The notes beneath the pieces were generated by a model that was not told where the DNA came from, did not search any database, and saw only the letters and a program-made list of their open reading frames with translations. DNA of 64,000 nt from Patescibacteria group bacterium (GTDB lineage Bacteria > Patescibacteriota > Patescibacteriia > UBA10025 > JAHIVO01): NCBI GenBank assembly GCA_043808365.1, contig JAZDEZ010000021.1, positions 403 through 64,402 of the forward strand, read 5' to 3'. Positions 1 through 64,000 of the stretch are shown one piece after another. The translations under genes and the position numbers were made by a program. How positions within the stretch are numbered: position 1 is the stretch's first letter; each line of letters opens with the position of its first letter.

Positions 1-1692
1 CGGGTGTATGTCGGCATTGAACAAGACGGCAGCCCAGACCTCAAATACGGCGACTATGTGGCATACGCGCCGCACCAGCAGCAATTCGAAACTTTTTTTC
101 ATGACCGGAATTTCGAAATAAAATTCATTAAACTCCTTAATCAGCTCCGCCATACATTGCCGAAACAGATTTCCGGAAAACTGTATGTTTTGTCCGAAGT
201 GCCGCGCGGCGCCGGCCTGAACCAATCCGGGGCCATCAATATTTCCATCGCCTCATTATTGGCACTGGAGACTGGCCTGGCCACACCGGCCAAACTCACT
301 CAATTAGCCGCCACCAAAACTCCCGATATCATGGCTGACGCCACCTTCCAAAAAATTCTACGCTTTGCCTGGAAGCTCGAATCATGCTCCCATGACGAGG
401 TCGGCAGCGCGTCCGCCCCTTTTGCCGCGTTCATCGAGTCCACTACGCCTATGATTTTCTTCTCTGAGCGCCGGTCCGGCAGCTACCGCCACCATCCGTA
501 CAGCCGGATGCCGTCTGACATCGAAGGTCATCATGAAATTTTCGACGGTATTGCCTGGAACGGCTACCGTCTGAAAGACCTGTGGCACTGGCAGAACGAC
601 CTGACCTGGCCGATAGACTACGGGCTCTTTTATCTCGGCCAACAGAAACATTCCGGGGTGTACTTGAAACCGATGCGAATCGTCAAGGAAAATCTCATGG
701 AGCTGGAAAAATTCGTGGCCGGCGACCTGAAAAAATTCTACCATGCTCCGGACGAAGCCATTCCCGCTTTCATTGACTTGGCAAATACCAACCACCAATA
801 CGGGTATTGGGAGCATTGCGTGGATTTCCTGATCATCCTCTCGGTCAAAGCCATCTCCGACCTGAAAAAACTCATCGAAAACGGCACCGCCGAATCGCTG
901 GACGAGCTGTGCGACACGGTCGCGCTCCAGGAAAAAGTTTACGAATTCTTCACTAAAGGACTGCCCTCATCAGGCGAACGGGATACGCTCCACCATATTA
1001 AACAGGTCTTGCGCGATAAAAACAATAACGGTTTACGGAGCATCCGCGTCCTGCCAGACCGGCCCGATGGCGGCGGCGACCTGCTCTTTATCGCCCCGCA
1101 AGGCTATCTCCAGGATAACCTGGAGCAGTTCCAAGGCTCGCTCCGGTCGCACGTCAGCCCATTGATACGCATTGATTATGCCTCATGGATAGACGGCGAA
1201 GAATCTGGCGGGATCGGCATCGAGCAGGACTTCCGCGATAATATTTTCTCCCCGTTCGTAACCCATGGCACTATCGGAGTCAAGGAATGGCAGGCGAACA
1301 CGGCGCCAATCCAGCGCGTCTACTCGCAAGAGGCTTTTGAAAAAAAACGCAAGGATATCGACCTGCTTCTCGATCCGTTCGAGCATAAAATTTATATCCA
1401 GGGCAAGCTCCTGACCTCAAAAAAAATAAAGTCAGCCAAGGGTACTATTGAAATATTAAAAATCCTCCTCAATCATCTCAATGAGGATGTCCGGGCGTCC
1501 GACCTGCCGCCGTCCGCTTACGTGGAAAGGAATGAAATGCAGAGCAAGATCATCACCCCGCTCTGCGCGGTATTCAAGGAAATTGCCGGCCATAAAATCC
1601 CCCTCCATTTACAAGGCGGCTTGCGCAAAAATTTCTCAATCAAGCTGGAAGCGCCGAATTTTGTCATTGGCTTGGTGGAAAAACAGATATAA
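1..1692 (+). CDS. GHMP-kinase-like protein with a C-terminal winged-helix (OmpR/PhoB-like) domain; the N-terminus may lie upstream of the window
   Basis: ORF 4..1692 is open to the window edge. PRGAGLNQSGA resembles GHMP motif II (PxGSGLGSSA). GGGDLLFIAP resembles the glycine-rich motif III. The last ~120 aa (KIYIQGKLLTSKKIKSAKGTIEILKILL..DVRASDL) resemble a trans_reg_C winged helix. Confidence 0.45.
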   Translation, partial: RVYVGIEQDGSPDLKYGDYVAYAPHQQQFETFFHDRNFEIKFIKLLNQLRHTLPKQISGKLYVLSEVPRGAGLNQSGAINISIASLLALETGLATPAKLTQLAATKTPDIMADATFQKILRFAWKLESCSHDEVGSASAPFAAFIESTTPMIFFSERRSGSYRHHPYSRMPSDIEGHHEIFDGIAWNGYRLKDLWHWQNDLTWPIDYGLFYLGQQKHSGVYLKPMRIVKENLMELEKFVAGDLKKFYHAPDEAIPAFIDLANTNHQYGYWEHCVDFLIILSVKAISDLKKLIENGTAESLDELCDTVALQEKVYEFFTKGLPSSGERDTLHHIKQVLRDKNNNGLRSIRVLPDRPDGGGDLLFIAPQGYLQDNLEQFQGSLRSHVSPLIRIDYASWIDGEESGGIGIEQDFRDNIFSPFVTHGTIGVKEWQANTAPIQRVYSQEAFEKKRKDIDLLLDPFEHKIYIQGKLLTSKKIKSAKGTIEILKILLNHLNEDVRASDLPPSAYVERNEMQSKIITPLCAVFKEIAGHKIPLHLQGGLRKNFSIKLEAPNFVIGLVEKQI

Positions 1693-1719
1693 ATTCACCG
1701 CCATTATCGGCGATACGCG

Positions 1720-1750
1720 CTCCGGAACTCTACCGGAGTTTTTCTTTTTT
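1720..1750 (+). terminator. Rho-independent terminator after the first CDS
   Basis: Stem CTCCGG / CCGGAG with a 7-nt loop, followed by TTTTTCTTTTTTT. Confidence 0.7.
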
Positions 1751-1754
1751 TCTC

Positions 1755-1786
1755 CCTTAGTTTTCGCTATGGCTCTGCTCTATGCT
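1755..1786 (+). promoter_or_regulatory. Shared upstream motif, copy 1 (CCTTAGTTTTCGC; TAGTTT-N17-TATGCT)
   Basis: A 13-mer identical to the copy at 3911 and 12/13 to the copy at 4171. A TAnnnT hexamer lies 17 nt after TAGTTT. Confidence 0.5.
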
Positions 1787-2020
1787 GAAAGCGCCGAAGA
1801 TACGCTTCTTTAAAAAAGCCTTAAACATCAAGCCATCGGCTGCCAGTCAAACCACATCGCACTGGCTTTCGCCTTTGGCGGATTAACGACATTCTCAACC
1901 CTGGAGCGATCTGGAGTTGAGACAACGAGGGGAGTCCCCCTCCCTTCTTGTCTAAATTTCAGAACAAATATGGCTGTTTGAAAACTTAATACCAATCTTG
2001 TAAAAGGAGGTTTCGAGAAC

Positions 2021-3097
2021 ATGAGTACATTAATGATTCTGCTGTTAGCCGTGGCTGGAATGGGGATAGTGCATTATTTCCAGTCATGCCGTCCAGACAT
2101 CGGCAAGAAAAACACTGCCGATTTTCTCAAGAGAGACAGGGAAAACAAGACTAAGGGGAATGAGGAGGATGTCCCCAAGAAACTGTGCGACACTGTAGAT
2201 AGCGTCATGCCATCATGCGAATATTCGGATACCGTAGTCACCAAACTGATAGTCGGCTTATTCCAGCTCATACTCATCCCACTACGACTGATCAACAATG
2301 CTTTCGTGTTGTTCATTGGCTTTTTACTGACTGCCATCGACGAAGCAAAACGTGCAATCCATGAACGATTCAAGAAACAGAATACCGCTAATGGTGAATA
2401 TTCACGCGGCCTCATGATTTCGTTCATTGCCCTGATTGCTCTGGTCGTATTAACCATGGCCAATTACCAGATCCTAAAAATAGGATTGCCGATCATCTGG
2501 CCAGTGGACAAAAGACCAATCATGAACATCTTCGGCATGGATGTATATGTTGTCAACCTGCTGGCCATCCTTATGATCGTTGCGGAATTCACCGCCAGCC
2601 TGCTGGCGTACGAATATCGTAGTTCAAAGGGTCTCATTGTAAAAAAAAGCAAGAGTACATCTGCCGTCATGTACCTCATCCTTATCATTTTATGTGCGGC
2701 TGAGGCCTTATTGGCAGTTTACCGTACTCAATACCAAACGAACTACAATAATAGCCTGCCGCTGTATGCCATTGGCTTCATCTCCTTCATCGTGCCGCTC
2801 CTCGCCGCCTTTTGCTTCGAGAAAATTAGCATGTACTTGGTCTGGATGCTGGCTGGTATCATGCTGATTGTCGTCGGTATCCTCTGGCTGCCGTTCCTAA
2901 TTGCCGAAATAATTGTCTCCTGGCTGCTATCACTGGCCCTCTACCTTTTGGAGGCCATATCAGCGCCTTTCCGCATGGCACACAAGGCGACTATAGACAT
3001 CCATGAATGGTCAACCGATGATGACGAATGCCAGGAAACGGAACCGAAACTGCTTAAACAAAAGATAAACGCACTCCAAACCAATGAAGGACGGTGA
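2021..3097 (+). CDS. Polytopic membrane protein of unknown function (about 7 predicted TM segments)
   Basis: 358-aa ORF. AGGAGG lies 10 nt upstream of the ATG. There are multiple long hydrophobic stretches and a charged N-proximal loop. No recognisable catalytic motif. Confidence 0.6.
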   Translation: MSTLMILLLAVAGMGIVHYFQSCRPDIGKKNTADFLKRDRENKTKGNEEDVPKKLCDTVDSVMPSCEYSDTVVTKLIVGLFQLILIPLRLINNAFVLFIGFLLTAIDEAKRAIHERFKKQNTANGEYSRGLMISFIALIALVVLTMANYQILKIGLPIIWPVDKRPIMNIFGMDVYVVNLLAILMIVAEFTASLLAYEYRSSKGLIVKKSKSTSAVMYLILIILCAAEALLAVYRTQYQTNYNNSLPLYAIGFISFIVPLLAAFCFEKISMYLVWMLAGIMLIVVGILWLPFLIAEIIVSWLLSLALYLLEAISAPFRMAHKATIDIHEWSTDDDECQETEPKLLKQKINALQTNEGR

Positions 3098-3102
3098 TCA
3101 CC

Positions 3103-3810
3103 ATGAAACGCCTACTGATCCTACTACTGCTTGGCTGCATAGTGATGGTTCTGGCGTCATGTTCAGAGCCCGTTCACCAGCAGCCAAAGTTCGTCATTGC
3201 CATTTTTGACGAACCGTCATCTATGAACGAACAGGCGCTGGAACAGGGGAAAGTGTTCATCGACAGCCGGATCGTCCCGTTGTTGGAGGGCGGCGACAAA
3301 TTCGGCATCATTTCTATCAGCGGCAACTCCTTTACCTGCCCGGACACTGGCCAACTATTCACGCTTGTATCGTCGCCAATAACCTGCGACAGGGAAATGG
3401 ACTCGATCAACTCCATAACGTTAAATCAGATCCATCGCCTGATCAGTGAAGTGCGCATCCGGCCAGAATTCACTGCCAGTGACATTCTAGGCGCCCTGGC
3501 CAGGGCCAGCACCTTCTTCGTCGAGGATACTCTGTCCGAAAAAATCCTGATCATCATCAGCGATATGGAAGAAAACGTCTGGCGACCGGGGATCACCGAC
3601 CTGATCAAGCTCAACGGCGTCCGCGTCTATGCCCTTTTCATCAGCCACAAGTTCAAAAACATCAAGGATGATGTCCAGGCATATACGGCCAAGAAACAGT
3701 ACTGGGAAAACCTCCTGCATTCTACCGGCACGGCCAATTCGTTCCTCTGGGACGACGACATCTCCCGCCTGAAAATGGATTGGTTAGTTGAGCAACTTGA
3801 GCAAAACTAA
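3103..3810 (+). CDS. Lipoprotein with a vWA-like domain
   Basis: The signal peptide ends in the lipobox LASC. FDEPSSM and ILIIISDMEEN resemble vWA/MIDAS-type strands. The gene is coupled to the upstream gene (its TGA stop lies at 3095-3097). The ATG at 3103 is preferred over the GTG at 3094. Confidence 0.5.
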   Translation: MKRLLILLLLGCIVMVLASCSEPVHQQPKFVIAIFDEPSSMNEQALEQGKVFIDSRIVPLLEGGDKFGIISISGNSFTCPDTGQLFTLVSSPITCDREMDSINSITLNQIHRLISEVRIRPEFTASDILGALARASTFFVEDTLSEKILIIISDMEENVWRPGITDLIKLNGVRVYALFISHKFKNIKDDVQAYTAKKQYWENLLHSTGTANSFLWDDDISRLKMDWLVEQLEQN

Positions 3811-3841
3811 CCTTCAGCACCTTGCGCCAATCGCACCCTTT

Positions 3842-3872
3842 CCCGCATGTATCCACCATGCGGGATTTTTTT
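3842..3872 (+). terminator. Rho-independent terminator
   Basis: Stem CCCGCATG / CATGCGGG followed by ATTTTTTT. Confidence 0.7.
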
Positions 3873-3910
3873 AATGAAAATGCACTTTTAATAATTTGAA
3901 AGATTTTTTT

Positions 3911-3942
3911 CCTTAGTTTTCGCCCGTAAAGCGAAATATAAT
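3911..3942 (+). promoter_or_regulatory. Shared upstream motif, copy 2 (CCTTAGTTTTCGC; TAGTTT-N17-TATAAT)
   Basis: The same 13-mer as at 1755. A perfect TATAAT lies at 3937-3942. AAAACAAAAAC lies exactly 26 nt after TAGTTTTCGCC. Confidence 0.55.
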
Positions 3943-3973
3943 TGAAACACAAAACAAAAACTGGAGGTGAGCC

Positions 3974-4114
3974 ATGAAAAATAGCTCTATAACCAAGCCT
4001 TCTGATACGGATAGTACAGATAAGGAAAAGCAACCGGAAGATCAGGACAACACTCCTGAACTTAAGTCACGTTATGATGACCCAAACTATTCACCAGATG
4101 GCACGGATTTCTAA
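3974..4114 (+). CDS. Small acidic hydrophilic protein (46 aa), not in the ORF track
   Basis: GGAGGTGA lies 3 nt upstream of the ATG (6 nt from the GGAGG core). Translation is MKNSSITKPSDTDSTDKEKQPEDQDNTPELKSRYDDPNYSPDGTDF. It has its own promoter-like motif upstream and a hairpin plus T-run downstream (about 4137-4165). Confidence 0.45.
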   Translation: MKNSSITKPSDTDSTDKEKQPEDQDNTPELKSRYDDPNYSPDGTDF

Positions 4115-4170
4115 CAATCCGGATCGATTATGCAAAAAAGCCTCGTCTTGCGGGGCTTTTTCTTTTACTT

Positions 4171-4202
4171 CCGTAGTTTTCGCCTACCCCACCCGATACC
4201 CT
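4171..4202 (+). promoter_or_regulatory. Shared upstream motif, copy 3 (CCGTAGTTTTCGC; TAGTTT-N17-TACCCT)
   Basis: 12/13 match to copies 1 and 2. AAAACAAAAAC again lies exactly 26 nt after TAGTTTTCGCC (4211-4221). Confidence 0.5.
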
Positions 4203-4413
4203 AAAGGTAGAAAACAAAAACCCTGTAAATAAAGGACTTTGACAACATAATAAGGAGGTGGTTATTGGCACTTCTGTTAACGTCGCGGAGTTGTTCGAAA
4301 AAACTAAAAAACCCCCATATTCCAGGAGGAAAATGTATGGAGGCTTTTTTATCCCCTCGCCAGCAATTAATAGTTTCTGAAATTCTCAACTTCAAAAAAT
4401 AGGAGAAAATGCC

Positions 4414-7014
4414 ATGAAAACGGCAAGATTCTTTTCTACGGTATTGCTTGCGGCATTTGTGTTCGTGGGCATCATGTCGGTTCAGCTCGGATGTGATAAA
4501 CACCAAAATCCAGTCGAACCGACAAAAGCACCTGACATAATCACAATGGTTGGCGGTTCCAATGGGGATTCTGCTACTCAGACTGAAATCGGTCCTGTTG
4601 CAGCATCCCTGAACCAGACACCAGTGGTCATTGGCCCCAACGACCTCATCACGGTCACTGATTACCAGCCAACGTACACCCAAACGGTTAACCTCACTAT
4701 GCCGGATGTGGTGCACCGGGGGGTCATTAACCGTACTGGCATAAAAGATGTGGTTGTACATGAGTTAAGCCGTGTTACTGGAAATCTTGTAACAATCAAT
4801 GAAATTGTCCAGTACCAGCCGCTAACAAACACCATAAAAGGTGTGAGTATCTATGCCAAGTATGGCGCGACGGGACTTGATATCCTAAACTCCATTGATA
4901 CGTACATGAATGGTCAGGAATGGGAATACTATGCGATAACAAAGAGCACCAAGACTGACTACTTCCTGTTACCCAAGAAAGCAGTGGCTATCCCGCCAGT
5001 CTTCGGACCTGGTAATATCGCCAATCTTTTGCCGAAATACCAGGAATTACCCAGTCCGATAACAGTACCCCAAATTGCTGGCAAAATAAAGGAAGTCATC
5101 CTCACTACTTCAAAGGGGTTATGCATTGCAATTGATGTTGGCATAGTCTTGAGTTTAGTGTCCGGGCCAGAAATAGTTGGTGTCGGTGCATTCGCGTGTG
5201 CGCTCGTTGCCACGGACGACTTGGCCCAGCAAGTTGTCGACATGATTAAGCAAAGTTCGAATGTCCGAGTGTACTTCAAACGAATTGAGTATGACGGGAC
5301 AACTGATCCACTCATTCTACTTATTTCCACGCCTATACCGAATCCGCAGCCGATTTTCCAGCTTGATATCTTACCGAATACTCAGGTTGAACTCATGCAA
5401 GGTGAAACGAAGCAATTCAACGCTTACCCACGTGATGCATCCGGGAACATTGTCGGTGCTCCCGTGAGTTGGTCAACAACCTTCGGCACTATTGATGCAA
5501 ATGGTTTGTATTCTGCTACTACGGTTGGTCAAGGGACCGTTACGGCAAGTTTAGGCAGTGCATGGCCTAACGTACCACCTGCTACTGTCAAAGTGGTCGT
5601 AACAGCCGTCATCGCCAACCGCCCGCCCATCGTCAGTGTGCCGGCTTCAGCCAGTGCGACCATTAACATGCCGATCACTATCAATATCACTAAGAGTGAT
5701 CCGGATGGAAATGCGGTACAGATTGCCGTTGACCCTGGAAACCAGACAGTTGAATGGGTACAGGGCACCAGCTACACTCACACATTTAACGTAGTGGGCG
5801 TCTATAATGTCCGTTTCACTGGGTATGATGGCAAGGCATGGTCGCCGACCGCCATCTGTGTCGTGACGGTAGCCGGTCCGGCTAATCGCCCGCCTGTGGT
5901 GAGCGTTCCTCCGACGGTTAATGCGACCATTAACGTGCCGGTCACCATCAATATCATTAAGAGTGATCCGGATGGAAATGTGGTACAGATTGCCGTTGAC
6001 CCTGGAGACCAGACAGGAATCGAGTGGGTGCAGGGCAATAGCTACATCCACACGTTTAAGGCCGCTGGCATGTATAATGTTCGCTTCACCGGGCACGACG
6101 GCAAGGCATGGAGCCCGACCGCCATCTGTGTTGTGACGGTAGCCGGTCCGGCTAATACTGCGCCGACAGCCTGCATGTCGGTTTCACCACAAAACGGCAG
6201 CGGCACAACTGCGTCAGTCTTCACCTTCACCTCATGCTCAACGGATCCCGAAACCCCGGTTGACGCCCTGCAGGTCCGCTGGCAAATCGACGGAGTCTGG
6301 ACAGCCTGGACCACGTTGAAAACGCAAACAAAACAGTGGACTACGGTTGGACAGAAGACGGTCGTTCTTGAAGTGAGGGACGCTGGTGGGTTGACAGCAC
6401 AGGCAACTAAAACGGTTATTGTGAACCCGCCGCTGAACAATCCGCCGACTGTAAGTGTCGCCAGCACGACTACGGGGCAGGTTGGTGCAACAACCGTAAT
6501 ACCGTATACGGCAAGCGATCGGGAAACACCTTCAGCTAATCTCTGTGTGGCGGTAGACTGGCTCGATGGATCAGCGGCCGTATACTTCTGGGGTGGAGCA
6601 CCAGCGACATACATCTTCAAATCGGCCGGCACGTATGATGTGCGATTCACAGCATGGGACGGGACTGACTGGTCGCCGACGGCGATTTGCAGAGTGACTG
6701 TCACCAGCGGGTGCTCCAACATGCCAACGCTCCTCGGGCCGATCAACGGGCAAACGGTCAGCTTGAGCGCAGGTTTCTCGTTCTACTGGACGAAGGTCTG
6801 CGACGGATTCGGCGAATACAACCTATACGTGATGACTGCGCCGAATTCAACCGGCAAAACTGTCTTCGCGGAAAGAATGACCCCGACTTATACGTCGCTC
6901 GGTTACTGGGGATCCGGCCTGCTGCCCAATACGACGTACTATTGGTGCCTGCAAATGGGCAACTTTGTAGGTGCGCCGCTGACACCGTTTGCCTCGTTTA
7001 GAACGGCGCCATAG
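4414..7014 (+). CDS. Large secreted/surface protein with Big_2-like, PKD/Ig-like repeat and FN3-like domains
   Basis: N-terminal signal peptide. VELMQGETKQFNAYPRD..GTVTASLG resembles a bacterial Ig-like (Big_2) domain. Two near-identical ~90-aa repeats and two further diverged copies are present. The C-terminus has a YYW-containing beta-sandwich-like segment. AGGAG lies 8 nt upstream of the ATG. Confidence 0.75.
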   Translation: MKTARFFSTVLLAAFVFVGIMSVQLGCDKHQNPVEPTKAPDIITMVGGSNGDSATQTEIGPVAASLNQTPVVIGPNDLITVTDYQPTYTQTVNLTMPDVVHRGVINRTGIKDVVVHELSRVTGNLVTINEIVQYQPLTNTIKGVSIYAKYGATGLDILNSIDTYMNGQEWEYYAITKSTKTDYFLLPKKAVAIPPVFGPGNIANLLPKYQELPSPITVPQIAGKIKEVILTTSKGLCIAIDVGIVLSLVSGPEIVGVGAFACALVATDDLAQQVVDMIKQSSNVRVYFKRIEYDGTTDPLILLISTPIPNPQPIFQLDILPNTQVELMQGETKQFNAYPRDASGNIVGAPVSWSTTFGTIDANGLYSATTVGQGTVTASLGSAWPNVPPATVKVVVTAVIANRPPIVSVPASASATINMPITINITKSDPDGNAVQIAVDPGNQTVEWVQGTSYTHTFNVVGVYNVRFTGYDGKAWSPTAICVVTVAGPANRPPVVSVPPTVNATINVPVTINIIKSDPDGNVVQIAVDPGDQTGIEWVQGNSYIHTFKAAGMYNVRFTGHDGKAWSPTAICVVTVAGPANTAPTACMSVSPQNGSGTTASVFTFTSCSTDPETPVDALQVRWQIDGVWTAWTTLKTQTKQWTTVGQKTVVLEVRDAGGLTAQATKTVIVNPPLNNPPTVSVASTTTGQVGATTVIPYTASDRETPSANLCVAVDWLDGSAAVYFWGGAPATYIFKSAGTYDVRFTAWDGTDWSPTAICRVTVTSGCSNMPTLLGPINGQTVSLSAGFSFYWTKVCDGFGEYNLYVMTAPNSTGKTVFAERMTPTYTSLGYWGSGLLPNTTYYWCLQMGNFVGAPLTPFASFRTAP
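5611..6150 (+). repeat. Tandem ~270-bp in-frame repeat (2 units) inside the surface protein gene
   Basis: Unit 1 starts at gccaaccgcccgcccatcgtc (5611) and unit 2 at gctaatcgcccgcctgtggtg (5881). Both end with ..gtgacggtagccggtccg. Long identical runs include agagtgatccggatggaaatg and gtacagattgccgttgaccctgga. Confidence 0.9.
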
Positions 7015-7036
7015 TATGTTTCTTGTTCTTTCTCAC

Positions 7037-7066
7037 GGCAGAAGCCTCTACTTCTGCCGTTTTTTT
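7037..7066 (+). terminator. Rho-independent terminator of the surface protein gene
   Basis: Stem GGCAGAAG / CTTCTGCC followed by GTTTTTTT. Confidence 0.8.
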
Positions 7067-7459
7067 ACAAAAAACGCCCTGGCAGAATGTCCAAGCCAGG
7101 GCGGTGAAGTTACACAAATAATCATATAGACGATTCGTCCAGCCAGACCCGAAAGCGACAGAAAATTCTGTCGGAACGAGGAATTCGCCACTGTTCACCT
7201 CTTCCCTTGACCGCGGTGAAAGGATGCACGCGGTTTGACCAAGCTACTCCGGTGATCATTCTCTCGCCCCGTATGCCTAACAGGGCCGTCTTCGAACCGT
7301 TGGGTTCGGTTCGCAGAGATAGTCTGTTTGACGTGGCGCCAGCGCCATCACTCCGTGATAGCCGCTGACCTTTGCTGGAGCGGACTCAGGACTCGCCCAA
7401 TTCTTTCAATTCGCATTCCTCTCATGCGAGGAACTTCGACTCTCCATATGATTATTGTG
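7067..7459 (-). ncRNA. rnpB: Independent structured ncRNA gene; candidate RNase P RNA (type A-like)
   Basis: - A 347-nt core (7113-7459) is closed by a ~15-bp terminal helix (CACAAATAATCATAT / ATATGATTATTGTG) and contains many internal hairpins.
- A minus-strand promoter-like TTGACG-N17-TACGCT lies at 7507-7479.
- A minus-strand terminator (CGCCCTGGC / GCCAGGGCG plus T-run) lies at 7103-7067.
- The minus-strand RNA contains, in the canonical order, AGUCCGCUCCA (cf. AGUCCGGGCUCCA), CAAACAGA, CAAGGGAAGAGGUG and CGACAGAA..CGCUUUCGGGUC (cf. CGACAGAA..GGCUUAUCGGUC). Confidence 0.5.
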
Positions 7460-7532
7460 TAAAAGAGCATCTGCCATAAGCGTACGCTTAATAGTCCCGT
7501 GCGTCAAAATGTTCAGAACAAATCATTAGGGA

Positions 7533-7538
7533 TATAAT
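7533..7538 (+). promoter_or_regulatory. TATAAT -10 box 6 nt upstream of the capA-like ATG (leaderless-type start)
   Basis: gatATAATagcagtATG. There is no Shine-Dalgarno sequence and no room for a leader. Confidence 0.5.
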
Positions 7539-7544
7539 AGCAGT

Positions 7545-8657
7545 ATGGAAAATGTCGCGGACAAACTACGGCCAAAACCGCGCCGTCCCGCCCGCTGGGC
7601 GGCAATTCTCACAATAACCATTGCCTGTCTTATCGCTGGCGCAGTCTGGATATGGCAATACAACAGTTCGCGATATGACAAACAGCCTGAATTAATATTA
7701 AACGCCCAACGCGCCATATCGCCCGATGCCGCCAACAGCAACAAAAATAGCGCTACCACGACGCTGATCGCCGTCGGCGACATTATGCTGTCGCGGGATG
7801 TTGAGCAAAAAATGATCAATAAAAAAGATTGGCGGTTCCCGTTTTTAGAAACAGCCGCTCTGACCTCGGCCGGCGATATTGTTTTCGGCAACCTCGAAAC
7901 GCCCCTCATCAACGGACCGAGGGTGCTGACCGGGGAAATGTCATTCCGCGCAGACACCCGATCAGTGGCCGGCTTAACGTATGCGGGATTTAATGTCCTG
8001 TCATTGGCGAACAATCATGTGAAAAATCAGGGCGAGGCGGGCATCGCTTCAACGATCGAAACGCTTGACCAGGTAAATATTTTACACGCTGGAGCCGGAT
8101 CAAATGATGCGGCCGCGCGCGAACCGGCCATTATGGAAAAAAACGGGCTCAAGTTCGGTTTTCTGGCGTATGTGGACAGCGCGTTCACGCCCGCATCGTA
8201 TGAAGCGACGCCAATTAGGGCTGGCTCGCCTTTTTTAAATGAAGCTGCTTTAGCGGACGACCTGGCTGGACTGAAACCGCGGGCTGACGTCATTATCGTC
8301 TCAATGCACGCCGGCACTGAATACCAGGACTCGCAAAACCAAAAACAAACCAGCTTCGCCCGGCGGGCCATTGACCTGGGCGCCCAGGTGGTGATCGGCC
8401 ACCATCCGCACGTCGTCGAGCCGGTCGAACAATACCGCGACGGCTATATTATGTATTCACTCGGCAATTTCGTCTTTGACCAGATGTGGTCGGCCAAGAC
8501 CCGCGCCGGCGCCGTAGCGACAATCACCTTCACCGGAACCAAACCTTCGGATATTAAAATAACTCCCATAAAAATATTTGAGTACGCCCAGCCGAGAGTG
8601 ATCGAGGGCACGGAAGCTGAGGCAATTTTGGCCAGGATGAATAGTTTTACAAAATAG
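7545..8657 (+). CDS. CapA/PGA-biosynthesis family metallophosphoesterase-like protein with an N-terminal membrane anchor
   Basis: Motifs seen: IAVGDIML, FGNLETPL, LSLANNH, VSMHAGTEY, VIGHHPHV, YSLGNFVFDQ. Confidence 0.8.
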   Translation: MENVADKLRPKPRRPARWAAILTITIACLIAGAVWIWQYNSSRYDKQPELILNAQRAISPDAANSNKNSATTTLIAVGDIMLSRDVEQKMINKKDWRFPFLETAALTSAGDIVFGNLETPLINGPRVLTGEMSFRADTRSVAGLTYAGFNVLSLANNHVKNQGEAGIASTIETLDQVNILHAGAGSNDAAAREPAIMEKNGLKFGFLAYVDSAFTPASYEATPIRAGSPFLNEAALADDLAGLKPRADVIIVSMHAGTEYQDSQNQKQTSFARRAIDLGAQVVIGHHPHVVEPVEQYRDGYIMYSLGNFVFDQMWSAKTRAGAVATITFTGTKPSDIKITPIKIFEYAQPRVIEGTEAEAILARMNSFTK

Positions 8658-8674
8658 ACGTTTTATGATATAAT
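8646..8674 (+). promoter_or_regulatory. Sigma70-type promoter TTTACA-N17-TATAAT with TG extension
   Basis: The 21-nt string cgttttatgatataatcaacg (8659-8679) is identical to 21784-21804. Confidence 0.6.
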
Positions 8675-8697
8675 CAACGCATCCTAAAACAACAAAA

Positions 8698-9582
8698 ATG
8701 AAAAAATCATTCCCAAAAATTACGAAAGTCATCATCCCGGCCGCCGGATTCGGGACGCGTTTTTTGCCGGTTACCAAAGCCATGCCGAAGGAAATGCTGC
8801 CGATCATCGATAAGCCGGTCATCCAATTCGTCGTGGAAGAGGCGGTGTCAGCCGGCATCAAAGACGTGATCATCGTCACCAGCTGGCAAAAACGCTCGCT
8901 CGAGGACCATTTCGACTATTCGCTCGAGCTCGAACGCCAACTGGAATCAACCGGCAAATTAGAACAACTGAAAGAAATCCGCCGCATCCCGGAGCTGGCC
9001 AACTTCATCTATATCAGGCAGAAAGGCCCCTACGGCAACGCCACGCCGGTCATTTCCGCGCGCCATCTGGTGGAGCACGAGGCTTTCGCGGTTTTATGGG
9101 GAGATGAATTTTTCCACAGCGACCCGCCCCGCCTGAAGCAGATGATGGCCGTGTACGAAAAATACGGCCATTCGGTCATCAGCGCGGTGCGCATCCCGAA
9201 CAAGAATGACGTCTCAAAATACGGCATCGCGGACATTGAGCCGGTAGAGGGAAACGTATTCCGGATTAAATCGCTGGTGGAAAAACCAAAACCGGAAGCA
9301 GCGCCGTCCAACCTCGCCACGCATGGAGCCTATATTCTGACCCCGGGCATTATCCAGTCGCTTCGCCAGCTCCAGCCCGGCAAGGACGGTGAGTTGTGGC
9401 TGGTCGACGCGATCAAGGACTTAATGACGCGCGAACCGGTGTATGCCTGTGAAATCAAAAACAGCACGTACTACGATACGGGCAATAAGCTGGAATACCT
9501 GAAAGCCAACATCGAATTCGCCCTCCTGAGGGACGACCTGTCACAGCCTCTGCGGGATTATCTAAAAACTCTTCCTCTATGA
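8698..9582 (+). CDS. galU: UTP--glucose-1-phosphate uridylyltransferase
   Basis: KVIIPAAGFGTRFLPVTKAMPKEMLPIIDKPVIQ at the N-terminus, with a typical length of 294 aa. Confidence 0.9.
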   Translation: MKKSFPKITKVIIPAAGFGTRFLPVTKAMPKEMLPIIDKPVIQFVVEEAVSAGIKDVIIVTSWQKRSLEDHFDYSLELERQLESTGKLEQLKEIRRIPELANFIYIRQKGPYGNATPVISARHLVEHEAFAVLWGDEFFHSDPPRLKQMMAVYEKYGHSVISAVRIPNKNDVSKYGIADIEPVEGNVFRIKSLVEKPKPEAAPSNLATHGAYILTPGIIQSLRQLQPGKDGELWLVDAIKDLMTREPVYACEIKNSTYYDTGNKLEYLKANIEFALLRDDLSQPLRDYLKTLPL

Positions 9583-10976
9583 CAAAACGCATGGCCGTAC
9601 GGCGCCATCAAAAAGGCATCTCGAAATTATTCATCCTGATCATTCTGGGCGGCATTGCGCTGGTCATTGGCGGGGTAGTTTTCATCATTTTCGGGCCAAA
9701 AGGCGCGCCAGATCCAAAACCGGTCAGCCTGGCTATTTGGGGCGTGTGGGACGAAAGCACTGACCTCGCGCCGATGACCAATGCCTACAGCCAAGCGCAC
9801 CCGTATGTAAAGATTACCTACGTAAAAAAACGGCTGGAAGAATACCCCGACGCGCTGCTCAATGGCTGGGCGACCGACACCGGCCCGGATATATTCGTTA
9901 TTAACAATACCTGGATCAACAAATACGGTTCGGAATTCATCGCGCCGATGCCGAAGTCAACTACCGTATACACCTACACTACCAAGAAAACTCTATTCAA
10001 AACTGACACGAAAATTACGGCCACGCCGACCGCGTCCATTACCACTGCTGACATCAAGCGCAATTACGTCACGGCAGTGTATGACGACGTTATATTTGAC
10101 GGAAAAATATACGGCCTCCCCTTGAGCGTCAATACGCTCGTGATGTATTACAATCGCGATCTCTTGAGCCAGGCCCATATCGTGAATCCCCCGAAAACGT
10201 GGGTTGAATTCGCCAATATCCTGCCGAAAATAACCCTCCTCGATGATCAGAATAATATTGTCCGGGGCGGGGCGGCGCTCGGAACCTATGACAACATCCC
10301 CGGCGCCAATGACATTGCCACCATTTTGATGATGCAGAACGGCACCGTGATGGCGAGCGGCTCAAAAATAACTCTTGGCGCCAGCGCGACGGGCGATCCC
10401 GCGTATGTCCCCGGCGTGCAAGCCCTCCGATTTTATACTGATTTTGCCAGCCCGAACAAAACCGTCTACACCTGGAACAAAGACATGCCTAATGCCCTGG
10501 ATTATTTCGCGGCCGGCAAGCTGGCATTTTTCTTCGGCTATAAATACCAGGAAGCGGACATCAAGGCGAAAAGCCGCGGCATCGACTACGCCATTGCCCC
10601 TCTGCCGCAAGTAAATTTGGAAAATGAGGTGAACTTTGCTAATTACAGCGTATTTACCGTCTCGAAAAAAACAAAAAATTCCGCCGTGGCCTGGAATTTC
10701 ATTCAATTCGCGAATGACAAAAAATTGAATGCCGCCTACACAAAAACTACCAGCCAAACCAGCGCCCTCCGGGCCGTCCTCAATGACCAAATAAGCGACC
10801 CCGACCTGGGGATCCTGGCCCAGCAGGCACTGACCGCGACGAGCTGGTACCATGGCCGCGATCCTGAAAGCGCCGCGGCGGCGTTTAGGGAAATGATCCA
10901 GACCGCGTCAGCCGATCCCAACGACATAAAAAAAGCTCTTGACGCGGCGGCGGTAAAAATCCAGCAGACATATTAA
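9579..10976 (+). CDS. ABC-transporter-type extracellular solute-binding protein (sugar family), membrane anchored
   Basis: N-terminal TM anchor. An SBP family 1-like pattern is present (LAIWGVWDE.., GPDIFVINNTW, YGLPLSVNTLVMYYN). The start overlaps the galU stop as ATGA. Confidence 0.7.
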   Translation: MTKRMAVRRHQKGISKLFILIILGGIALVIGGVVFIIFGPKGAPDPKPVSLAIWGVWDESTDLAPMTNAYSQAHPYVKITYVKKRLEEYPDALLNGWATDTGPDIFVINNTWINKYGSEFIAPMPKSTTVYTYTTKKTLFKTDTKITATPTASITTADIKRNYVTAVYDDVIFDGKIYGLPLSVNTLVMYYNRDLLSQAHIVNPPKTWVEFANILPKITLLDDQNNIVRGGAALGTYDNIPGANDIATILMMQNGTVMASGSKITLGASATGDPAYVPGVQALRFYTDFASPNKTVYTWNKDMPNALDYFAAGKLAFFFGYKYQEADIKAKSRGIDYAIAPLPQVNLENEVNFANYSVFTVSKKTKNSAVAWNFIQFANDKKLNAAYTKTTSQTSALRAVLNDQISDPDLGILAQQALTATSWYHGRDPESAAAAFREMIQTASADPNDIKKALDAAAVKIQQTY

Positions 10977-10985
10977 TTCCTCACC

Positions 10986-12986
10986 ATGAACGCTCAGAAA
11001 AAAAACCTACTGCTCATTTCCATTTTCTCTCTCATTTTTATTGTCGGCGTGTCATTGCCTTTCCTGACCCATGCGGCTGACGATACGGGCAGTGGTTTTG
11101 AATTTATCCCTCAGGAATGCACCGGCAACCAAGGCCCAGATGACCCTCCTTGCGATTTGAACTCCTTTGTTAATTTATTCGTCAACCTGGCGCAGGTGGC
11201 GCTCAAAGTCCTGCCCTTCCTGGCCATGCTCATGATGATCTGGGCCGGATTCAACCTGATTACCGCCGGCGGCAGCCCGGAAAAAATCCAGCAGGGCAAA
11301 AAAATGGTCACCTCCGTCGTGATTGGCGTCGTTATCGTCATTTTCCTGGCCTGGGGATTCGCCGCATTCGTTGTATCTACGCTGACATGTAATCCCCAGG
11401 ATCTGGCAGCAGGGAAGACATGCCTCGGTACAGTATTCCCAGGCTACGGCACCCCATTTGAAAAAGACTGGTGGGGCGGCGGCGAAGCTAACCCCAAACC
11501 CCCGAACTCCGGCTGCTGCGTCGTGGAATTCAGCGGGTGCAAAGAAGTCACGCAAACCGAGTGCACTTCCTGGAGTACGCTTTACGACGACGAGGTCCAG
11601 TTTATGGGCGAAAACGTATTCTGCTCCGAAGCCAAGGCAGTCTGTGAAAATTATACCAAAGGCTGCTGCGTACCGAACGATCCCACTGAAAAAACATGCT
11701 ACTGGCCGGACGCAAAGACGGGCTGTATCCCCTATCCGACGACTCAACATGACCCCACGGCCTGCAAGTATCTTGGCCAAAAATGCGACAAGGATAAAAT
11801 CCAAGGTGAAGGAACGGCAGACGAGGGCGTCACCGGCTGCTGCGTCCAGCTTTCAACCTGCTCCATGACAAAAATTGGCGACTGCCAGTCCGGAGGCACA
11901 TTCTTGCAGGGCAAAGACTGCTCTACTTCAGACGAGGGCAAGGACTCATGCGGCTCTGGCTGCTGTATCGGCAAGAATAGCTGTACAAAGGGCAAGGTCG
12001 GCTGTGACAGCAAACTCTGGGATCCTCAGGAATGCTCCAGCCTGACTAATGATTGTGAAACCAACTGTTGCGTTCAAGATCCGGGTGGCAATAACAACTG
12101 CTATGACAACACTACCCGGAGTTATTGCGGCTCCGTGCTCCAAGGTAATACGCAAGCTGTGCCTTGTTCATCAGTTCCTGTATGCACAAACGGATGTTGT
12201 GCAGAAACTTGTACCCCAGGAAATATTGATGGCGCTTGCACTGATTATACATATGTCAGCGGTACTGCCTGTAATGTCCTGCCAGAATGCCAAGGCGTCT
12301 GCTGCCTGTACGCCAACTCTCTTTCATGCTCATCGAATATTTTGACGAGGGATTGCCAGGATGCCGGTGATGTGATCATCCCCGGAGGTGCTCAATGCCC
12401 AACGGCCACTGACGAAACATGTGAGCAAGTCACCTGCTTAGAATCTGACAATGGCACCTGTCTGACAAAAGCAAGAAGGCTATGCGTAGCTCCAGACGTA
12501 ATAAACCCCGGGGGTGGCCTCTGCGATACCGGCTGCTGCTTTATCCCGAATGACGTCGCTTGCCACGACCAATATACCCGTGACCAATGCGGCCGAGCTA
12601 GTGGAACTTTTTCCCATAACACCTCCTGTTCAAAAGTCGATAACTGTAACGGCTGCTGCGTGAAAAAACATGACACCTACTCCTGTTCCGAGTCCTGGAC
12701 GCGCGGCCAATGTACGGCCGATAATGTCGCCAACACGTTTTATCCCGGAGACAAATGCACTGACGTCACTGAAGCTGGCCAAAAAGTGTGCACCGTCGGC
12801 TGCTGCCACTACTGCCTGAATAATGACTGCGTGGCCAATCCGGACATCTGCACCATGCTCTCGACGCAACAATATTGCTCAACCAGAGGCCCGGTGGTCG
12901 AATTCGTCCCCAATGATCCAGCCTGCTATGTCCTGCGGCATCGGGAGATAAACCCCATTCAATGCGATGTCGTAAACTCAAATTAA
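10986..12986 (+). CDS. TrbC/VirB2-like (T4SS-pilin-like) membrane protein fused to a ~490-aa cysteine-rich repeat domain
   Basis: Signal peptide. The pilin-like core is LPFLAMLMMIWAGFNLITAGGSPEKIQQGKKMVTSVVIGVVIVIFLAWGF. This is followed by 10 CC-containing modules (GCCV x4, GCCI, NCCV, GCCA, VCCL, GCCF, GCCH), each with downstream spaced single Cys residues. Confidence 0.7.
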   Translation: MNAQKKNLLLISIFSLIFIVGVSLPFLTHAADDTGSGFEFIPQECTGNQGPDDPPCDLNSFVNLFVNLAQVALKVLPFLAMLMMIWAGFNLITAGGSPEKIQQGKKMVTSVVIGVVIVIFLAWGFAAFVVSTLTCNPQDLAAGKTCLGTVFPGYGTPFEKDWWGGGEANPKPPNSGCCVVEFSGCKEVTQTECTSWSTLYDDEVQFMGENVFCSEAKAVCENYTKGCCVPNDPTEKTCYWPDAKTGCIPYPTTQHDPTACKYLGQKCDKDKIQGEGTADEGVTGCCVQLSTCSMTKIGDCQSGGTFLQGKDCSTSDEGKDSCGSGCCIGKNSCTKGKVGCDSKLWDPQECSSLTNDCETNCCVQDPGGNNNCYDNTTRSYCGSVLQGNTQAVPCSSVPVCTNGCCAETCTPGNIDGACTDYTYVSGTACNVLPECQGVCCLYANSLSCSSNILTRDCQDAGDVIIPGGAQCPTATDETCEQVTCLESDNGTCLTKARRLCVAPDVINPGGGLCDTGCCFIPNDVACHDQYTRDQCGRASGTFSHNTSCSKVDNCNGCCVKKHDTYSCSESWTRGQCTADNVANTFYPGDKCTDVTEAGQKVCTVGCCHYCLNNDCVANPDICTMLSTQQYCSTRGPVVEFVPNDPACYVLRHREINPIQCDVVNSN

Positions 12987-13028
12987 TATTGAATTATATT
13001 TTTATTTGATTATTTCCGGCCTAACTAT

Positions 13029-13415
13029 ATGAAAAAAAACATCCTGCTTCTCGCCGTCATCTTCACCCTGACCGCCATCTGGTCGGCCTCCGTCTTATTG
13101 TACCCCGTCCACGTGCAGGCCCAAGAATCCGAAACAACTGCGACCACGCCGTCATTGCCGAACCCTCTGGGTAAAAACGTCAATTTGGTAAAGGTAATAT
13201 TGCGCGTACTCCAGATCATCCTGGCCGCGGTGGATATTTTTGCCCTGTTCATGGTCATCCTGGGCGGGTTTGAATTCTTGATCTCCGCCGGCAACCCAAA
13301 CCTGGTAAAGAAAGCAAAAGACACGCTAGTCTGGGCGATTGTCGGAATTCTGGTCATTACGCTGAGCTATTCCATTTTAAAATTTATTTTCGAAGAAATT
13401 CAGAAAAAACTTTAA
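13029..13415 (+). CDS. TrbC/VirB2-like pilin-family small membrane protein
   Basis: Signal peptide plus the core IFALFMVILGGFEFLISAGNPNLVKKAKDTLVWAIVGILVITL. It is a paralogue of the N-terminal part of 10986..12986. Confidence 0.7.
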   Translation: MKKNILLLAVIFTLTAIWSASVLLYPVHVQAQESETTATTPSLPNPLGKNVNLVKVILRVLQIILAAVDIFALFMVILGGFEFLISAGNPNLVKKAKDTLVWAIVGILVITLSYSILKFIFEEIQKKL

Positions 13416-13421
13416 TGGCGG

Positions 13422-13450
13422 TTGACAAACAGAATGAAAAAAGGTATAAT
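13422..13450 (+). promoter_or_regulatory. Perfect consensus sigma70 promoter TTGACA-N17-TATAAT
   Basis: ggTTGACAaacagaatgaaaaaaggTATAATg lies upstream of the third pilin-like gene. Confidence 0.75.
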
Positions 13451-13526
13451 GCCGACAGTCGTCTATTTGATTGCTAATAACAGATACTTCCAGTATCTTT
13501 TCAATATGGAAGGGGGTGAGAATTGA

Positions 13527-13880
13527 ATGAATAAAAAATTATCTGTCGGTTTATTAACTATCGCGGCAGTCGCCCTGCCATTTGTCGCATCAGCAGTTAC
13601 GGTCGATCCAGTCCTCGGCTCAACTTTAACATTGGGCACAGCAGACCTCGAATCAACAGTCATTAAGATCGTGCAATGGGCGCTCGGATTCCTCGGTCTC
13701 GTCGCCGTGATCATGATCTTGATTGGTGGCTTCCAATGGATGACCGCCGGCGGCAACGAAGAGAAAGTTGCTGGAGCTAAGAAAATTATCTCCGCGGCTG
13801 TTATCGGCTTAATCGTCATATTGCTGGCCTGGGCTATCGTCATCTTCGTCGTCACGCAGACCAACAAGGTCACGACCTAA
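13527..13880 (+). CDS. TrbC/VirB2-like pilin-family small membrane protein
   Basis: Signal peptide plus the core LVAVIMILIGGFQWMTAGGNEEKVAGAKKIISAAVIGLIVILLAWA. A GGGGGTGA RBS is present. Confidence 0.7.
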   Translation: MNKKLSVGLLTIAAVALPFVASAVTVDPVLGSTLTLGTADLESTVIKIVQWALGFLGLVAVIMILIGGFQWMTAGGNEEKVAGAKKIISAAVIGLIVILLAWAIVIFVVTQTNKVTT

Positions 13881-13913
13881 TACCGCCTATTAACGTAGTT
13901 AATACATATTCAT

Positions 13914-13948
13914 CCCCCGCACTGTTAACAGTGCGGGGGTTTGTTTTT
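13914..13948 (+). terminator. Strong rho-independent terminator
   Basis: An 11-bp stem CCCCCGCACTG / CAGTGCGGGGG with loop TTAA, followed by TTTGTTTTT. Confidence 0.9.
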
Positions 13949-15940
13949 ATGGGTCACCTCGGATACAATATATTCATGCTACCAATAGAAAAATCAATTG
14001 CCTGGGTTGAAAAAAACCGGCCGCTGCTCGTCTGGGGAGCGATTCTGCTTGTATCGACGGTAATGATATGCGGCGTGGCGGTGAAATACATCCATCTTGG
14101 TTATAACGCAATGGATCTGGGCATCTATAACCAGGTTTTTTATAATACGGCGCATGGCCGGCTATTCGAGTTCAGCGTCCACCCTCACTCATACTTGGGG
14201 GATCATTTTGAGCTGTTCATACTTGGCCTGTCGTTTCTCTACGCGATATATCAATCCCCAATCACCCTATTGATCCTGCAAGTGCTGGCCCTGACCGTCG
14301 CGGCGTGGCCATTGTACCTGATCGCGAAAAAAATCCTGCCCGGCGCGTTCCCCTGGCTGGCGGCGCTGGCATGGCTCATCAACCCCTTCATGTGGAACAT
14401 GGCTTTTTTTGAATTCCATATTCTCCCGTTTGCCGTCATCCTGATACTGTTCGCGTATTATTTTTACGAACAAAAAAAATTCTGGCCTTTTGTACTATGC
14501 TCTTTCCTGGCCATGACGGTGCGCGAGGATGTGGCTTTGGTAATTATTATGTTTGGGTTTTTGTCCTTGATCCAGCGCCGGTCATGGCCATGGGTCCTCC
14601 TGCCAATTATTTCCGGCGGCTTATGGTTTATCGCGGCCATGCAACTGACCGGCTATTTCAATATGTACGGCTCATATAAATTTTTATCCATGTACCCATG
14701 GCTAGGCGCTACGCTGGCCGGCGCGCTTAAAACAATACTGATAAAACCATGGCTGGTTATCACCCACCTGATCACTTTCAAAAACTTGCTTTTAGCCATT
14801 GGCCTGCTGCTTCCACTGGCCGCGCTGCCGATCCTAAAACCAAAAACGCTGATTTTGGGCGCGCTCATTGCCGTCCAGCTTTTTTTATCAAGCTTCAGCC
14901 CGACGGTAGTTCTGGAAACGCATTATACCGCCCTGATCCTGCCGTTATTATTTATATCAGCCATCTCCGGACTGTCCTATCTTGTGGCCAATCCTACCCC
15001 CGAAAACCGCAAAAAACCGTTTATTCTGCGCTATCGCGGGCTTTATGGGATTATTATCGCTAGTGCCATAATCTACTCATTTATCATCATCAGTCCCATT
15101 GCCGCGCTTGGGCGCTCAATTTTTTCTGATGCCTGGAATGAAAATTCTATAAAAACTAAAAAAGCTGCGGCGCAACAAATTTCACCTCGCGACGCGGTGG
15201 CGGCAGGATATGATTTCTTGGCCCCACTATCCAATCGGGAGCGTCTCTATTCATTGAATTACGCGTTCCTGGGGAAAAAACAATATTCAGGCCAGGAGTA
15301 CCGCCTGCCGCAGGATACAAGCCGCATCATCATGGACGCGTCAGATTTCATCGCGTACCAGCTCCAATACAGCGACAAGCCTGAATACCGCACGGGCGCG
15401 GCCAGGATCGTCGCATATATCCGGGACTTCAATCTCAGGATCGATTCGGTTCATGATTCAATCGTGACGTTTTCAAAAAATGGCAACCCTGAAATAAAGC
15501 TTTTTGAATTCATTGACACGTTGCCAACAGATGTGAGAATTGCCAGCCAGCCAATTAATCAACAATTAACTCTTATTGGCTGGAATAAAAAAAACTACCT
15601 TGATGAAAAATCCGGCGCCCAGGAAATTGCACTAATGATGTACTGGAGGCTGTCCGCGACAGTCTCGGAAAATTTTGACATCATGTTCAGTATCAAAGGC
15701 GGCGATGGGAAAAAAATCTATGAAAAAATATTCCCATTCGGATATGGGCTGGCGCCGACGTTCAACTGGCCGGATGACAAAATCGTTGCCACGTATTTCT
15801 GGCTGTCAGCGCCCCAAATGAACTCATCCATTACTGCTTCTGTAATAGACATCAGCGGATACCTCGACCTGGATGGATGGCGGTCGGCAAAAACCGTCTT
15901 TACGAAAAAAAATATTGTCGGGCCTGAAATTCCATTATAA
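13949..15940 (+). CDS. DUF2079-like polytopic membrane protein (GT-C-like putative glycosyltransferase)
   Basis: YNAMDLGIYNQVFYNTAHGRLFEFSVHPHSYLGDHFELF resembles the DUF2079 signature. Many TM segments are followed by a C-terminal soluble domain. The start is moved to ATG 13949 (or 13976) because the track's GTG at 13931 lies inside the terminator stem. Confidence 0.6.
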   Translation: MGHLGYNIFMLPIEKSIAWVEKNRPLLVWGAILLVSTVMICGVAVKYIHLGYNAMDLGIYNQVFYNTAHGRLFEFSVHPHSYLGDHFELFILGLSFLYAIYQSPITLLILQVLALTVAAWPLYLIAKKILPGAFPWLAALAWLINPFMWNMAFFEFHILPFAVILILFAYYFYEQKKFWPFVLCSFLAMTVREDVALVIIMFGFLSLIQRRSWPWVLLPIISGGLWFIAAMQLTGYFNMYGSYKFLSMYPWLGATLAGALKTILIKPWLVITHLITFKNLLLAIGLLLPLAALPILKPKTLILGALIAVQLFLSSFSPTVVLETHYTALILPLLFISAISGLSYLVANPTPENRKKPFILRYRGLYGIIIASAIIYSFIIISPIAALGRSIFSDAWNENSIKTKKAAAQQISPRDAVAAGYDFLAPLSNRERLYSLNYAFLGKKQYSGQEYRLPQDTSRIIMDASDFIAYQLQYSDKPEYRTGAARIVAYIRDFNLRIDSVHDSIVTFSKNGNPEIKLFEFIDTLPTDVRIASQPINQQLTLIGWNKKNYLDEKSGAQEIALMMYWRLSATVSENFDIMFSIKGGDGKKIYEKIFPFGYGLAPTFNWPDDKIVATYFWLSAPQMNSSITASVIDISGYLDLDGWRSAKTVFTKKNIVGPEIPL

Positions 15941-17563
15941 TCACTCCACGCGGAAAATCGTAACGTCGGGGTTAGAGTAAACTTTTTTTAAATATGATTT
16001 GGACGCGGGATCATATGTGCCCGCTTTTTTTTCGTATTGGCCGTACCATACGTACGTCGCCCGACTGTCTTTCAGTAAAGTGTATTTCTCATCAGCGTCA
16101 CTGTCGTTGCCCCAAAACCATATTGACTTCTTGAATTTTTCCTCGATATTTATGGTCTGCGGCCCATGGCCCAGCCACACCACGCGTCCGGAATACGCCG
16201 GTATGAAATTGCCGATTTCATACGTTGAAAAAATAACGTCAGCCAGTGAGGCATTGTCTTTCAGCCACGCCATTGCCTCGACTTCAGTCCTGTCCATATA
16301 ATAGGGATATTTTTTTTCTGTCTGGTAATTGTACGCGTCTTGCCCCATGATCTGGAAATTCGAGAGCGGCAGAAGAATTATGAGAGAAATCACTAGCGCG
16401 CTTAACTTTATTTGCCAGCTTGACGGCGATGGACTCCGGAGCCGATCAGCTAACGCGATAATTCCGACCGTGGCTAATATGGCTATGGGGATATGCAGCC
16501 CCTCGGACAGCCGGCGCTGGAAATATATGGGGAAATACAACAATAATGATGAGGCAACTAGCCAGGCCACGATAAAAATACCCTTATTTTTCGCGATTTT
16601 CAGAGTTATCCACAGGCCATACAGCGCGAAAGGAACCAAGATCCCATAACCGATAATATACATCCACGCTGTTGGCGATGGCAGGAGATTTTGTTCATTC
16701 CACTTACGGATCACCCAATCTGCATTGCTCATATAATACATATAAGCCACGACTGGAACGGGGAAAACGCACAAAATAAAAAAATGTTTTATATACTGCC
16801 AATAAATTTTCCTGTCCCGCAAAAATATTATGAGCATATAGGTAATCAAAACGCCAAAAATGGTCGGGCCGTTGAATGGATGGAACCACAGCAGGAAAAA
16901 ACAGGCAATACCCGCGCCAAGCGAGTAGCGGTATTTATCGCGGTCAAACGCCAGGAGCATCAACAAGAAAATTAGGATGATCAGCGTCAATGAGGCAATC
17001 AAGTGCGGCGAATGGTATAAAGTCAGCCACGTCACGCTTTCCGGCACCCACATGTCGGTCGGGTGCTCGTAGATTTTACTTACATCAAACAAAAACGGGT
17101 TGAAAAACAGGCCAAGGCCGGAGGCGGCGCAGATCACCAGCATCATCCATATCCTGCGTTTTGGATCCGAAAAGATGTATGCGAGGAAAAGATACATCAC
17201 GCCGGCAAAAATTAAAATCAAGAGCGAGCGGGCGGCATGAAATGCCAGCAGGTTTGGTAAATGGAAAATTTTTGCCATCCACCCGACGCCCAGCCAAAAT
17301 GGGTTGAGATAGATCCGGCGCTGCGGCTCGGACGTATACGGATTGATGAAAATGTTCTGACCCTGTTTCACCTGCTCGATGTTGGACAGCATCACATTAG
17401 TATCGCCGGGCGTCAAGTAGTGTATGCCCGTGAAGACCTTCCCTGACGGCGCGGTGAAATACCCGTACAGATACGGGATGGCGGTAACGGCTACCATGAC
17501 GCCGGCCAAAACCAACACCAGCCGCCATTCTTTTTTTGTAATCGATCGCCACAGCTCCTGCAT
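15941..17563 (-). CDS. Polytopic membrane protein, GT-C-like (ArnT/PMT-like) putative glycosyltransferase
   Basis: 540 aa with more than 10 hydrophobic segments followed by a ~130-aa C-terminal soluble domain. This is the architecture of lipid-linked-sugar transferases. No precise family was recognised. Confidence 0.45.
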   Translation of the reverse strand: MQELWRSITKKEWRLVLVLAGVMVAVTAIPYLYGYFTAPSGKVFTGIHYLTPGDTNVMLSNIEQVKQGQNIFINPYTSEPQRRIYLNPFWLGVGWMAKIFHLPNLLAFHAARSLLILIFAGVMYLFLAYIFSDPKRRIWMMLVICAASGLGLFFNPFLFDVSKIYEHPTDMWVPESVTWLTLYHSPHLIASLTLIILIFLLMLLAFDRDKYRYSLGAGIACFFLLWFHPFNGPTIFGVLITYMLIIFLRDRKIYWQYIKHFFILCVFPVPVVAYMYYMSNADWVIRKWNEQNLLPSPTAWMYIIGYGILVPFALYGLWITLKIAKNKGIFIVAWLVASSLLLYFPIYFQRRLSEGLHIPIAILATVGIIALADRLRSPSPSSWQIKLSALVISLIILLPLSNFQIMGQDAYNYQTEKKYPYYMDRTEVEAMAWLKDNASLADVIFSTYEIGNFIPAYSGRVVWLGHGPQTINIEEKFKKSIWFWGNDSDADEKYTLLKDSRATYVWYGQYEKKAGTYDPASKSYLKKVYSNPDVTIFRVE

Positions 17564-17564
17564 A

Positions 17565-18824
17565 CTATTCCTTATTAACCTCCGGCATTAAATTGTTCTT
17601 GGTGGCATACGGCTTCATTTGCTGGCTGACAATTACCAACATCCCGACTAACAGCACCGTCCGCAGCAGGACAAGCATATTATAATGGATCGAATCAAAG
17701 CCAAAAATATTTATTGCCACCGGATACTCCAAATACCCGCTCAGGCCATACGCTATTACAAACAAAGCGGCCAGCCTGGTCGGCTGCCAGACCATCAGCA
17801 ATGGCACGAGCCATAAAAGCCATTGCGGCGAATAATACGGGGAGAAAAGAATATATATGAGAATGACAATTATTGACCAATTTATCACATTTTCGGGTTT
17901 TGCGATAAATCGCTTAAAAAAAGCATGCCCGCCGAATATCAGCGCCGGCAAGACGAATTGGATGAGAATCATTACCTTCGTCGAAATATGCATGATGGCA
18001 TTCACCGCGCCGACACCAACCATTGACCAAATCCCAACGATAAAAATCGTATATATAGATCCAAAGGCAAAACTGCGCGTTGATTGGAAATAATACGGAA
18101 ATATTCCGTTCTTGAATCCGGCGAGCATAATACTGATCAGTACTCCGGCAATAACCGTACCGACAGTCAGCCACAGAACTTTATTTTTCCATATTATATT
18201 TTTTGTACTTCCGGTCTGGTTCAGCCAATATATGAAAAAAATCGGGAATAACAATACAGCATACCCTTTTGCCAGGACGCTCAGTCCCAGAAAGAAAAAA
18301 GACCAATTCCATCGCTTGGTGAATAATAAGAGCAGGCTCACCTGAACAAGCAAAGCCGGCAATATGTCAAAGCGGTTAAGCGTAAAATATACCGCTCCTG
18401 GTAAAAAAAATAGCCACAATAATGAAGCTGGTCTATTAAACCATACTAACAGGCGATACGTGACATACAGTAAAACGGCTCCTACTACGCTGTTAAGGAT
18501 CATGAGTCCCAGCGAAAACCCGGACTGGCCAGAGGCGAATAACGCCGGAATAGCCACATACATCGCCCCGAGCAGCGGGTATTCGATGCGGCTTTGTGCA
18601 TACGGGGCTGTATGCTGATAAATAAAACTTGCCCGTTCATGATACACGGAAAGTTCCTGCCCATCACGAAAAAGATTTACCCCGCCGCCAGGCAAATACG
18701 TCGCGAATTTTGCCGGGCCATGGTTGGCGACCAGTATCGCTGCCGTCATAATACACGCATACGCAACCAAGACAATTACGAATACTGACCGTGTTTGTTT
18801 TTTAGGCTGTTCAATAGTCGTCAT
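17565..18824 (-). CDS. Polytopic membrane protein, GT-C-like (DUF2029/GT87-like)
   Basis: 419 aa and all-membrane. The EYPLLGAMYV loop motif resembles the YPP-type loop of DUF2029 proteins. It lies 1 nt from the neighbouring gene. Confidence 0.4.
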   Translation of the reverse strand: MTTIEQPKKQTRSVFVIVLVAYACIMTAAILVANHGPAKFATYLPGGGVNLFRDGQELSVYHERASFIYQHTAPYAQSRIEYPLLGAMYVAIPALFASGQSGFSLGLMILNSVVGAVLLYVTYRLLVWFNRPASLLWLFFLPGAVYFTLNRFDILPALLVQVSLLLLFTKRWNWSFFFLGLSVLAKGYAVLLFPIFFIYWLNQTGSTKNIIWKNKVLWLTVGTVIAGVLISIMLAGFKNGIFPYYFQSTRSFAFGSIYTIFIVGIWSMVGVGAVNAIMHISTKVMILIQFVLPALIFGGHAFFKRFIAKPENVINWSIIVILIYILFSPYYSPQWLLWLVPLLMVWQPTRLAALFVIAYGLSGYLEYPVAINIFGFDSIHYNMLVLLRTVLLVGMLVIVSQQMKPYATKNNLMPEVNKE

Positions 18825-18829
18825 GCGGT

Positions 18830-20404
18830 TTATTGGACCTGGTAAAGCGTGGCGTCTGCGTCTTTATACGCCTCCGTAAAGCCAGAGCTGGACCGGATGT
18901 TAGTGTTCATTTTAAAATGGTTCGCCTCAACCAAGACATACGTAGCGTGAAAATTCTGGCTGATCAGCTTGTGCAGGTCGGTGGTCTGGTTCCCGACGGT
19001 GATATCAACCATCTGCCGGTATAACGACTGGCTGTATTCATACGTAAACGTCGGATCCAGCCCGGCAATATAATAATCCTTGCTATTGTGGTAAAAAAGC
19101 ACGGGGAACTCGTCCCAACTCGAGTGGAAAACAATATCGCCTTGCCGTGAATTGTTGCGCAACCACGCACTAACTCCGCTGAATCGCGTTACGGGAATGC
19201 CCGACGTAAAATCATGGTGGGTGCTGTTGATATCCTTGATGATAACGGTCGGGATGGTAGTCAGGAAATACACGACCAAAATGGTGCCGACAACTCTGTG
19301 GCGGAAATACAGATCCATCCCTTTTGACCAGACCTTGTGCCAGTCTAAATGGTAGAGGTGCTGGCCCAAGGCAAAAGCAGAGAATAAAATCCCAAACGGC
19401 ACATAATACTCGACATACCGGCGTGATTTCAGCGTAAAGGCAAAAAATAAAAGATAAATAAGGAAAAGGGTGATTGTTTTTTTCGTCGGGACGCGCCACT
19501 TTATTATTGAGGCGAGCACCGCCACAAGCACTAAGATGGTGACGAGGGGCGTATTCGCCGTCAGGTCAAAAAAAGAATATGAGTACCATTCGTTGCCCAC
19601 CGGAATAATGGAACGGTAATTTATGATGCCGATCTGCACCAGCTGGTGCCAGTAAAAACTTAAGTTATTCGGGAAATACGGGTTAATTATCAGTCCGGCA
19701 ATGACTCCGAGCACCGAGACGACGAGGAGCCGCACTTCCCGATTATGGGTTATGACCAGGAATAATGCGCCAAAATCGCGCGTCCGCATCCAGTCATACG
19801 CCACTGAAACAAAGGCATAGAGACCGGCAAAAATGATGATCAATATAAAACCGCCGTATGCCCACACAAAAACGAACGACAATAAAAACAACAGTTTATA
19901 ACGGTGTTTGAACAGCAGATAGAGGCCGATAATCAGCAGAATGATAGACGCCACCGGCGCTTTTACCAGATTGATGCGGAAAACAAATGGCATAGTGGCC
20001 AGCAAGGCCAAGGTGAAACCAAAGGCGAATTTGATTTTTTGCGAGCGCAATAGCCAATAAAACAGCGCTACCAGGCCCGATCCCAAGAAAACTGTGGCCA
20101 GCTTTGCGCCCTGGATCGGGTTCATGAGGTGGGTAAAAGGCGCCAAAAAAACATGATACAGAAAATGCTGGTCAATGAACGAATCTTTCAGGATGGTGGC
20201 CTGCAGCCATGGGAATGTCGTTTGGATCCCGTCCGATGGGATCAGCAGGGACATTTTGGCATGATAAAAAGAATCCGGGTCAGGAAATGCCGCCGGCGCC
20301 TGCAGCCACGTGAAAAAGACGAAGGCAATAATGAATATGCCCAGGTAGCTTATCCAGGACCAATGGTTATAAAAAAATTGGCTAATCTTAGGTGACTCTT
20401 GCAT
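18830..20404 (-). CDS. Polytopic membrane protein, GT-C-like putative glycosyltransferase
   Basis: 524 aa. The first extracytoplasmic loop carries an acidic DPD motif (FPDPDSFYHAKMS). More than 10 TM segments are followed by a C-terminal soluble domain. Confidence 0.45.
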   Translation of the reverse strand: MQESPKISQFFYNHWSWISYLGIFIIAFVFFTWLQAPAAFPDPDSFYHAKMSLLIPSDGIQTTFPWLQATILKDSFIDQHFLYHVFLAPFTHLMNPIQGAKLATVFLGSGLVALFYWLLRSQKIKFAFGFTLALLATMPFVFRINLVKAPVASIILLIIGLYLLFKHRYKLLFLLSFVFVWAYGGFILIIIFAGLYAFVSVAYDWMRTRDFGALFLVITHNREVRLLVVSVLGVIAGLIINPYFPNNLSFYWHQLVQIGIINYRSIIPVGNEWYSYSFFDLTANTPLVTILVLVAVLASIIKWRVPTKKTITLFLIYLLFFAFTLKSRRYVEYYVPFGILFSAFALGQHLYHLDWHKVWSKGMDLYFRHRVVGTILVVYFLTTIPTVIIKDINSTHHDFTSGIPVTRFSGVSAWLRNNSRQGDIVFHSSWDEFPVLFYHNSKDYYIAGLDPTFTYEYSQSLYRQMVDITVGNQTTDLHKLISQNFHATYVLVEANHFKMNTNIRSSSGFTEAYKDADATLYQVQ

Positions 20405-20430
20405 GGGTACATTATATCAGCCATTCATCC

Positions 20431-20467
20431 AAACACAAAAGTCTCCACCAAGCATGGCTGTGGAGAC
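20431..20467 (-). terminator. Rho-independent terminator downstream of the isomerase gene
   Basis: Stem GTCTCCAC / GTGGAGAC. A T-rich run follows on the minus strand (plus-strand aaacacaaaa). Confidence 0.65.
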
Positions 20468-20526
20468 ATGTGTATACTACGCAAACGTCGGGAAAGCGTC
20501 AATACCTAATAAATTAAAAACGCATG

Positions 20527-21597
20527 TTACCGCTTCAGTGCGGCCTTGAAATAATCCACAAACAGTATGGGTGACGGGTCTAGTTTATTGGCGAGCGCCA
20601 GGTAATAATTGGCGTAACTGCCGAACAGCAGCGCCTCCATCACCTCAGCTAGTGGTGTCTGGCCTTGCGTTTTATAAGTGAAAAATTTAATGCCGTTTTT
20701 CTGCAGGACTTTCTTGGTGATGGCAAAGCGCTTGGTCATGCTCGGCAAATATCCACTAGATTCCAGGGAAACAAAATGCAGCATTTTCCGGTTAGCCCGC
20801 GGGAAGTGGAGCCCCTCCATGAGGTGGTGGTTAAGTTCGGAGAGGAGATAATATGCGGAAAACGTCTTGGCATTTTCATTGATTTGGTTAGCCAGGATAT
20901 GCGCATTACCCGATAAATGCTCCGCGGCCATGATGATCGGGATTCGGCCAGCCAATTCCACGGCCAATTTCTTGGCCGGATTCTTTTTAAGCAGGGTTTT
21001 GGCGCCAAATTTCTTATGCCAAACATGGACGGCGCCGACCGCGCACTGGAAATCGTTTTCGGTGATTGATAAAAGTCCGCATTGCTTTAATAAGGCGACC
21101 TGGCCAATGATCGAATACCCCAGTCCCATGCGCGGCTGGTTGCAGGGATTGAACCGCGGTTCAAAAATATATGCGGGAATTTTGTATTTCTTTGCCAATT
21201 TAGCCAGCTGGCCTCCGGCGCAAATAATAAGCAACTTAGTATGGCGCCGGCGCGCTTCATTAAATGTGGCCAATACTTCTTCAGTAGTCCCGGAATAGCT
21301 CGAGAGGACGTACAGCGTATCGCGATTGACCCAGCCGGGGAGCGTATAACTGTTTATCACGTGAAAGGGTACGCGCAATTGCTTATGAAATATGGCGGCA
21401 ATAACATGACCGCCAAGGGCAGAACCGCCCATGCCGTTGATGACGATATTTTTTACCCGGCGGCAGGTTAGCGGTATTTTTACCTTCTTCACTTCTGACC
21501 AGGCCTGCTGGCATTGCAGGCCGACCGACTCGATAGAACCGAGCATGTTTGACCGGTCTAATTTTTTCATTGCCTTTTGGTCATCTAAAATGTTCAT
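20527..21597 (-). CDS. Bifunctional phosphoglucose/phosphomannose isomerase (SIS domain)
   Basis: VINGMGGSALGGHV and the SYSGTTEE SIS motifs, with a length of 356 aa typical of the PGI/PMI family. Confidence 0.7.
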   Translation of the reverse strand: MNILDDQKAMKKLDRSNMLGSIESVGLQCQQAWSEVKKVKIPLTCRRVKNIVINGMGGSALGGHVIAAIFHKQLRVPFHVINSYTLPGWVNRDTLYVLSSYSGTTEEVLATFNEARRRHTKLLIICAGGQLAKLAKKYKIPAYIFEPRFNPCNQPRMGLGYSIIGQVALLKQCGLLSITENDFQCAVGAVHVWHKKFGAKTLLKKNPAKKLAVELAGRIPIIMAAEHLSGNAHILANQINENAKTFSAYYLLSELNHHLMEGLHFPRANRKMLHFVSLESSGYLPSMTKRFAITKKVLQKNGIKFFTYKTQGQTPLAEVMEALLFGSYANYYLALANKLDPSPILFVDYFKAALKR

Positions 21598-21659
21598 AAG
21601 AAAATAATTAAACTGATGAATATACTGCCATTAGTATACGTAATTAATGCGGAAATAAC

Positions 21660-21777
21660 AAATCAACCCCGTTAGAAAATGCATAAAGAATCATTGCCTG
21701 ATAGAAGGACAGTAATTGATATTAACTTCCTTTATTGTATTAACAAAAATTATACAATTTCTAACGGGGATTGATTT
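21660..21777. repeat. 19-20-bp inverted repeat separated by ~80 bp in a divergent intergenic region
   Basis: AAATCAACCCCGTTAGAAA (21660-21678) pairs with TTTCTAACGGGGATTGATTT (21758-21777). The right arm overlaps the -35 of the downstream promoter. Confidence 0.85.
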
Positions 21778-21799
21778 TTCGTTCGTTTTATGATATAAT
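21771..21799 (+). promoter_or_regulatory. Sigma70-type promoter TTGATT-N17-TATAAT with TG extension
   Basis: It contains the 21-nt string identical to 8659-8679. Confidence 0.6.
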
Positions 21800-21838
21800 C
21801 AACGTTGAAATTGATTATATTTTTCATCCCAGATTCAC

Positions 21839-22564
21839 ATGTCCGGGCATTCCAAATGGACACAAATTAAAAGGCAAAAAGCGGTCACTGACCAGCGGCG
21901 GGGAAATTTATTTACCAAGATGGCCAATACGATCAGTGCCATTGCCCGGCAGGGCGGGAAAGATCCGTCCATGAATTTCCGCTTGCGGATGGCCATTGAT
22001 AAGGCCAGAGAATCAAACATGCCCAATGAAAATATTGAGCGTGCCATCGCGCGAGGGTCTGGTGAGATCGAGGGAGTTACAATTGAAGAAGTAATGTATG
22101 AAGGATTCGGGCCGCATGGGACAGCGCTTATTATTGACGTGACAACTGATAATAAAAATCGGACAGCCTCGGAAATTCGTTCAATTTTAGCCAAATATCA
22201 CGGCTCACTCGGAAATACCGGAAGCGTAGCCTATATGTTCACCAGGAAAGGGGTTATCCGAATCCCAAAAACCAGCGTAAAGGACAAGGATGAATTCACC
22301 TTAAAAATGATTGATTCCGGTGCCGATGACATTGCCGACGAAGAAGAGGGATTTACCATCTATACGGCACCACATGAGCTGCAAAAAGTCAGCCAGGCAG
22401 TCGGGCAGGCCGGACTAATATTGGCTTCAACGGGCCTGGAAATGGTACCGACGTCCCGCGTGACATTGCCCGATGAGCCGGCTAAAAAACAATTGAGCAC
22501 CTTGCTGGAAGAGCTCGAGGCTAATGATGACGTAAGCGATTATTTCACCAATGCCGAACTCTAA
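21839..22564 (+). CDS. yebC: YebC/PmpR family DNA-binding transcriptional regulator
   Basis: MSGHSKWTQIKRQKAVTDQRRGNLFTK..NMPNENIERAI is the canonical family N-terminus. Confidence 0.9.
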   Translation: MSGHSKWTQIKRQKAVTDQRRGNLFTKMANTISAIARQGGKDPSMNFRLRMAIDKARESNMPNENIERAIARGSGEIEGVTIEEVMYEGFGPHGTALIIDVTTDNKNRTASEIRSILAKYHGSLGNTGSVAYMFTRKGVIRIPKTSVKDKDEFTLKMIDSGADDIADEEEGFTIYTAPHELQKVSQAVGQAGLILASTGLEMVPTSRVTLPDEPAKKQLSTLLEELEANDDVSDYFTNAEL

Positions 22565-23042
22565 AAATTCATTTTTAATATTAGGCATCGATCCCGGCTA
22601 TGCCATTACCGGTTACGGGATAGTCCGACATGACAGGCAAAAAGTGGCGGCTGTCGCACAGGGAGCGATCATGTCAAAACCAGCCGTGCCGTATGAAGAA
22701 CGGCTGAAAAAAATCTTCGTGGGGCTGACCCAGCTTATCAAGAAATACCGGCCTGACGCCATGGCCATAGAAAAGCTTTTTTTCGCGGCAAATACGGCAA
22801 CAGTGATGCGCGTTGGCGAAGCGCGCGGCGTGGCCATCCTGGCCGCCGGCATCGCCGGCATTCCCGTGCGGGAATTCACGCCGCTCCAGATCAAGCAGGC
22901 CATTACCGGCGACGGGCGGGCGGACAAGCTACAAATGCAGCGCATGGTCAAAGTCCTCCTTAAGCTCCCGGCCGTCCCCCGGCCGGACGACGTGGCTGAC
23001 GCATTGGCGGTCGGCATCTGCGGCGGCATTAAAAATTTCTAA
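22551..23042 (+). CDS. ruvC: Crossover junction endodeoxyribonuclease RuvC
   Basis: ILGIDPGYAITGYGIV (the first catalytic Asp region), 163 aa, with DDVADALAVGIC at the C-terminus. Confidence 0.85.
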   Translation: MPNSKNSFLILGIDPGYAITGYGIVRHDRQKVAAVAQGAIMSKPAVPYEERLKKIFVGLTQLIKKYRPDAMAIEKLFFAANTATVMRVGEARGVAILAAGIAGIPVREFTPLQIKQAITGDGRADKLQMQRMVKVLLKLPAVPRPDDVADALAVGICGGIKNF

Positions 23043-24131
23043 ATGGGCATGACAACCGACAAAAAAATCCAAAAAATCCTGGCCACCTCGCGCGAAGTCA
23101 TCCGGGACTGCTCGCTGGAAAACGGCGCTATCGTGGCGGCCAATACCGACGAACCCTATACGCCGAAAGAAGGGTCTGACTACCGGTACGTCTGGATACG
23201 CGACGCGGCCTTTATTTGCGTCGCCGCGGAAATCCTCCAATTGCCCGTCCAAGAAAAATTCTTTGCCTGGGTCACTGAACGGCCGGAAGATTTTGAGATT
23301 ACCAAATTACTGTACTCGAACTACTCGACCAACGGCCGGATCGCCACCATGGGCAAGCAATTCCAGGCTGACCAGACGGGCACGCTCCTGTGGGCTATCC
23401 ATCATTTTTATGAGAAGGACCTGAAGGCATCCGTAAAATTCCGGCCACTGGTCGAACGGCTGGCCGAAGGGCTGTCCAGTTATTGGGAAAAAGACCATTT
23501 TTCAGAGCCGACCGCCGATATCTGGGAATCTTTCGAGCGGAAAACTTCCACCCGCCTGAAGAACAACTTCACCTATTCATTAGCGGCCTGCGCGCGCGGC
23601 CTTTTTTGCGCGAATGAGATCGTCCCCAATCACATCTGGAAAGAAGCGGCCCACCAGATGGTCATGGTCATGAATGAGTCCTATGACCCGACGCGCCGCT
23701 TTTTTTATCGGAATAAGGGCGTTATCTCTGACCCGAATATTGACGCCTCATTGCTCGGGCTCGTGTACCCATTTGACCTGATCGAAGCCACTGACGAACG
23801 GATGGTCAATACTGTAAAAAAAATGGAAGAACATTTGGTTATCAATGGCGGCGTGCATCGCTTCCAGTTTGACTACTTTGACAGTGAAGGTTCAGCGCAG
23901 GAAGGCGGAGGCGCCTGGCCGGTATTGAACTGCTGGATGGCCATCTACTGGCATCTAAACGGGCAAAAAGCCAAAGCGTTGCAATATTACCATTGGGTAG
24001 TTGAACGCGCTGAAAAATTCAATTACTACTTGCCGGAACAATTTTTTGAAGACGTGCGCGTGGGCATTTACCCGCTGGCCTGGAGCCACGCCATGTTTGT
24101 CATTGCCAGCCGTTATTTAGGAATGTTGTAA
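23043..24131 (+). CDS. Glycoside hydrolase family 15 (glucoamylase-like)
   Basis: YRYVWIRDAAF plus an (alpha/alpha)6-type pattern with WPVLNCWMAIY and the PEQF motif. Confidence 0.75.
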   Translation: MGMTTDKKIQKILATSREVIRDCSLENGAIVAANTDEPYTPKEGSDYRYVWIRDAAFICVAAEILQLPVQEKFFAWVTERPEDFEITKLLYSNYSTNGRIATMGKQFQADQTGTLLWAIHHFYEKDLKASVKFRPLVERLAEGLSSYWEKDHFSEPTADIWESFERKTSTRLKNNFTYSLAACARGLFCANEIVPNHIWKEAAHQMVMVMNESYDPTRRFFYRNKGVISDPNIDASLLGLVYPFDLIEATDERMVNTVKKMEEHLVINGGVHRFQFDYFDSEGSAQEGGGAWPVLNCWMAIYWHLNGQKAKALQYYHWVVERAEKFNYYLPEQFFEDVRVGIYPLAWSHAMFVIASRYLGML

Positions 24132-24137
24132 CATCAT

Positions 24138-25625
24138 ATGCCAAACCTAACCAGACCATTGCGCATCGCTAGTGTCTCCTCTGAGGTCGCCCCGTATTCA
24201 AAAACAGGCGGGTTGGCTGATGTGGCAAAATCTCTGCCAAAAGCCCTGGCGGAAATGGGGCATCATATCGCGCTGATCACTCCATATTACGGATTCATCC
24301 ATAAACAACAGCTCGATCTAAAAAAGATCGAAGGCAAGGCGACAGTTGAAATCGGCAGGCAAAAACATGACCTAACCTTTTTACGGCTCGATTTCAATGA
24401 CCATCTAAAAATATACTTTATCGTAAACCAGGAGCTTTTTGGCCAGCATTCGCGGGTGTACAATTACGCGGATGATAATGTCCGCTTCCTGGCCCTTGAT
24501 TACGCCGCCCTCCAGCTGCTGGAAATCATCAAATTCAACCCGCATGTCATCCACTGCCAGGATTGGCAGTCCGGACTCATCCCCAATTTCCTTGTTAAAC
24601 GGGCTGGCGAATTTCCGTCCCTCGCAAAAGCCGCGACAGTATTCACCATCCATAACCTCGCCTACCAGTTGAGCTGCGACTGGTGGACCGTTCCGCCAGA
24701 CCGCGTTGATGACGGGAAATGCGACCCCATGAAGCGGCTCAAGGACATCAACTACTTCAATTTCGCCAAACGGGGGATTTTTTATTCCAACATCATCAGC
24801 ACGGTCAGTGAGCGCTATGCCGAGGAAATTACCACGCCGGAACACGGACAGGGCCTGGATCGATATTTGCGCCATAGGAAAAAAGACCTCTATGGAATCA
24901 TCAACGGCATAGACTACACGGTGAATAACCCCGCATTTGATGACAATATAAAATACAAATACGACTGGAACACGTTGCGGCGTAAAAAAAAGAACAAGAT
25001 CGAGCTCCAGCGCATCGTCAAGCTCGAACGCAATCCCGACATCCCTCTGATTGGCGTCGTCAACCGGCTGACCGAGCAGAAAGGCTTTAACCTGATCATG
25101 GAAACCATTGACGCCCTGCTCCGGCTGCAAATGCAGATGGTGATTATCGGCACCGGGCATAAGGAATATGTCGATTTCTTCAAAAAAATCGCCCGGAAAC
25201 ATCCAAAAAAAATCGGCTTCTATACGCCCTTTACCGAGGATATGGAATCGAAAATTTATGCCGGCTCGGACATGTTCCTGATGCCATCACGCTTCGAGCC
25301 GTGCGGCATTTCCCAGCTGAAAAGCCTGCGCTATGGGTCAATCCCCATTGTCCACGAAACCGGGGGACTGTCGGACACGATCACCAACTTCAGCCCCAAG
25401 ACGCGCAAGGGCAATGGTTTTACGTTTAAAATCTACAGCCGCGAAGACTTCCTGATTGCCCTGACTCGCGCCCTGGAAAACTACAAATATCCCCAAGTAT
25501 GGGAATTCATGACCTGGAATGCCATGCGCCAGACGTATTCGTGGCAGCTGCCGGCCAAAAAATACATCCAGCTCTTCCGGATCGCGATCAATAGCAAGCG
25601 CAAATACCTGCAACAACGCCACTAA
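24138..25625 (+). CDS. glgA: Glycogen/starch synthase (GT5), copy 1
   Basis: RIASVSSEVAPYSKTGGLADVAKSLPKAL, HCQDWQSG, FLMPSRFEPCGISQL. Confidence 0.9.
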   Translation: MPNLTRPLRIASVSSEVAPYSKTGGLADVAKSLPKALAEMGHHIALITPYYGFIHKQQLDLKKIEGKATVEIGRQKHDLTFLRLDFNDHLKIYFIVNQELFGQHSRVYNYADDNVRFLALDYAALQLLEIIKFNPHVIHCQDWQSGLIPNFLVKRAGEFPSLAKAATVFTIHNLAYQLSCDWWTVPPDRVDDGKCDPMKRLKDINYFNFAKRGIFYSNIISTVSERYAEEITTPEHGQGLDRYLRHRKKDLYGIINGIDYTVNNPAFDDNIKYKYDWNTLRRKKKNKIELQRIVKLERNPDIPLIGVVNRLTEQKGFNLIMETIDALLRLQMQMVIIGTGHKEYVDFFKKIARKHPKKIGFYTPFTEDMESKIYAGSDMFLMPSRFEPCGISQLKSLRYGSIPIVHETGGLSDTITNFSPKTRKGNGFTFKIYSREDFLIALTRALENYKYPQVWEFMTWNAMRQTYSWQLPAKKYIQLFRIAINSKRKYLQQRH

Positions 25626-25656
25626 TGGCTAATTTACTAACTACTAGCTACTAACC

Positions 25657-26883
25657 ATGCTGTGGGCGAATTTTTTCCATATTTACCAGCCGCCAGGCTG
25701 GCCGAAAAAAATCATTGACAAGGTCGTTCGCGAAAGCTATCGGCCAATATTGGCCATCCTCAAGAAATACCCCCGGCTAAAAATTACGCTCAATATAACC
25801 GGTTCACTGACCGAGCAGTTGGCCGCGCATGGTTTTCAGGACGTTATTAAAAACATACGCCAGCTCTCCCAGCAAGGCAAAATCGAACTGGTGGGGAGCG
25901 CCATGTATCACCCCATCCTGCCATTACTGCCGGAGCATGAGATCGAACGGCAAATCAGGCTCAATGACCAAATTAACGGAAAATACTTCGGTCCAATCTA
26001 TCGGCCAACGGGCTTCTTCCCCCCGGAAATGGCGTACGGCCCGGTGCTGAATAAAATAATTAAAAGGCACGGTTACCGCTGGCTCATCATTGACGAAATT
26101 GCATCGAATGGTTTCTTGGGGCAAGCCAGCTTTGATCGGACTCACTCGATCAAAGGTTCATCACTGCAGGTAATCTTCCGAAACCGGAAAGTAAGCGATT
26201 TCCTTTCATTCCAAAGCCATTTGGGGTCGACTGCCCATTTTTGGAAGACCGTGTCCGCTGATAACCGCAGCCGCATCGTCCTGGTCACGGGCATGGACGG
26301 CGAAAATCTCGGCCACCACCGGCCCGGGCTGGACTCCTACTGGGCCAAGCTGGCAACTCACGGCAGCGTGACCACGGTCACGGTAAGCGAATTGCTCAAG
26401 CAGATCGACCGGCGCCGTATTGTGGCTCCGCGCCAATGCTCCTGGTCCTCGCAAGAACGCGAGTTGAAACACCGTAACCCGTTCAGTTTGTGGCAGGACC
26501 CGACCAACCCGATCCACAAACTCCAGTGGAAAATGATCTATAATTTAATTAGCATCATCGAACAGCACAAATCCCACCCAAAATACGCCGAAGCCCGCCA
26601 AAACCTGGATAAGCAGCTGGCCTCAGACCAGATGTGGTGGGCCTCCGCCAAACCGTGGTGGAGCCTGGACATCATCACCAGGAAGACTAATGAGCTCTTC
26701 CAAACCGCGCTTTTCATGGAGCCGGGGAATCGCAGCTTAATCAGCCTGGCAGAAAAAATAATCAAGCAAGCAGCCGCCTGGCAGAAAAAAAATACTTACC
26801 TAACCATCGCCACAAAATATCTAGCTACAAACCGCCATGACAACATCCGCTACATTGGCGGGAAGAAGATCACCATAAGCTAG
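25657..26883 (+). CDS. Glycoside hydrolase family 57 protein, copy 1
   Basis: WANFFHIYQPP, the AMYHPILPLL pattern, and MDGENLGHH. Confidence 0.75.
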   Translation: MLWANFFHIYQPPGWPKKIIDKVVRESYRPILAILKKYPRLKITLNITGSLTEQLAAHGFQDVIKNIRQLSQQGKIELVGSAMYHPILPLLPEHEIERQIRLNDQINGKYFGPIYRPTGFFPPEMAYGPVLNKIIKRHGYRWLIIDEIASNGFLGQASFDRTHSIKGSSLQVIFRNRKVSDFLSFQSHLGSTAHFWKTVSADNRSRIVLVTGMDGENLGHHRPGLDSYWAKLATHGSVTTVTVSELLKQIDRRRIVAPRQCSWSSQERELKHRNPFSLWQDPTNPIHKLQWKMIYNLISIIEQHKSHPKYAEARQNLDKQLASDQMWWASAKPWWSLDIITRKTNELFQTALFMEPGNRSLISLAEKIIKQAAAWQKKNTYLTIATKYLATNRHDNIRYIGGKKITIS

Positions 26884-26953
26884 TAGATAGTAATTAGTAA
26901 ATTAGTAACTAGTGAGTGAGTCAATTTCAGTGCCAACTGCAAACCTAATACCT

Positions 26954-27316
26954 ATGACCATAACTTCGTACAAAGACCTCATAGTATGGCAAAAATCAGT
27001 TGAGTTAGTTACGCAGATTTATCACATAACTAAAGGTTTCCCCAAATCGGAACAGTTTGGGTTAACGTCACAAATCAGGAGGGCAGCAATTTCCATACCC
27101 TCTAACATCGCAGAAGGTTGTGCCAGAAAATCACGACTTGAATACGCTCACTTTATTAGAATTGCATCTGGCTCCGGTGCTGAGCTTGAGACACAACTAT
27201 ATATTGCCCTGCAACTGAATTTTATCGATAAAAATACTTATAACACCGCCGAATCCTTATTAAATGAAATAATGAGAATGCTGAATAAACTGAACCTTTC
27301 TCTAAAATATCACTAA
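26954..27316 (+). CDS. Four-helix-bundle protein (23S rRNA intervening-sequence protein family)
   Basis: YKDLIVWQKSVELV..FPKSEQFGLTSQIRRAAISIPSNIAEG is the family signature. The ATG at 26954 is preferred to the GTG at 26912. Confidence 0.85.
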   Translation: MTITSYKDLIVWQKSVELVTQIYHITKGFPKSEQFGLTSQIRRAAISIPSNIAEGCARKSRLEYAHFIRIASGSGAELETQLYIALQLNFIDKNTYNTAESLLNEIMRMLNKLNLSLKYH

Positions 27317-27369
27317 CGTACTAATTACTAAACTACTAACTACTAACTTACTAATAACTAACTACTAAC

Positions 27370-28752
27370 ATGTACTGGGCAAACTTCCTCCACATTTACC
27401 AGCCGCCGACACAGAAAAAAATCTGGGTGAAAAAAATCGCCGAGGAAAGCTACCGCAAAATCCTCCGCGGCATGAAAGCCAATCCGCGCGCCAAGATGAC
27501 GCTGAATATTAACGCCGTCCTGACCGAGCTGTTTGACCGGTTCGGATGCCTCGATGTCATTGCTGACATCAAGCTGCTCGCTGAACGAGGGCAAATCGAA
27601 CTCACTGCCAGCGCCAAATACCATCCGTTCCTGCCGATGATACCGAAAGAGGAAATCATCAGGCAGATTGAGCTGAACACCGTCACGAACCTGAAATATT
27701 TCGGGCCAAAAGCATACCACCCGAACGGGTTTTTCCCGCCGGAAATGGCTTACAGCCGACAGGTCGGAGAGATCATCGCCCAGCAAGGCTACAAATGGCT
27801 GATCCTGGACGAACTCGCCTACTCCGGAAAAATAAAGGATATTGACTGGACCCAGCTGTACACGCTCAAAGGGTATCCGGACTTTTTCGTCTACTTCCGC
27901 GAACGGGAAGCCAGCTTCCGCATCCTCTCGGCCCAGATCGGCATGAGCGTCTTTTCCGGCAGTATGCTGGTCAAACTGCTCGGTGACCGCGTCAACCGCG
28001 ACGAATACCTGATCACTGCCATGGACGGCGAAACATTCGGCCACCACCGGCCGGGACTGGAAGATCTCCTGTTTGATATGTACAACACGGAAGAACTGAA
28101 ATCAGTGACCCTGTCAGAACTGCCGGCCATCTTTACCAAGCACGCCGCCATCGACCCGCGCTCGTCATCCTGGGCGCTCATGAAGAAAGACATAGAAGAC
28201 AACACCCCGTTCTCCCGCTGGATGGACAAGGACAATGTCATCCAAACCATGCAATGGGAGCTGACCAACCTGGCGATTAATGCCATTAAGCTCATTAAAC
28301 CGACTGACCCGATCTACGCAAAAATCCGCGGTGAACTGGACGAAGCCATCCATTCTGACCAGTACTGGTGGGCTTCGGCCATGCCATGGTGGAGCATAGA
28401 AATGATTGAGATGGGCGCCAAAGATTTGAAAGGCGTGGTGCAGGACTCCCCCGTACCGCCGGACATAAAACAAAAAGCCCAAGAACTGTACCAAAACATA
28501 ATCTTCACCGCATTTGAGTGGCAGCGCAGCGGCAAAGTGGATGTCATGGCCAAGTCGGCGGATGAAGACGTTACCCAGCGCATTACCACCGACATGCCGT
28601 ACATCCCCGAATCGGAATTCAATAAGATTGTCGGCAACCTAGCCAAACAGATGCTGGAAGCGGCCAAAGCGCAGGAATACGAGCGCGCCGCCCAGATCCG
28701 CAATCGGGTGAAGGAATTGAACGATAAAAAAGACCAAATTACAAGAAAATAA
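27370..28752 (+). CDS. Glycoside hydrolase family 57 protein, copy 2, with a C-terminal UVR-like motif
   Basis: WANFLHIYQPP and MDGETFGHH. The C-terminal LAKQMLEAAKAQEYERAAQIRNRVKEL matches the UvrB/UvrC UVR helix pattern. Confidence 0.75.
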   Translation: MYWANFLHIYQPPTQKKIWVKKIAEESYRKILRGMKANPRAKMTLNINAVLTELFDRFGCLDVIADIKLLAERGQIELTASAKYHPFLPMIPKEEIIRQIELNTVTNLKYFGPKAYHPNGFFPPEMAYSRQVGEIIAQQGYKWLILDELAYSGKIKDIDWTQLYTLKGYPDFFVYFREREASFRILSAQIGMSVFSGSMLVKLLGDRVNRDEYLITAMDGETFGHHRPGLEDLLFDMYNTEELKSVTLSELPAIFTKHAAIDPRSSSWALMKKDIEDNTPFSRWMDKDNVIQTMQWELTNLAINAIKLIKPTDPIYAKIRGELDEAIHSDQYWWASAMPWWSIEMIEMGAKDLKGVVQDSPVPPDIKQKAQELYQNIIFTAFEWQRSGKVDVMAKSADEDVTQRITTDMPYIPESEFNKIVGNLAKQMLEAAKAQEYERAAQIRNRVKELNDKKDQITRK

Positions 28753-28753
28753 T

Positions 28754-29761
28754 ATGGCCAGGCAAATCCAAGAAGTCGGTCGGGCTGCCTACATGCGCCG
28801 GTTTTTTAGCCGGCATATGAAGGAATTCTGGCCAGGCGCGAAAAAAATCACCTTCTTCTACAGCAAATACATGCGTTTCCTGTCAGAGGAAAGCTACACT
28901 ATGAAATACGAAATTGACCTGCTGATGAACAACGGGCAGGTCAAACGCAAATCCATCCGCGGCAACCGCGTGCAAAAGCCGACCTACGAGCTCATGAAGG
29001 CGTATTACCCGTATTTCCAAAAAAACGGGCAGCATGTCATTGCCCGTCCGCTCTATTACATGGACAATCTCGGTTTTATTTTATACGAGGAATACGAGGG
29101 GTGGGTGCTCAGGGAATTCGATCACCAACTGCCGATCCTGCAAAAGGCCGTTCCTGCCATCGCCCGAAGGCTTGCTGAAATCCACAATCGCCAGCTGCGA
29201 ATCAGCCCATTACGCACCTGGCGGGATGAGGAAGCATACTTCAACTTGTCTGAAAAAAAAGTGGCCAAATACATGCCTTTTGTTCGGCGCAAATTTTCCA
29301 GCCTGAAAAATCAGTACCTGCGGGGTTTGAAAAAAATATACAGCGAACGGGAAGCCATCTCGATCCATGGCGACTTCCAGGCCAGCAATATCATCTATGA
29401 CCTGCGCACCGGGGACATCGGTATCATTGATTTCTCCTCCACTTCCCAGTTTTCCCCGGCCAATGACGTGGCCACGTTCATGACCCATCTCCGGGCCATG
29501 GAATGCTTCATTTATCCTGACCATGAAATTACCCGGATGGAAAAAACATTTCTGGCCCGCTACTTGCGACATGCAAACCAACCGATAATGTTATTGGTAA
29601 AAAACCAACTACCGCTCTATCAGGCACGGATCAGCCTGGACATCATCACCACTACGGCAGTCTTTACGGAATACAATAAAAGCCCGCACTACTGGAAAAT
29701 CATCAATACCATGTTTGATCGGGCGGCTAGCAATCTTAAAAAATTAGCCAACCAAACATGA
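28754..29761 (+). CDS. APH/ChoK-family phosphotransferase (kinase-like); possibly sugar (malto-)kinase-like
   Basis: The IHGDFQASNIIYD..IGIIDFS catalytic-loop and DFS motifs are typical of the aminoglycoside phosphotransferase fold. The gene is embedded in the glucan operon. Confidence 0.55.
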   Translation: MARQIQEVGRAAYMRRFFSRHMKEFWPGAKKITFFYSKYMRFLSEESYTMKYEIDLLMNNGQVKRKSIRGNRVQKPTYELMKAYYPYFQKNGQHVIARPLYYMDNLGFILYEEYEGWVLREFDHQLPILQKAVPAIARRLAEIHNRQLRISPLRTWRDEEAYFNLSEKKVAKYMPFVRRKFSSLKNQYLRGLKKIYSEREAISIHGDFQASNIIYDLRTGDIGIIDFSSTSQFSPANDVATFMTHLRAMECFIYPDHEITRMEKTFLARYLRHANQPIMLLVKNQLPLYQARISLDIITTTAVFTEYNKSPHYWKIINTMFDRAASNLKKLANQT

Positions 29762-31230
29762 CTAACCCACTCAAAATCCTATTCGTTGCCGCTGAACTGA
29801 ACCCGATCGCTAAAGTCGGCGGCCTGGCTGACGTGACCGGCGCCCTGCCGATTGCCCTGAAAAAATTAGGCGTTGATGTCCGCATCGTCATCCCGAAATA
29901 CGGCATTGTCGACGAAAAAAAATATCCGTTTACCAAAGTCGCAGACAACGTCGAGGTGCCATTTAATCATGCCGTAGAAAAAATATCCATTTACTCCACA
30001 CCGCTCCCCGGCACGAACATCCCCGTTTACCTTCTCGACCATCCGGAATACCTGGGTGGCGGCGGCATCTATATCGAACCGGATGCCTCCTCGAACGGCT
30101 CAATCAAGGAAGCCCACAGATTCTTATTTTTATCCCGTGCCTGCTTAGCGATATGCGATCCGCTTGATTGGTACCCGGACGTCATCCATAGCCATGACTG
30201 GCATGTCGGCATGGTGCCGGTCTTGGTAAAAATCCTCGGCCGCAAAAACAAGCGGTTAGCATCTGCAAAAACAATCCTCACTATCCACAACCTGGAATAC
30301 CAGGGCTGGTATCCAACAGAGGTGATTATGGACGCGCTTGGTTTGGCTGGCGGAGAGTACCCGACGCTGGCAGAACGCCGTAACGCCCACATGTCCACCC
30401 TCCAACAAGCCATCCTGGCCTGCGACCTCATGACGACGGTCAGCCCGTCATATGCCAAAGAGATCCTTACCCCCGAATACGGATCGACGCTTGATCCGCT
30501 CCTGGCGCCGCGGCGCGATAAATTGATCGGGGTTTTGAATGGCATTGACGTCGCTCGTTTCAATCCGGCGACAGATAAGGATATTATTGCGAATTTTTCC
30601 GCTGACGACCCGACCAACAAGCTGCCATGCAAAGCCGACTTGCAGAAAGTCTGTGGACTCTCGGTCAATCCAAAAATCCCCATCCTCGGCGTCGTCACCC
30701 GCTTTGCCGAACAAAAAGGCATGGACCTAATCTGTTCCCTGAGTGAAGAATTGGCCGCATTCGATATCCAATTAATCATGCTGGGCACCGGCCTGCCGCC
30801 GATCGAAGCCGCGGTCAAAAAAATGGTGGCTGCCCATCCGGATATCTTCTATGCGAAAATAGCTTTTGACGCGCCATTAGCCCAAAAAATTTATGCCGGA
30901 TCGGACCTGTTTCTGATGCCGTCGAAATTCGAGCCGTGCGGCTTGGCCCAGATGATTTCCATGCGTTACGGCACTGTCCCGGTAGTCCGCGCCACCGGCG
31001 GGCTGATTGATACGGTCAAGGATTTCAACCCCGAATCGAAAGAAGGCGATGGCTTTGTTTTCAACGCCTTTGACGCCAAAGAACTGTCGGCCGCCATAAA
31101 AAGGGGGCTGGCGCTTTATCAGGACTCTGAAACGTGGTATAAAATAGTCAGGCGCATCATGCAAAATGATTTTTCCTGGAACAATTCCGCTGAAAAATAT
31201 CTCAAATTATATCAACAATTAGCCCCATAA
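29758..31230 (+). CDS. glgA: Glycogen/starch synthase (GT5), copy 2
   Basis: KILFVAAELNPIAKVGGLADVTGALPIAL, HSHDWHVG, FLMPSKFEPCGLAQM. Confidence 0.9.
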   Translation: MTNPLKILFVAAELNPIAKVGGLADVTGALPIALKKLGVDVRIVIPKYGIVDEKKYPFTKVADNVEVPFNHAVEKISIYSTPLPGTNIPVYLLDHPEYLGGGGIYIEPDASSNGSIKEAHRFLFLSRACLAICDPLDWYPDVIHSHDWHVGMVPVLVKILGRKNKRLASAKTILTIHNLEYQGWYPTEVIMDALGLAGGEYPTLAERRNAHMSTLQQAILACDLMTTVSPSYAKEILTPEYGSTLDPLLAPRRDKLIGVLNGIDVARFNPATDKDIIANFSADDPTNKLPCKADLQKVCGLSVNPKIPILGVVTRFAEQKGMDLICSLSEELAAFDIQLIMLGTGLPPIEAAVKKMVAAHPDIFYAKIAFDAPLAQKIYAGSDLFLMPSKFEPCGLAQMISMRYGTVPVVRATGGLIDTVKDFNPESKEGDGFVFNAFDAKELSAAIKRGLALYQDSETWYKIVRRIMQNDFSWNNSAEKYLKLYQQLAP

Positions 31231-31232
31231 CC

Positions 31233-32177
31233 ATGGTCAGGATCCCACCGGTCAAAAGCGAGATACGCGAGGACTACATCCATAACCGCTTCGTCATCAT
31301 CGCCCCGAAGCGCGCCAAACGGCCGCATGACGTGGCGGAACACCGCGACACGCCGGTCAAATCAAAAGACTGCCCGTTTTGCCGCGAACGCGAGCACGCG
31401 TCCCAGCGCCCGCTATACCAAGTCGGGCCGGACCAATGGTGGGAAATCAAGGTCATAAAAAATATCTTCCCTGTCGTCAGCACCCAGACCCCAAAAACAT
31501 ATGGCACCCAGGAAGTGATCATCGAAACGCCGCACCATAACAAGGAGCTGGCTGATTTTTCCGAAGCGCACATCGTACGGCTGCTGAAGGCGTATGCCAA
31601 CCGGACGGAAGAAATCAGCCGAGACAAGAAAATGAAGTACATCCTCATTTTCAAAAACCATGGCGGTAAAGCCGGTGCTTCGCTGGTCCACGCGCACTCC
31701 CAGATATTTGCGTCAGGTTTCATGCCACCCCATATCGTCAACAAACTGACCCGCGCTGAACAGCACCAGCTGAATTTCGGCGCGTGCTACTATTGCCAAT
31801 TGGCCAGGAGGGAATCAAGAGGCCCCCGCCGGATCGGCAGCGACCGGTACATGGCCGCTTTCACGCCGTACGCTTCCACGTACAATTACGAAGCTTGGAT
31901 CATGCCGAAGCGTCATGTGGACAACATCAGCTTACTGAATGATGCCGAGCTGACCTCGCTCGCCCACTATATGCAGCTGATCATCAAACGCTTGAACAAG
32001 CTCCAACTGCCGTATAACTATTACCTCCACCAGGCTATTACCGAGAAGCACGAACACCTCTACATTCGCATCTGTCCGCGACGCGACGTCTGGGCCGGCG
32101 TGGAAATGGGCTCGCGGCTGGTCATCAACTCCGTGGCTCCGGAAGCGGCGGCAAAGTTCTACCGCGGGGGAAAATAA
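31233..32177 (+). CDS. GalT-like HIT-family nucleotidyltransferase (hexose-1-phosphate uridylyltransferase / NDP-glucose phosphorylase-like)
   Basis: The CPFC zinc motif, and VHAHSQIF (HxHxQ active site). Confidence 0.7.
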   Translation: MVRIPPVKSEIREDYIHNRFVIIAPKRAKRPHDVAEHRDTPVKSKDCPFCREREHASQRPLYQVGPDQWWEIKVIKNIFPVVSTQTPKTYGTQEVIIETPHHNKELADFSEAHIVRLLKAYANRTEEISRDKKMKYILIFKNHGGKAGASLVHAHSQIFASGFMPPHIVNKLTRAEQHQLNFGACYYCQLARRESRGPRRIGSDRYMAAFTPYASTYNYEAWIMPKRHVDNISLLNDAELTSLAHYMQLIIKRLNKLQLPYNYYLHQAITEKHEHLYIRICPRRDVWAGVEMGSRLVINSVAPEAAAKFYRGGK

Positions 32178-32186
32178 TTCTAAATA

Positions 32187-32218
32187 AAACAACATGAGTA
32201 GTTTTATGTTGTTTTTTA
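32187..32218. terminator. Bidirectional terminator hairpin between convergent genes
   Basis: Stem AAAACAACAT / ATGTTGTTTT with A/T runs on both sides. Confidence 0.6.
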
Positions 32219-32220
32219 AT

Positions 32221-33399
32221 CTATTTTTTTAAAGGTTTTCGAAAGTATGTCAGCTTGCCAACTTTATACACTCCTGGCTTGGCCTCTTCATTCGGGTCTT
32301 TAACAATTTCGCCATCATGACTGACTGCTCCTTGTTCGACCAACCTTCGAGCCTCTGATTTTGATTTCTTTAAAACATCAGCCACTGTAGCTACGACTGT
32401 GCCAGCAGAACCAGAATAATTAATAATTTCTGACGGAAACTCTTTTTTTGAAAAAACTTTCTCAAACTCCTTTTCCGCGGCGATGGCGTCATGCTTGGTG
32501 TGGTAGAGTTCCACGATTTCCTTGGCCAATCGAGCCTTGAAGTCGCGCGGGTTGGCGCCTTTTTTCATGGCCAGGTCGAACCCGGCAATGTCTACGAGAG
32601 GCACATCGGTCAGTAAAGTATAATATTTAATGATCAAATTATCGGGAATCGACATGAGTTTGCCGAACATTTCTTTGGGCGAATCGTTTAAATTTACCGT
32701 ATTGCCGACGCTCTTTGACATCTTTTCTTTGCCGTCCAGCCCGACAAGCAATGGGACGGTCAAAATATCCTGCGGATCCTGCTTGTACGCCGGTTGGATG
32801 ACCCGGCCCGCGAGGACGTTGAACGTCTGGTCAGTGCCGCCAAGCTCAATGTCCGCGCGCAAAGCGACGGAATCGTACCCCTGCATCAGCGGGTACATGA
32901 GTTCATGTATCCAGAGGGGTTTTTTTGCGGCCAGGCGTTTCTGGAACATGTCGCGTTCCAGCATCTGGTTGACGGAAAACAGGCTGGCCAGCTGGAAAAA
33001 TTCCGCCAGGTCCATATTCTTATGCCATTCGGAATTGTACCGGAACTCCACTTTTGACAGGTCCAAAATTTTCCCGACCTGCTCGCGATAGGTGGCGACG
33101 TTTTCCTGAATATCCATATGGGTGAGCGGCTGCCTCGCCGAGACCTTGTCGGACGGATCCCCGATCCGGGCGGTAAAATCACCGACCAAAAAAATAGCCT
33201 GGTGCCCGAGGTCCTGGAACTGCTTGAGCTTGCGCAGGACGACCGTATGGCCGAGATGGAGAAGGGGGGACGTCGGGTCAACGCCCAGCTTAACTCGAAG
33301 CTTGGCGCCGCTATCCAGGCGTTTGACCAGGTTACTTTTAACAATAACCTGCTCTACCCCCCGCTCCAGGATTTCCTTGTTTTTTCCGTGTCGTAGCAT
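32221..33399 (-). CDS. tyrS: Tyrosine--tRNA ligase
   Basis: HLGH (HIGH motif), KMSKS, and a C-terminal S4-like domain (ARRLVEQGAVSHDGEIV). Confidence 0.9.
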   Translation of the reverse strand: MLRHGKNKEILERGVEQVIVKSNLVKRLDSGAKLRVKLGVDPTSPLLHLGHTVVLRKLKQFQDLGHQAIFLVGDFTARIGDPSDKVSARQPLTHMDIQENVATYREQVGKILDLSKVEFRYNSEWHKNMDLAEFFQLASLFSVNQMLERDMFQKRLAAKKPLWIHELMYPLMQGYDSVALRADIELGGTDQTFNVLAGRVIQPAYKQDPQDILTVPLLVGLDGKEKMSKSVGNTVNLNDSPKEMFGKLMSIPDNLIIKYYTLLTDVPLVDIAGFDLAMKKGANPRDFKARLAKEIVELYHTKHDAIAAEKEFEKVFSKKEFPSEIINYSGSAGTVVATVADVLKKSKSEARRLVEQGAVSHDGEIVKDPNEEAKPGVYKVGKLTYFRKPLKK

Positions 33400-33466
33400 A
33401 AGTCGTTTATATTATACCTTATTTTTGGTATACTAATAAAGCGAATTTGACTATTTTGCGCTATTT

Positions 33467-34363
33467 ATGGCTAGATATACGCTCGGAGTAGATATCGGGG
33501 GCACTAAAATCCAGACCGGTCTCGTAAACCGGCATGGCCGGGTTTCGGCCAGTAAAAAATTTCCTCTGGACCGGCGGAATAAAACCACAGCCCTGGACAG
33601 CATTATTGAGAGCATCCGATCAACCTTTATCAGGCACAAAGTGACTGCAATCGGCATCGGCATTACCGGACTGGTTGATTATAAAAAAGGCGTGGTCGAA
33701 GCCAGCCCCAACCTGCCCCGCTCGTGGAAAAAAGTCCCGCTTAAAAAAATTATCGGGCGGTTATTCCATGTGCCGGTATATGTTGATAATGACGCGCACT
33801 GCTTTTCGCTAGGCGCGGCCCATACGGGCATCGGTAAAAAATACCCGGTCGTGATGGCGCTAACGCTGGGAACGGGCATCGGCGCCGGGCTGGTGATAAA
33901 CGGCCGGTTGTACCGAGGCAAGCTTAACGTCACGGAATTCGGCCACACGACGGTCGCCGACCATTCGCCTCGGTGCAGTTGCGGACGTACCGGCCACCTG
34001 GAAGCGCTGATCTCGGGACAGGCGATGAGCGCGCTATACAGGCAATTCAGCGGGCGGCGCTTAGACGCATTCGCGATCGAAGCCGCGGCAAAACACGGCA
34101 ACCGGGCCGCGCGGCGAACCATCGGCACCATGTCCCATTTCTTGGCCATCGGGCTGGCTAACGCGATCCATTCGTATAATCCGGATTTGCTTGTTATCGG
34201 CGGAGGACTCTCCAGAGTCAAACTATTGACCAGGCCGTCTATCCGGAAGGCCCGCTCCCTCCTGCTGTACCCGCCGCTCAAAGAAACGAAAATAGTTACC
34301 GTAAAAGACCTAACGGAAGCGAACGTGGCCGGCGCCGCCCTTATTTGCACCCACTCATCGTAA
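33467..34363 (+). CDS. ROK family kinase (glucokinase-like)
   Basis: LGVDIGGTKI, VDNDAHC, and a Cys-rich zinc motif GHTTVADHSPRCSCGRTGHLE. Confidence 0.85.
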   Translation: MARYTLGVDIGGTKIQTGLVNRHGRVSASKKFPLDRRNKTTALDSIIESIRSTFIRHKVTAIGIGITGLVDYKKGVVEASPNLPRSWKKVPLKKIIGRLFHVPVYVDNDAHCFSLGAAHTGIGKKYPVVMALTLGTGIGAGLVINGRLYRGKLNVTEFGHTTVADHSPRCSCGRTGHLEALISGQAMSALYRQFSGRRLDAFAIEAAAKHGNRAARRTIGTMSHFLAIGLANAIHSYNPDLLVIGGGLSRVKLLTRPSIRKARSLLLYPPLKETKIVTVKDLTEANVAGAALICTHSS

Positions 34364-34365
34364 CT

Positions 34366-36981
34366 ATGCCCATCCCACCCTTGCGCGAACCGAATTTCCG
34401 CATAAAAAGAATTGGCGCCCGGGTAGTCGACACTATCCGCTCTCAGCACCGCCATCCCAAACGCTGGCGCCGAATCATCGCTCGCCTGTGGCCGATAGCG
34501 GGCGTCTTGGTCGTGCTTGGGGTTGTTGGCATGGTCATTATGTTTGCCATAATATCCAGGGACTTGCCAGACCCAAACAAGGTCATTGACAGGACCGTCG
34601 CCCAAAGTACGAAGATTTACGCCCGGGACGGCACCACGCTGCTCTACGACATCCACGGCGAGCAAAAAAGGACGGTAATCCAATTATCGGACATTCCAGA
34701 CGACATGAAGCACGCCACCATCGCGATTGAGGACAAAGATTTCTATAACCACCACGGATTCTCGCTGGGCGGCATTGCCAAAGCGGTCTGCCACGAGGTA
34801 ATCGGCAATTTCGGCGGCCTGTGCCCGCCGCGCGGCGGATCAACCATCACCCAGCAATTCGTCAAGAATTCCATCTTGACCTCGCAACGCTCTTATATCC
34901 GAAAAATTAAAGAATTGGTGCTGTCATACCAGCTGGAAAAAAGGTTTTCCAAAGACCAGATCCTCCAGCTCTACCTCAACGAGATCCCTTATGGATCCAA
35001 TTCCTACGGCATCGAATCGGCCAGTCAGACATTTTTTAACAAGCGAGCCAAGGACCTGACATTGGCCGAGTCCGCATTGCTGGCGGCCATGCCGCAGTCA
35101 CCGTCATATTACTCGCCGTACGGCAACCATACCGAAGACCTCGTCAGCCGGCAGCACCTGGTTCTGAAAGTAATGGTTGAGCAGAACTACGTCACCCAGG
35201 AGCAGGCCGACGCGGCAAAAGCGGTGGATATATTGGCGCAAGTCAAACCGAAAAGCGACAATATCGTGGCCCCCCACTTCGTCATGTATGTCAAAGAGTT
35301 GCTGGCGGCAAAATTCGGGGAAAAAGAAGCTGAACAAGGGGGGTTCAAGATCATCACCACCATAAATATCGACAAGCAACGCGTCGCCGAAGAGGTGGTG
35401 ACGAAATACGCCGACAAGAACGCCGCGAAGTACAACGCTTCCAATGCCGCCCTGGTATCACTGGATACGAAGACTGGCCAAATCCTGGCCATGGTCGGTT
35501 CAAAAGATTATTTCAACACGGAAATTGACGGCAACGTCAACGTCACCCTGCGCCCGCGCCAGCCTGGGTCGTCATTCAAGCCGATCGTGTACGCGACGGC
35601 CTTTAAACAGGGTTACACGCCGGAAACGGTTCTCTTTGACCTGGTCACGAACTTTGCCACTGATTCAGGCAAAGACTACACCCCGCATAATTACGATTCA
35701 AAAGAACATGGCCCCGTATCGATTCGCCAAGCACTGGCCGGATCACTGAACATCCCAGCTGTTAAAACCTTGTATCTGACGGGAATAAAAAACGTCTTGG
35801 CGACGGCAAAGGATCTCGGCTACACCACCCTGAACGATCCGAGTCGGTTTGGCCTTTCGCTGGTCTTGGGCGGCGGGGAAGTGACGCTCCTGGAGCATAC
35901 CTCGGCATTTGCCACATTCGCCCGGGAAGGCATCAGGCATCCGGTCGCGGCCATATTGCGCATTGAAGATAACAAGGGCAAGGTGCTGGAACAGTTCCAA
36001 AACCGCGAAGAAAAAGTTCTGGACGAAAACGTCGTCCGGCTGCTTAACAGCGTCTTATCGGATAACGAAGCGCGCGCGTATATTTTCGGGTCGAAAAACT
36101 ACCTCACCCTGCCGGACCGGCCGGTCGCCGCGAAAACCGGCACGACCAACGACTACCGCGACGCCTGGACCATCGGGTACACGCCGTCAATCGCTACCGG
36201 CGTCTGGGTCGGCAACAATGACAACTCGGAAATGAAGCGCGGGGCCGACGGCTCAATCGTGGCCGCGCCGATATGGAACGAGTACATGAAACGCACCGTC
36301 GGCGGCCCGTCCGAACCTTTCAAAGCGCCAAAACCCAACTCATCCGCCAAGCCGATCCTGCAGGGGAAAATCGGCAGCGACATCAAATACTCGGTTGATT
36401 TATTCACCGGAAAAATTATTCCAGATAAATGCCTGGAAACTTACCCGGAAGCGTTTGTTACGCAAAAATCTTTCAAGATCGTCCACGACATCCTTTTCTA
36501 CGTCAATAAAGACGAACCAGCCGGTCCAGCGCCCGCTGACCCGACAAAAGATCCCCAATACGCGCGCTGGGAAGAGCCGGTCCAGCGCTGGGCTGTGGCC
36601 AACAAATACCTGGATAGCGCCCTGCAGTACGAGTCGTGCGACCTGCGCTCGTCCGCGAATTCGCCGGTCGTGACATTTACGTCTCCGGTTTCGGGCACGA
36701 CTGTCTCCTCCAGTACGTTTACGATTGAAGCTGCGGCTACCGGACCGCAAACCATAAAGTCAATGACGTACTATCTTGACGACGTCCAAATCGGTACGGT
36801 CAGCGCCTCACCGTTCATATTCACGTATACGGCAACTACGGAATTAATCAGCGGCTTCCACGACCTCAAAGCCGTGGCCTCAGACGCGATTGCCAATACC
36901 GGGTCAACGACTGTAACGATCAACTACCTGCCGCCGCAAGCCCCGGCTCCCGTTGATACGAACACTGCTCCGGCGCAATAG
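34366..36981 (+). CDS. Class A penicillin-binding protein (transglycosylase/transpeptidase) with a C-terminal Ig-like domain
   Basis: IAIEDKDFYNHHGF and GGSTITQQFVKN (GT51). The SSFKP and KTGTT motifs (transpeptidase). The ATG at 34366 is preferred to the TTG at 34345. Confidence 0.9.
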   Translation: MPIPPLREPNFRIKRIGARVVDTIRSQHRHPKRWRRIIARLWPIAGVLVVLGVVGMVIMFAIISRDLPDPNKVIDRTVAQSTKIYARDGTTLLYDIHGEQKRTVIQLSDIPDDMKHATIAIEDKDFYNHHGFSLGGIAKAVCHEVIGNFGGLCPPRGGSTITQQFVKNSILTSQRSYIRKIKELVLSYQLEKRFSKDQILQLYLNEIPYGSNSYGIESASQTFFNKRAKDLTLAESALLAAMPQSPSYYSPYGNHTEDLVSRQHLVLKVMVEQNYVTQEQADAAKAVDILAQVKPKSDNIVAPHFVMYVKELLAAKFGEKEAEQGGFKIITTINIDKQRVAEEVVTKYADKNAAKYNASNAALVSLDTKTGQILAMVGSKDYFNTEIDGNVNVTLRPRQPGSSFKPIVYATAFKQGYTPETVLFDLVTNFATDSGKDYTPHNYDSKEHGPVSIRQALAGSLNIPAVKTLYLTGIKNVLATAKDLGYTTLNDPSRFGLSLVLGGGEVTLLEHTSAFATFAREGIRHPVAAILRIEDNKGKVLEQFQNREEKVLDENVVRLLNSVLSDNEARAYIFGSKNYLTLPDRPVAAKTGTTNDYRDAWTIGYTPSIATGVWVGNNDNSEMKRGADGSIVAAPIWNEYMKRTVGGPSEPFKAPKPNSSAKPILQGKIGSDIKYSVDLFTGKIIPDKCLETYPEAFVTQKSFKIVHDILFYVNKDEPAGPAPADPTKDPQYARWEEPVQRWAVANKYLDSALQYESCDLRSSANSPVVTFTSPVSGTTVSSSTFTIEAAATGPQTIKSMTYYLDDVQIGTVSASPFIFTYTATTELISGFHDLKAVASDAIANTGSTTVTINYLPPQAPAPVDTNTAPAQ

Positions 36982-37150
36982 TTTTCTCGCTTAATGACTG
37001 ACTGTAATTGGTGGGAGTAAAGCGAATATTTAACGTCGCCAAACACAATATAAAAAACCATCTTGTTCGTATAATAAACAGTTTTGTGCAATATTACTCA
37101 GAGCCTTCTTTATACGAAAGAATTAAATACTTTATAACTAATCTAAAATC

Positions 37151-37429
37151 ATGGAACCCCCGTATATTTTAATTTCAATATTAGCCTTGTTAATAATTTT
37201 GATTGTAGTCTATTTTGTGATAGGTAAAAAAAGACGTTTAAAGGATAATCCATGGAGCTATCTTAATAAGATTCAATTTATAGCGGGAATTTGTATTGCA
37301 CTAATTGGAGCTGGAATAATGTTTTATGGAAACATCTTTGGAGAAAGGAACTCTGGCATTGCTACAATTATAGGAATAATTGGAATAGGATTGATAGCTA
37401 CATCTTATAGATTCAGATTGCTTAAATAA
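37151..37429 (+). CDS. Small membrane protein (3 predicted TM segments), AT-rich
   Basis: 92-aa ORF with three hydrophobic stretches. No clear RBS. It lies in a visibly AT-rich stretch. Confidence 0.4.
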   Translation: MEPPYILISILALLIILIVVYFVIGKKRRLKDNPWSYLNKIQFIAGICIALIGAGIMFYGNIFGERNSGIATIIGIIGIGLIATSYRFRLLK

Positions 37430-37489
37430 AAAAGGCACCTGCGTCATACTGTCGGTCGCTTCGCTCCCTCGTTCGCCTTGCAGGCTCAC

Positions 37490-37556
37490 CACATAACAGC
37501 GTCTATACGCCATTCCACTTCGCTCCACAGCGCATGAGACGCGGACGTTGTATGGC
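37490..37556 (+). repeat. Direct repeat copy A (internally palindromic ~70-80-bp element)
   Basis: It shares exact blocks with copy B: AACAGCGTCTATACGCCAT (37495-37513), CTTCGCT, ACAGCGCATGAGACGC (37527-37542) and ACGTT. GCGTCT and AGACGC form an internal inverted repeat. Confidence 0.85.
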
Positions 37557-37642
37557 ATGCATTTTTATTAATAATAATTTACCATTACGCTTGCTTTGGA
37601 TTTTAACTTCTCCAAAACCAATACTCTTTCCTTTTTTTGAGA

Positions 37643-37690
37643 TAAAAAAATCCCCCGCACCAACTCTTTTTGTAGAGAGCCAGTGCGGGG
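37643..37690 (-). terminator. Rho-independent terminator of the 153-aa gene
   Basis: Stem CCCCGCAC / GTGCGGGG. A minus-strand T-run follows (plus-strand aaaaaaat at 37644-37651). Confidence 0.7.
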
Positions 37691-37742
37691 ATACGAACCT
37701 GACTGCCGTCAGGCAGGCTAAGTGGCAAAGCGCCGAAGCGCT

Positions 37743-38204
37743 TTATATGCGGTGAAGCACCTGAAGGGCGGCGCGCCAGTTGTTGAGAGTCCAGTCCCAG
37801 AGCTGAACCCAGCGGTCATCTTTCCAGTAGACACAAGCCATGCCCCCGGGATCATTAGGGAAGCGCCAGTCCGTGAAGACGAATACGACCTTGCCCCGCA
37901 GAACTTCCGGGATTTCTTCCTGGTGATCCAGGAGGTGCTGGCCATCGTCCTGGCCCAAATTCGCCTGCATCTCCTTCACGTGCTCAATTATCGTTGATCT
38001 TGGCACTTTTTTCTCGTCTCCCCGCAGGAAGCCAAGAATCTCGTACGTGCGGCCGGCGATGGTCATAGTGGTTGGTAATCCGTCTTTCACTAAGCCACTG
38101 GCGAATTGACGAACGGCTTCGGTGTTATCGGAGCTGACCAATGCGTTGAAAAGATTATCTCCTAGCTCGCGCTGTAAATGCGACGCTGATCGAAGAGTGT
38201 CCAT
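37743..38204 (-). CDS. Hypothetical cytoplasmic protein (153 aa)
   Basis: GAGGAGG lies 7 nt upstream of the ATG, and the gene has its own terminator. No recognisable motifs. Confidence 0.6.
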   Translation of the reverse strand: MDTLRSASHLQRELGDNLFNALVSSDNTEAVRQFASGLVKDGLPTTMTIAGRTYEILGFLRGDEKKVPRSTIIEHVKEMQANLGQDDGQHLLDHQEEIPEVLRGKVVFVFTDWRFPNDPGGMACVYWKDDRWVQLWDWTLNNWRAALQVLHRI

Positions 38205-38447
38205 TGCTCTACCTCCTCATATGAGAAAGAGTTCTCCTCGCCGGTATTGGCAAAGAGGAAAGCCGATCTGTTTATGGCCTTCTCCGTATGTGTATTTAAT
38301 GTATTAATACAAAGCACGGAAAAAGCCACAAACAACTGAAAAGAACTAATGCAACAGTATATCACTTCCGACAGAAATGTCAAGCGTTGCTCGAAAGTGA
38401 TTTACTTACTGTAAGCGTATTGGTAAAATATATATAGGATAAATGCA

Positions 38448-38530
38448 CATCATACAACAGCGTCTATACGCCATCATCCTTCGCTAAAGCTTCGGACGAC
38501 AGCGCATGAGACGCAAACGTTAGACGTTAC
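38448..38530 (+). repeat. Direct repeat copy B
   Basis: The same exact blocks as copy A, at 38456-38474 and 38499-38514. The central part is longer. Confidence 0.85.
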
Positions 38531-38585
38531 GCAACTTACACACAAGAGCCAAATCAAACATACATTGCGACAAGGCAACAATATT

Positions 38586-38627
38586 CAAAAACAAAACAGG
38601 ACGGAATCTCTTCCGCCCTGTTTTTTA
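38586..38627 (-). terminator. dnaN terminator (bidirectional-looking hairpin)
   Basis: Stem CAGGGCGGA / UCCGUCCUG (a G-U pair occurs only in the minus-strand RNA), with T-runs on both strands. Confidence 0.75.
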
Positions 38628-38664
38628 TATTTCTCACTAATTACAAATCACTAACTACTAGTGG

Positions 38665-39768
38665 CTATTGCTTAATCGGCATGATAATGTAGACATAGTC
38701 GCCGTCCTTTTCCGGCTTGATCAGGCCTGGGCTGAGGTTTGAATTTATTTCAATGACGCAGTTAGATGAGTTAAGGTTTTGCAGGCCGTCAAGCAAGAAC
38801 CGGTAATTGAACACGATATGGTTTTCATCGCCCTCGATAGTCGCTTCCTGCACCGCTTCGCTTTCGCCAACCTGGGCGTTAGTGGTATTCACCGTGATCT
38901 GTCCGGCTGATTTTTCGAACTTCAAGACAATGTCATTGCCGCCCGGCTTGCAAAACAGGCTGGCCCGTTTGACGGTATTAATAAACTCCTGGGTATCGAC
39001 GGTGATCTTCGTCCGGTACTCTTTGGGGATGATTTGCTGATAATCAGGGTATTGGCCCTCGATGACGCGCGAGGTCAGTTTGGTCTCGCCTAGGTCAAAT
39101 AATATTTGATTTTCATTGCAGACAATAGCGACGGGGTCATTATAATCACCCAAGATTCGCACTAATTCCTGGATGGTCCGGATTGGAACGATGACATTGT
39201 GCTGGCTGGCCGCCGGCTTGGATAGAGCGACTTTCTTCTCCGCCAGACGGTAGCTGTCCGTCGCCACCGCAACGAGATTGCCTCCCTCAAAATTAAAATA
39301 TACGCCGCTGATTTCCGGCCGCGTCTCGTCATACGCCACGGCAAATGCCACGTTTGACAGCGCCCGGCGCAAGGTTTCGGCGGGAATTTCAAATTTTTGC
39401 TTGGCATCAACCTCGGGAATCAAGGGGAATTCCGAAGCCTCCAGGCCCTTCATGACCGTCTTGGACTTCTTCCCCTTTATCTTCATGCTTTGGTCAACCA
39501 CCTCGATTTCAATATTTTCTTTTGGCAGTAAATTCACGTAATCACTCAGGGTCTTGGCCTGCACGGTAAAGGCCCCTTCTTTTTCCACTTTGCCGCGCAC
39601 CTGGCAAATAATGCCAATTTCAAGGTTTGTGGTGAGAAGTTTAATAACACCCTGCTCGGCGCGGATCAAAACATTGTTTAAAATCGGCAGGGTAATATTT
39701 TTGCTGGCCACATGACTGACCAAAGAAAGGCCTTTTGTTAAATTTTCCTGCGTGCATATTACTTTCAT
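38665..39768 (-). CDS. dnaN: DNA polymerase III beta sliding clamp
   Basis: 367 aa. MKVICTQENLTKGLSLVSHVAS..LPILNNVLI is a typical N-terminus. The gene lies directly downstream of dnaA. Confidence 0.9.
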   Translation of the reverse strand: MKVICTQENLTKGLSLVSHVASKNITLPILNNVLIRAEQGVIKLLTTNLEIGIICQVRGKVEKEGAFTVQAKTLSDYVNLLPKENIEIEVVDQSMKIKGKKSKTVMKGLEASEFPLIPEVDAKQKFEIPAETLRRALSNVAFAVAYDETRPEISGVYFNFEGGNLVAVATDSYRLAEKKVALSKPAASQHNVIVPIRTIQELVRILGDYNDPVAIVCNENQILFDLGETKLTSRVIEGQYPDYQQIIPKEYRTKITVDTQEFINTVKRASLFCKPGGNDIVLKFEKSAGQITVNTTNAQVGESEAVQEATIEGDENHIVFNYRFLLDGLQNLNSSNCVIEINSNLSPGLIKPEKDGDYVYIIMPIKQ

Positions 39769-40057
39769 AGTATCTTTATAAATAAATTAATAAATAATAG
39801 TAATAGGGAGGTGGATATGTGGATGAAAATATTTTTTTAAACAAACCAGCTTGCTTTGATTGGATGTTTTTTATGAAATTGTTTTTTATCGGGAGTGAAT
39901 AAGATTTGCAGTAACGGTGGGTGGGGTGTGCGTAAGACTATGTCCGGAAGCAAATGAATTTTTTACGGCTTCAGAAAAGGTTTTTATTCACAATGCGAGC
40001 GTGTGCATGTCCACATATTAGGCGGTGTTCAGAGGCCGGCTATCAACATCTTCCTCA
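39769..40057. other. Candidate oriC segment (dnaA-dnaN intergenic): AT-rich stretch plus DnaA-box-like 9-mers
   Basis: TTATTCACA at 39984-39992 fits TTATNCACA. TGTGGATGA at 39818-39826 is the reverse complement of TCATCCACA. ATGTCCACA lies at 40007-40015. An AT-rich run (tatctttataaataaattaataaataatagtaatag) lies at 39771-39806. Confidence 0.55.
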
Positions 40058-41416
40058 CTAGTTATACAGCCGCTGCCGGATTAATAAAATGTCCTGGCGG
40101 ATTTTTTCGTCTTCATCGAGCGCCCTTTTAATTTTTTCGTATGCGTGCATGGCGGTAGTATGGTCGCGTCCGCCCAATTCTTGGCCAATCGCCGGGTAAG
40201 AGGCCTTTGCTTCTTCGCGCATGAGAAACATGGAGATTTGGCGCGGCACGACAAGCTCTTTTTTGCGGCTCGCGCCCAGTAAATCGCCTGAAGAAATTTC
40301 AAAAAAACTGGCCACCACAGAAATAATTTGCTTGATGGTGATGGCGCCATCGCGTTTTTGGTAGCGAGACAGGCTGGTGATGACGTTTTTCACCGATTCG
40401 ACGGTGGGGGGCGCATGATTGAGCTGGTGATAGGCCATAATGCGGTTCAGGGCGCCCTCAAGTTCGCGGACGTTGCTCTGGACGCTGGTCGAGATGGCGG
40501 TCACGATATCGCTGGCGAGGGGGTAGTTTTTTTCCTTGCATTTGGCGTTAAGGATAGCCACGCGGGTTTCAAAGTCAGGCTGGGCGATGTCGGCAATCAT
40601 GCCCCATTCGAAGCGCGAAATAAGCCTGTTCTCCAGCGCCGGGATGGCTTTAGGCGGCCGGTCTGAGGTGATGACAATCTGATTGTTTTGCTGGTGCAGG
40701 GCGTTGAAAGTATGGAAAAATTCTTCCTGGGTACCCTCCTTGCCGGCCAGGAACTGGATGTCGTCAATCAGCAGGAGGTCGGCGTTTCGGTAATGGTCTT
40801 TGAAGCTCTCCCCGTTCCCCTGGGTGATTGCCCGGATAAATTCATTAGTGAACTTTTCGCACGTGACATAGACTATTTTCTTTTTTGGGGAATTTTTCAA
40901 AACCTCATGGGCAATAGCCTGTAAAAGATGAGTCTTCCCCAGCCCGGCCCCGCCATAAATAAAGAGCGGGTTATACACTTCTCCCGGACGCTGAGCCACG
41001 GCCAGGCAGGCGGCGTGAGCCAGTTCGCTGGATTTGCCGACAACAAAATTCTCAAACGTATATCGCGCATTGAGGCCGTAACTATTTTGCGGATCTTTCG
41101 TACGCGCGGCGGCTGGCCCGGCCATGTTCTGAGTTTGGGGGGCGGCGATTGACTGTCCGGCCCGACGAGTTGATTCAACTTTGTATGCCACTTCTTTCAC
41201 TTGGTTGCCGGTGGCGTTTTGCAGGCTTTTCAGAATTTCCTTGTGATATTTGGTTTCCAGCCAGGTTTTTGTGAAGGTATTTGGCACGCCAATAGCAACT
41301 TTTCCATCGCCGTATTGGGAGATGAAAGTGTTTTTGAACCATGTCGTGAAGTTGGCCTTGCTGATCGACAATTCTAACTCGCCGAGGGCGGCCTGCCACA
41401 GTTGCTCCTTGTCCAT
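40058..41416 (-). CDS. dnaA: Chromosomal replication initiator protein DnaA
   Basis: NPLFIYGGAGLGKTHLL (Walker A), LLIDDIQFL, and the C-terminal HTH region HTTAMHAYEKI. Confidence 0.95.
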   Translation of the reverse strand: MDKEQLWQAALGELELSISKANFTTWFKNTFISQYGDGKVAIGVPNTFTKTWLETKYHKEILKSLQNATGNQVKEVAYKVESTRRAGQSIAAPQTQNMAGPAAARTKDPQNSYGLNARYTFENFVVGKSSELAHAACLAVAQRPGEVYNPLFIYGGAGLGKTHLLQAIAHEVLKNSPKKKIVYVTCEKFTNEFIRAITQGNGESFKDHYRNADLLLIDDIQFLAGKEGTQEEFFHTFNALHQQNNQIVITSDRPPKAIPALENRLISRFEWGMIADIAQPDFETRVAILNAKCKEKNYPLASDIVTAISTSVQSNVRELEGALNRIMAYHQLNHAPPTVESVKNVITSLSRYQKRDGAITIKQIISVVASFFEISSGDLLGASRKKELVVPRQISMFLMREEAKASYPAIGQELGGRDHTTAMHAYEKIKRALDEDEKIRQDILLIRQRLYN

Positions 41417-41600
41417 ATGAGAAGGATTTTTTATGAGTAGTATTTATACTACCATACAATAGGATCCAAAAAAACGATTAAAATCGCCTCTTTTGTGCAT
41501 AAACTGTGACTAATATGAGGATAGTCATTTTTAATTGACCAATGAGGGTTTTTCCAGTATACTTTAAAAAGATTTTTTATCAGTTGAAAAGCCAGGTATT

Positions 41601-41738
41601 ATGCCAAAACGAACATATCAACCCAAGAAACGGCAGCGTGCAAAGGAGCATGGTTTCCGCAAACGGATGAAAACCAGGAATGGCCGAAAAGTGCTGGCTC
41701 GCCGCCGTAAAAAGGGCCGTCATGTACTCAGTTATTAA
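41601..41738 (+). CDS. rpmH: 50S ribosomal protein L34 (not in the ORF track)
   Basis: Translation is [45 protein letters not shown]. It lies upstream of rnpA as usual. Confidence 0.95.
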
Positions 41739-41751
41739 TTTCTAGGACGCC

Positions 41752-42096
41752 ATGCTGTCGGCGAAACATCGGGTCGTTACTGACCGGGATTGGCACAACC
41801 TTCATCGGCGCGGCCTAACCTATCATGAGGCCGACGCTGTGTTAAAAATACTCCCCCAGCAAAGGCCAGTTACGCGGTTTGGTTTCAGCATCGGCTTGAA
41901 AGTCCACAAAAAATCCACGCAGCGCAACCTCCTTAAGCGCCGACTCAGAGCCATTGCCGCGTCCCTGCTCCCCAAAATGAAGCCGGGCTACGACATCGCG
42001 ATAATTGCGAAACCACCATTGAAGGACCTGACGTTTTTAGACTTAAGAGCACATATTATTAGCTTGTTTATTCGGGCAAAACTACTACAAAAATGA
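41752..42096 (+). CDS. rnpA: Ribonuclease P protein component
   Basis: 114 aa and basic. [24 protein letters not shown] contains the RNR-like motif. Position is conserved after rpmH. Confidence 0.85.
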
Positions 42097-42353
42097 ATCT
42101 TCCGCGATATTTTGCAAAAATTATTTTAGGGCTGATTAGGGCTTACCAACGAACCCTGTCCCCGGACCATGGGCTGTTGGCGTATCGGCACCCTTATGGG
42201 TACTGCCGTTATCACCCGACCTGCTCTGAATACGGATACCGCGCTATTGAGAAGCACGGCGTACTGAAAGGCGGATTTTTAACCATTAAACGGATCGGCC
42301 GCTGCCATCCCTGGTCCCGCGGCGGCTATGACCCAGTCCCTAAAAACATATGA
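42093..42353 (+). CDS. yidD: Membrane protein insertion efficiency factor YidD
   Basis: [32 protein letters not shown]...RI.RCHPW signature. Confidence 0.9.
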
Positions 42354-43123
42354 TCGGCGACATATTTAATGTAGCGCTATTTCAGCCGTTATTGAACGCG
42401 CTTGTTTTGATTTACAAGTACATCCCTGATCTGGGGGTAGCGATTATTTTGCTGACATTAGTGATAAAATTGATACTGTATATCCCTTCACGATCCTCTA
42501 TCCGGTCGCAAAAAATCCTCCAGGATACCCAGCCGAAACTCCAGGCCATACAAAAACAATACAAGGATAACAAAGAGGAGCTTGGCCGTCAGCTGATGAG
42601 GTTTTATAAGGAAAATAAAGTAAACCCATTCTCATCCTGTCTCCCCCTCTTGATCCAGCTGCCCATCTTGATCGCCTTGTACCGGGCGTTTTTAGCCGTA
42701 GCGCAAACCGACCCATCTACCCACATTTTGCTGGCAGACCAGCTCAAGCACCTGTATGAACCGTTACGCGCGATATTCTCTGCGCACTCGATCAGTCCGA
42801 TGTTTTTGGGGTTCGTTGACCTGGCAAAAAAGGGGAATTACATTTTAGCCATCCTAGCCGGCGCGGCGCAATTTTGGCAGACCAAGATGCTGATGGCCAA
42901 GCAGCCGCCCAAAGTGCCCGGTGCCAAGGATGAGGGCATGATGGCGGGCATGAACAAGCAGATGATGTATTTCATGCCTGTCCTGACGGTCATTTTCGGC
43001 CTTCAGTTTCCGGCCGGCCTGACCCTTTATTGGCTTTTCTCCACGCTCTTTACCGTGGCGCAGCAGTATTATATATTCAAACGGGATAAGGTCGTAAACA
43101 ATACCCTAGTCGTCAAACAATGA
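42350..43123 (+). CDS. yidC: Membrane protein insertase YidC (short form)
   Basis: [49 protein letters not shown] is the family core. Confidence 0.9.
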
Positions 43124-43404
43124 GCCTTACGGCAAAACAGCTGATCGGCTTACCGGTATATACGCAGTCCGGCGAGCACCTGGGCAAGGTCTCGGATTTT
43201 GTGGTTGACCAGGAATCACAAAGCATCAGACAGTACTCCGTCCGCAGCCGCGACCTAATCGGCGAACTGCTCCAGCGCGATTTACTCATCAGCCGTGATC
43301 AAGTGCTTCAGGTAACAGAAGAAAAAATGACTGTCGAGGATTCCGTTTTAGCCGAAGCTGAGTTAAAAAAACAGCCGGCCAATAAACCGGTGCCGGCTAT
43401 TTAG
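43120..43404 (+). CDS. PRC-barrel domain protein
   Basis: LIGLPVYTQSGEHLGKVSDFVVDQESQSIRQY resembles the PRC-barrel (YlmC/YmxH-like) pattern. Confidence 0.55.
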   Translation: MSLTAKQLIGLPVYTQSGEHLGKVSDFVVDQESQSIRQYSVRSRDLIGELLQRDLLISRDQVLQVTEEKMTVEDSVLAEAELKKQPANKPVPAI

Positions 43405-43426
43405 CAATCTGCCAGGATAAGACGGG

Positions 43427-43870
43427 CTATTTCCATAATGCCCGTTTTTGTATGGAGATTTTCCTGACTGTCGGGCTCACATAAGTGAAACGGACAACAG
43501 TTAAAGGGAGCCCCTTGAGCAGGGGCCGGAGCTTGTCCGCCCATTCGATAATACAGACCGTGTCCGAACGCCGCAGGTATTCCAGGAGGCCAATTTCGCG
43601 AATTTCATCAATCCGCCTGAGGCGGTAGGCGTCAACATGGCAAAAAGTTTTCAGCCCTGGCCTGTGCAATTTGTATACTTTCATTAATACAAATGTCGGA
43701 CTGTTGATGGCAGTCCGTAAGCCTAAGCCTTTGGCAAAGCCTTTGGCAAAATAGGTCTTGCCGCCGCCCATATCGCCGACCAGGGCAAGAATCCCGCCTT
43801 TTTTGACTTTTTTTGCCAAGGTTAGCCCAATTTTAATGGTAGCGTTTGGATGCCTGGATATGAAGTTCAT
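43427..43870 (-). CDS. tsaE: tRNA t6A37 biosynthesis ATPase TsaE
   Basis: LVGDMGGGKTYFAKGFAKGLG P-loop, SPTFVLMKVY, HVDAYRL. Confidence 0.85.
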   Translation of the reverse strand: MNFISRHPNATIKIGLTLAKKVKKGGILALVGDMGGGKTYFAKGFAKGLGLRTAINSPTFVLMKVYKLHRPGLKTFCHVDAYRLRRIDEIREIGLLEYLRRSDTVCIIEWADKLRPLLKGLPLTVVRFTYVSPTVRKISIQKRALWK

Positions 43871-43939
43871 GCCAGTATTTTAAGCTATTCCCGGGGTATC
43901 TACAAATAAATAACATTTTTTAATTTAATGCCAATTCTC

Positions 43940-43968
43940 TTGACAGGCTGGCCGGGGTATTTTATACT
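43940..43968 (+). promoter_or_regulatory. Sigma70-type promoter TTGACA-N17-TATACT
   Basis: cTTGACAggctggccggggtatttTATACTc lies upstream of the DHH-family gene. Confidence 0.7.
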
Positions 43969-44001
43969 CACCTATCACGTTTTTTAGGAATATCCCGACA
44001 T

Positions 44002-45147
44002 ATGGAACGCTCACCAATCCAACAGGCTATTGACCAAATTGAAAAAAGCGGCAACATTGTCATTGCGTTGCCGTGCCACCCCTCAACCGACGCTATTGCC
44101 TCCAGCCTGGGATTGTTTTTGGTTTTGGAAAAGATTGGCAAAAAAGTGAAAGTGGTGTGCAATGAATTCGATTTGCCCGTATCGCACCAGTTCCTGCCGA
44201 AAAGCAACGAGATCAATTCTGACCTGACGGCACTGCGGAAATTCATCATTTCTTTGGATCTCTCGCGGACAAAAGTCCAGGAGCTTTCATATGACATCAG
44301 CGACAAGAAACGGCTGAATATTTTCATCACGCCGAAGGATGGTTTTTTTGAAGCGCGGGACGTTTCCACGTCAGCTTCATCCTATGAATATGACCTGATT
44401 ATCGTCATTGACGCGCCTGAACTCGAGGCGCTCGGGAAAATCTACGACGACAACACGGAATTCTTTTATCATACCCCAATAATCAATATCGATCATTCCG
44501 CGGTCAATGAGTATTTCGGCCAGATCAATATCGTTGATTTGGTGGCAACGTCAACTTCTGAGATAGTCTACGAGATGGCCAAGGGGTTCAAAGAAAATGT
44601 ATTGGATGAGTATATCGCTACCAGCCTCCTGACCGGCATCATTTCAAAAACAAAGAGCTTCCAAAGCGCCAGCGTCACCCCGAAGTCATTGGCTATCAGC
44701 AGTTTGCTGATTGAAAATGGAGCCAGACGGGATGACATCATCAAGCATCTGTACCGGACTAAATCCATCAATACGTTGAAATTATGGGGCCGCGCGTTAG
44801 CCCGCCTGAAAACAGAATCGGGCGGCCGCATCGTCTGGTCGCTCCTCAATCAGCAGGATTTCGTGAAATCCGGCGCCGGCGAAACGGAACTGGAAGGCGT
44901 CGTGGACGAGCTGATGGTCAATACGCCGAATGCGGAAATAATCAGCCTGCTGTTTGAGAGCAATGACCGCACCATCAAGGCAATCGTCACCACGGGGCGT
45001 TCAATTGACGCGCTTAACATTTTCCGCGAATACAAGCCTACCGGTACGCGGAATTTCATCCGATTTACCCTGACCGCCCCCGATATCCTGGCCGCCGAAA
45101 AAGCCGTGGTAGAGATGAGTAAAAAATATCTCACAAACGCCGTCTAA
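44002..45147 (+). CDS. DHH/DHHA1-family phosphoesterase-like protein (NrnA-like) with altered catalytic motifs
   Basis: NrnA-like architecture. Motif I reads CHPSTDAIAS instead of HxxPDGDxxGS, and the DHH motif reads DHS (NIDHSAVN). Confidence 0.6.
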   Translation: MERSPIQQAIDQIEKSGNIVIALPCHPSTDAIASSLGLFLVLEKIGKKVKVVCNEFDLPVSHQFLPKSNEINSDLTALRKFIISLDLSRTKVQELSYDISDKKRLNIFITPKDGFFEARDVSTSASSYEYDLIIVIDAPELEALGKIYDDNTEFFYHTPIINIDHSAVNEYFGQINIVDLVATSTSEIVYEMAKGFKENVLDEYIATSLLTGIISKTKSFQSASVTPKSLAISSLLIENGARRDDIIKHLYRTKSINTLKLWGRALARLKTESGGRIVWSLLNQQDFVKSGAGETELEGVVDELMVNTPNAEIISLLFESNDRTIKAIVTTGRSIDALNIFREYKPTGTRNFIRFTLTAPDILAAEKAVVEMSKKYLTNAV

Positions 45148-45216
45148 GTAGCGGGGCATTATGCGCTTTAGGCTTGCATGTCTAGGGCGTTTTTTATTTA
45201 CTCGGGCCATTATTAC

Positions 45217-45225
45217 TGTTATAAT
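45217..45225 (+). promoter_or_regulatory. Extended -10 TGTTATAAT 9 nt upstream of the pilB-type ATG (leaderless-type start)
   Basis: ctgTTATAATcagcatagtATG. No Shine-Dalgarno sequence. Confidence 0.5.
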
Positions 45226-45234
45226 CAGCATAGT

Positions 45235-47016
45235 ATGAATGACGATATTACCAGCCAAAACGAAAAAAGCATCGACGACCTGATCGGCGCGGTGCGGGCT
45301 AACCAAAGCGGCAAGATACGCGTGAGTACCGATGAAGTCGAAGAAAAGCTGAAGAGCAAGATACGCGAGATCGCCACAAGGAAAAAGGAAGCAGACACGA
45401 GAGAGCGGGCCAGCTCAAGCGGCGCCGGTTATATTTTTCTCAAGGGTTTTCCGGTCAGTTCGGACGCCTTATCGTTGTTGCCGGAAGAAGAGGCGCGGCG
45501 CTTGAAGGCGGTCTGTTTTTTTAAGACAGATACGGAAATCCGCATCGGTGCGATTGCACCGGAGGATCCGGAAGTTCTGGCATTAGTGGAGCGTTTGTCG
45601 TCAGAGAGCCGGGCCCGCGGCGGCATCTACCAGATTTCCCGGGAAAGTTTTGACGCGGTCATGAAGCTGTATGAGACGTTGCCACGGCCGCGGAAATTCG
45701 TGGCAGGCATTGAATTAAAGGCGGAGGATTTGGAAAAATTTTCCGGCCAATTGAAATCATTCCGAGATTTGGCAGAAAAAATCCAACACGTTTCCATCAC
45801 AGACGTATTTACCATCATCATGGCCGGCGGCATCCAGGCCCGCGCTTCGGATGTCCACATTGAGGCCCAGCAGGAAGACATCAAGATACGCTATCGGATA
45901 GACGGCGCCCTGTATGACGTGGCGGCATTGCCGAAAAAGATGTGGCCGCAGGTCATTAACCGCGCCAAGCTGATCGCCAAACTAAAGATCAATGTCGTAG
46001 ATGAGCCCCAGGATGGCCGTTTTACGATTTATCTGGGGAAAGATTTTATTGATGTCCGCGTGTCCACTGTGCCGAGCGCTTTTGGCGAAAGCATTGTCAT
46101 GCGTCTGCTCATGTCTTCCGCGACAAGCTTAACCCTGGACGATCTTGGCCTGGTCGGCGTGGCCTATGACATCATGAAAAAAGAAATCGACCGGCCAAAT
46201 GGCATGATCCTGACCACCGGCCCGACCGGTTCCGGCAAAACGACAACGCTCTATGCCATCTTGAAGAAGCTGAATACAAGCGAGTCGAAAATAATTACTT
46301 TAGAAAATCCGATTGAGTACCGGATCAAGGGGATTACCCAAAGCCAGGTGCAATCTAGCGAACAATCGGAAGGAGATCAAAAAACCGGAAGCGTAAAAAA
46401 ACATTATACGTATGCCAGCGGATTGCGCGCCGTCCTGCGGCAGGACCCGGATATCGTCATGGTCGGCGAGATTCGCGACCATGAGACCGCGGAAATCGCC
46501 ATCCAGGCCGCGCTGACCGGCCATCTGATGCTCTCCACATTGCATACGAACAGCGCGGCCGGCGCAGTCCCCCGTTTGATGTCCATGGAAGTGAAGCCGT
46601 TCCTTTTAGCGCCGTCATTGAATGTCCTCATCGGCCAGCGCCTGACGCGGAAAGTCTGCCCGGATTGCAAGGAGGAATATACCCCTGACGCTGAAACATT
46701 GGCGCATGTCCAGGAGGTGCTGAAGTCTGTCCCGGACGATAAGAAACAGAATGTTGACATTAACGATCTGCATTTTTATCACGGCAAAGGCTGCGAAAAA
46801 TGCAGCGACATCGGGTTCAAAGGCCGGATCGGCATTTTCGAGATCGTGACCATGAACCAGGATATCGAGAAGCTCATCCTGACCGGCCAGGTGTCAGAAT
46901 ACCAGATCAAGGATATCGCTAAGAAGCACGGCATGCTGACCATGGTCCAGGACGGCATACTGAAGAGCTTGACCGGCATCACCACGCCGGAGGAAGTATT
47001 CAAAGTAACTGAATAA
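45235..47016 (+). CDS. Type II/IV secretion / type IV pilus assembly ATPase (GspE/PilB family)
   Basis: [13 protein letters not shown] (Walker A), [12 protein letters not shown] (Walker B), the Asp and His boxes, and tetracysteine CPDC..CEKC. The ATG at 45235 is preferred to the ATG at 45178 because of the promoter position. Confidence 0.85.
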
Positions 47017-47041
47017 TTTTTACAGGGGGGAGTTTTGGGAT

Positions 47042-47779
47042 ATGGAAAAAGCGGAAATTTCTGCGCGATATGTGCATACCATTGAAAAAGAGCTTGGCGA
47101 GTCCGGACGGGAAGAGCTCGTACGGCGGGTTTTGGCGTTTGCCGAACGTCAGTTTGAAATAAAAAAAAATCTTGGCCGGGGCAAAGCCGCAGACGTATGG
47201 CAGGGAGACTCTCCGGATTTCAAACGGTGCGTTTGCATAAAAACAAATTACAATCCCGGGGCCTCAGTGAATACTTTGGAAAAGGAATTTCATCTCCAAG
47301 AGAAATTTCTAGCGGCGGGCGTGCGGGCGCCGCAAGCGATTATGTTTGCACAGGGTGATAACGAGGCAAACTCGGTCCAGCACGGCATTTTGGTGATGGA
47401 AGCCCTGAGCGGCCAGAATGTTGAGGAATATTTCATGAGTCTCAAAAAAGACGGTCAACAGCTGGGCTTCGAACAGTACCGCCAGCTCGTCGACGGCATC
47501 AAAGAACAGATCGAGATAGCGCACCAGCACCAGCTCTACCACCGTGATTTGCATCTGCGAAACATTATGATTGGCCGAGATGGAAAGTCTTATTTGATAG
47601 ATTTTGGGGATGCGGTTGAGGCGCTCGGGACTGAAGACGAGGGGGAAATCTACCGCCAAAAAGTAACCAGAGATGGGAGTGAAGCCGTGGTCGTATTCAA
47701 TCGGGATGAAAATGTAATTGCCAGCTTAGCCAAGACCGCCGCAGAACTTGATCTTATTTCCAAGCCCATTCGGGCTTGA
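47042..47779 (+). CDS. Minimal protein-kinase-like protein (ePK/RIO-size)
   Basis: LGRGKAADVW (G-loop), CIK (Lys), YHRDLHLRNIMI (catalytic loop) and IDFGDA (DFG). At 245 aa it has no evident substrate-binding lobe extension. Confidence 0.7.
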   Translation: MEKAEISARYVHTIEKELGESGREELVRRVLAFAERQFEIKKNLGRGKAADVWQGDSPDFKRCVCIKTNYNPGASVNTLEKEFHLQEKFLAAGVRAPQAIMFAQGDNEANSVQHGILVMEALSGQNVEEYFMSLKKDGQQLGFEQYRQLVDGIKEQIEIAHQHQLYHRDLHLRNIMIGRDGKSYLIDFGDAVEALGTEDEGEIYRQKVTRDGSEAVVVFNRDENVIASLAKTAAELDLISKPIRA

Positions 47780-47803
47780 CAATCGCATCCGCCTATGTTA
47801 ATG
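47775..47803 (+). promoter_or_regulatory. Sigma70-type promoter TTGACA-N17-TAATGT
   Basis: gcTTGACAatcgcatccgcctatgtTAATGTg overlaps the kinase gene's stop. Confidence 0.6.
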
Positions 47804-47868
47804 TGTGCCAACGATATACATAATAGATTTCCGTTCTTTCATTGTCCCATAGGAAGGAGGATGCTTGT

Positions 47869-48141
47869 ATGGCAGTAATTATCTCCTCAGTGGAAGCTGT
47901 ACGCATTGCCACCCGGGCACTCGAAGTCAACGAGGTTATAAAGCGGACTGATACGTTCACGCTTTATCGATTGCCGCTCGCCGCTGGCCGTCCACTGAGC
48001 AATTACGTGCTCATGCTGTTCAACCCCGGAAGTGATTTGCCAGCGGGAAAGATTCCTGCCGGACTCATTATCCCGGTAGACATCAATGGCAGCAACGGCT
48101 ATCTCGTGGAGGAGAGCGTCGCTCAGCAATTCCAGGCCTAA
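47869..48141 (+). CDS. Hypothetical protein (90 aa)
   Basis: AGGAAGGAGG lies 8 nt upstream of the ATG at 47869. A terminator follows. No recognisable motif. Confidence 0.55.
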   Translation: MAVIISSVEAVRIATRALEVNEVIKRTDTFTLYRLPLAAGRPLSNYVLMLFNPGSDLPAGKIPAGLIIPVDINGSNGYLVEESVAQQFQA

Positions 48142-48146
48142 AGCCG

Positions 48147-48183
48147 CCCCGGATCAATGGATTGGTTCGGGGGTCTTTTTTTA
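48147..48183 (+). terminator. Rho-independent terminator overlapping the valS 3' end
   Basis: Stem CCCCGGA / UUCGGGG followed by TCTTTTTTT. Confidence 0.6.
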
Positions 48184-51120
48184 GATGATTTTTTTCAGCT
48201 TGGCCTGCGCTTCAGCCAGTTTCTGCCGTTCCTTTTCCACCACTTCTTTCGGCGCGCGCTCGGTGAAATTCTTATTGGACAGCTTTTCCCCCAGCTTTTG
48301 GATATAGGCAGAGATTTCAGTAACATCACGTTGTTGTTTGGCGGTGTCGACCTTAGCTTCGATAAAAAAGTCCAAGCCCGGCAGGGAGCCAGTCGGTTTG
48401 GCGATTGTTTGCCGTTCAAGTCTGGATAAACGCGCCAGTGTTTTAATTATTTCCAGATTTTCAGTAATCAGTTTTATCTGCTCGCCCGCAATTGTAATGT
48501 TTAAAAATTCAGTTGGCGGGATTGCGTGATTTGACCGGAAATTACGGATTGCGGCGATAAATTGCTGTAATAATTCAAATTTTTTTTCAGCCGGATTGTT
48601 TATGACTTTTTTATCTGCAATCGGCCAGGGCTGGATAATCAGCATGTTATTCTTGCCGGCCGGAGCCAGTTGCGACCATATTTCTTCCGTCACGAATGGG
48701 ATAAACGGATGCGCCAGCTTGAGCCAGACGGATAAAACATAACGTAGCACGGCTTGGTTCTTTTCCCGCTTGGAAATTTCCAGGTACCAGTCGGCAAAGT
48801 CGTGCCAGAGAAAGTCGTATAAGGCGGAACCTGCTTCGGAGAATTTAAAGTCCTCAATGTTTTTTGTAACGGACGCAATGAGCTGGTTCAGCCGGCCGAT
48901 GATCCATTTGTCAGCCAGAGTTTTTATTTCAAGTTTTCCTTTTGAAACTGGTTGGGATAGAGTGAAGCGGGCCACGTTCCACAGCTTGTTGATGAAGTTG
49001 CGGTAGCCGGCGATTTTTTCTTCGTACAGGCGATAGTCCAATCCGGCCGAAGTGCCCAGCACTACCGAAAGCCGTATAGCGTCAGTACCGTACTTCTCCG
49101 TCATGGGGATAGGGTCTATCCCTGTGCCTTTTGACTTGGACATCTTTTTGCCGTCCTTATCCAGCACCAAACCATGGATATATACAGTTCTGAACGGCAC
49201 CTGCTTCATGAATTTCAGCGAGAACATGATCATGCGCGCTACCCAGAAGAAGAGGATGTCCCAGCTGGTTTCCATGACTGACGTCGGGTGGAACAGTTTG
49301 AGGTCCTTGGTTTTTTTCGGCCAGCCAAGCGTCGAGAATGTCCAAAGTCCGGAGGAGAACCAGGTGTCTAAGGTATCTTCTTCCTGCCGTAAGAATGCGG
49401 AACGATGGCAGATTGGACAGCGCTTCGGCTGTTCTGATGAGGCCAGTACGGTACCGCAACCCTCTTTTGTATTGAGCGGTGTAAAGGAGTACGTATAGAT
49501 CCACGCAGGCGTACTATTGGTTATCCGTTTATGAGGGTGGTGCTTGTGGAAGCGGGCAACCAATTCTTCGCGCCGGACATAGGTGGCAAAGTGCGCCTTG
49601 TCTTCAAGCGGCAGCGTACCGACCGTGACGCGCTGAATGCCGGTGATCGTGCCGATACCAAAAAGTTCGTCCGTGGCGCTATTCTCGAAGGCGATACGAT
49701 CCCCCAGCGAAAGATGGTGGTCGCGTAAGCGATAGGTGACGGTTTTCCCTTTGAAAACCTGAGGGACGACCGCTTCGGCAAATCCCATTTTTTCTTTAGG
49801 GGCATCAATTTGTTGTCCACAATACCAGATCGGGATCTGATGGCCCCACCACAGCTGGCGGGAAATGCACCAGTCGTGGATGTTATTCATCCAATGAAAA
49901 TAGACTTTGGCAAAGCGTTTGGGGATAATAGTAACCTTGCCTGATTTCATGGCGGCAATGGCCGGTTTGGCCAGCGGCGCAATTTTCAGGAACCATTGTT
50001 TGGAAATCAGCGGCTCGATCGGCGTACTGCAACGGTCGCACCGCGCTTGCTGGTGGACGTAGTCAATGGTTTTTTCGATCAACTCTTCATTTTCCAGCCG
50101 GATAAAAATATCGTGGCGCGCGTCCTGCACGCTTTTGCCGTAATACTCGCCCGCCGCTTTCGTCATTTTGTTGCCCTGCCCGATAACATTGATAACCGGT
50201 AAATGGTGAGTCAGCCCAATGTCATAGTCAGCGGCGTCATGGGCCGGCGTGACTTTTACCGCGCCAGTGCCGAAGGCCATATCCACGCGCGAGTCAGCCA
50301 CAATCGGAATGGCCCTGTTCATGATCGGCAGGATGATTTTCTGGCCGATGTATTGGGTGTAGCGTTTGTCTTTCGGATTGACGGCCACGGCCGTATCACC
50401 GAGCATGGTTTCCGGCCGGGTGGTGGCCACGACAATGTATTTGGTAGTGCCGGCCAGCGGGTAGCGGATGAACCAGAGTTTGCTCGCGGTTTCCACGTGC
50501 TTCACTTCCAGGTCAGACAGCGCGGTGGCACAGCGCGGGCACCAGTTGACGATGCGCGTGCCGCGGTAAATCAGCCCCTCATTGAATAACGCAATGAAAG
50601 CCTTGTGCACGGCGGCGGTGAGCGCCGGATCCATGGTGAAATGTTCGCGCGACCAGTCGCATGACGCCCCAAGCTGGCGGACCTGCGTGGTAATTCGCGA
50701 ACCGTATTTCTTTTTCCATTGCCAGACGCGTTTCAGAAATTCCGCCCGGCCGAGGCTGTGGCGGTCCACCCCCTCGGAAGCGATTAAACGTTCGACCATC
50801 ACTTGAGTAGATATGCCGGCATGGTCTGTTCCGGGCAGATAAAGTGCCCGATCCCCCTTCATGCGGTGGTAGCGGGTCATGATGTCTTGGATGGTCAAGC
50901 CCGTGGCGTGTCCGAGATGCAGTTCGCCCGTTACGTTCGGCGGCGGCATGGAAATGGTAAATGACGTTTTTCGTTTACCTGGGAGTCCCGCCTGCTTCGC
51001 CTTGCGGCCACGCACGGCGGGCAGGTTGTCAGGATTAAAAAAGCCCGACCGCTCCCATTTTTGGTAAATGGCCGATTCAATGTCTTTCGGTTGGTAGGTT
51101 TTATCTAATGTTTTAGGCAT
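48181..51120 (-). CDS. valS: Valine--tRNA ligase with a ~110-aa insertion (ASCH/PUA-like by pattern)
   Basis: PPPNVTGELHLGHA (HIGH), KMSKSKGT, the editing domain TTRPETMLGDTAVAV, and a C-terminal coiled coil. An extra segment lies between IPIWY and EDTLDTWFSS. Confidence 0.95.
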   Translation of the reverse strand: MPKTLDKTYQPKDIESAIYQKWERSGFFNPDNLPAVRGRKAKQAGLPGKRKTSFTISMPPPNVTGELHLGHATGLTIQDIMTRYHRMKGDRALYLPGTDHAGISTQVMVERLIASEGVDRHSLGRAEFLKRVWQWKKKYGSRITTQVRQLGASCDWSREHFTMDPALTAAVHKAFIALFNEGLIYRGTRIVNWCPRCATALSDLEVKHVETASKLWFIRYPLAGTTKYIVVATTRPETMLGDTAVAVNPKDKRYTQYIGQKIILPIMNRAIPIVADSRVDMAFGTGAVKVTPAHDAADYDIGLTHHLPVINVIGQGNKMTKAAGEYYGKSVQDARHDIFIRLENEELIEKTIDYVHQQARCDRCSTPIEPLISKQWFLKIAPLAKPAIAAMKSGKVTIIPKRFAKVYFHWMNNIHDWCISRQLWWGHQIPIWYCGQQIDAPKEKMGFAEAVVPQVFKGKTVTYRLRDHHLSLGDRIAFENSATDELFGIGTITGIQRVTVGTLPLEDKAHFATYVRREELVARFHKHHPHKRITNSTPAWIYTYSFTPLNTKEGCGTVLASSEQPKRCPICHRSAFLRQEEDTLDTWFSSGLWTFSTLGWPKKTKDLKLFHPTSVMETSWDILFFWVARMIMFSLKFMKQVPFRTVYIHGLVLDKDGKKMSKSKGTGIDPIPMTEKYGTDAIRLSVVLGTSAGLDYRLYEEKIAGYRNFINKLWNVARFTLSQPVSKGKLEIKTLADKWIIGRLNQLIASVTKNIEDFKFSEAGSALYDFLWHDFADWYLEISKREKNQAVLRYVLSVWLKLAHPFIPFVTEEIWSQLAPAGKNNMLIIQPWPIADKKVINNPAEKKFELLQQFIAAIRNFRSNHAIPPTEFLNITIAGEQIKLITENLEIIKTLARLSRLERQTIAKPTGSLPGLDFFIEAKVDTAKQQRDVTEISAYIQKLGEKLSNKNFTERAPKEVVEKERQKLAEAQAKLKKII

Positions 51121-51139
51121 GATTTAGGGTGATTTGTTG

Positions 51140-51290
51140 AATTTCTAGTGACGAATTCTTAATTTCTAATCCCCGAACAGTTGCTCGTTACCCTCGCAAC
51201 TTACGGGGCAGGCAAATCCCAATGCATTAATGACCAATTGGGCATTCGGACATTAGACATTGGTTAGAAATTCGACATTAGAAATTAGTA
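51140..51290. repeat. Imperfect ~23-bp inverted repeat enclosing a ~100-bp hairpin-rich core, upstream of valS
   Basis: The left arm AATTTCTAGTGACGAATTCTTAATTTCTAA pairs with the right arm TTAGAAATTCGACATTAGAAATT. The 8-9-mer TTAGAAAT(T)/(A)ATTTCTAA occurs three times (51161, 51264, 51278), plus a one-mismatch fourth copy at 51140 (AATTTCTAG). The core has the nested stems CCCCG..GTTGC..GCAAC..CGGGG and CCCAAT..ATTGGG. Confidence 0.8.
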
Positions 51291-51399
51291 ATTTATGAGC
51301 CGCTATATTGTTGACAGTATTACCCTTTGGGTAATATAGTACGCTAATACAGTTCTATTGTAGCATTTGTCCCTTGATAGTCCAGACAGGAGGTTTCCT

Positions 51400-51783
51400 A
51401 TGTATAAGTTCGTGTATTGGGTGCGGAGGAATTTAATCGTGGCGCTGCTGCTTTTCATCGCTTTCGCGTGGTCGCTGCGTGACACCGTGGCTATCCTTCC
51501 CCCGACCGTGTGGCGTTTTTTAGTGATCGGCGCGGTCGCCATTGTAATGCTCGTTTTGGCGGGCTGGTTTGCGGCCGTGTACTTACGGCAGATCCGGACA
51601 GAGCGGCGCGGTCGCCACCTGAGCGGGAGGATGGCGGGCCGGAACGAGTGTTCATATGAGTGCCCCGCGTGTGGCGGTGAGTGGCGGGAAGATAAGCTGC
51701 CGAAAGACTGTCTCTGCCCCCTGGACCATATTCCTTTGCACAGCCGCGATCCGGTGGAGGATCGCAATTGCGAACGCCTCTAA
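51400..51783 (+). CDS. Membrane-anchored zinc-ribbon protein (127 aa)
   Basis: GGAGG lies 7 nt upstream of the ATG at 51400. Two TM segments are followed by CPACGGEW..CLCPLDH (a four-ligand Cys/His pattern). Confidence 0.55.
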   Translation: MYKFVYWVRRNLIVALLLFIAFAWSLRDTVAILPPTVWRFLVIGAVAIVMLVLAGWFAAVYLRQIRTERRGRHLSGRMAGRNECSYECPACGGEWREDKLPKDCLCPLDHIPLHSRDPVEDRNCERL

Positions 51784-51793
51784 ATTCAAGATT

Positions 51794-51823
51794 ACCCCGC
51801 TTTTAAGAAGTGGGGTATTTTTT
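51794..51823 (+). terminator. Rho-independent terminator
   Basis: Stem ACCCCGC / GUGGGGU followed by ATTTTTT. Confidence 0.7.
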
Positions 51824-51856
51824 AGTTTAATCCCCAGTTCAGGTTCGAGTGTTTAT

Positions 51857-51896
51857 TAAAAATAAAAATCCCCGTCCTATTTTAATAGAAACGGGG
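51857..51896 (-). terminator. Rho-independent terminator of the small membrane protein gene
   Basis: Stem CCCCGT / ACGGGG with a minus-strand T-run (plus-strand aaaataaaaat). Confidence 0.65.
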
Positions 51897-51921
51897 ACAA
51901 TTGATTAGCTCAGGGAAAGAG

Positions 51922-52110
51922 TCAGACCAGATGGCTAACTAAGCTGGCTATGTAGCAGAGAACGAGTATGATGACAGAGCTGAAAACGGCCAGTAATCCA
52001 TTAGTTGCGTTGCGAGAATCAATATCACCTAAAAACACCAACATTATTCCAATAATAAAACATATTACGGCAAATATTGGCACAATCCACAGAAAAATAA
52101 CTTCCAGCAT
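51922..52110 (-). CDS. Small membrane protein (62 aa, 2 TM)
   Basis: AGGAGG lies 5 nt upstream of the ATG on the minus strand. Two hydrophobic helices. The gene has its own terminator. Confidence 0.6.
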   Translation of the reverse strand: MLEVIFLWIVPIFAVICFIIGIMLVFLGDIDSRNATNGLLAVFSSVIILVLCYIASLVSHLV

Positions 52111-52326
52111 GTTTACCTCCTATAAAAGAGCAAGAATTAATTCAATCTGTGTATTAAAGACTAAGTAGAACAGTTTGTCAAGGCAACGGGGTAATGCCCG
52201 AATTCTAAACATATCGAAATTAACCTTCTCCAAAAAAGCCAAAATACGTCCTCAGAGGTAGAAATTTTAAGAATAAAGCAATTGGGCCTCCTAACGCCGT
52301 CATTTCGAGGAACCCACCTTTTGTAT

Positions 52327-53346
52327 TTACCTCACCAGTTCCCAGTTCGGATCCGGCTCCAGTGTATGGAAGTCATCGAAATCCTTTTTCCTGGCGCGGA
52401 AATAGCCGGCCGCGGCGATCATGCTGGCATTATCCGTACAAAGTGACAGCGGCGGTGTGAAAAAATTAACTCGTTTCAATTCACGTACTTTTTTTTCCAA
52501 TGTCTGCCGTAATGGTTGGTTAGCGGCCACGCCGCCGGCCAACAGCACTGTTTTCACTTTGAGTTCTTTGGCCGCCCGGATGGTTTTACCGACCAGCACG
52601 TCCACTATTGCCTGCTGAAAACTGGCGCAGAGGTCGGCCTTGGCATTCCTGATGACCTCTGGATGTTTTTTTACGAAGTACAGGACGGACGTCTTCAGCC
52701 CGGAAAAGCTGAAGTTGTAATTTGCGCTGTTCAGCATCGGCCGGGGGAAATCAAAAGCCGCCGGGTTGCCTTGTTCAGCCAGTTTTTGTATCTTTGGTCC
52801 ACCAGGATATTGGATATTCAATAACTTCGCCACTTTATCAAACGCCTCGCCGGCCGCGTCATCCAGAGTATTCCCGATCAGATGGTAGTCGCCGTGTTTT
52901 TTCATCAGGATAAGCTCGGTATGCCCGCCTGAAACTACCAAGCATAAAGCCGGCAGTTTGATCGTTTTTTTAATAAACCAATTAGCCAGGATGTGCCCTT
53001 CGATATGGTTCACGCCGAGCAAGGGTTTTTTCCAGGCGTAAGACAAGGTCTTCGCCGCCTGAGTTCCTACCCTTAATGCGGTAATTAGGCCAGGACCTGA
53101 CGTTACGGCAATTGCGTCAAGTTTTTCCGGTTTAATTCTAGATTGAAGCAGGGCGGCATTCAGCGTCGGGATCATGGCGATCATGTGTTCGCGCGCGGCC
53201 ACTTCCGGCACCACGCCGCCGTATTTCAGGTGCGTCTTGACCTGCGAGGCGACGACATGTGATAGCGCTTTGACGCGTTCACCCTTGCCTTCGACTACGC
53301 TGACCGCGGTTTCGTCGCAGGATGTCTCAATCCCTAATATAATCAT
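52327..53346 (-). CDS. tsaD: tRNA N6-adenosine threonylcarbamoyltransferase TsaD
   Basis: ILGIETSCDETAVSVV, VNHIEGHI, and the GGVAAN pattern. Confidence 0.95.
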   Translation of the reverse strand: MIILGIETSCDETAVSVVEGKGERVKALSHVVASQVKTHLKYGGVVPEVAAREHMIAMIPTLNAALLQSRIKPEKLDAIAVTSGPGLITALRVGTQAAKTLSYAWKKPLLGVNHIEGHILANWFIKKTIKLPALCLVVSGGHTELILMKKHGDYHLIGNTLDDAAGEAFDKVAKLLNIQYPGGPKIQKLAEQGNPAAFDFPRPMLNSANYNFSFSGLKTSVLYFVKKHPEVIRNAKADLCASFQQAIVDVLVGKTIRAAKELKVKTVLLAGGVAANQPLRQTLEKKVRELKRVNFFTPPLSLCTDNASMIAAAGYFRARKKDFDDFHTLEPDPNWELVR

Positions 53347-53457
53347 TTAATATTATATAAGTTGGTTTGTGCATTTGCGCTTTCGGTTTTCCCGCCGCAT
53401 GGCGGGGCGATGCCTAAGATGATCATATTGAAGGATGTTAGAATAGTTATGAATATT

Positions 53458-53566
53458 GTCGCCCCTCTTACTCTTCCACTGTCATTCTGAGCGTAGCGAA
53501 GAATCTTTATTCTGTTTTACTATAGGATCCTTCGACTTCGCTCAGGATGACAAAGAGAGGGGCGAC
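53458..53566. repeat. Long imperfect palindrome (REP-like element / terminator) downstream of the HAD gene
   Basis: The left arm GTCGCCCCTCT..TGTCATTCTGAGCGTAGCGAAGAATC pairs with the right arm GATCCTTCGACTTCGCTCAGGATGACA..AGAGGGGCGAC. The outer 11 bp are perfect. Confidence 0.85.
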
Positions 53567-53586
53567 GAGGTTTGAGCTATTGAGGG

Positions 53587-54186
53587 TTACTTATTGACAA
53601 AGAAATCGTTGATATCTTTAATAACCTGTTGATTGTTGAGAAAAACGATGGTATTAACTCCATGTTTTCGGGCGACAGCTGTGTACTGTTCTTTATTATC
53701 AATGAAAAGAAGTTCTGCGGGTTTATACGGGAGTTTAAATAAAATCCCTGGCCACATGTTGTCGTCAACTTTACTCATATTCAACTGATGTGACAACAGC
53801 AATTCAGTGAAGTAATCTTCGAGTCGGATCATTTTTTCATAATTCGGAAAAACCGGACCAAAATTGTTGGACAGCAGGTAGGTGGGGTAGCGCTGTTTAA
53901 GACTTTTAATGTAATCGAGCAGTTCGTGGTTGAGCTCCGGAAGCGTACTGAAGAGGAAAGCAAACTGTTTAGGGTCGGCATCCGGTAGGAGCGGTGTAAT
54001 TAACTGTTTAAGAAATTCGTCGGGAGTCAGATCGTTTCTAGCGAAGGGTTGGAGTAATGGGTTGAAAGCTTTTCTGAATTCTTGTTCGCCAATGCCGAAG
54101 TCTGTGTGCATTTTTCTGACCATGCAATCACTCCAGTTTTCTTTAGTGGAGACGCCGAACCAATCGAATATTAGAACCTTGATCAT
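53587..54186 (-). CDS. HAD-superfamily hydrolase-like protein
   Basis: The N-terminal VLIFDWFGV resembles HAD motif I but with only the first Asp. LLSN resembles motif II. The size and pattern fit HAD-IA. Confidence 0.5.
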   Translation of the reverse strand: MIKVLIFDWFGVSTKENWSDCMVRKMHTDFGIGEQEFRKAFNPLLQPFARNDLTPDEFLKQLITPLLPDADPKQFAFLFSTLPELNHELLDYIKSLKQRYPTYLLSNNFGPVFPNYEKMIRLEDYFTELLLSHQLNMSKVDDNMWPGILFKLPYKPAELLFIDNKEQYTAVARKHGVNTIVFLNNQQVIKDINDFFVNK

Positions 54187-54218
54187 ACTATGTCCATTGT
54201 ACCATCAGAATGCCACCC

Positions 54219-54247
54219 TTGACACTAGGAGCCGTTGGTGCTACAGT
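54219..54247 (+). promoter_or_regulatory. Sigma70-type promoter TTGACA-N17-TACAGT
   Basis: ccTTGACActaggagccgttggtgcTACAGTa. Confidence 0.65.
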
Positions 54248-54310
54248 ATCTTGAATATAAACTGTATCGAAATAAACATTGTACTATCGCCGCAACCATA
54301 AGGAGGTACT

Positions 54311-54931
54311 ATGCGGACGTTTAACAATCTGTTTCTGGTAATCATCGCGATTGCCATACTGCTCTCGGTCAACGTGTTGGCCCAGCCGGATGAGGTCGAA
54401 TGGGATCAGTCGCCGCTGTTACCGCCGCCAATTAAGGGATCGACGTTAGTTGATTTCGAAAAGATGTGGCCTAACCTGCCGGATTCATTTCGCGTGATCC
54501 ATGAGTACGCTGTGCCTGACGGGGACGGCGATAGCGTTTGGCTGCAAACCGTCCTGACTGTCCAGGTGAACCGGCCGCTGACCAGGCAGATGCAGCTTCG
54601 GATCCTCGAGGGACAGTGCATGGAGTATTTTTGGGCGCAGTGCGATTCAGCCGGGTGGTACCAGAGATTCTCGCCTATCCAGGCAGACGGATCCTTGGAT
54701 TCATTTTGGACTGAGGCCGGGCATTCTCTACTGCCGCCCTACACCTACCCTGACGACGAGGACGGTCGGCGCTGGTTTCGCGCGTATGTAGAGGAGATTT
54801 TTAATTTAATCGATGATGAATGCATGGAGGACTTTCAGTCTCTTTACACGTCACTGCCCGATGATTCGGTTTCCTCCAAATTCATTGACTACCCATGGGG
54901 GGGAGCAGTCATGACCGTTACTATAAAGTGA
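54311..54931 (+). CDS. Secreted hypothetical protein (206 aa)
   Basis: AAGGAGG RBS. The signal peptide is MRTFNNLFLVIIAIAILLSVNVLAQP. No recognisable domain. Confidence 0.6.
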   Translation: MRTFNNLFLVIIAIAILLSVNVLAQPDEVEWDQSPLLPPPIKGSTLVDFEKMWPNLPDSFRVIHEYAVPDGDGDSVWLQTVLTVQVNRPLTRQMQLRILEGQCMEYFWAQCDSAGWYQRFSPIQADGSLDSFWTEAGHSLLPPYTYPDDEDGRRWFRAYVEEIFNLIDDECMEDFQSLYTSLPDDSVSSKFIDYPWGGAVMTVTIK

Positions 54932-55023
54932 CGGTACGCGATCTTTGATCAGACAAACAAGCCCTTGGCATACTAGCCCGGGGCTGTTTTTTTTATTGCA
55001 GAAGGTTTTTATATTACCAGTCG

Positions 55024-55827
55024 CTAAACGGCGATATCTCGTTTCTTGAAATACCAGGCGCCGATGACGGTGCAAGCTATTGATACGACGCTAAAAATTA
55101 CTAAGGGCAATATTTTGATCATTGAATTGATCAGGCCGTCGTTGCCGTTAAAGTAGTGAAAGAATGATACGTATTGCAGCCAATCGAACCTCTCGACCAG
55201 CGAGGCGACTATTTTCAGAACGTACATGGCGATGGCCGTACCGCCTATGGTCATGGCCACGCGGCTTTTTTCCGAAGACATGGCTGAGATCATCATGGCC
55301 ATGCTGAAAAAGGCCCAGCCGAAGAAAAATCCAGACAGGCCGGTCTTCAGGTAGTTTACGAACTGATAGTCAATAGAATGCAATTCAGCCAGCGGGGCCA
55401 CGGTCACAGTAGACAGGACGGTAAACATCAGCAGAATTGTGATACCAGCCAAGTAGCGCCCGAAAAATATTTTCAGGCGGGAGATCGGACGCGACAGGAG
55501 GATTTCAGCGGTGCCTTTTTCCACTTCGCGCGCCAGGCTGTTCGATGCGAAAGCCACCATCAGGAAAATGACCATGATCGGCCAGATGATGCTGAACTGC
55601 TCCATGGCGAGAAAATTTTCTAGATGTGAAAAATCCATCAGCTCAATGCCCATTGCTTTCATCACGGCTTGGGGGTAGTTTTTGAACGCCTCGGTAAACG
55701 AAGCGGCCTGTTTGGCGATCGACGGATACATGGCGACGTACATCCACATCAGGGCAATGGCGGCCGCGCAATACACAATGATGGATATCCGCCGGTCCTT
55801 GATTATTTTCCAGAAGATAATTCCCAT
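55024..55827 (-). CDS. ABC-2 type transporter permease
   Basis: Six hydrophobic segments. The gene is coupled to the upstream ATPase (TAAcATG junction). The start is moved to ATG 55827. Confidence 0.7.
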   Translation of the reverse strand: MGIIFWKIIKDRRISIIVYCAAAIALMWMYVAMYPSIAKQAASFTEAFKNYPQAVMKAMGIELMDFSHLENFLAMEQFSIIWPIMVIFLMVAFASNSLAREVEKGTAEILLSRPISRLKIFFGRYLAGITILLMFTVLSTVTVAPLAELHSIDYQFVNYLKTGLSGFFFGWAFFSMAMMISAMSSEKSRVAMTIGGTAIAMYVLKIVASLVERFDWLQYVSFFHYFNGNDGLINSMIKILPLVIFSVVSIACTVIGAWYFKKRDIAV

Positions 55828-55828
55828 G

Positions 55829-56701
55829 TTATTTGTAATATTCCATAAAAATGTCTTCAAGCGTGGCGTGCTCGATGGCCAGGTCATGGACGGTGTATTT
55901 CGCCAGTTTCTTGATCAATGGGTCCAGATCGCCTTTCACCTTGAGGATCAATTCTCCGTCTGATGATGGCGCGGCCAGTTCAACTCCCGGAAGCTGGAAT
56001 GTGCTGGCGTCGAATTTTCCTTCGATATGCGCCCTGACCGTATAGATTCGTTTGTGCTTCATGTCGTGGATTTTTTCCACGGCCACCATCTTGCCCTGCC
56101 GGATGACCCCGACCCGCGAGCAGACGTGGTCGACTTCGGCCAGGTTGTGTGAGGACATGAAAATGGTCGTGCCTTTTTTCTGCGCTTCCAGCAGTAGTTT
56201 ATATACCTCCCGTTGTAGTAAAGGATCAAGGGCATTTGTCGGTTCGTCCAGTATCAATATTTCCGGTTCGGTCATGAGGGCCATAATAATGCCGAGCTTC
56301 TGGCGGTTGCCGGACGAGAGTTGTTTTGTTTTCAAGCTCGGGTCTAGTCCCATTCGCTCAATTAGTTGGGCCGATTGGTCATTCTTTCCGTTCAGATTTC
56401 TGATGAAGTTAATATGATCTTGGCCAGTCCATTTGCCGTACAGGTGGACGTAGCCGGATAAATACCCGATATGTTTTTTCAGCTCAACAGTTTCTTTTTG
56501 TGCATCTTTTCCGAGCATGGAGATTGACCCGCCCGAAGGCCGGATGAAGTCCATCATACACCGGATGGTGGTGGTTTTGCCGGCGCCGTTCGGGCCGAGG
56601 AACCCGAAAACTTCCCCTTTTTCCACAGCAAAGGAAATGCCGTCCACCGCTTTGGTGTGGCCGAAATGCTTAGATAAATTTTGTACTTCTATGGCTGGCA
56701 T
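55829..56701 (-). CDS. ABC transporter ATP-binding protein
   Basis: GPNGAGKTTT (Walker A), LSSGNRQKLGI (signature), ILILDEPT (Walker B). Confidence 0.9.
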   Translation of the reverse strand: MPAIEVQNLSKHFGHTKAVDGISFAVEKGEVFGFLGPNGAGKTTTIRCMMDFIRPSGGSISMLGKDAQKETVELKKHIGYLSGYVHLYGKWTGQDHINFIRNLNGKNDQSAQLIERMGLDPSLKTKQLSSGNRQKLGIIMALMTEPEILILDEPTNALDPLLQREVYKLLLEAQKKGTTIFMSSHNLAEVDHVCSRVGVIRQGKMVAVEKIHDMKHKRIYTVRAHIEGKFDASTFQLPGVELAAPSSDGELILKVKGDLDPLIKKLAKYTVHDLAIEHATLEDIFMEYYK

Positions 56702-56745
56702 ATTTTAATTAATTGTACGGCAGTGAATTATGTGCGTCAAATAAC

Positions 56746-56925
56746 TCATCCATCTGATTTCCGTTTAGGCGACTCAAGCCGGCCGCGCCTGCGTAAAGCG
56801 TCACGGAGGATCCATTCGATCTGCCCGTTCAAGCTGCGGAGTTCGTCATTAGCCCAGTGCTGCAGGGCGGCCAGAGTGCCCGCATCAATGCGCAAGAGAA
56901 ATGGTTTGTTGCGTCCTGATCCCAC
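56746..56925 (-). CDS. Arc/ribbon-helix-helix family DNA-binding protein
   Basis: KPFLLRIDAGTLAALQHWANDELRSLNGQIEWILRDALRRRGR matches the Arc-type RHH pattern. The GTG at 56925 (4 nt after the upstream stop) is preferred to the overlapping ATG starts. Confidence 0.65.
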   Translation of the reverse strand: MGSGRNKPFLLRIDAGTLAALQHWANDELRSLNGQIEWILRDALRRRGRLESPKRKSDG

Positions 56926-56929
56926 GCGA

Positions 56930-57796
56930 TTATTGATAAAGAGTGCCGGCATTAACAACCGGTTGGGCGTCACGGTCGCTGGTCAGTACGACCAGCAGAT
57001 TGCTGACCATGGTCGCTTTTCGTTCTTCGTCGAGTTTCACGATGTGGTCTTTCTCCAGTTTTTCCAGGGCCATCTGTACCATACTGACCGCGCCCTCTAC
57101 GATTTTTTGCCGGGCGGCGATGATGGCGCTGGCCTGCTGTCTGCGGAGCATGGCACCGGCGATTTCCGGGGCGTAAGCTAGATGGGAAATGCGCGCTTCG
57201 ATGACTTCCACGCCGGCTTTAGCCAAACGGTCATGGATTTCCCCTTTCATTTTTTCGGCGATTTCCGCCGTGTTGCCGCGCAGGGACACCTCGCCCTCGA
57301 TATGCGTGTCATAGGGGTATGAAGTCGCAAGATTGCGGATGGCCGCTTCGCTCTGGACATGCACGTAGTTTTCGTAACTATCGACATTAAACATCGCTTC
57401 GGCGGTTTCTACGACTTTCCACACGACGATGGCGGCGATCTCGATCGGGTTTCCTTCCTTGTCATTCACTTTCAGGTGGCCGCTCTCGAAATTTCTGATT
57501 TTTAAGGAGATGTGTTTTTTCTTCGCGAACGGGTTCATCCACCAGAAACCAGGCTCTTTGACTGAGCCGGCGTATTTACCGAAAACAGTGGCTACCGCCG
57601 CTTCGGTCGGATTGACGATAAAAAGACCCTGCAGGCAAAAACCGGTCGCTGCCAGCAAGAAAATCGGCAGTACTGTCAGGCCGCTGTTTTTTGAGCCTAG
57701 CCAGGCTGTAACAAGCCCCTCAATGATTGCCAGGATGATTAGGAGGATGAGCGCGGTCCAACCATTGGTTGAACGCGCAGTTTTTTCTTGGATCAT
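56930..57796 (-). CDS. SPFH/band 7 domain membrane protein
   Basis: N-terminal TM segments. SPFH pattern: [39 protein letters not shown]. Confidence 0.8.
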
Positions 57797-57926
57797 AGTT
57801 TTTAAAGTTAATGATATCGTTATGATATCATCATAGCTTACCTCTAAAAATTGTCAAGGGCGTACCCACGGTTACCATAAAAAGCACCGCAATATTTTTC
57901 CGGTATAGCCCTTGGTTTTGTGCGAC

Positions 57927-60626
57927 CTATGAAATCTGCGGTTCAAAAACCGCGGAGCGTTTCTTTATCTGCCATAATCCAGCGGTACAAACCCCAATCA
58001 TGAAAAGTATAATTGCCCAGGTGGCGAGCGAGGGTATGACTAAGCCAAAAAATTCTCGCAAAGCTGGAGAGCCGACGGTATAGCACATGCCAGCCAGTAA
58101 TCCGGAATAAAATATTTTTTGCCAAATTGTTTTCGGCCGGGCAAGGAAAATGAGCATCGCCAGTCCGCTGCCAAAAAGCGTCAAGGTGGCTGCTGTCCGA
58201 GCCAACTCAATACGGCTAGGCTCAAATTCTCGAGCCAGCGCAAAAGTAATAAGGGTCAATGCCGCGATCATGGCCCCAGAGGGCAGTGAAAAACGAAATA
58301 CTCGTGTCACAAATCCGGGTCGCGCCCGGTCAGTATTTTTCATAAAGGACAGGAATATTGATGGCAGTCCGATGGTAAAGAACGCGATGGCCGTGAGGTG
58401 TCGGGGCAGGAACGGGAACGGGGTCCTGGCGAGGCCGACGGCCAAAGCCATGGTGATGATATATGCCGCTTTCGTAATGAATAGGTTGGCTGTCCGCTCC
58501 ATGTTGCCGATAATGCGCCGCCCCTCGGCGATGACGTCCGGCAATGCGGAAAAATTATTGTCCAAGAGGACCAGTTGGGCAGTACCGCGGCTGGCTTCCG
58601 TGCCCGAGCCCATGGCAATGCTAAAGTCCGATTCTTTAATGGCCAGGACGTCATTGATGCCGTCGCCAACCATAGCCACGACATGGCCGCGCTGGTGCAG
58701 GGCGCGGACCATTGATTTTTTTTGTTCAGGCAGGATCCTGCCGAATACCGCTTGTTCTTCAACCAGCTCACCCAACCTATCCTGATCTGACGGGAGATCT
58801 TGCCCGTTTTGCGGTTGGCCGGTAATGATTCCAGCCCGTGCCGCCACTGAGGCCACTGTTTTAGGGTTGTCGCCGGAAATTATTTTTATCGCCACGCCCT
58901 GTTCTCTGAAATACTGCAGTGTTGCGGCCACGCCGTCGCGGAGCTGTTCCTGGAGCGCGATGAAAGCCACTGGCAATGGCTTATGAATGGCCATCGTTGA
59001 TTTGCCTGGTTGGTGCTGTATGGTTTTTTCAGAGTAAGCCAGGAGTAATACCCGTTTGCCGCTTGAGGAGAATTGGTCTGATAATAATTGCAGTTCCTGG
59101 GGGAGGCTCGCCTTTGGCACAATCATGTCCATGGCGCCAAGGATCCAGGTGCCTTGGCGCTTAAAGGTCAGCGCGCTCCATTTTCTGGCAGATGAAAAGG
59201 GTATGTTTTCCCGAATATCCCATTGCCCCCGCGTTGGATAGGGGCACATGCGGCCAATCGCTTGCAGGGTTGATGTTTGCTCCTGTTTATTGGCAAAGAC
59301 GCCCAGGACATCTCGCGTGACAGCTGGGAGTTTTATTTTTGGGTCGGAGAATGGGATGATTTCTTCCACCACCATAGCGCCCTCGGTCAGCGTTCCGGTC
59401 TTGTCCAGACAAAGCGTATCAACACGCGCCAGCATTTCTACAGACGGCAATTCCTGAATCAGTACTCGCCGTTTGGCTAGTCGGACGACCGCTATCGCCA
59501 TCACCACGCTGGTTAGCAGTACCAAGCCATCGGGTACCATATTTACCACGCCCCCAGCTGATGATGACAATGCGTCTCGCCAGCCGTGTTGCATGGATAG
59601 CAGTTGGGTGGCGAAAAGGAGAAACCCAGCCGGTACGAGAACCCAGGTGATATATCGTAATATTTTATTGATACCCATGCGCAGTTCTGATTTGGCCAGT
59701 GTAAATTCACGGACGGCGTTGGCTAACCGGCGGGCGTAAGCATGCTCGCCGATATGCACGGCCTGCATCCGGCAATTTCCCGCGGCGACGAAACTGCCCG
59801 AGTAGACCGCGCCCCCGACATTTTTTATGACCGGCTCAGATTCGCCCGTTACGAGCGATTCATTTATTTCCACGTTTGTACCCTCGGTGATTATCCCGTC
59901 TACGGGCGCCTGTTCGCCGGCTTTGAGCTCGATAATATCATCCAGAACGATCCGGTTTGTTGGGATAGTTTGTGCAGACCCATTACGTACCACGTGCGAC
60001 TGTGACGCCAGGACCAGCGCCAGACGGTCCAGGGTCCATTTGGCGCGCAGTTCCTGGATAATGCCGATCAGGGCATTAAATATGATAATCATCCCGAACA
60101 ATGAATCCTGCGGCGCACCGACCCAAAGGATGATGATATACAGCCCGCCCAACAAAGCATTGAACCGGGTAAAAATATTGGCAAATAGGATATGGCGGTA
60201 GCTTCTGCTGGTCCGTGGGCGCGAACTATTTACCTGGTAGGCGGCTTCCCGCTCTGTAACCTGCGCGCCAGTCAGCCCCTCGCGCCCTATTATCAGACGG
60301 CGGGCAATTGTCGGCAAGGTTACATCAGAGGCATCTTTTGTGGCAGTGGCGGTTGCCTGGTAGCCGGTAATGAATGAGCGCGCCCATGGAAATCTGCGCC
60401 ACCACCTGGCAAATGCCTTCCGTCGGTTTGGGTCAATGGTTATCCATTCGGCAATGATGCCGGTGATGACTATACATATGGCCAGGGTGATCAGGACGTA
60501 GTTCGACGCGCCGGTATCGTGCTGGGTGTTGCGGACAGCAAAGAGCCACGCGCTCATGCGTGAAAATATGGAATTGACGTAATCAATAAGGCTGTCAAAT
60601 GCCATAATCAGAGTTATTACTATCAC
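57927..60626 (-). CDS. Cation-transporting P-type ATPase
   Basis: LCLDKTGTLTEG (phosphorylation site), TGESEPV, MVGDGINDVLAIK. The start may be the ATG at 60605 instead of the GTG at 60626. Confidence 0.9.
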   Translation of the reverse strand: MIVITLIMAFDSLIDYVNSIFSRMSAWLFAVRNTQHDTGASNYVLITLAICIVITGIIAEWITIDPNRRKAFARWWRRFPWARSFITGYQATATATKDASDVTLPTIARRLIIGREGLTGAQVTEREAAYQVNSSRPRTSRSYRHILFANIFTRFNALLGGLYIIILWVGAPQDSLFGMIIIFNALIGIIQELRAKWTLDRLALVLASQSHVVRNGSAQTIPTNRIVLDDIIELKAGEQAPVDGIITEGTNVEINESLVTGESEPVIKNVGGAVYSGSFVAAGNCRMQAVHIGEHAYARRLANAVREFTLAKSELRMGINKILRYITWVLVPAGFLLFATQLLSMQHGWRDALSSSAGGVVNMVPDGLVLLTSVVMAIAVVRLAKRRVLIQELPSVEMLARVDTLCLDKTGTLTEGAMVVEEIIPFSDPKIKLPAVTRDVLGVFANKQEQTSTLQAIGRMCPYPTRGQWDIRENIPFSSARKWSALTFKRQGTWILGAMDMIVPKASLPQELQLLSDQFSSSGKRVLLLAYSEKTIQHQPGKSTMAIHKPLPVAFIALQEQLRDGVAATLQYFREQGVAIKIISGDNPKTVASVAARAGIITGQPQNGQDLPSDQDRLGELVEEQAVFGRILPEQKKSMVRALHQRGHVVAMVGDGINDVLAIKESDFSIAMGSGTEASRGTAQLVLLDNNFSALPDVIAEGRRIIGNMERTANLFITKAAYIITMALAVGLARTPFPFLPRHLTAIAFFTIGLPSIFLSFMKNTDRARPGFVTRVFRFSLPSGAMIAALTLITFALAREFEPSRIELARTAATLTLFGSGLAMLIFLARPKTIWQKIFYSGLLAGMCYTVGSPALREFFGLVIPSLATWAIILFMIGVCTAGLWQIKKRSAVFEPQIS

Positions 60627-60931
60627 TCAGTATAGCCGTATTTATGGGAAAAATATATAACTCAAACAGATCCCTATGAAATATCATGGGGGAATGGCCA
60701 GCCAGAGCGCCAGAGAGAAAATCGGTCAAATTTCTGATTGTCAGATTATGGTATGGCTTTACAACGAAGTACGAACCTATTTTAAGGAGAATTATTGATT
60801 TGATTGCGGGGCGGAAGGGGGGTTTGGGGGGAATTCCGCCCCGCCCTCTTTCCGAAAATTCATTTGGGGGGTTTCTTGAAAAAAGCCAGAGATTTTTCGT
60901 TGCGCCGATTACGGCGCGCGCCGCGGGGAAA

Positions 60932-61366
60932 TTATTCCTTATTAGGGTTGATTGATGCGTGAATATTTTTATCGGCACCTACCTCATTATCTTGCCTATC
61001 AACCCATACTGATACTTCAGTAAAACCTGTGGTATTACTCGGTAATTGTATCATGTTAGAGTATCCGAGGGGAGTCCATATTACTCCGTGCGGTGAATTT
61101 GGCGCTTTTTGCCAACCGTACCAATATCCCTGAAAATTAGCATCTTTTACTCCATCAACGTACATTGCAATCACCTTTGCTTTTTGGTTTTGAAAAGATA
61201 TTTCCAGCTTTCTAACATCCAACTTGGTTTTATTCTTGAGTTCTGTTTGATATATATTTCTATCGCCGATTTGATTGCTTTTACCAAAATTCAAACCGAT
61301 ATTTTTTAATCCAATTTTTATAAAAAATCTATCAGTAATTTTACCTATAATGTCAAAAAATTTCAT
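60932..61366 (-). CDS. Hypothetical protein (144 aa), AT-rich, last gene of the repressor-protease operon
   Basis: The ORF lies 4 nt downstream of the protease gene. No TM segment, signal peptide or recognisable motif. Trp/Tyr/Gly-rich segment QGYWYGWQKAPNSPHGVIWTPLGY. Confidence 0.55.
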   Translation of the reverse strand: MKFFDIIGKITDRFFIKIGLKNIGLNFGKSNQIGDRNIYQTELKNKTKLDVRKLEISFQNQKAKVIAMYVDGVKDANFQGYWYGWQKAPNSPHGVIWTPLGYSNMIQLPSNTTGFTEVSVWVDRQDNEVGADKNIHASINPNKE

Positions 61367-61370
61367 ATTT

Positions 61371-62240
61371 TTAAGTCATTATTTTGTGATGCCTAAGTGT
61401 ATCTAACAACGTTGGCGTGGCAAAACCGTAGGAATATATTGCATGTAGCGATTCAATGTAAGATTTTTCTTTATACTCTTTAAGCTGTTTATTAACTCCT
61501 TCGGGGATAATATTTTCTTTCAAATTGATTAAATGTGCACGATAGCCTTTGACTATTGAAATTAAACGACCGGTACGCAGATCAAATATTGGGCCGCCAC
61601 TATTTCCTGGGTTAAATGCTAGCGTAAATTCATATACAGATGTTGTTTCTGAAGTTTTGTATCTACAATTGATCACCCCTTTATCCGCTCGTAATAGAAT
61701 ATTTGCAATTTTTGGTTGGGAGAAGTCACGATTATTAAATTCAAGTTTGCTAAGCGGGTATCCTAACACTCCAATTTCTGATCCTATCGGTAGAAATTCT
61801 TTTGAGACCCTGATAAAGTCTGTTTCGTTTACGAAAATTTTATCTCCATCGTGGTAGAATTTCTCATCTAAATAAATTATTCCTAGATCAATTTCGGGAT
61901 ATATGAAAATATCGCTATTTAGCTTTGGTTCAAATATCCGACAATGCCAATTATTGTCGTCATCGTGTCGCAACAAATAATATTTATCGCCATCTTGGTG
62001 CTTCATAAAATCGCCCTTTGATGGGTCGTTTAAAACATGTGCGGCTGTTAGCATTCTTTTTGGTGCGGCAACAAATGCAGAACCTAGTGTTATCCAATTA
62101 ATAGCTTCGTTTCCCTCAATCTTTTGTTTTCTACCTCTTACGATAATGTAGACAGATTTTTTCAGCCAAGTTAAACATTCAGAAAATTTTGTGAATTTTT
62201 CTGGGCGTTTTGGGTCCTTAATTTTATTTTCTTTTGGCAT
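61371..62240 (-). CDS. Trypsin-like (S1/Trypsin_2-type) serine protease, cytoplasmic
   Basis: Catalytic triad context: LTAAHVL (His), EIDLGIIYL (Asp), NPGNSGGPIFD (Ser). No signal peptide. Confidence 0.75.
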   Translation of the reverse strand: MPKENKIKDPKRPEKFTKFSECLTWLKKSVYIIVRGRKQKIEGNEAINWITLGSAFVAAPKRMLTAAHVLNDPSKGDFMKHQDGDKYYLLRHDDDNNWHCRIFEPKLNSDIFIYPEIDLGIIYLDEKFYHDGDKIFVNETDFIRVSKEFLPIGSEIGVLGYPLSKLEFNNRDFSQPKIANILLRADKGVINCRYKTSETTSVYEFTLAFNPGNSGGPIFDLRTGRLISIVKGYRAHLINLKENIIPEGVNKQLKEYKEKSYIESLHAIYSYGFATPTLLDTLRHHKIMT

Positions 62241-62244
62241 AATT

Positions 62245-62904
62245 TTATGTATTTTTAACTATACCTATCACTTTACCGTTGATGATGAATGAATCGGCGC
62301 TGTGTAAATAAATCGGCTCATAATCAAAAGAAGAGTCGGCTTTCAAAATTATCTGATCATTTTTACGGTCTTCAATGAATCTTTTAATTGTTGCCTTATC
62401 ATCTATAATTGCTAATACAACATCCTTAGTTCTTGGAGAGCAATCCTCGCTGTTGATAATCACATAATCACCATCCTCAACTTTTTTCCCATTTATTTCT
62501 GCGCGATTCATTGACGAACCATCAGCCCTTATCGCAAAAAGACCTTTTGGCGTTGAGCGTCCGATTAATCGGCTAGATACTTTTAAAAATCCTTTAAAAT
62601 TTTGTTCTGCAAAAATCGTAGCAGGTCCACAATTTGCAGTGCCAACAATCGGTATAGAAAAGAGGGGCGAGGTTTTTTTCACTAAACCGCTGGCTACTCC
62701 AGATTTTGTACTGGAACGTGCCATAAGGCCACGGCTTTTATCAATAGTCAAAAATCCCTTTTTCTGAACTTGAAGAAGGTGGTGTTTTATCATTTGTGGG
62801 GACGCTTTGTGTAACCCAATAGCGCTTGCCATGCCACGAAGCGTCATTTTGGCAAGATTTTGCTTTTTGGCTAGTTCTATTAGCTTGCTTTGGATAGTGT
62901 GCAT
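62245..62904 (-). CDS. LexA-like repressor (winged HTH plus S24 self-cleaving peptidase domain)
   Basis: The N-terminal LexA_DNA_bind-like wHTH (LRGMASAIGLHKASPQMIKHHLLQVQKKGFLTI). The linker IPIVGTANCGPATIF parallels the LexA cleavage region LPLVGRVAAGEP. S24 Ser (RADGSSM) and Lys (ATIKRF). Confidence 0.8.
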   Translation of the reverse strand: MHTIQSKLIELAKKQNLAKMTLRGMASAIGLHKASPQMIKHHLLQVQKKGFLTIDKSRGLMARSSTKSGVASGLVKKTSPLFSIPIVGTANCGPATIFAEQNFKGFLKVSSRLIGRSTPKGLFAIRADGSSMNRAEINGKKVEDGDYVIINSEDCSPRTKDVVLAIIDDKATIKRFIEDRKNDQIILKADSSFDYEPIYLHSADSFIINGKVIGIVKNT

Positions 62905-62912
62905 ATGTCTGG

Positions 62913-62983
62913 AATATAGCAGGTCTTATTATGCTTGTCAATAAGTCCGTAAAACTTGACAAGAACAGCAGGGGGCATATACT
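62913..62983. promoter_or_regulatory. Divergent face-to-face promoters sharing an inverted repeat (candidate operator)
   Basis: - The inverted repeat is CTTGTCAA (62934-62941) and TTGACAAG (62956-62963).
- Plus strand: TTGACA-N16-TATACT.
- Minus strand: TTGACA-N17-TATATT (62941 to 62913), ending 8 nt before the repressor ATG at 62904, a leaderless-type start. Confidence 0.65.
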
Positions 62984-63022
62984 TAATAATGATTAAGGGC
63001 GCATGAGTGCTCATTTTCGGGC

Positions 63023-63403
63023 ATGGTCGACATGCTAACCCTGCAATCTCCTAATCAACTAAAAGGCGTTATTTCCATGATTCGCGATTACCAGGGCAAC
63101 TACGTTTACAGCCAGAAGGTCATTTCTGAGTGGAATTCCACTGCAATAGGGGTTTACTACTGCGGTATTCCTACTCAGCCTGGCAACCTCAAACCGCTTT
63201 ATATCGGTAAAGGAACGGGCGAGGGCGGAATGCGTGCACGATTGTTGACGCATCTCCGTAATGATAACTGGCCTGACGTTACCCATTTTGGGTACCGTAT
63301 CTGTGATTCCGTCAAAGAAGCTGACGACTTTGAGGCATCAGAGATCAAACGTTGCCAACCCAAATACAACCAGGTCGGGAAGACTTTTGGTCGTACTTGG
63401 TAG
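63023..63403 (+). CDS. GIY-YIG nuclease domain protein (126 aa)
   Basis: GVYYCGI..LYIGKG..MRARL..H..EASEIKRCQPKYN matches the order GIY / YIG / Arg / Glu / Asn. Confidence 0.7.
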   Translation: MVDMLTLQSPNQLKGVISMIRDYQGNYVYSQKVISEWNSTAIGVYYCGIPTQPGNLKPLYIGKGTGEGGMRARLLTHLRNDNWPDVTHFGYRICDSVKEADDFEASEIKRCQPKYNQVGKTFGRTW

Positions 63404-63415
63404 TTTTCAGTGAGG

Positions 63416-63447
63416 AGAGGGGAGTTATTACACACTCCCCTCTTTTC
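63416..63447 (+). terminator. Rho-independent terminator after the GIY-YIG gene
   Basis: Stem AGAGGGGAG / CTCCCCTCT followed by TTT. Confidence 0.65.
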
Positions 63448-63520
63448 CGCAGTTGCACAATAAGTATAACACATGTATACTATAGTTAGCAACGATAAAA
63501 CAAGCATTTATACTCAAGAT

Positions 63521-64000
63521 ATGCAATATCTTAATTCAAATAAAATTTATCATGGACGCTCGGAAGAGCTAATGAAAAGAATTGCACCCGGTTCAGTAGC
63601 ACTTAGCTTTTGGTCACCACCCTACTTCGTAGGGAAAGATTACGAGAAGGACGAGACTTTTAACAGCTGGCAAACAATGCTGAAATCTGTCATCCAGAGA
63701 CATTTTGATGTTTTGAAACCTGGTGGCTTCATGGTTATAAATATTGCTGACATTCTCTGTTTTGAGGATGAAAATATTCCTCGCTTCCAGGCAATGAATA
63801 TATCCGCTCAAAAATCTAAAGTAACGCGAGAAATGGTATTAGAGGCTAAGACAAAACATCCAGGTTATGACAAGTATCAGCTTGCGGAGTTGTTAGGCTG
63901 TAGTGAGCAAACAATAGATCGACGTTTGAATGGAAATAATATTCGCGGTGGTAAGTATCTGAACCAAACTAGGGTAAAGTTGGTCGGAGGCAATCTTGAA
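63521..64000 (+). CDS. N4/N6 DNA methyltransferase (beta-class, SPPY motif), 3' end beyond the window; not in the ORF track
   Basis: The ATG at 63521 opens a frame that runs to the window end. Translation begins MQYLNSNKIYHGRSEELMKRIAPGSVALSFWSPPYFVGKDY..LKPGGFMVINI. An HTH-like segment QLAELLGCSEQTIDRRL is present. Confidence 0.7.
   Translation, partial: MQYLNSNKIYHGRSEELMKRIAPGSVALSFWSPPYFVGKDYEKDETFNSWQTMLKSVIQRHFDVLKPGGFMVINIADILCFEDENIPRFQAMNISAQKSKVTREMVLEAKTKHPGYDKYQLAELLGCSEQTIDRRLNGNNIRGGKYLNQTRVKLVGGNLE

Follow-up and report, generated by a model that had tools for sequence, protein, structure and literature searches.

A conserved element in place of the -35 box at the promoters of a Patescibacteria surface-protein cluster, and an adjacent GHMP-kinase-like/winged-helix protein as its candidate activator

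Results

Organization of the surface-protein cluster

The window, that is, the whole 64-kb stretch of DNA analyzed here, belongs to a 192.5-kb contig of an uncultured Patescibacteria (CPR) bacterium and contains a chromosomal surface-protein cluster, with dnaA at a distance of about 37 kb. All the features of the cluster given below are on the + strand. At the upstream border of the cluster, positions 4..1692 carry the 3' part (562 of 640 codons) of a gene cut by the window edge, whose product is 100% identical to P0005 (NCBI locus tag V1668_03535) and which we consider below as the candidate regulator. A terminator hairpin followed by a T-run (1719..1754) ends the transcript of this gene, and the T-run runs into the T-rich upstream part of the first copy of the motif studied here.

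The next transcription unit starts with a long conserved leader (1793..2020) having an MFE z-score of -2.97. This leader is 81% identical to that of a related genome (L013; the loci of related genomes are given hereafter by such numbers) versus 54% for the proteins, and it is possibly a structured RNA. A search of the whole window against Rfam at gathering thresholds gave no match, and a search restricted to 1650-7600 only returned chance-level matches to terminator hairpins (E up to 1). The leader precedes a gene (2021..3097) encoding a 358-aa protein that is indeed a multi-pass membrane protein, as originally proposed, with about 7-8 hydrophobic segments (the 7-TM protein hereafter), and a lipoprotein gene (3103..3810), recognized in the sequence by a signal peptide and the lipobox LASC. 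The two genes form one operon since they overlap or abut, and neither product contains a known domain; in particular, the description of the lipoprotein as vWA-like found no support in Pfam, NCBIfam, or PDB sequence searches.

A second terminator hairpin with its T-run (3841..3872) separates this operon from a stand-alone unit encoding an acidic peptide of 46 aa (3974..4114), an open reading frame that we could confirm. Small peptide genes are found at the equivalent position in L014, L020, and L026. After a third hairpin with a T-rich tail (4135..4170) comes the leader of the PKD gene (4222..4413), which contains TTTGACAAC...AAGGAGGT at about 4237-4257 and a possible upstream ORF of 45 codons (4265-4402); similar leaders with TTGACAA[C/T]-(A)GGAGG are present in L014, L020, and L026. 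The gene itself (4414..7014) encodes an 866-aa secreted or lipoprotein-like surface protein with PKD/Ig repeats, and the predicted PKD domains were recovered with Pfam (PKD_4, PKD, Big_2). Over its last 224 aa, it shares 60% identity with a 1107-aa PKD protein from the Kerfeldbacteria cluster (L020). A last terminator (7035..7067) ends the cluster.

A motif restricted to the cluster in the window

The original prediction was that the pattern CC(T/G)TAGTTTTCGC occurs three times, each time after a terminator T-run and at a fixed distance from a -10-like hexamer. Searching the whole window, we found exact matches to CCKTAGTTTTCGC at 1755, 3911, and 4171, all on the + strand, with no further exact match and 0 matches in each of 100 shuffles, while the additional matches obtained with 1-2 mismatches were at chance level. 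In the window, the motif is confined to the surface-protein cluster. A hairpin with a T-run precedes each of the three copies (hairpins at 1719-1739, 3841-3865, and 4135-4161), the distance from this terminator-like structure to the motif being 10-46 nt.

Scored with the weight matrix described below, copy 1 (1748..1769 for the 22-bp matrix window, core CCTTAGTTTTCGC at 1755-1767) reaches 28.1 bits and lies, in the promoter predicted for the 7-TM/lipoprotein operon, at about -45 to -24. Copy 2 (3904..3925, core CCTTAGTTTTCGC at 3911-3923) has the highest score among all sites, 32.0 bits, and copy 3 (4164..4185, core CCGTAGTTTTCGC at 4171-4183) reaches 29.1 bits. The proposed geometry holds for all three: exactly 17 nt after TAGTTT lie the -10-like hexamer TATGCT (1781..1786), the -10 hexamer TATAAT (3937..3942), and the -10-like hexamer TACCCT (4197..4202), with predicted starts near 1793, 3949, and 4209, respectively. 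The string TAGTTT-N17-TAnnnT matches the window four times, versus 0.26 expected, and none of the 100 shuffles reached four. The fourth match, at 32199, was taken as chance since it lies between two convergent gene ends and scores below the 8 bits required for reporting with the weight matrix.

The element is conserved at equivalent promoters in related genomes

We compared the cluster with its counterparts in a set of 10 genomes, drawn from a regulator family of about 530 clusters. The 13-mer turned out to be the core of a ~20-bp element with the consensus ttttTTTCCkTAGTTTTCgc, of which 21 copies were collected in eight Patescibacteria genomes, that of the window included. All 21 are on the coding strand, upstream of genes of the same cluster: besides the window, a site precedes each cluster transcription unit in L014 (three sites), L015 (three), L017/L018 (two), L020 (three), L024 (two), and L026 (four), and the element is present before the orthologous operon in L013. 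The weight matrix built from these 21 sites holds 22 bits of information; the sites score 17.3-32 bits while the best non-site in 161 kb, both strands, scores 14.8 bits, and no non-site above 12 bits in these 161 kb has a TAnnnT at 16-17 nt.

In the comparison of orthologous clusters that had been suggested, the motif is kept at equivalent promoters in seven further genomes, although the proteins are only 28-86% identical. In a three-way alignment of the window, L013, and L018 at copy 1, the motif stands out as an invariant block while the spacer diverges. In two loci of the regulator family, L027 (identity of 24%) and L028 (identity of 44%), no clear motif was seen, in the case of L028 within 115 nt of upstream sequence. 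L013 has the motif-bearing operon and no adjoining regulator gene on its 6-kb contig.

The element occupies the place of the -35 box

At the 21 sites, the distance to the TAnnnT hexamer is 17 nt in 16 cases and 16 nt in the five others. The third nucleotide past the hexamer is an A in 17 of 21 sites and the seventh is a purine in 20, and it is from this purine, 7 nt past the hexamer, that we infer the transcription start. Counted from there, the 22-bit element covers about -45 to -24 in all 21 promoters, which is where class II factors of the PhoB or SARP kind sit over the -35 region. Having only 2 of 6 positions in common with TTGACA, TAGTTT does not provide the -35 box of a sigma-70-type promoter, and no TG extended -10 was seen by inspection of the motif promoters. 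The consensus contains two TTTC blocks exactly 10 bp apart; the upstream block has a lower information content and overlaps the terminator T-runs.

The other promoters of the window are of a different kind, in agreement with the original prediction: canonical TTGACA boxes with an N16-18 spacing to TAnnnT/TATAnT were found at 9 of 30 other upstream regions, and the same scan of the window found none within the surface-protein cluster.

A second shared block is specific to the source genome and the spacer hairpins are not conserved

It had been noticed that copies 2 and 3 share a further block, AAAACAAAAAC. This block is indeed exact at 3951..3961 and 4211..4221, in both cases 26 nt after TAGTTTTCGCC and thus at the same offset in the PKD unit as in the 46-aa peptide unit. 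In the predicted transcript, the copy at 3951 falls at about +3 to +13, an A-rich initial transcribed region directly before the Shine-Dalgarno sequence GGAGGT. The bipartite arrangement was found only in the source genome: AAAACAAAAAC is absent from the copy 1 unit and from every related locus, where the same position of orthologous promoters only shows a purine/A-rich initial transcribed region.

The hairpins proposed for the 26-nt spacers can form in copies 2 and 3 (z of -2.9 and -2.8), where they would lie upstream of the predicted start sites, and they are not conserved, the structure being not significant in copy 1 and in four of the five orthologous promoters folded, and borderline in the fifth (z of -2.0).

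The adjacent gene encodes a GHMP-kinase-like protein with a winged-helix-like C-terminal domain

Members of the candidate regulator family are ~620-640 aa long. In an AF2 model examined with Foldseek, the protein consists of a GHMP-kinase-like domain and a C-terminal winged-helix-like domain formed by its last ~115 aa (about 1345-1689 in the window). The GHMP fold is recognized by structure: the matches include galactokinases (about 1e-12) and the mevalonate kinase 1kvk (E 8e-13), with alignments spanning roughly 470-490 columns. By sequence, Pfam GHMP_kinases_N only reaches E 0.065-0.27, below the curated thresholds, and the NCBIfam mevalonate kinase model gives a weak match (21 bits for a cut-off of 403, E 1e-4). 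The invariant sequence VPxGAGLNQSGA resembles the phosphate-binding motif II of GHMP kinases (PxGSGLGSSAA-like), and the presumed motif I region reads SAPGSFFWSAGLAVxYGG and has no GEH.

The C-terminal domain is modeled with a pLDDT of 91 and the topology beta-sheet/a1/b/a2/long a3/beta-hairpin, the order of fold elements of the OmpR/PhoB type. Its top Foldseek matches in the PDB are mostly DNA-binding domains of this fold, namely those of BaeR, ToxR, SaeR, GlnR, PhoP, AfsR (8k60), NsrR, and PmrA, all of them weak (E 0.02-2.7, target-normalized TM-score of 0.18-0.50). Response-regulator DNA-binding domains are also among the top matches of profile searches against the PDB, in the correct register at E 0.27-0.9, and hhalign against PhoB/ArlR gives the same register (P 0.009, probability 4%). 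Pfam Trans_reg_C (PF00486) did not match any of 11 family members at E up to 10. DRNEMQSKI, a sequence that hardly varies in the family, lies in the putative recognition helix.

The regulator is more conserved than its presumed target genes, with identities of 86/56/56% versus 51/38/35% for the 7-TM protein, and in five genomes (L014, L015, L018, L020, and L026), the motif is also present at the promoter of the regulator gene itself. The family comprises about 530 clusters at 50% identity, in which all source-named members are annotated "hypothetical", and it was not found in viral contigs. A limited literature search found no described GHMP/winged-helix fusion.

Discussion

Which factor reads the element?

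The original prediction, namely a dedicated regulon under the control of a specific factor (an alternative sigma or an activator) rather than generic promoters, is supported, as the motif is restricted to the cluster in the window, is conserved, keeps a fixed distance to TAnnnT, and differs from the TTGACA promoters. We conclude that the motif promoters probably form a dedicated, activator-dependent regulon. Regarding the factor, it is somewhat better than an even guess, in our opinion, that the ~20-bp element replacing the -35 box is read by the adjacent GHMP-kinase-like/winged-helix protein acting as an activator.

According to this model, the element would occupy the -35 place in three sigma-70-type promoters of the window, each retaining a normal TAnnnT -10 at 16-17 bp downstream, and would offer two TTTC blocks one helical turn apart. 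Since these promoters match TTGACA at 2 of 6 positions and lack an extended -10, they would be weak alone and thus dependent on an activator that covers -45 to -25, the way PhoB occupies pho boxes and SARPs occupy their own sites. The candidate activator is the ~620-640-aa protein encoded directly upstream (4-1692), for which we infer DNA binding, activation rather than repression, and ligand sensing: its C-terminal winged helix of OmpR/PhoB-like topology would be the DNA reader, with TTTCCGTAGTTTTCGC as the putative bound sequence, and its GHMP-kinase-like domain presumably binds a small molecule or a nucleotide. The regulon would comprise here the 7-TM/lipoprotein operon, the 46-aa acidic peptide, and the PKD-repeat surface protein, and the regulator would activate its own gene too. 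The regulon could extend beyond the cluster, or the factor could be encoded elsewhere, since the scan of the source genome covered 64 kb.

In the strongest alternative, an alternative sigma factor whose gene lies elsewhere in the genome would use the motif as its -35 element, with no separate activator and the GHMP/winged-helix protein a mere member of the regulon. An element lying exactly at -35 with a fixed spacing of 16-17 bp to a second hexamer is what promoters of the sigma-70 family look like, the motif is completely different from TTGACA, and the inspection covered 64 kb of a 192.5-kb contig of a larger genome. Nevertheless, the conserved block is asymmetric and, at 13-20 bp, longer than what sigma region 4 recognizes (5-8 bp). 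Its partner is also a housekeeping-type TAnnnT, while ECF sigma factors use a CGT-type -10 (e.g., CGTC) and sigma-28 uses GCCGATAA, so that the promoters do not resemble those of ECF/group 3 sigma factors. Neither the window nor the 10 related loci contained an alternative sigma gene, the only sigma gene seen being the housekeeping rpoD beside dnaG in L020; linkage to the cluster is found in 0 of 10 genomes for an alternative sigma versus nine for the winged-helix protein. We therefore favor an activator and regard the sigma explanation as unlikely.

Less probable again, and in our eyes rather improbable, is that the element is the operator of a repressor, the adjacent protein or another one, which occludes the -35 of otherwise constitutive promoters. 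A position overlapping the -35 fits either mode of control, five genomes show autoregulation, and most fusions of an enzyme fold to a winged helix, the ROK proteins NagC and Mlc among them, act as repressors. What argues against it is the promoters themselves: with no recognizable -35 (2/6) and no TG extended -10, there would be little basal activity for a repressor to act on, and in 21 of 21 sites, the motif replaces the -35 rather than overlapping a TTGACA box.

We give very little credit to an action of the motif in RNA, as a hairpin arm (GUUUUC with a downstream GAAAAC-like tract) or, within a read-through transcript, as part of a signal for processing or one associated with terminators. 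Copies 2 and 3 and L014b do have an A-rich tract further downstream that pairs with GUUUUC (z -2.0 to -2.9), and each copy in the window is preceded by a terminator. Yet five of eight promoters folded have no significant structure, the sequence of the pairing partner is not conserved, and such a hairpin gives no role to the TAnnnT that is strictly conserved at 16-17 nt. Downstream of the cluster's last terminator (7035-7060) there is no motif, and the motif copy of the L018 regulator (at 7862) has no preceding terminator hairpin. Finally, that the three copies are functionless remnants of a local intergenic duplication, as AAAACAAAAAC common to copies 2 and 3 at the same offset might suggest for recent duplicates, is hardly credible and already contradicted by the comparative sequence data, the 26-nt spacers between the shared blocks being unrelated and the element being kept in eight genomes despite proteins at 28-56% identity and flanking noncoding DNA that cannot be aligned.

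Comparison with known systems

The closest parallel to an activator-dependent regulon is provided by the pho box of E. coli and OmpR/PhoB class II activation, where an activator site abutting the spacer replaces the -35, as proposed here, the -10 is likewise a normal TAnnnT, and direct repeats lie about one helical turn apart, an arrangement that the two TTTC blocks may reproduce, the upstream one having a lower information content. In these activators, the winged helix begins with an N-terminal beta-sheet and ends with a C-terminal hairpin, the recognition helix lying between them, an order also seen in the AF2 model, and the PhoB-type regulator gene is autoregulated, a feature that recalls the motif in the regulator's own promoter. 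Unlike PhoB, the candidate regulator has neither a receiver domain nor a histidine kinase, its input domain being a ~500-aa GHMP-kinase fold, and its DNA-binding domain has no Pfam Trans_reg_C match; moreover, the element TTTCCkTAGTTTTCgc is unrelated to the pho box, and the host is a CPR bacterium.

SARPs such as AfsR and ActII-ORF4 of Streptomyces combine an OmpR-like DNA-binding domain with a non-receiver domain, as we propose here, and bind direct repeats overlapping or replacing the -35 that are common to several promoters of one cluster. In SARPs, however, the DNA-binding domain is N-terminal and followed by BTA, with or without NB-ARC/TPR, whereas it is C-terminal here with a GHMP-kinase fold as partner, and there is no detectable sequence homology between them.

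The use of a kinase fold as a ligand sensor, as proposed here, has precedents among one-component regulators built on enzyme folds, i.e., ROK proteins (NagC/Mlc/XylR), BirA, NadR, and yeast Gal3p/Gal1p. ROK proteins associate an ASKHA fold with an N-terminal winged helix, unlike the GHMP fold and C-terminal domain of the candidate regulator. Gal3p, a galactokinase paralogue with the GHMP fold, shows that this fold can act as a transcriptional sensor; it lacks a DNA-binding domain, however, and its effect is exerted via Gal80. The middle promoters of phage T4 also replace the -35 with a distinct conserved box centered near -30 (the MotA box), keep a standard -10, and are switched on as a class only by a dedicated factor, as proposed here; however, they belong to a phage system and need AsiA to remodel sigma, whereas the cluster described here is chromosomal.

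Significance

The broader reading, for which we see even chances, is that this family, widespread in Patescibacteria, represents a new class of one-component activators made of a GHMP-fold sensor and a highly divergent OmpR-like winged helix, with TTTCCkTAGTTTTCgc as the family-wide operator replacing the -35 in a positive-feedback circuit. Such a circuit would govern the regulator gene, the small adjacent peptide, and surface and membrane proteins, including the PKD adhesin-like protein and the 7-TM/lipoprotein pair. We know of no earlier CPR regulon with a defined cis-element and its cognate factor, and this one, if true, would be the first. In that case, it may control the cell surface by which CPR episymbionts attach to their hosts.

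The motif in the window

The 64-kb window contains exactly three instances of CC(T/G)TAGTTTTCGC, on the plus strand at 1755, 3911 and 4171; in 100 dinucleotide-preserving shuffles the pattern never appeared. A search for copies at random or intragenic positions, with one or two mismatches allowed, returned additional matches inside genes at chance level only. Each copy lies 10-46 nt 3' of a terminator-like hairpin (1719-1739, 3841-3865 and 4135-4161) with a T-run after it, and the sequence facts on which the original prediction was built are correct. The motif is not tied to terminators as such, since none follows the cluster's last terminator at 7035-7060 and the copy preceding the regulator gene in L018, a related locus from another genome, has no terminator hairpin upstream. 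The TAGTTT-N17-TAnnnT geometry was observed four times in the window for 0.26 expected; the fourth instance, flanked by two convergent gene ends at 32199, falls below the 8-bit reporting threshold of our weight matrix and is regarded as chance.

The window is chromosomal; it contains dnaA, dnaN, rnpA, yidC, aminoacyl-tRNA synthetase and glycogen metabolism genes along with T4SS-type pilins of the kind typical of CPR, and its 7-TM protein is 100% identical to V1668_03540, encoded on a 192.5-kb contig of a Patescibacteria group bacterium MAG. The window has no gene for a sigma factor. Canonical promoters such as TTGACA-17-TATACT precede other genes, as had been noticed, and a strict TTGACA-type promoter test was passed by 9 of 30 upstream regions in the window, none of the nine being in the cluster. 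The motif promoters combine a normal -10 with a -35 position devoid of TTGACA likeness. Since canonical promoters serve other genes and none in the cluster, the motif promoters form a separate class. The motif is very probably a cluster-specific promoter element.

Elsewhere in the window, the 20-mer GTTTTATGATATAATCAACG, an extended -10 promoter TGnTATAAT plus flanks without any match in shuffles, is identical at 8660-8679 and 21785-21804, where it precedes a nucleotidyl-transferase gene (8698) and the yebC-ruvC operon (21839). Inside the glycogen-metabolism operon, a gene for a 23S-rRNA-IVP/bAvd-like protein (26912-27369) has on its 3' side a 53-nt CTAA-rich low-complexity spacer (actaattactaaactactaactactaac...), and no reverse transcriptase was seen nearby.

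Conservation of the motif in related genomes

Orthologous loci were collected through homologues of the 7-TM protein and of P0005 (V1668_03535), the 640-aa protein encoded upstream of it; a search of metagenomes with the 7-TM alignment returned a single locus. Comparison of the orthologous clusters showed that each of their transcription units is preceded by the element, in every case on the coding strand. One site was found in L013, two each in L017/L018 and L024, three each in L014, L015 and L020 (Candidatus Kerfeldbacteria) and four in L026; adding the three window copies brings the total to 21 sites across 8 genomes. The cluster proteins of these motif-bearing genomes are only 28-86% identical to the window's counterparts. 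The aligned sites yield the consensus ttttTTTCCkTAGTTTTCgc (22 bits). Weight-matrix scores of the 21 sites range from 17.3 to 32 bits, against 14.8 for the top other position in 161 kb of non-redundant sequence on both strands, and leave-one-out matrices give the sites 10.5-30.9. TAnnnT is present in all 21 sites, at 17 nt in 16 and at 16 nt in five, and none of the non-sites scoring above 12 bits has it at that spacing.

When the window, L013 and L018 promoters are aligned, the motif stands out as an invariant block next to a spacer without a single invariant column, a classical phylogenetic footprint. Of the 21 sites, 17 have A three nucleotides past the hexamer and 20 have a purine seven nucleotides past it, which suggests a start site at this purine followed by a purine-rich initial transcribed region. 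The interpretation of the motif as the mark of a dedicated regulon is supported, as is the conservation of this regulon across Patescibacteria.

Two other readings of the element were rejected. TAGTTT might itself be a -10 hexamer, a possibility prompted by TTGACA-N17-TAGTTT in the related locus L028; the window copies have no -35-like sequence upstream, and TAnnnT always lies 16-17 nt downstream. A sigma-28 promoter would be hinted at by CCGATA in copy 3 (4171), but the other copies do not have it. At L015 12033 there is a weaker site resembling the motif, CTTTATTTTTCTGAT with TACTAT 17 nt further on, and it directly precedes the EF-P gene found after the cluster in L015 and L016. Its -10 is only 6 nt ahead of the annotated ATG, and the site could be due to chance or reflect a leaderless or mis-annotated start.

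Features lacking conservation or support

The original prediction included a second element, AAAACAAAAAC, and hairpins in the spacer before it. Exact copies of AAAACAAAAAC stand at 3951 and 4211, each 26 nt past TAGTTTTCGCC, but no such 11-mer exists in any related locus and it was rejected as a conserved second box; orthologous promoters carry only an A/G-rich tract at the equivalent position. The most plausible view is that this 11-mer forms the A-rich 5' end of two of the source genome's transcripts. The pattern TAGTTTTCGC-N25-29-AAAACAAAAAC gave 12 single matches from unrelated phyla in GTDB genomes, a set from which the source genome and its relatives are absent, and these matches are due to chance. 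For copies 2 and 3 the spacer hairpins reach significance (z about -2.9 and -2.8, respectively), for copy 1 they do not, and they are not conserved: among five orthologous promoters folded, four gave non-significant values and the fifth (L014 at 3627) a borderline hairpin (z -2.0). They would sit 5' of the predicted start sites. As for the lipoprotein described as "vWA-like", Pfam, NCBIfam and PDB sequence searches gave no support to this label.

The adjacent gene encodes a candidate regulator

The gene at 4-1692 of the window encodes the final 562 residues of P0005, which is the most conserved protein of the cluster (86, 56 and 56% to its L017, L014 and L015 counterparts, versus 51, 38 and 35% for the 7-TM protein). 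An AlphaFold2 model built on 12 homologues reached a pLDDT of 75 and a pTM of 0.73. Its first ~500 residues match the fold of GHMP kinases, with mevalonate kinase (1kvk, E 8e-13) and also galactokinases among the matches. The relation is faint in sequence profiles, and the sequence tests for membership in GHMP Pfam and NCBIfam models failed for the family.

The C-terminal 129 residues modelled alone gave a pLDDT of 91 and the order beta-sheet, helix, strand, short helix, long helix, beta-hairpin, which in the model corresponds to the topology of the OmpR/PhoB effector domain. The top PDB fold matches were the DNA-binding domains of BaeR, ToxR, SaeR, GlnR, M. tuberculosis PhoP, AfsR, NsrR and PmrA, all of them weak (E 0.02-2.7, target-normalised TM-scores 0.18-0.50). 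Profile searches against PDB sequences placed response-regulator effector domains among the top matches in matching register (E 0.27-0.9), a broader profile of the domain bringing no improvement on the narrow one; hhalign against PhoB/ArlR gave a P of 0.009 with a probability of 4%, and Pfam Trans_reg_C did not match. Given this model topology, the weakness of the matches and the lack of a Trans_reg_C match, we describe the domain as a winged helix with OmpR-like topology rather than as a member of PF00486. Its long helix opens with the almost invariant DRNEMQSKIxxPL, and a conserved recognition helix would fit a DNA element conserved across the family.

The regulator's own promoter bears the motif in L014, L015, L018, L020 and L026, often as TTCCkTATTTTTC. 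In 9 of 10 genomes, the regulator gene has motif-bearing or candidate target genes as neighbours; L013, a short contig, is the exception. The C-terminal-domain profile retrieved 530 representative clusters (50% identity) at E ≤1e-3, 479 of them at ≤1e-10; among the 150 matches listed, nearly all measure 540-640 aa and carry the domain C-terminally. The named members are "hypothetical protein" entries of Patescibacteria, Berkelbacteria and Kerfeldbacteria, and no relative was found in the viral contigs searched. The most likely reader of the motif is this protein, a candidate new type of one-component regulator. Immediately 5' of the regulator gene, two loci (L014 1251-1466, L020 9644-9805) have a small Cys-rich ORF (CxxC...CxC) under a canonical TTGACA promoter; in the source genome the equivalent region falls outside the window.

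Leaders, peptide genes and a conserved non-coding block

The leader of the 7-TM operon (~230 nt, 1793-2020) is 81% identical to that of L013, the encoded proteins being 54% identical. It folds better than 200 of 200 shuffles (z -2.97), with a long hairpin at ~1910-1962, and shows no conservation in L018. Loci L014 and L015 have in its place a gene for a 194-226-aa membrane/coiled-coil protein; that the leader is a decayed copy of this gene was rejected, tblastn having found nothing. Common to leaders 3' of motif promoters is the series TTGACAA(C/T), 6-12 nt, (A)GGAGG and start codon (window 4237-4257, L014 ~3980, L020 ~12319, L026 ~3670), which is not a second promoter since no -10 comes after it. 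The window copy precedes a possible 45-codon upstream ORF (4265-4402) 5' of the PKD gene. Within the latter, two adjacent ~250-nt repeats at 5630-6140, opening AATCGCCCGCC(C/T) and nearly identical in DNA, encode tandem PKD domains, consistent with a recent duplication inside the gene.

Four loci have a gene for a hydrophilic peptide of 45-51 aa with its own motif promoter and terminator (window 3974-4114, L014 3685-3840, L020 12034-12177, L026 2386-2523). It lies directly 3' of the regulator gene in L014, L020 and L026, and the 7-TM/lipoprotein operon separates the two in the window. The L014 and L020 peptides are homologous and both end in APGC; the L026 peptide ends in PYTC and that of the window in DGTDF. 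The pairing of a regulator with a small peptide is reminiscent of peptide-signalling circuits, but here the peptide has no signal sequence.

A conserved non-coding block of ~390 nt (7066-7470, minus strand), with its own minus-strand terminator-like site (7095-7078), separates the PKD gene terminator from the PGA_cap gene. Its identity is 73% to L026 5430-6003 and 69% to L018 12305-12660, so that synteny with the cluster holds in three genomes. Of the 77 pairs in the RNAalifold prediction, 19 show compensatory changes. Rfam searches, this block included, yielded nothing either at gathering thresholds or with E relaxed to 1, and a tRNA/tmRNA search found none. The block, which is not a tmRNA, is a candidate new structured RNA.

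Proposed mechanism and significance

We propose that the element takes the place of the -35 box in sigma-70-type promoters, spanning ~-45 to -24. Because both a -35 and an extended -10 are missing, the motif promoters should need an activator. The element contains two TTTC blocks 10 bp apart, and the adjacent regulator may bind it as a head-to-tail dimer, the binding mode of OmpR/PhoB proteins and SARPs, recruiting RNA polymerase holoenzyme when its GHMP-like domain binds a ligand or nucleotide. The targets would be the 7-TM/lipoprotein operon with its long conserved leader (2021-3810), the 46-aa acidic peptide and the PKD-repeat surface protein (4414-7014), and the regulator would also boost its own synthesis. 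The target set varies by genome: L020 has a peptide gene together with a PKD protein, and L026 and L024 have other membrane proteins. We consider the full model, including the identity of the factor, fairly probable.

An alternative sigma factor encoded elsewhere could instead read the motif, which is possible but less likely: the conserved block exceeds the length of a sigma region-4 site, the -10 is a housekeeping one, and in none of the genomes examined is a gene for an alternative sigma linked to the cluster. It is unlikely that the element is a repressor operator, since there is no basal -35 to be occluded. The comparative data contradict both an action of the motif at the RNA level, which is highly improbable, and an origin of its copies as a duplication remnant, which is even less credible.

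An activator binding in place of the -35 would work like the pho-box promoters of PhoB and the cluster promoters controlled by SARPs, and the motif promoters recall the MotA-box logic of T4 middle promoters. The architecture of the candidate regulator parallels that of ROK proteins, BirA and NadR, one-component regulators with an enzyme fold, and that of yeast Gal3p, in which the GHMP fold is used as a sensor. A limited literature search returned nothing relevant on GHMP/winged-helix fusions or on CPR promoter classes.

Gene regulation in CPR/Patescibacteria is nearly unexplored because almost all members are uncultured, and their genomes have few recognisable regulators. Our analysis supplies an exact, searchable cis-element with a promoter class apart from the housekeeping one, as well as a concrete candidate factor of undescribed domain architecture. 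Its targets would be surface and membrane proteins, of the type one would expect to act in attachment to host cells. With the organism uncultured, the hypothesis is testable by gel shift and heterologous reporter, and the motif permits regulon prediction across hundreds of CPR genomes. If the model is true, the GHMP fold would join the enzyme folds recruited as bacterial transcriptional sensors.

Follow-up and report, generated by a model that had tools for sequence, protein, structure and literature searches.

The intergenic region between a PKD-domain gene (positions 4414-7014) and a CapA gene (7545-8657) raises the question of whether it holds a non-coding RNA gene and, if so, to which family the RNA belongs. 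Reading the sequence without database searches had suggested a self-contained gene on the minus strand, probably for RNase P RNA, with a novel structured RNA of ~350 nt or a MITE as fallback readings. The window below denotes the whole stretch of DNA that was analysed, 64,000 nucleotides in length. Our comparison of the window with homologous loci indicates that the region very likely contains a real gene for a structured ncRNA, whose family has not been described before and is found so far in five species of Patescibacteria (CPR).

Transcription unit and genomic context

The minus-strand gene at about 7472-7069 is self-contained and consists of a promoter, a core of ~349 nt and an intrinsic terminator. 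It is placed between the following signals of its own and of the neighbouring genes.

7533..7547, plus strand: TATAAT box and ATG of the divergent CapA gene (7545-8657)
7502..7507, minus strand: -35 box TTGACG of the RNA gene, read directly from the sequence
7479..7484, minus strand: -10 box TACGCT, within the palindrome AGCGTACGCT, invariant in all five homologues
7069..7472, minus strand: predicted primary transcript of about 404 nt, deduced from the positions of promoter and terminator
7069..7102, minus strand: intrinsic terminator GCCCUGGC/GCCAGGGC, then G and U6, with the stem at 7102-7076
7035..7060, plus strand: terminator of the convergent upstream PKD-domain gene (4414-7014)

Four homologues were found besides the window, all of them in Patescibacteria and all back-to-back with a CapA gene. 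One of them (L001/L006/L017) matches the window RNA at 68.7% identity (E = 8e-25); the others are L002/L009, L012/L042 and the divergent L011. Assemblies with the RNA include GCA_964628855.1 and JBAYGJ01 in addition to that of the window. The RNA is upstream of and divergent from CapA at every homologous locus, and its syntenic position is unchanged across the five species, whose CapA proteins share only 56-70% identity. The neighbour on the terminator side varies: a PKD protein in the window, a 251-aa protein in L017 and an acyltransferase in L002, L011 and L012. All five loci have in common the promoter and its exact 17-nt spacing, the stem that closes the core, a domain with a four-way junction, and the 3' tail followed by the terminator.

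The promoter and terminator proposed from the sequence were both recovered in this comparison. TTGACG (7507-7502) and TACGCT (7484-7479) belong to an arrangement kept in all five homologues, where TTGACN is followed by an exact 17-nt spacer and TACGCT; the combined pattern TTGACN-N17-TACGCT occurs once in the window, with zero occurrences expected. A generic sigma-70 scan rejects this promoter because TACGCT is a weak match to TATAAT. We set the RNA start about 7 nt past the -10 box and the RNA end at the U-tract. The terminator hairpin (stem at 7102-7076, then U6) retains its stem and U-run across homologues with differing stem sequences, and it is arranged back-to-back with the terminator of the PKD-domain gene on the plus strand (7035-7060). 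The RNA is presumably transcribed from its own sigma-70-type promoter and would end at its own terminator. No gene is located 3' of this terminator; therefore the element is neither a leader nor a riboswitch.

The minus strand is also indicated by the folding of the RNA. The consensus fold of the homologues has an energy of -40.0 kcal/mol on the minus strand versus -28.0 on the plus strand; the window sequence by itself is more stable than its shuffles on either strand, with z values of -3.6 and -4.1. The G-U pairs in the proposed helices, 30 in all, also favour the minus strand, since each would turn into an A-C mismatch on the other one.

The distribution of the RNA is patchy. It is absent at the equivalent site in seven of the twelve related CapA loci examined, and close relatives that have no RNA retain the same capA operon. 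A walk along CapA homologues gave six loci without the RNA (L003-5, L010, L065, L066, L067 and L068) and one locus for which DNA was not to be had. A scan of 185,579 species genomes with the pattern GCGAATTCC...TTCNGGTCTGGCNGGA returned four loci, namely two known orthologues and two coding false positives. The JGI metagenomes, scanned with the pattern GGTCTGGCYGGA...TTCACCGCCC, yielded 52 loci, only two of them true and both known already; the remainder were GC-rich coding sequences, and the prior chance estimate had therefore ignored GC bias. No further members were found in these two scans, which required exact matches of 20-23 nt.

Predicted fold and its covariation

Comparison of the homologues shows that the RNA would fold into a closing stem and a central four-way junction, to which a domain of crossing helices is added in four of the five species. 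The predicted elements are listed in the 5' to 3' order of the RNA.

7443..7460, minus strand: 5' strand of the closing stem P1 (ACACAA + UAAUCAUAUGGA), pairs with 7112-7130
7415..7434, minus strand: hairpin Ha (GUUCCUC/GAGGAAU), from the comparison of homologues
7403..7408, minus strand: 5' strand of the pseudoknot helix h1 (UGAAAG), pairs with CUUUCG at 7150-7155
7378..7398, minus strand: hairpin Hp3 (GGGCG/CGCUC), between the 5' strands of h1 and h2
7368..7379, minus strand: 5' strand of the long-range helix h2 (UCCAGC-AA-AGGU), conserved GCUCCRGCAAAGG block
7340..7367, minus strand: variable hairpin Hd (CAGCG/CGCUG in the window)
7186..7338, minus strand: central four-way-junction domain, from the covariance models R1 and R2
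7178..7185, minus strand: conserved junction AAUUCCUC within the GCGAAUUCC block, almost unchanged in four homologues
7156..7173, minus strand: hairpin Hh (CGACAGA/UCUGUCG), covaries
7150..7155, minus strand: 3' strand of h1 (CUUUCG), pairs with UGAAAG at 7403-7408
7138..7148, minus strand: 3' strand of h2 (GUCU-G-GCUGGA), conserved GGUCUGGCYGGA block
7112..7130, minus strand: 3' strand of P1, pairs with 7443-7460
7103..7109, minus strand: conserved single-stranded 3' tail CUUCACC, from the comparison of homologues

The pairing of the core ends, noticed already in the sequence-only reading, is borne out. P1 has 18 bp, in segments of 6 and 12 bp with a single bulged U, and is formed by 7460-7443 and 7130-7112. 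Its sequence changes completely from one homologue to the next, in all five, but the two strands remain complementary. The central domain is formed by Hm, Hx, H4, which encloses the hairpins He and Hf, and Hk, which holds an AGUA/GAA internal loop and the hairpin Hg; it is the sole internal domain common to all five homologues. We take AGUA opposite GAA to be the sequences of a sarcin-ricin/loop-E-type module. Among the local hairpins proposed earlier, CGAACC/GGUUCG, ACCGCG/CGCGGU and CGACAGA/UCUGUCG covary between homologues, but GGCGC/GCGCC is replaced by a long-range pairing of CGCCAC with GUGGCG.

The peripheral hairpins vary in sequence. The equivalents of Hh are CAGG/CCUG, GUCUA/UAGAC and GUCC/GGAC, and those of Hd are CAAG/CUUG in L006 and GCGGU-GCAA-ACCGC in L009. 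Hairpin Ha stays fully paired in the window despite a 1-nt insertion and two G-to-A changes; an alternative pairing of its 3' strand with AUUCCUC at 7178-7184 is equally compatible. The 3' tail is kept in the form (C/U)UUCACCGCCC in all five homologues, including the divergent L011.

The helices h1 and h2 enclose a small hairpin where they cross and would thus make a pseudoknot, present in four of the five homologues; L011 has none of the h1, Hp3 and h2 blocks, but its promoter, P1, central domain and tail are all in place. The in-register partners of h1 are AGAAGAA/UUCUUCU in L009 and GAAGAC/GUCUUC in L012, with three pairs changed on both sides. In h2, CCAGC/GCUGG becomes CCGGC/GCCGG in L009 and L012. 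The equivalent of Hp3 in L009 is GAGCA/UGCUC; this hairpin competes with an outer extension of h2 suggested by RNAalifold. The pseudoknot helices are paired in 94.7% of cells, compared with 28-49% in slid controls, and four pairs are changed on both sides, so that the support for the predicted pseudoknot amounts to about four compensatory events. Three other pairings were rejected: a local hairpin AAUU-GAAAG-AAUU gave way to the long-range h1, which covaries, GUCC/GGAC as a mimic of P4 conflicts with Ha and h2, and GAAU/AUUC is invariant and topologically awkward.

The covariation is more extensive in the central domain, where 96.2% of cells are paired, compared with 78% in shuffles and 38-45% in slid controls. 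In an alignment that had been fitted to the structure, 27 of its 39 pairs are changed on both sides, a count reached by none of 500 shuffles. MAFFT misaligned L011 and shifted H4 in this domain; therefore the model was built from the window sequence and the structure proposed here and then iterated. A covariance model made from the window sequence alone recovers L011 (50 bits, E = 4e-11), and a second model recovers the held-out L012 (51 bits, E = 7e-10). RNAalifold reports compensatory changes in 10 of 42 pairs. All helices are fully complementary across the homologues that carry them, despite their different sequences; they were first found by eye, and Hx and H4, of 3-4 bp, were placed mainly by positional conservation. 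The sample comprises five distinct sequences from about three lineages, so many compensatory changes are shared by descent and the number of independent events is below what the cell counts imply.

Comparison with RNase P RNA and other known elements

RNase P RNA has to be considered in the first place. The genome encodes a canonical RnpA at the position given in the sequence-only reading, 41.7 kb (PF00825, 68 bits, 41752-42096), and an RNase P RNA must therefore exist somewhere in it; none was detected with Rfam within the 64-kb window. The core of about 350 nt, closed by a P1-like stem, fits the size of rnpB. The strands of RNase P RNA follow the order P1-P2-P3-P4...P2'-P4'-P1', and the same order is seen here (P1/h1 5'/hairpin/h2 5'/large domain/h1 3'/h2 3'/P1), with h1, Hp3 and h2 in the places of P2, P3 and P4, although topology alone is not diagnostic. 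Both are stand-alone genes with a long closing stem, two long-range helices that cross around a small hairpin, and a multi-helix junction domain inserted between the crossing strands.

The likeness does not extend to the sequence. Neither the RNaseP_bact_a model, by which the sequence-only reading had hoped to settle the matter, nor the RNaseP_bact_b, archaeal and nuclear models gave a match at E <= 10 in the window, L012 and L011 (stretches of 380-750 nt), and no Rfam RNase P model (RF00010, RF00011, archaeal, nuclear) reached its gathering score, a search that matches below roughly 15 bits would escape. The universal RNase P regions CR-I and CR-V, which form P4 and are said to have been described by Chen and Pace in 1997, reportedly have the patterns GNAANNUCNGNG and ACNNNANNNNGNNUA. 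The CR-I pattern is absent from all five sequences and the CR-V consensus is conserved in none of them; the sole match to the CR-V pattern, in the window, is inside the Hx hairpin and is not conserved. The RNase P-like strings pointed out earlier are present in the window, but the homologues do not preserve them and they do not exceed chance expectation: AGUCCG and CGACAGAA vary freely, and the latter is part of the variable hairpin Hh rather than of CR-V. Local similarity to E. coli M1 RNA, for which an approximate query was used, is no better than that of shuffles. The 3' strands of h1 and h2 are separated by only 2 nt, where RNase P RNA has an A-rich J2/4; J18/2 (CR-IV) is absent, as are the other regions from CR-I to CR-V and the bulged-U P4, an extra hairpin is inserted between P1 and the first crossing helix, and the joining regions differ. 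L011 is without the entire pseudoknot core, and an RNase P RNA could not have lost its catalytic core in this way. Furthermore, the RNA is missing from the same site in several close relatives. Default Rfam thresholds missed the RNase P RNAs in 10 of 35 complete CPR genomes, but the diverged CPR RNAs were all still detected with RF00010 and retained many conserved features (Lui et al. 2021, PMC8172020), in contrast to the RNA described here. We therefore abandon the identification as probable RNase P RNA and consider it very improbable that the RNA is the rnpB of this organism, highly diverged as in some CPR bacteria.

Other explanations fare no better. A MITE or another non-autonomous mobile element with AT-rich terminal inverted repeats would be a few hundred nucleotides long, bounded by inverted repeats and located in an intergenic gap, as is this element, whose inverted termini of 14-18 nt (7117-7130 and 7443-7456, 93% complementary) adjoin TA at both ends in the window. 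It is, however, single-copy in the 64-kb window, with no extra copies in about 225 kb of related loci, and occupies a fixed position between CapA and the convergent neighbour in five species. BLAST of phage and plasmid collections gave no match to the element, and the pattern GGTCTGGCYGGA...TTCACCGCCC found one false positive and no true match in viral contigs. From species to species the terminal repeats differ completely and yet remain complementary, which is the behaviour of an RNA helix and not of conserved transposase-binding ends. Together with the conserved promoter and terminator of its own, this makes a MITE scarcely credible. Another housekeeping RNA missed by Rfam in CPR (tmRNA, 6S, large SRP RNA) or a small protein-coding gene might be proposed because CPR RNAs are often divergent and short ORFs of 40-53 aa are present in the region. 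We regard this as extremely doubtful: ARAGORN found no tRNA or tmRNA in the window, tmRNA, 6S and SRP models gave no Rfam match at E <= 10, and the multi-domain pseudoknotted fold is unlike the 6S-type rod or the SRP hairpin. None of the six reading frames is conserved, the similarity of the homologues being spread over all of them, and a protein-database search with concatenated six-frame peptides of the RNA found nothing.

The wider comparison agrees with the fallback reading of a novel structured RNA of ~350 nt, which combines a conserved covarying fold with the lack of a match to known families. No Rfam 15 family matched at gathering score in the window and three loci, and at E <= 10 only terminator-type noise was seen in the window, L012 and L011. 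CAGACUA resembles the R element of group I introns, and GAUUCGAC in L011 the 5' motif of tmRNA; both identities were dismissed, since the helices come in another order and neither ARAGORN nor Rfam gave a match.

Possible role and significance

The position of the RNA suggests one further explanation, in which it would be a cis-acting or antisense regulator of the capA operon, working through the shared divergent promoter region or transcriptional interference, with the fold being secondary. CapA is the constant neighbour in all five species, in contrast to the gene on the terminator side, the RNA and capA promoters are back-to-back within about 40 nt, and the palindrome AGCGTACGCT overlaps the -10 box. 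The RNA and the capA transcript do not overlap, however, and a covarying pseudoknotted structure of ~350 nt far exceeds the needs of promoter interference. In close relatives the same capA operon occurs with no RNA beside it, and the adjacency may simply be inherited. This explanation seems quite improbable to us.

We speculate that the RNA would instead act in trans as a stable, compactly folded molecule, whose contact surfaces could be the invariant junction nucleotides, the AGUA/GAA loop and the conserved CUUCACC tail. If the RNA is functional, a scaffold or subunit of a ribonucleoprotein is a serious possibility at somewhat less than even chances, a catalytic RNA is rather unlikely, and the remaining probability falls to other roles such as a regulator or sponge; as against a ribozyme, an RNP scaffold is probably the better description. 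Its scattered occurrence among close relatives points to an accessory role rather than to a housekeeping function found everywhere. CPR bacteria have tiny genomes with little room for non-essential sequence, so a pseudoknotted RNA of roughly 400 nt with a conserved promoter likely does something specific.

Intricate conserved folds are rare among bacterial RNAs longer than 300 nt, and most structured RNAs of this size that are understood are ribozymes or RNP cores, such as RNase P, tmRNA, self-splicing introns and guide-RNA scaffolds. To our knowledge, OLE, GOLLD, ROOL and raiA remain open problems. The RNA described here resembles these and HEARO in its length of more than 300 nt, many covarying helices and pseudoknots, in its narrow or patchy range, in a function that was not obvious from context at first description, and in its discovery by comparison of long intergenic gaps. 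In contrast to them, it has no Rfam 15 match, belongs to Patescibacteria with five known members, and does not adjoin tRNAs, prophage or IscB/TnpB-type genes. A more ambitious and, in our view, unlikely reading is that it represents a new large functional class, a ribozyme or a subunit of an unknown RNP, whose core pseudoknot has the topology of RNase P and none of its sequence. If true, this would mean that the fold evolved independently, or else that an ancient paralogue of RNase P RNA, radically diverged, has been retained in one CPR branch.

The RNA biology of CPR bacteria is, as far as we know, almost unexplored, and the locus illustrates an annotation trap: a long GC-rich, stem-closed RNA in a CPR genome where no rnpB is detected is easily mislabelled as a diverged RNase P RNA.

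The RNA gene and its homologous loci

The CapA-family protein (7545-8657) has a 100% identical counterpart at NCBI, from a "Patescibacteria group bacterium" MAG, and its relatives in the protein search come from CPR bacteria throughout. We inspected the contigs of these CapA homologues for syntenic counterparts of the RNA gene. One was found in L001 (the same locus as L006 and L017; 68.7% identity over 403 nt, E = 8e-25), others in L002 (also L009) and L012 (also L042), and a far more divergent one in L011. The RNA is missing from the equivalent site in seven other related CapA loci.

4414-7014, plus strand: PKD-domain gene, convergent neighbour of the RNA gene, with its own terminator at 7035-7060
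7102-7076, minus strand: terminator, 8-bp G+C stem followed by U6
7460-7112, minus strand: core, 349 nt, ends pairing over 18 bp
7338-7186, minus strand: central domain, a four-way junction closed by helix Hm
7484-7479, minus strand: -10 box TACGCT, 17-nt spacer from the -35 box
7507-7502, minus strand: -35 box TTGACG, read directly
from 7545, plus strand: divergent cluster beyond the 530-bp gap, in the order capA, NTP-transferase, 465-aa protein, T4SS-pilin

The sequence-only reading of a self-contained minus-strand ncRNA gene is borne out by its promoter, terminator and closing stem. The TTGACG-N17-TACGCT promoter belongs to a pattern common to five of five loci, ATTTTGACN-N17-TACGCT, with exact spacer length; the predicted terminator and the GC-rich core with pairing ends are likewise present. 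All five loci also share the closing stem and a 3' tail, (C/U)UUCACCGCCC, leading into the terminator hairpin and U-run. A perfect 10-bp palindrome, AGCGTACGCT (7478-7489), overlaps the unusual -10 box. Four homologues keep GCGTACGCT, and all five keep TACGCT; the palindrome may serve as an operator or point to an unusual demand of this promoter. On the terminator side, intrinsic terminators of the PKD and RNA genes, one per strand, lie back-to-back at 7035-7102 and share the A/T run 7061-7075.

On either strand, the window sequence folds more stably than shuffles do (z -3.6 and -4.1), so stability alone is uninformative on strand. Four features indicate the minus strand: the direction in which the promoter faces, the U-run that trails the terminator hairpin, the 30 G-U pairs within helices and the consensus fold energy (-40.0 kcal/mol, vs -28.0 for the plus strand). 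Similarity between homologues is spread over all six reading frames with no frame conserved, and indel lengths are not multiples of three, so the RNA element does not code for protein.

No similar sequence was found in phage and plasmid collections. Scans of 185,579 species genomes and JGI metagenomes, which required exact patterns of ~20 nt, returned the same orthologues and false positives only, and a viral scan with an exact pattern gave a single false positive; the family is thus narrow, or diverges too quickly for such patterns. The L009/L002 record (CAZVMV010000002.1) is titled "uncultured Gammaproteobacteria bacterium". This bin is probably mislabelled, since its gene order and its CapA (63% identical to that of the window) agree with the Patescibacteria loci.

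Conserved secondary structure

Helices were first derived by comparing the five sequences, and each was then verified mechanically. The 5' strand of the closing stem P1 reads ACACAA.UAAUCAUAUGGA in the window, GCAUAA...UGAU in L006, GUACGUUU..UUGG in L009, UUUGUACG...GUUGAAUG in L012 and CAUU.CCAACG in L011; it differs in each species, and complementarity to the 3' end is kept in every one. In the central domain, Hm occurs as CGCCAC/GUGGCG, GCCAG/CUGGC, CGCUGC/GCAGCG or UGCCAC/GUGGCA. The other junction arms are Hx (GUC...GAC), H4 (UCUC/GAGA, CUCC/GGAG, CUUC/GAAG), which contains hairpins He and Hf, and Hk (UCACC/GGUGA, GGACAC/GUGUCC, GAUUUCUC/GAGAGGUC), which contains hairpin Hg. In four of five sequences Hk has an internal loop with AGUA opposite GAA, which we take to be the sequences of a sarcin-ricin/loop-E module.

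A covariance model of this domain, built from the window sequence alone and the structure derived by sequence comparison, detected three homologues and nothing else over 122 kb (L001, 52 bits; L011, 50 bits, E = 4e-11; L009, 16.5 bits). The second-round model matched L012, which was outside its training set, with 51 bits (E = 7e-10). In the five-sequence alignment fitted to the structure, 96.2% of paired cells are complementary, vs 77.8% in shuffles and 38-45% with partners slid. Both sides have changed in 27 of 39 pairs. The corresponding count is 13.1 +/- 2.5 for shuffles, with 0 of 500 as high, and 2-5 for slid controls. RNAalifold on four sequences recovered h2, Hm, He, Hf, Hh and Ha, with compensatory changes at 10 of 42 pairs.

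The second domain is known in four sequences (the window, L006, L009 and L012), which share the blocks GAAGUCCUC, GAUGYGAAU, GCUCCRGCAAAGG, GCGRAUUCC and UUCNGGUCUGGCYGGAC. Helix h1 pairs UGAAAG (7408-7403) with CUUUCG (7155-7150), and is found in exact register as AGAAGAA/UUCUUCU in L009 and GAAGAC/GUCUUC in L012. Helix h2 pairs GCUCCRGC-AA-AGGY with GUCU-G-GCYGGA, including a change of CCAGC/GCUGG to CCGGC/GCCGG, and this pairing accounts for the strong conservation of the two blocks. The two 5' strands come first and the two 3' strands after them; h1 and h2 thus cross to form a pseudoknot, and the small hairpin Hp3 lies between the 5' strands. On the MAFFT alignment 94.7% of h1/h2 cells are paired, vs 28-49% when slid, and four pairs have changed on both sides. 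With about four compensatory events, sequence support for the pseudoknot is moderate.

An outward extension of h2 may be an alternative pairing to Hp3. UUCCUC, the 5' strand of hairpin Ha (in 7415-7434), is near-identical to the distant conserved junction AUUCCUC (7178-7184). GAGGAAU can pair with either, and base changes in the window and L012 suit both; Ha and the long-range helix may be mutually exclusive. A variant in L011 (2620-3000, minus strand) retains promoter, P1, central domain and tail, with unrelated hairpins in place of the pseudoknot domain; the family thus seems to evolve in a modular way.

Identity of the RNA

38665-39768, minus strand: dnaN
40058-41416, minus strand: dnaA
41601-41738, divergent from dnaA/dnaN: rpmH
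41752-42096, divergent from dnaA/dnaN: rnpA
42093-42353, divergent from dnaA/dnaN: yidD
42350-43123, divergent from dnaA/dnaN: yidC

The gene noted as rnpA at 41.7 kb is canonical and lies in the usual rpmH-rnpA-yidD-yidC array by dnaA-dnaN, in a replication-origin neighbourhood (38665-43123; cumulative GC skew minimum near 38-40 kb). An RNase P RNA must therefore exist somewhere in the organism, and the strand order h1, Hp3, h2 mirrors that of P2, P3, P4, a likeness we do not count as membership. In complete CPR genomes, RNase P RNA was missed at default thresholds in 10 of 35, and RF00010 at a lowered threshold still detects all the missed RNAs, which keep many conserved features (Lui et al. 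2021, PMC8172020). Here, however, no Rfam family reached gathering score in the entire 64 kb, and short stretches of three homologues gave no RNase P match even at E <= 10. The universal CR-I and CR-V patterns occur in none of the five sequences, and locally E. coli M1 RNA is less similar than the shuffle mean. The active-site joining regions are missing, with just 2 nt between the 3' strands of h1 and h2 and no spacer before the former. L011 lacks h1, Hp3 and h2 altogether and keeps the central domain. The stretches that had looked RNase P-like, AGUCCG-CUCCA and CGACAGAA, are not conserved among homologues, and the latter is simply one strand of Hh, a hairpin of variable sequence. The initially favoured assignment as the organism's RNase P RNA is thus very improbable.

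The MITE offered as an alternative is rejected: the element is single-copy at a fixed position (no second copy lies within the window), with conserved promoter and terminator, and its "inverted repeats" are wholly replaced between species yet still complementary, as a stem would be. A leader or riboswitch is excluded, since nothing lies downstream of the terminator on the RNA strand. Most likely the RNA is a stand-alone, trans-acting, compactly folded member of a new family. Other large bacterial RNAs with intricate folds tentatively suggest, by analogy, an RNP scaffold or subunit as the likeliest role for this one; a ribozyme would be a good deal less likely, and other roles are possible.

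Genomic neighbourhood

Adjacency to capA is constant, while the terminator-side gene changes: in the window it encodes the PKD protein, in L017 a protein of 251 aa, and in L002, L011 and L012 an acyltransferase. The capA operon is also retained by relatives that lack the RNA. The two genes therefore probably stay together because their divergent-promoter arrangement was inherited, and not because one depends functionally on the other. The 465-aa protein of the cluster has no Pfam match in the window and is a solute-binding-protein homologue in related loci. ARAGORN found no tRNA genes anywhere in the 64-kb window.

An apparent TATAAT box of capA (7533-7538) lies just 6 nt upstream of the ATG (7545), which would make the capA mRNA leaderless or nearly so; the layout is matched in L006 (TATACT, 6 nt, ATG). 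Within the acyltransferase-to-RNA interval, the window (2021-3810) and L017 (10291-12064) share a conserved gene pair without Pfam match, found in the window/L006 lineage only: a multi-pass membrane protein of ~355 aa (47% identity between window and L017) and a ~240-aa protein (58%). The PKD-domain gene (866 aa) is an extra insertion adjoining the RNA gene in the window.

Follow-up and report, generated by a model that had tools for sequence, protein, structure and literature searches.

Results

A pilin gene with a long cysteine-rich extension

We analyzed a 64-kb stretch of DNA, hereafter the window, from a Patescibacteria (CPR) bacterium. A genuine chromosomal gene of this organism encodes a 666-residue protein, here called the Cys-rich pilin, and is followed by two small pilin genes, pil2 and pil3 (Table 1). 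The ORF product is identical to an NCBI protein entered as "MAG: pilin [Patescibacteria group bacterium]". In Pfam scans, PF18895 (T4SS_pilin) matches residues 62-128 with 31.5 bits, above its cut-off of 26.6, and it matches pil2 and pil3, also above cut-off, at 28.7 and 49.1 bits. The NCBIfam model NF045849 (Mbov_0395 pilin-like conjugal transfer protein) gives a weak match (21.6 bits, cut-off 40). The three pilin cores can be aligned and are 28-40% identical to one another; pil2 and pil3 stop right after the second transmembrane helix (TM2), at the point where the Cys-rich pilin runs on for 532 residues, 491 of them in the C-terminal ectodomain. A preliminary description of this DNA had proposed a pilin fused to an extracytoplasmic Cys-rich array, with two pilin paralogues downstream, and both proposals are borne out by the PF18895 matches and by the layout of the family described below. 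It had assigned the first ~170 residues to the pilin; a pilin is indeed present there, but the core itself covers only residues 62-134 and is followed by a linker of ~40 residues. Similarly, the interval it gave for the feature, 11508-12986, holds for the Cys-rich part (from about residue 175) but not for the ORF, which starts at 10986.

Hydropathy analysis delineates three hydrophobic segments (residues 5-31, ~61-96 and 103-136), with the basic loop TAGGSPEKIQQGKK between the last two. The first of them can be read as a signal peptide, with a basic N-terminus, a hydrophobic core and the residues T-H-A followed by A, resembling a signal peptidase I site. Alignment of a family of 32 sequences (this protein and at least 31 others from independent assemblies) reveals the same pilin-WWGG-module layout throughout, with 2-11 modules per protein. 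The C45/C56 pair is kept in 32/32 members and the WWGG motif (residues 162-165, nt 11469-11480) is invariant in all of them. Among orthologues, identity is 52-72% in the pilin part versus 23-60% at the non-Cys positions of the ectodomain.

Table 1. Features of the Cys-rich pilin gene and its surroundings (coordinates refer to the window)
Feature	Position	Strand	Basis
GalU-like UTP-glucose-1-phosphate uridylyltransferase, first gene of putative operon	8698..9582	+	Pfam, synteny
Membrane-anchored solute-binding-protein-like (SBP) gene	9579..10976	+	Synteny, ORF list
Whole gene, 666-aa VirB2-like pilin with Cys-rich repeat ectodomain	10986..12986	+	ORF list, NCBI protein match
Signal peptide, aa 1-30	10986..11075	+	Hydropathy segment 5-31, sequence reading
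N-terminal extracytoplasmic segment with Cys pair C45/C56	11076..11165	+	Invariant alignment columns
Pilin core: TM1 aa 61-92, loop TAGGSPEKIQQGKK aa 93-106, TM2 aa 107-134	11166..11387	+	PF18895, hydropathy, paralogue alignment
Linker with optional Cys pair C135/C146 and WWGG	11388..11510	+	Family alignment
Modules 1-2, aa 176-283	11511..11834	+	Part matched in shortest (two-module) family members
Modules 3-7, aa 284-481, six Cys each	11835..12428	+	Module parsing
Degenerate four-Cys module 7b, aa 482-515, "VTCL..."	12429..12530	+	Cys pattern
Modules 8-10, aa 516-666	12531..12983	+	Module parsing, module HMM
pil2, 128-aa VirB2-like pilin paralogue	13029..13415	+	PF18895, core alignment
pil3 promoter, perfect sigma-70 consensus TTGACA-17-TATAAT	13422..13450	+	Promoter scan
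pil3, 117-aa VirB2-like pilin paralogue	13527..13880	+	PF18895, core alignment
Intrinsic terminator 3' of pil3	13914..13939	+	11-bp stem, 9 GC pairs, then T-run

The ectodomain is a regular array of six-cysteine modules

Past the WWGG linker, the ectodomain consists of ten "GCC" modules with six cysteines each and one degenerate module with four. The 70 cysteines of the protein amount to 10.5% of its residues, compared with a cysteine content of 0.69% across 19 further ORFs in the window; in the ectodomain alone the proportion is 13%, and serine plus threonine make up 17%. The ten CC dipeptides occur in exactly the contexts listed in the preliminary description (GCCV four times, GCCI, NCCV, GCCA, VCCL, GCCF and GCCH), as does the degenerate VTCL, at residues 482-485. 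However, where that description counted two or three cysteines after each CC, there are four, so that the module follows the consensus CC-x3-9-C-x6-8-C-x9-19-C-x5-10-C. Module 10 has an additional C-x4-C pair, and module 7b is missing one cysteine of the CC pair together with the last cysteine.

The regularity of the array exceeds what its composition would produce. Regularly spaced six-Cys intervals number 8, as opposed to a maximum of 5 in 20,000 shuffles, and GCC triplets likewise number 8, against a maximum of 6. The mere number of CC pairs was discarded as stand-alone evidence, since ~20% of shuffles of a sequence with 13% cysteine reach 10 or more. A module HMM built independently, without this protein and its closest orthologue, scores 123 bits on the Cys-rich pilin versus -64 bits on the best composition-preserving shuffle. 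At the DNA level, no tandem or direct repeats were found across the gene except the GGCTGCTGC motif, which indicates that the modules are old rather than the products of recent duplication.

The distribution of cysteines across the family favors disulfides over metal ligands. The number of cysteines after WWGG is even in 31/32 members, exactly six are present in 366 of the 412 family modules, and in the four-Cys modules of several lineages one CC cysteine and the last cysteine have been lost together. Nearly all cysteines are invariant among orthologues despite the low identity of the remaining ectodomain positions. Even parity, fixed spacing and paired gain or loss thus support, at the level of sequence, a disulfide-rich extracytoplasmic repeat, in keeping with the dense disulfide scaffold initially proposed. 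A thiol-disulfide oxidoreductase, sought as a possible partner, is absent from the window: Pfam scans of its ~56 main ORFs revealed no such gene and no Dsb gene.

Fold, relatives and rarity of the module

Structure prediction, recommended in the preliminary description, yielded for the single module a small beta-beta-alpha-beta fold (AlphaFold, pLDDT 83). For the full-length protein, the model reached only pLDDT 47.7, too low to be of use, with modules 4-6 the best part of it (72-82). The preliminary description did not recognize the repeat as a named family, and no such family was matched here. Pfam left it unmatched in the ectodomain and in eight non-pilin relatives even at E-values up to 10, and NCBIfam scans of the same proteins returned no family. 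Sequence searches of the PDB with a single sequence and two profiles gave nothing credible (only LAMTOR5, E ~0.6), and the sole Foldseek match in the PDB, ADAM17, is not significant (E=3.2). No profile or fold match links the module to EGF, TNFR_c6, GCC2_GCC3, VSP/furin-like or myxococcal Cys-rich repeats. It does share with eukaryotic six-Cys modules (EGF-like, TNFR, GCC2_GCC3/ephrin-receptor-like, ADAM Cys-rich) a length of ~40 residues, three disulfides (predicted in our case), a head-to-tail arrangement with very short linkers and a location outside the cytoplasm, but it differs from them in its CC-C-C-C-C pattern with a glycine before the CC.

The module is rare: ~35 cluster representatives were found among 1.84 billion proteins, from bacteria and one eukaryote. 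Carriers that are not pilins include a hypothetical protein of Desulfobacter latus (WP_178366705), a 1672-residue protein of Mastigamoeba balamuthi and further metagenomic proteins, in which the module accompanies LamG, cytochrome c or, at the C-terminus, an IPTL-like anchor. The unnamed "G-x-CC ... GG-x-F ... C-P" repeat of these proteins is the same module as that of the Cys-rich pilin (hhalign probability 96%, E 3e-9). An HMM derived from the non-pilin proteins alone detects modules 5, 7, 8 and 9 of the Cys-rich pilin, with modules 8 and 9 closest to the non-patescibacterial repeat (21.9 bits each). These proteins lack the pilin domain and carry 3-29 modules, as against the 11 present here; none has been characterized and, as here, their repeat has no Pfam or NCBIfam model.

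A conserved envelope locus

Across 12 loci the genes follow one order, PGA_cap-GalU-SBP-CysPilin-pil2-pil3-DUF2079-GT-C. Within this cluster the Cys-rich pilin gene is the least conserved (35-62% identity, versus 71-97% for pil3) and the most variable one, with 2-11 modules. The SBP-like gene always lies immediately upstream, here with a gap of 9 nt, and the two are probably co-transcribed; a promoter-like site (8646-8674, 11/12, extended TG) precedes GalU. The consensus promoter of pil3 scores 12/12 in 9/10 orthologous loci and 11/12 in the remaining one, and the terminator hairpin after pil3 is kept in all of them although the stem sequences differ. These features make pil3 a candidate for the major subunit.

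The array is embedded among envelope and glycosyltransferase genes, its conserved neighbors comprising GalU, PGI, DUF2079 and PMT_2/GT87-like membrane proteins. Pfam scans of the ~56 main ORFs of the window detected no T4SS ATPase or channel gene (VirB4, VirB6 or others). The array belongs to the origin-proximal side of the chromosome, ~27 kb from dnaA, in a region where GC content dips mildly from 0.53 to 0.48; searches of phage and plasmid collections found no sequence similar to the Cys-rich pilin. A bAvd-like gene is present at 26912-27316. Diversification of the DGR type was considered and rejected: the window contains no reverse transcriptase, and the bAvd-like gene is unlinked to the pilin locus.

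Discussion

Relation to known pilin systems

The Cys-rich pilin has the signal peptide, the two hydrophobic helices and the short basic loop of VirB2/TrbC-like T4SS pilins (PF18895) but not their small precursor (~100-150 residues, ending soon after TM2). Pilins of this type measure ~100-130 residues, whereas the Cys-rich pilin reaches 666 because of its 491-residue C-terminal ectodomain. They are also encoded with the T4SS machinery, none of which accompanies the Cys-rich pilin in the window.

A closer parallel is found in Patescibacteria themselves. According to a recent study, their VirB2-like arrays consist of 2-11 divergent pilin genes with an average identity of 25% (Quinonero-Coronel et al. 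2025, PMC12102498). Like those arrays, the present one is made of tandem, divergent, chromosomal PF18895/PF04956-type genes, namely three PF18895 genes 28-40% identical; those arrays lie in a virB4 cluster, whereas ours sits in a GalU/SBP/GT-C envelope locus. The study's description of the arrays makes no mention of a large Cys-rich ectodomain on an array pilin, and its survey for T4SS adhesins in Patescibacteria detected none (PMC12102498). In Ca. Southlakia epibionticum, the predicted pilin series of the T4SS cluster is essential (PMC10633639). The Cys-rich pilin cluster is a rare, undescribed variant of these known patescibacterial VirB2-like arrays. With VirB5, and with PrgB of Gram-positive systems, the Cys-rich pilin would share the role of a low-copy surface contact element acting alongside a major pilin. 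The analogy is purely functional: neither family is among the Pfam matches here, and the adhesin-like part is a covalent extension of the pilin itself. To our knowledge, no filament has been demonstrated for PF18895 proteins of this clade.

A pilin with its own stalk?

We favor, with a probability of a little under one half (about 0.45), the reading in which the Cys-rich pilin is a low-copy, variable member of the conserved three-gene array, provided with its own disulfide-stabilized stalk or adhesin. The precursor would be exported by the Sec pathway and the signal peptide then removed. Next, the two hydrophobic helices would insert as a hairpin whose short basic loop faces the cytoplasm, which would place the N-terminal segment, and likewise all of the protein past TM2, outside the membrane. 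There, the 491-residue extension would fold into eleven tightly joined modules of ~40 residues, each a beta-beta-alpha-beta unit with three disulfides (two in the degenerate module), one of which would link a CC cysteine with the final cysteine of the module. As in other tandem six-Cys domains, the modules could be arranged as a rigid, acidic, beaded rod, presumably ~25-30 nm long. Such a rod would probably serve as a surface stalk for contact with other cells. One could envision pil3, highly conserved and equipped with its own consensus promoter and terminator, supplying the bulk subunit, while the Cys-rich pilin, probably co-transcribed with GalU and the SBP-like gene and the fastest evolving (2-11 modules between species), is anchored in or co-assembled with the pil3 structure. 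Its variable surface might then contact or adhere to partner cells or surfaces; such an adhesive role is suggested only by surface exposure, variability and analogy.

With an appendage of ~490 residues on its VirB2-type core, a subunit of this kind would not readily pack into a helical pilus unless it is of low copy number or located at the tip. The lack of T4SS genes in the 64-kb window and the position of the array among envelope genes also count against the favored reading, as do the weak full-length model and the lack of a thiol oxidase gene in the window. The bulk of the appendage and the missing T4SS genes suit a different interpretation, possible though less probable than the one we favor, in which the hairpin is a mere two-helix anchor that does not polymerize and the rod spans the cell wall and S-layer. 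The protein would be a fixed surface fibril or spacer and might be a substrate of the neighboring GT-C glycosyltransferases, a notion with which the conserved neighbors (GalU, PGI, DUF2079, PMT_2/GT87-like), the 17% serine plus threonine of the ectodomain and its size, unfavorable to regular pilus packing, would be consistent. However, two canonical small pilins always accompany the gene, the pilin core, its family motifs intact, shows stronger conservation than the ectodomain, and simple anchoring does not need a VirB2-like hairpin. It seems improbable that the pilin domain is only a leader for export and anchoring and that the ectodomain is cut near WWGG and freed as a soluble disulfide-rich protein, which may be, for example, a binding factor or a toxin-like agent. 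A parallel would be RP4 TrbC, which is processed at its C-terminus. The invariance of WWGG between TM2 and the first module, where the motif has no obvious structural role, and the occurrence of the module in secreted proteins other than pilins speak for such a release. Yet the locus has no linked protease gene, no cleavage motif is known, and Trp-rich motifs by the membrane interface are common anchors.

Even less probable is a scaffold for metals or sulfide, whose thiols would, under anoxic conditions in the habitat, remain reduced and either bind metals or buffer redox changes. Desulfobacter is a sulfate-reducing anaerobe, and the presence of module relatives in that genus and in M. balamuthi, the fusion of one relative (P0037) to a cytochrome c domain and the 13% cysteine of the ectodomain would agree with this idea. 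Against it stand the even parity in 31/32 members, the pairwise disappearance of cysteines, the appearance of additional ones always in pairs, the fixed six-Cys spacing with a confident beta-beta-alpha-beta model, the absence of His or CxxC metal motifs and the reported enrichment of an MdbA-like oxidoreductase family and VKOR in CPR (bioRxiv 10.1101/335083). The preliminary description had also named an assembly artefact, such as a coverage break near 11.5 kb, as a way in which the fusion could be spurious. That the gene results from an assembly or gene-calling error in which a pilin gene and an unrelated, Cys-rich ORF were joined can be dismissed, because the same continuous architecture recurs in an identical NCBI protein and in 31 or more homologues, which come from independent assemblies and sources; the linker is conserved as well, and in nine further genome loci the gene keeps its syntenic position.

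Implications for patescibacterial surface biology

Cultivated Patescibacteria live as epibionts on other bacteria, and VirB2-like pilins are abundant in this group and, in the only species tested, essential. As a candidate element for host contact, a pilin whose stalk is built in, evolves fast and, judging from its cysteine pattern, is disulfide-locked is both concrete and testable. The conserved promoter and terminator of pil3 lead to a simple prediction of subunit stoichiometry, and the GCC module, of ~40 residues with three predicted disulfides, is a candidate new domain family. It is tempting to speculate, although we hold this to be rather unlikely, that a VirB2-type pilin bearing its own adhesin, in the form of a fused, expandable three-disulfide GCC repeat, is the missing contact element of patescibacterial T4SS-like systems. 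If so, the number of modules (2-11) and the surface residues would shift between species to match their partners, sulfate reducers and an anaerobic amoeba would have in common a new extracellular domain family, and ultra-small episymbionts would have a new way to build a surface appendage.

Results

The Cys-rich pilin is the product of an ORF of which the previously described interval, 11508-12986, covers only the 3' three-quarters. NCBI has an identical protein, titled "MAG: pilin [Patescibacteria group bacterium]" and encoded on a 192.5-kb contig. Its 70 cysteines make up 10.5% of the residues; for 19 other ORFs in the window the figure is 0.69%. Pfam model PF18895 (T4SS_pilin) covers residues 62-128 (31.5 bits, cut-off 26.6), whereas NCBIfam gives only a sub-threshold match, to a mycoplasma ICE pilin-like family. 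The same Pfam model recognizes pil2 and pil3, the small downstream paralogues, which align over both helices and end just past TM2, where the Cys-rich pilin goes on; the common pilin core noted in the preliminary description is thus upheld. Hydropathy analysis delineates three hydrophobic segments, a signal peptide followed by TM1 and TM2. With the basic loop TAGGSPEKIQQGKK between TM1 and TM2 in the cytoplasm, the N-terminal segment and all residues past TM2 would be extracytoplasmic.

Features of the Cys-rich pilin locus and of the surrounding DNA (window positions unless given as aa)
Feature	Position	Strand	Length	Identity across loci	Remarks
Cys-rich pilin	10986..12986	+	666 aa	35-62%	
Signal peptide	aa 5-31				Ends T-H-A, then A; hydropathy
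TM1	about aa 61-92				Hydropathy
TM2	about aa 107-134				Hydropathy
WWGG	11469-11480 (aa 162-165)				Linker motif
VTCL module	aa 482-515				Degenerate
pil2	13029-13415		128 aa		PF18895 match
pil3	13527-13880		117 aa	71-97%	PF18895 match
pil3 promoter	13422-13450				Upstream of pil3; perfect sigma-70 consensus, TTGACA-17-TATAAT
pil3 intrinsic terminator	13914-13939				Downstream of pil3; strong; 11-bp GC-rich hairpin, T-run
GalU				70-94%	
GalU promoter-like site	8646-8674				
SBP-like gene	9579-10976				Membrane-anchored, orphan
GT-C-like block	13931-20404				Large polytopic membrane proteins
ORFs without Pfam match	4-1692, 2021-3097, 3094-3810				Upstream of PKD protein
PKD protein	4414-7014		866 aa		Single PKD domain
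bAvd-like gene	26912-27316				23S-rRNA-IVS/bAvd-like four-helix bundle
dnaN, dnaA	38665-41416	-			rnpA and yidC downstream
PilB-like gene	45178-47016				T2SSE ATPase

Between TM2 and the first module, every family member carries the WWGG motif, which reads WYGE or WFGG in distant members and possibly serves as an anchor at the membrane interface or as a site of processing. Ten modules headed by (G)CC follow. The ten CC contexts first listed proved exact and the degenerate VTCL module is also present, but each module has six cysteines, not four or five, in the pattern CC-x3-9-C-x6-8-C-x9-19-C-x5-10-C. Ten or more CC pairs occur in about 20% of shuffled sequences and are unremarkable at such composition; the regular six-Cys intervals (8, against a maximum of 5 among 20,000 shuffles) and the GCC triplets (8, against a shuffle maximum of 6) exceed chance. 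With an HMM from which this protein and its closest orthologue were left out, the protein scores 123 bits; shuffles that preserve composition reach -64 bits at best. At the DNA level no repeat connects the modules beyond the GGCTGCTGC motif, and they are hence old and individually differentiated; each has its own orthologue within related proteins.

Apart from the identical NCBI entry, word-indexed searches returned eleven homologues, each with the signal peptide-pilin-WWGG-module layout. When 1.84 billion cluster representatives were searched exhaustively with a profile, only 35 proteins reached E <= 1e-3. Over all searches, the pilin-WWGG-module layout is found in 32 sequences of 264 to 666 aa (the Cys-rich pilin included), with 2-11 CC modules. 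The rest of the profile-search matches are non-pilin proteins made of the same six-Cys module, with the shared consensus G-x-CC ... C ... C-x3-GG-x-F ... C ... C-P. They include a 1529-aa protein in which a LamG-like domain accompanies 23 modules, a 1672-aa protein with 29 modules (P0028; EukProt EP00727), a hypothetical protein (P0038; WP_178366705), a small protein combining three modules with a cytochrome c domain, and one ending in an IPTL-like membrane anchor. The module's distribution is patchy, taking in a eukaryotic amoeba, Mastigamoeba balamuthi (P0028), and Desulfobacter latus (P0038). A variant, CCHPKISYVNESGVFPVQC, is strikingly conserved among several metagenomic proteins. Homology between patescibacterial and other modules is supported by profile-profile comparison (96% probability, E 3e-9) and by an HMM from non-pilin proteins only, which matches modules 5, 7, 8 and 9 of the Cys-rich pilin (the last two at 21.9 bits each; shuffles at -30 bits or lower). 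The repeat has no match among Pfam or NCBIfam models, even with permissive thresholds, in this protein or in its non-pilin relatives; the preliminary description likewise did not recognize it as a named family.

AlphaFold modelled the full-length protein poorly (pLDDT 47.7), modules 4-6 reaching 72-82. A single-module model (aa 516-555), from an alignment of 102 distinct six-Cys modules of 12 family members, attained pLDDT 83.2 and shows a predicted beta-beta-alpha-beta layout with two short 3-10 turns after it. No relative was retrieved: Foldseek gave only ADAM17 from the PDB (E=3.2, not significant) and nothing significant from BFVD; module sequence profiles found no match in the PDB.

Twelve loci, drawn from nine or more genomes (among them a complete Candidatus Kerfeldbacteria chromosome), share the order PGA_cap - GalU - membrane-anchored SBP-like - Cys-rich pilin - pil2 - pil3 - DUF2079, followed by more GT-C-like membrane proteins on the other strand and then PGI. 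The Cys-rich pilin is the least conserved protein of the cluster, and the number of CC modules at this syntenic position is 1-2, 4, 8, 9 or 10, depending on species. Of ten orthologous loci, nine have a pil3 promoter scoring 12/12, and the hairpin is kept in all ten, with differing stem sequences and retained pairing. From these conserved signals we regard pil3 as a major subunit that is monocistronic and strongly expressed. The Cys-rich pilin, starting 9 nt past the end of the SBP-like gene, is probably transcribed from a shared promoter, the promoter-like site at GalU. The GTG start called for DUF2079 (13931) overlaps the pil3 terminator, so the real start probably lies further downstream. 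The SBP-like gene directly precedes the Cys-rich pilin in 12/12 loci; its SBP_bac_1/8 matches were obtained on the orthologue from one locus (L003), and no ABC permease or ATPase gene lies nearby. The adjoining GT-C-like block is conserved and consists of DUF2079, two proteins without Pfam match and one with a weak GT87 match; PMT_2 and MptA_B matches occur in one orthologous locus. This block, GalU and PGI together point to a locus for extracytoplasmic glycosylation. No VirB4, VirB6 or relaxase turned up when the main ORFs of the window were scanned with Pfam, and phage and plasmid collections contained no match to the Cys-rich pilin.

Elsewhere in the window, the cumulative GC skew minimum (about 38-40 kb) and dnaN/dnaA place the likely replication origin some 27 kb away from the pilin array. 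About 4 kb past dnaA is the PilB-like gene, which belongs to type IV pilus or competence machinery and has no relation to the VirB2-like array. The bAvd-like gene lies within a glycogen-metabolism cluster (GH15, two starch synthases, two GH57); reverse transcriptase is absent from the scanned ORFs, hence there is no evidence for a diversity-generating retroelement. The PKD protein and the three ORFs upstream are possible further surface proteins.

Discussion

Joining of a pilin gene to a Cys-rich ORF during assembly would produce a chimera of this kind, but the same fusion, its linker conserved, is seen in many independent assemblies, which excludes such a join and leaves the artefact reading virtually no weight. 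The cysteines were initially ascribed to a disulfide or metal-binding scaffold, and several lines of sequence evidence point to disulfides rather than free thiols. Almost every cysteine is invariant among orthologues, while identity at the non-Cys positions of the ectodomain falls to 23-60%, against 52-72% in the pilin part. Of 32 family members, 31 have an even cysteine count past WWGG; the N-terminal outside segment has one Cys pair in all, with an optional second pair past TM2. Exactly six cysteines occur in 366 of 412 modules, and those with four lack one CC cysteine (usually the first) together with the last. This joint loss, found in several separate lineages, one non-pilin protein among them, implies that the CC pair is bonded to the last cysteine. 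The two extra cysteines of module 10 form a local C-x4-C pair. Parity and paired loss favor the disulfide half of the original proposal; metal or thiol chemistry appears improbable. No gene for Dsb, MdbA or VKOR was found by Pfam scans of the 64-kb window; CPR genomes are reported to be enriched in an MdbA-like oxidoreductase family that often adjoins VKOR (bioRxiv 10.1101/335083).

We tentatively favor (probability roughly 0.45) a low-copy, variable member of the pilin array, anchored by its pilin hairpin either in the membrane or within an assembly based on pil3. The ectodomain is acidic (pI 4.4); with as many as three disulfides in each module, it would form a rigid beaded stalk exposing fast-evolving loops that would contact partner cells or surfaces. 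The stalk may be a rod about 25-30 nm long, if the analogy to other domains of tandem six-Cys type applies. One could also envision a pure membrane-anchored envelope fibril, possibly glycosylated by the neighboring GT-C enzymes, a reading that we regard as somewhat less likely. Cleavage at the WWGG linker, releasing the ectodomain, appears improbable.

Tandem arrays of 2-11 divergent VirB2-like pilins are known in Patescibacteria, and the survey describing them detected no T4SS adhesin (PMC12102498). In Ca. Southlakia epibionticum, a predicted pilin series within the T4SS cluster is essential (PMC10633639). The present locus is likewise a tandem array of divergent VirB2-like pilins; it differs in lying outside a virB4 cluster and in that one member bears a 491-aa passenger. 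While the pilin array is thus already known, three things are new and absent from the databases and literature searched: the joining of pilin to repeats, the family of the repeat itself, and the triad's conserved expression architecture. A pilin with a built-in adhesin-like stalk, the function that we infer here, would be surprising, and testable, for specialists of CPR bacteria or T4SS.
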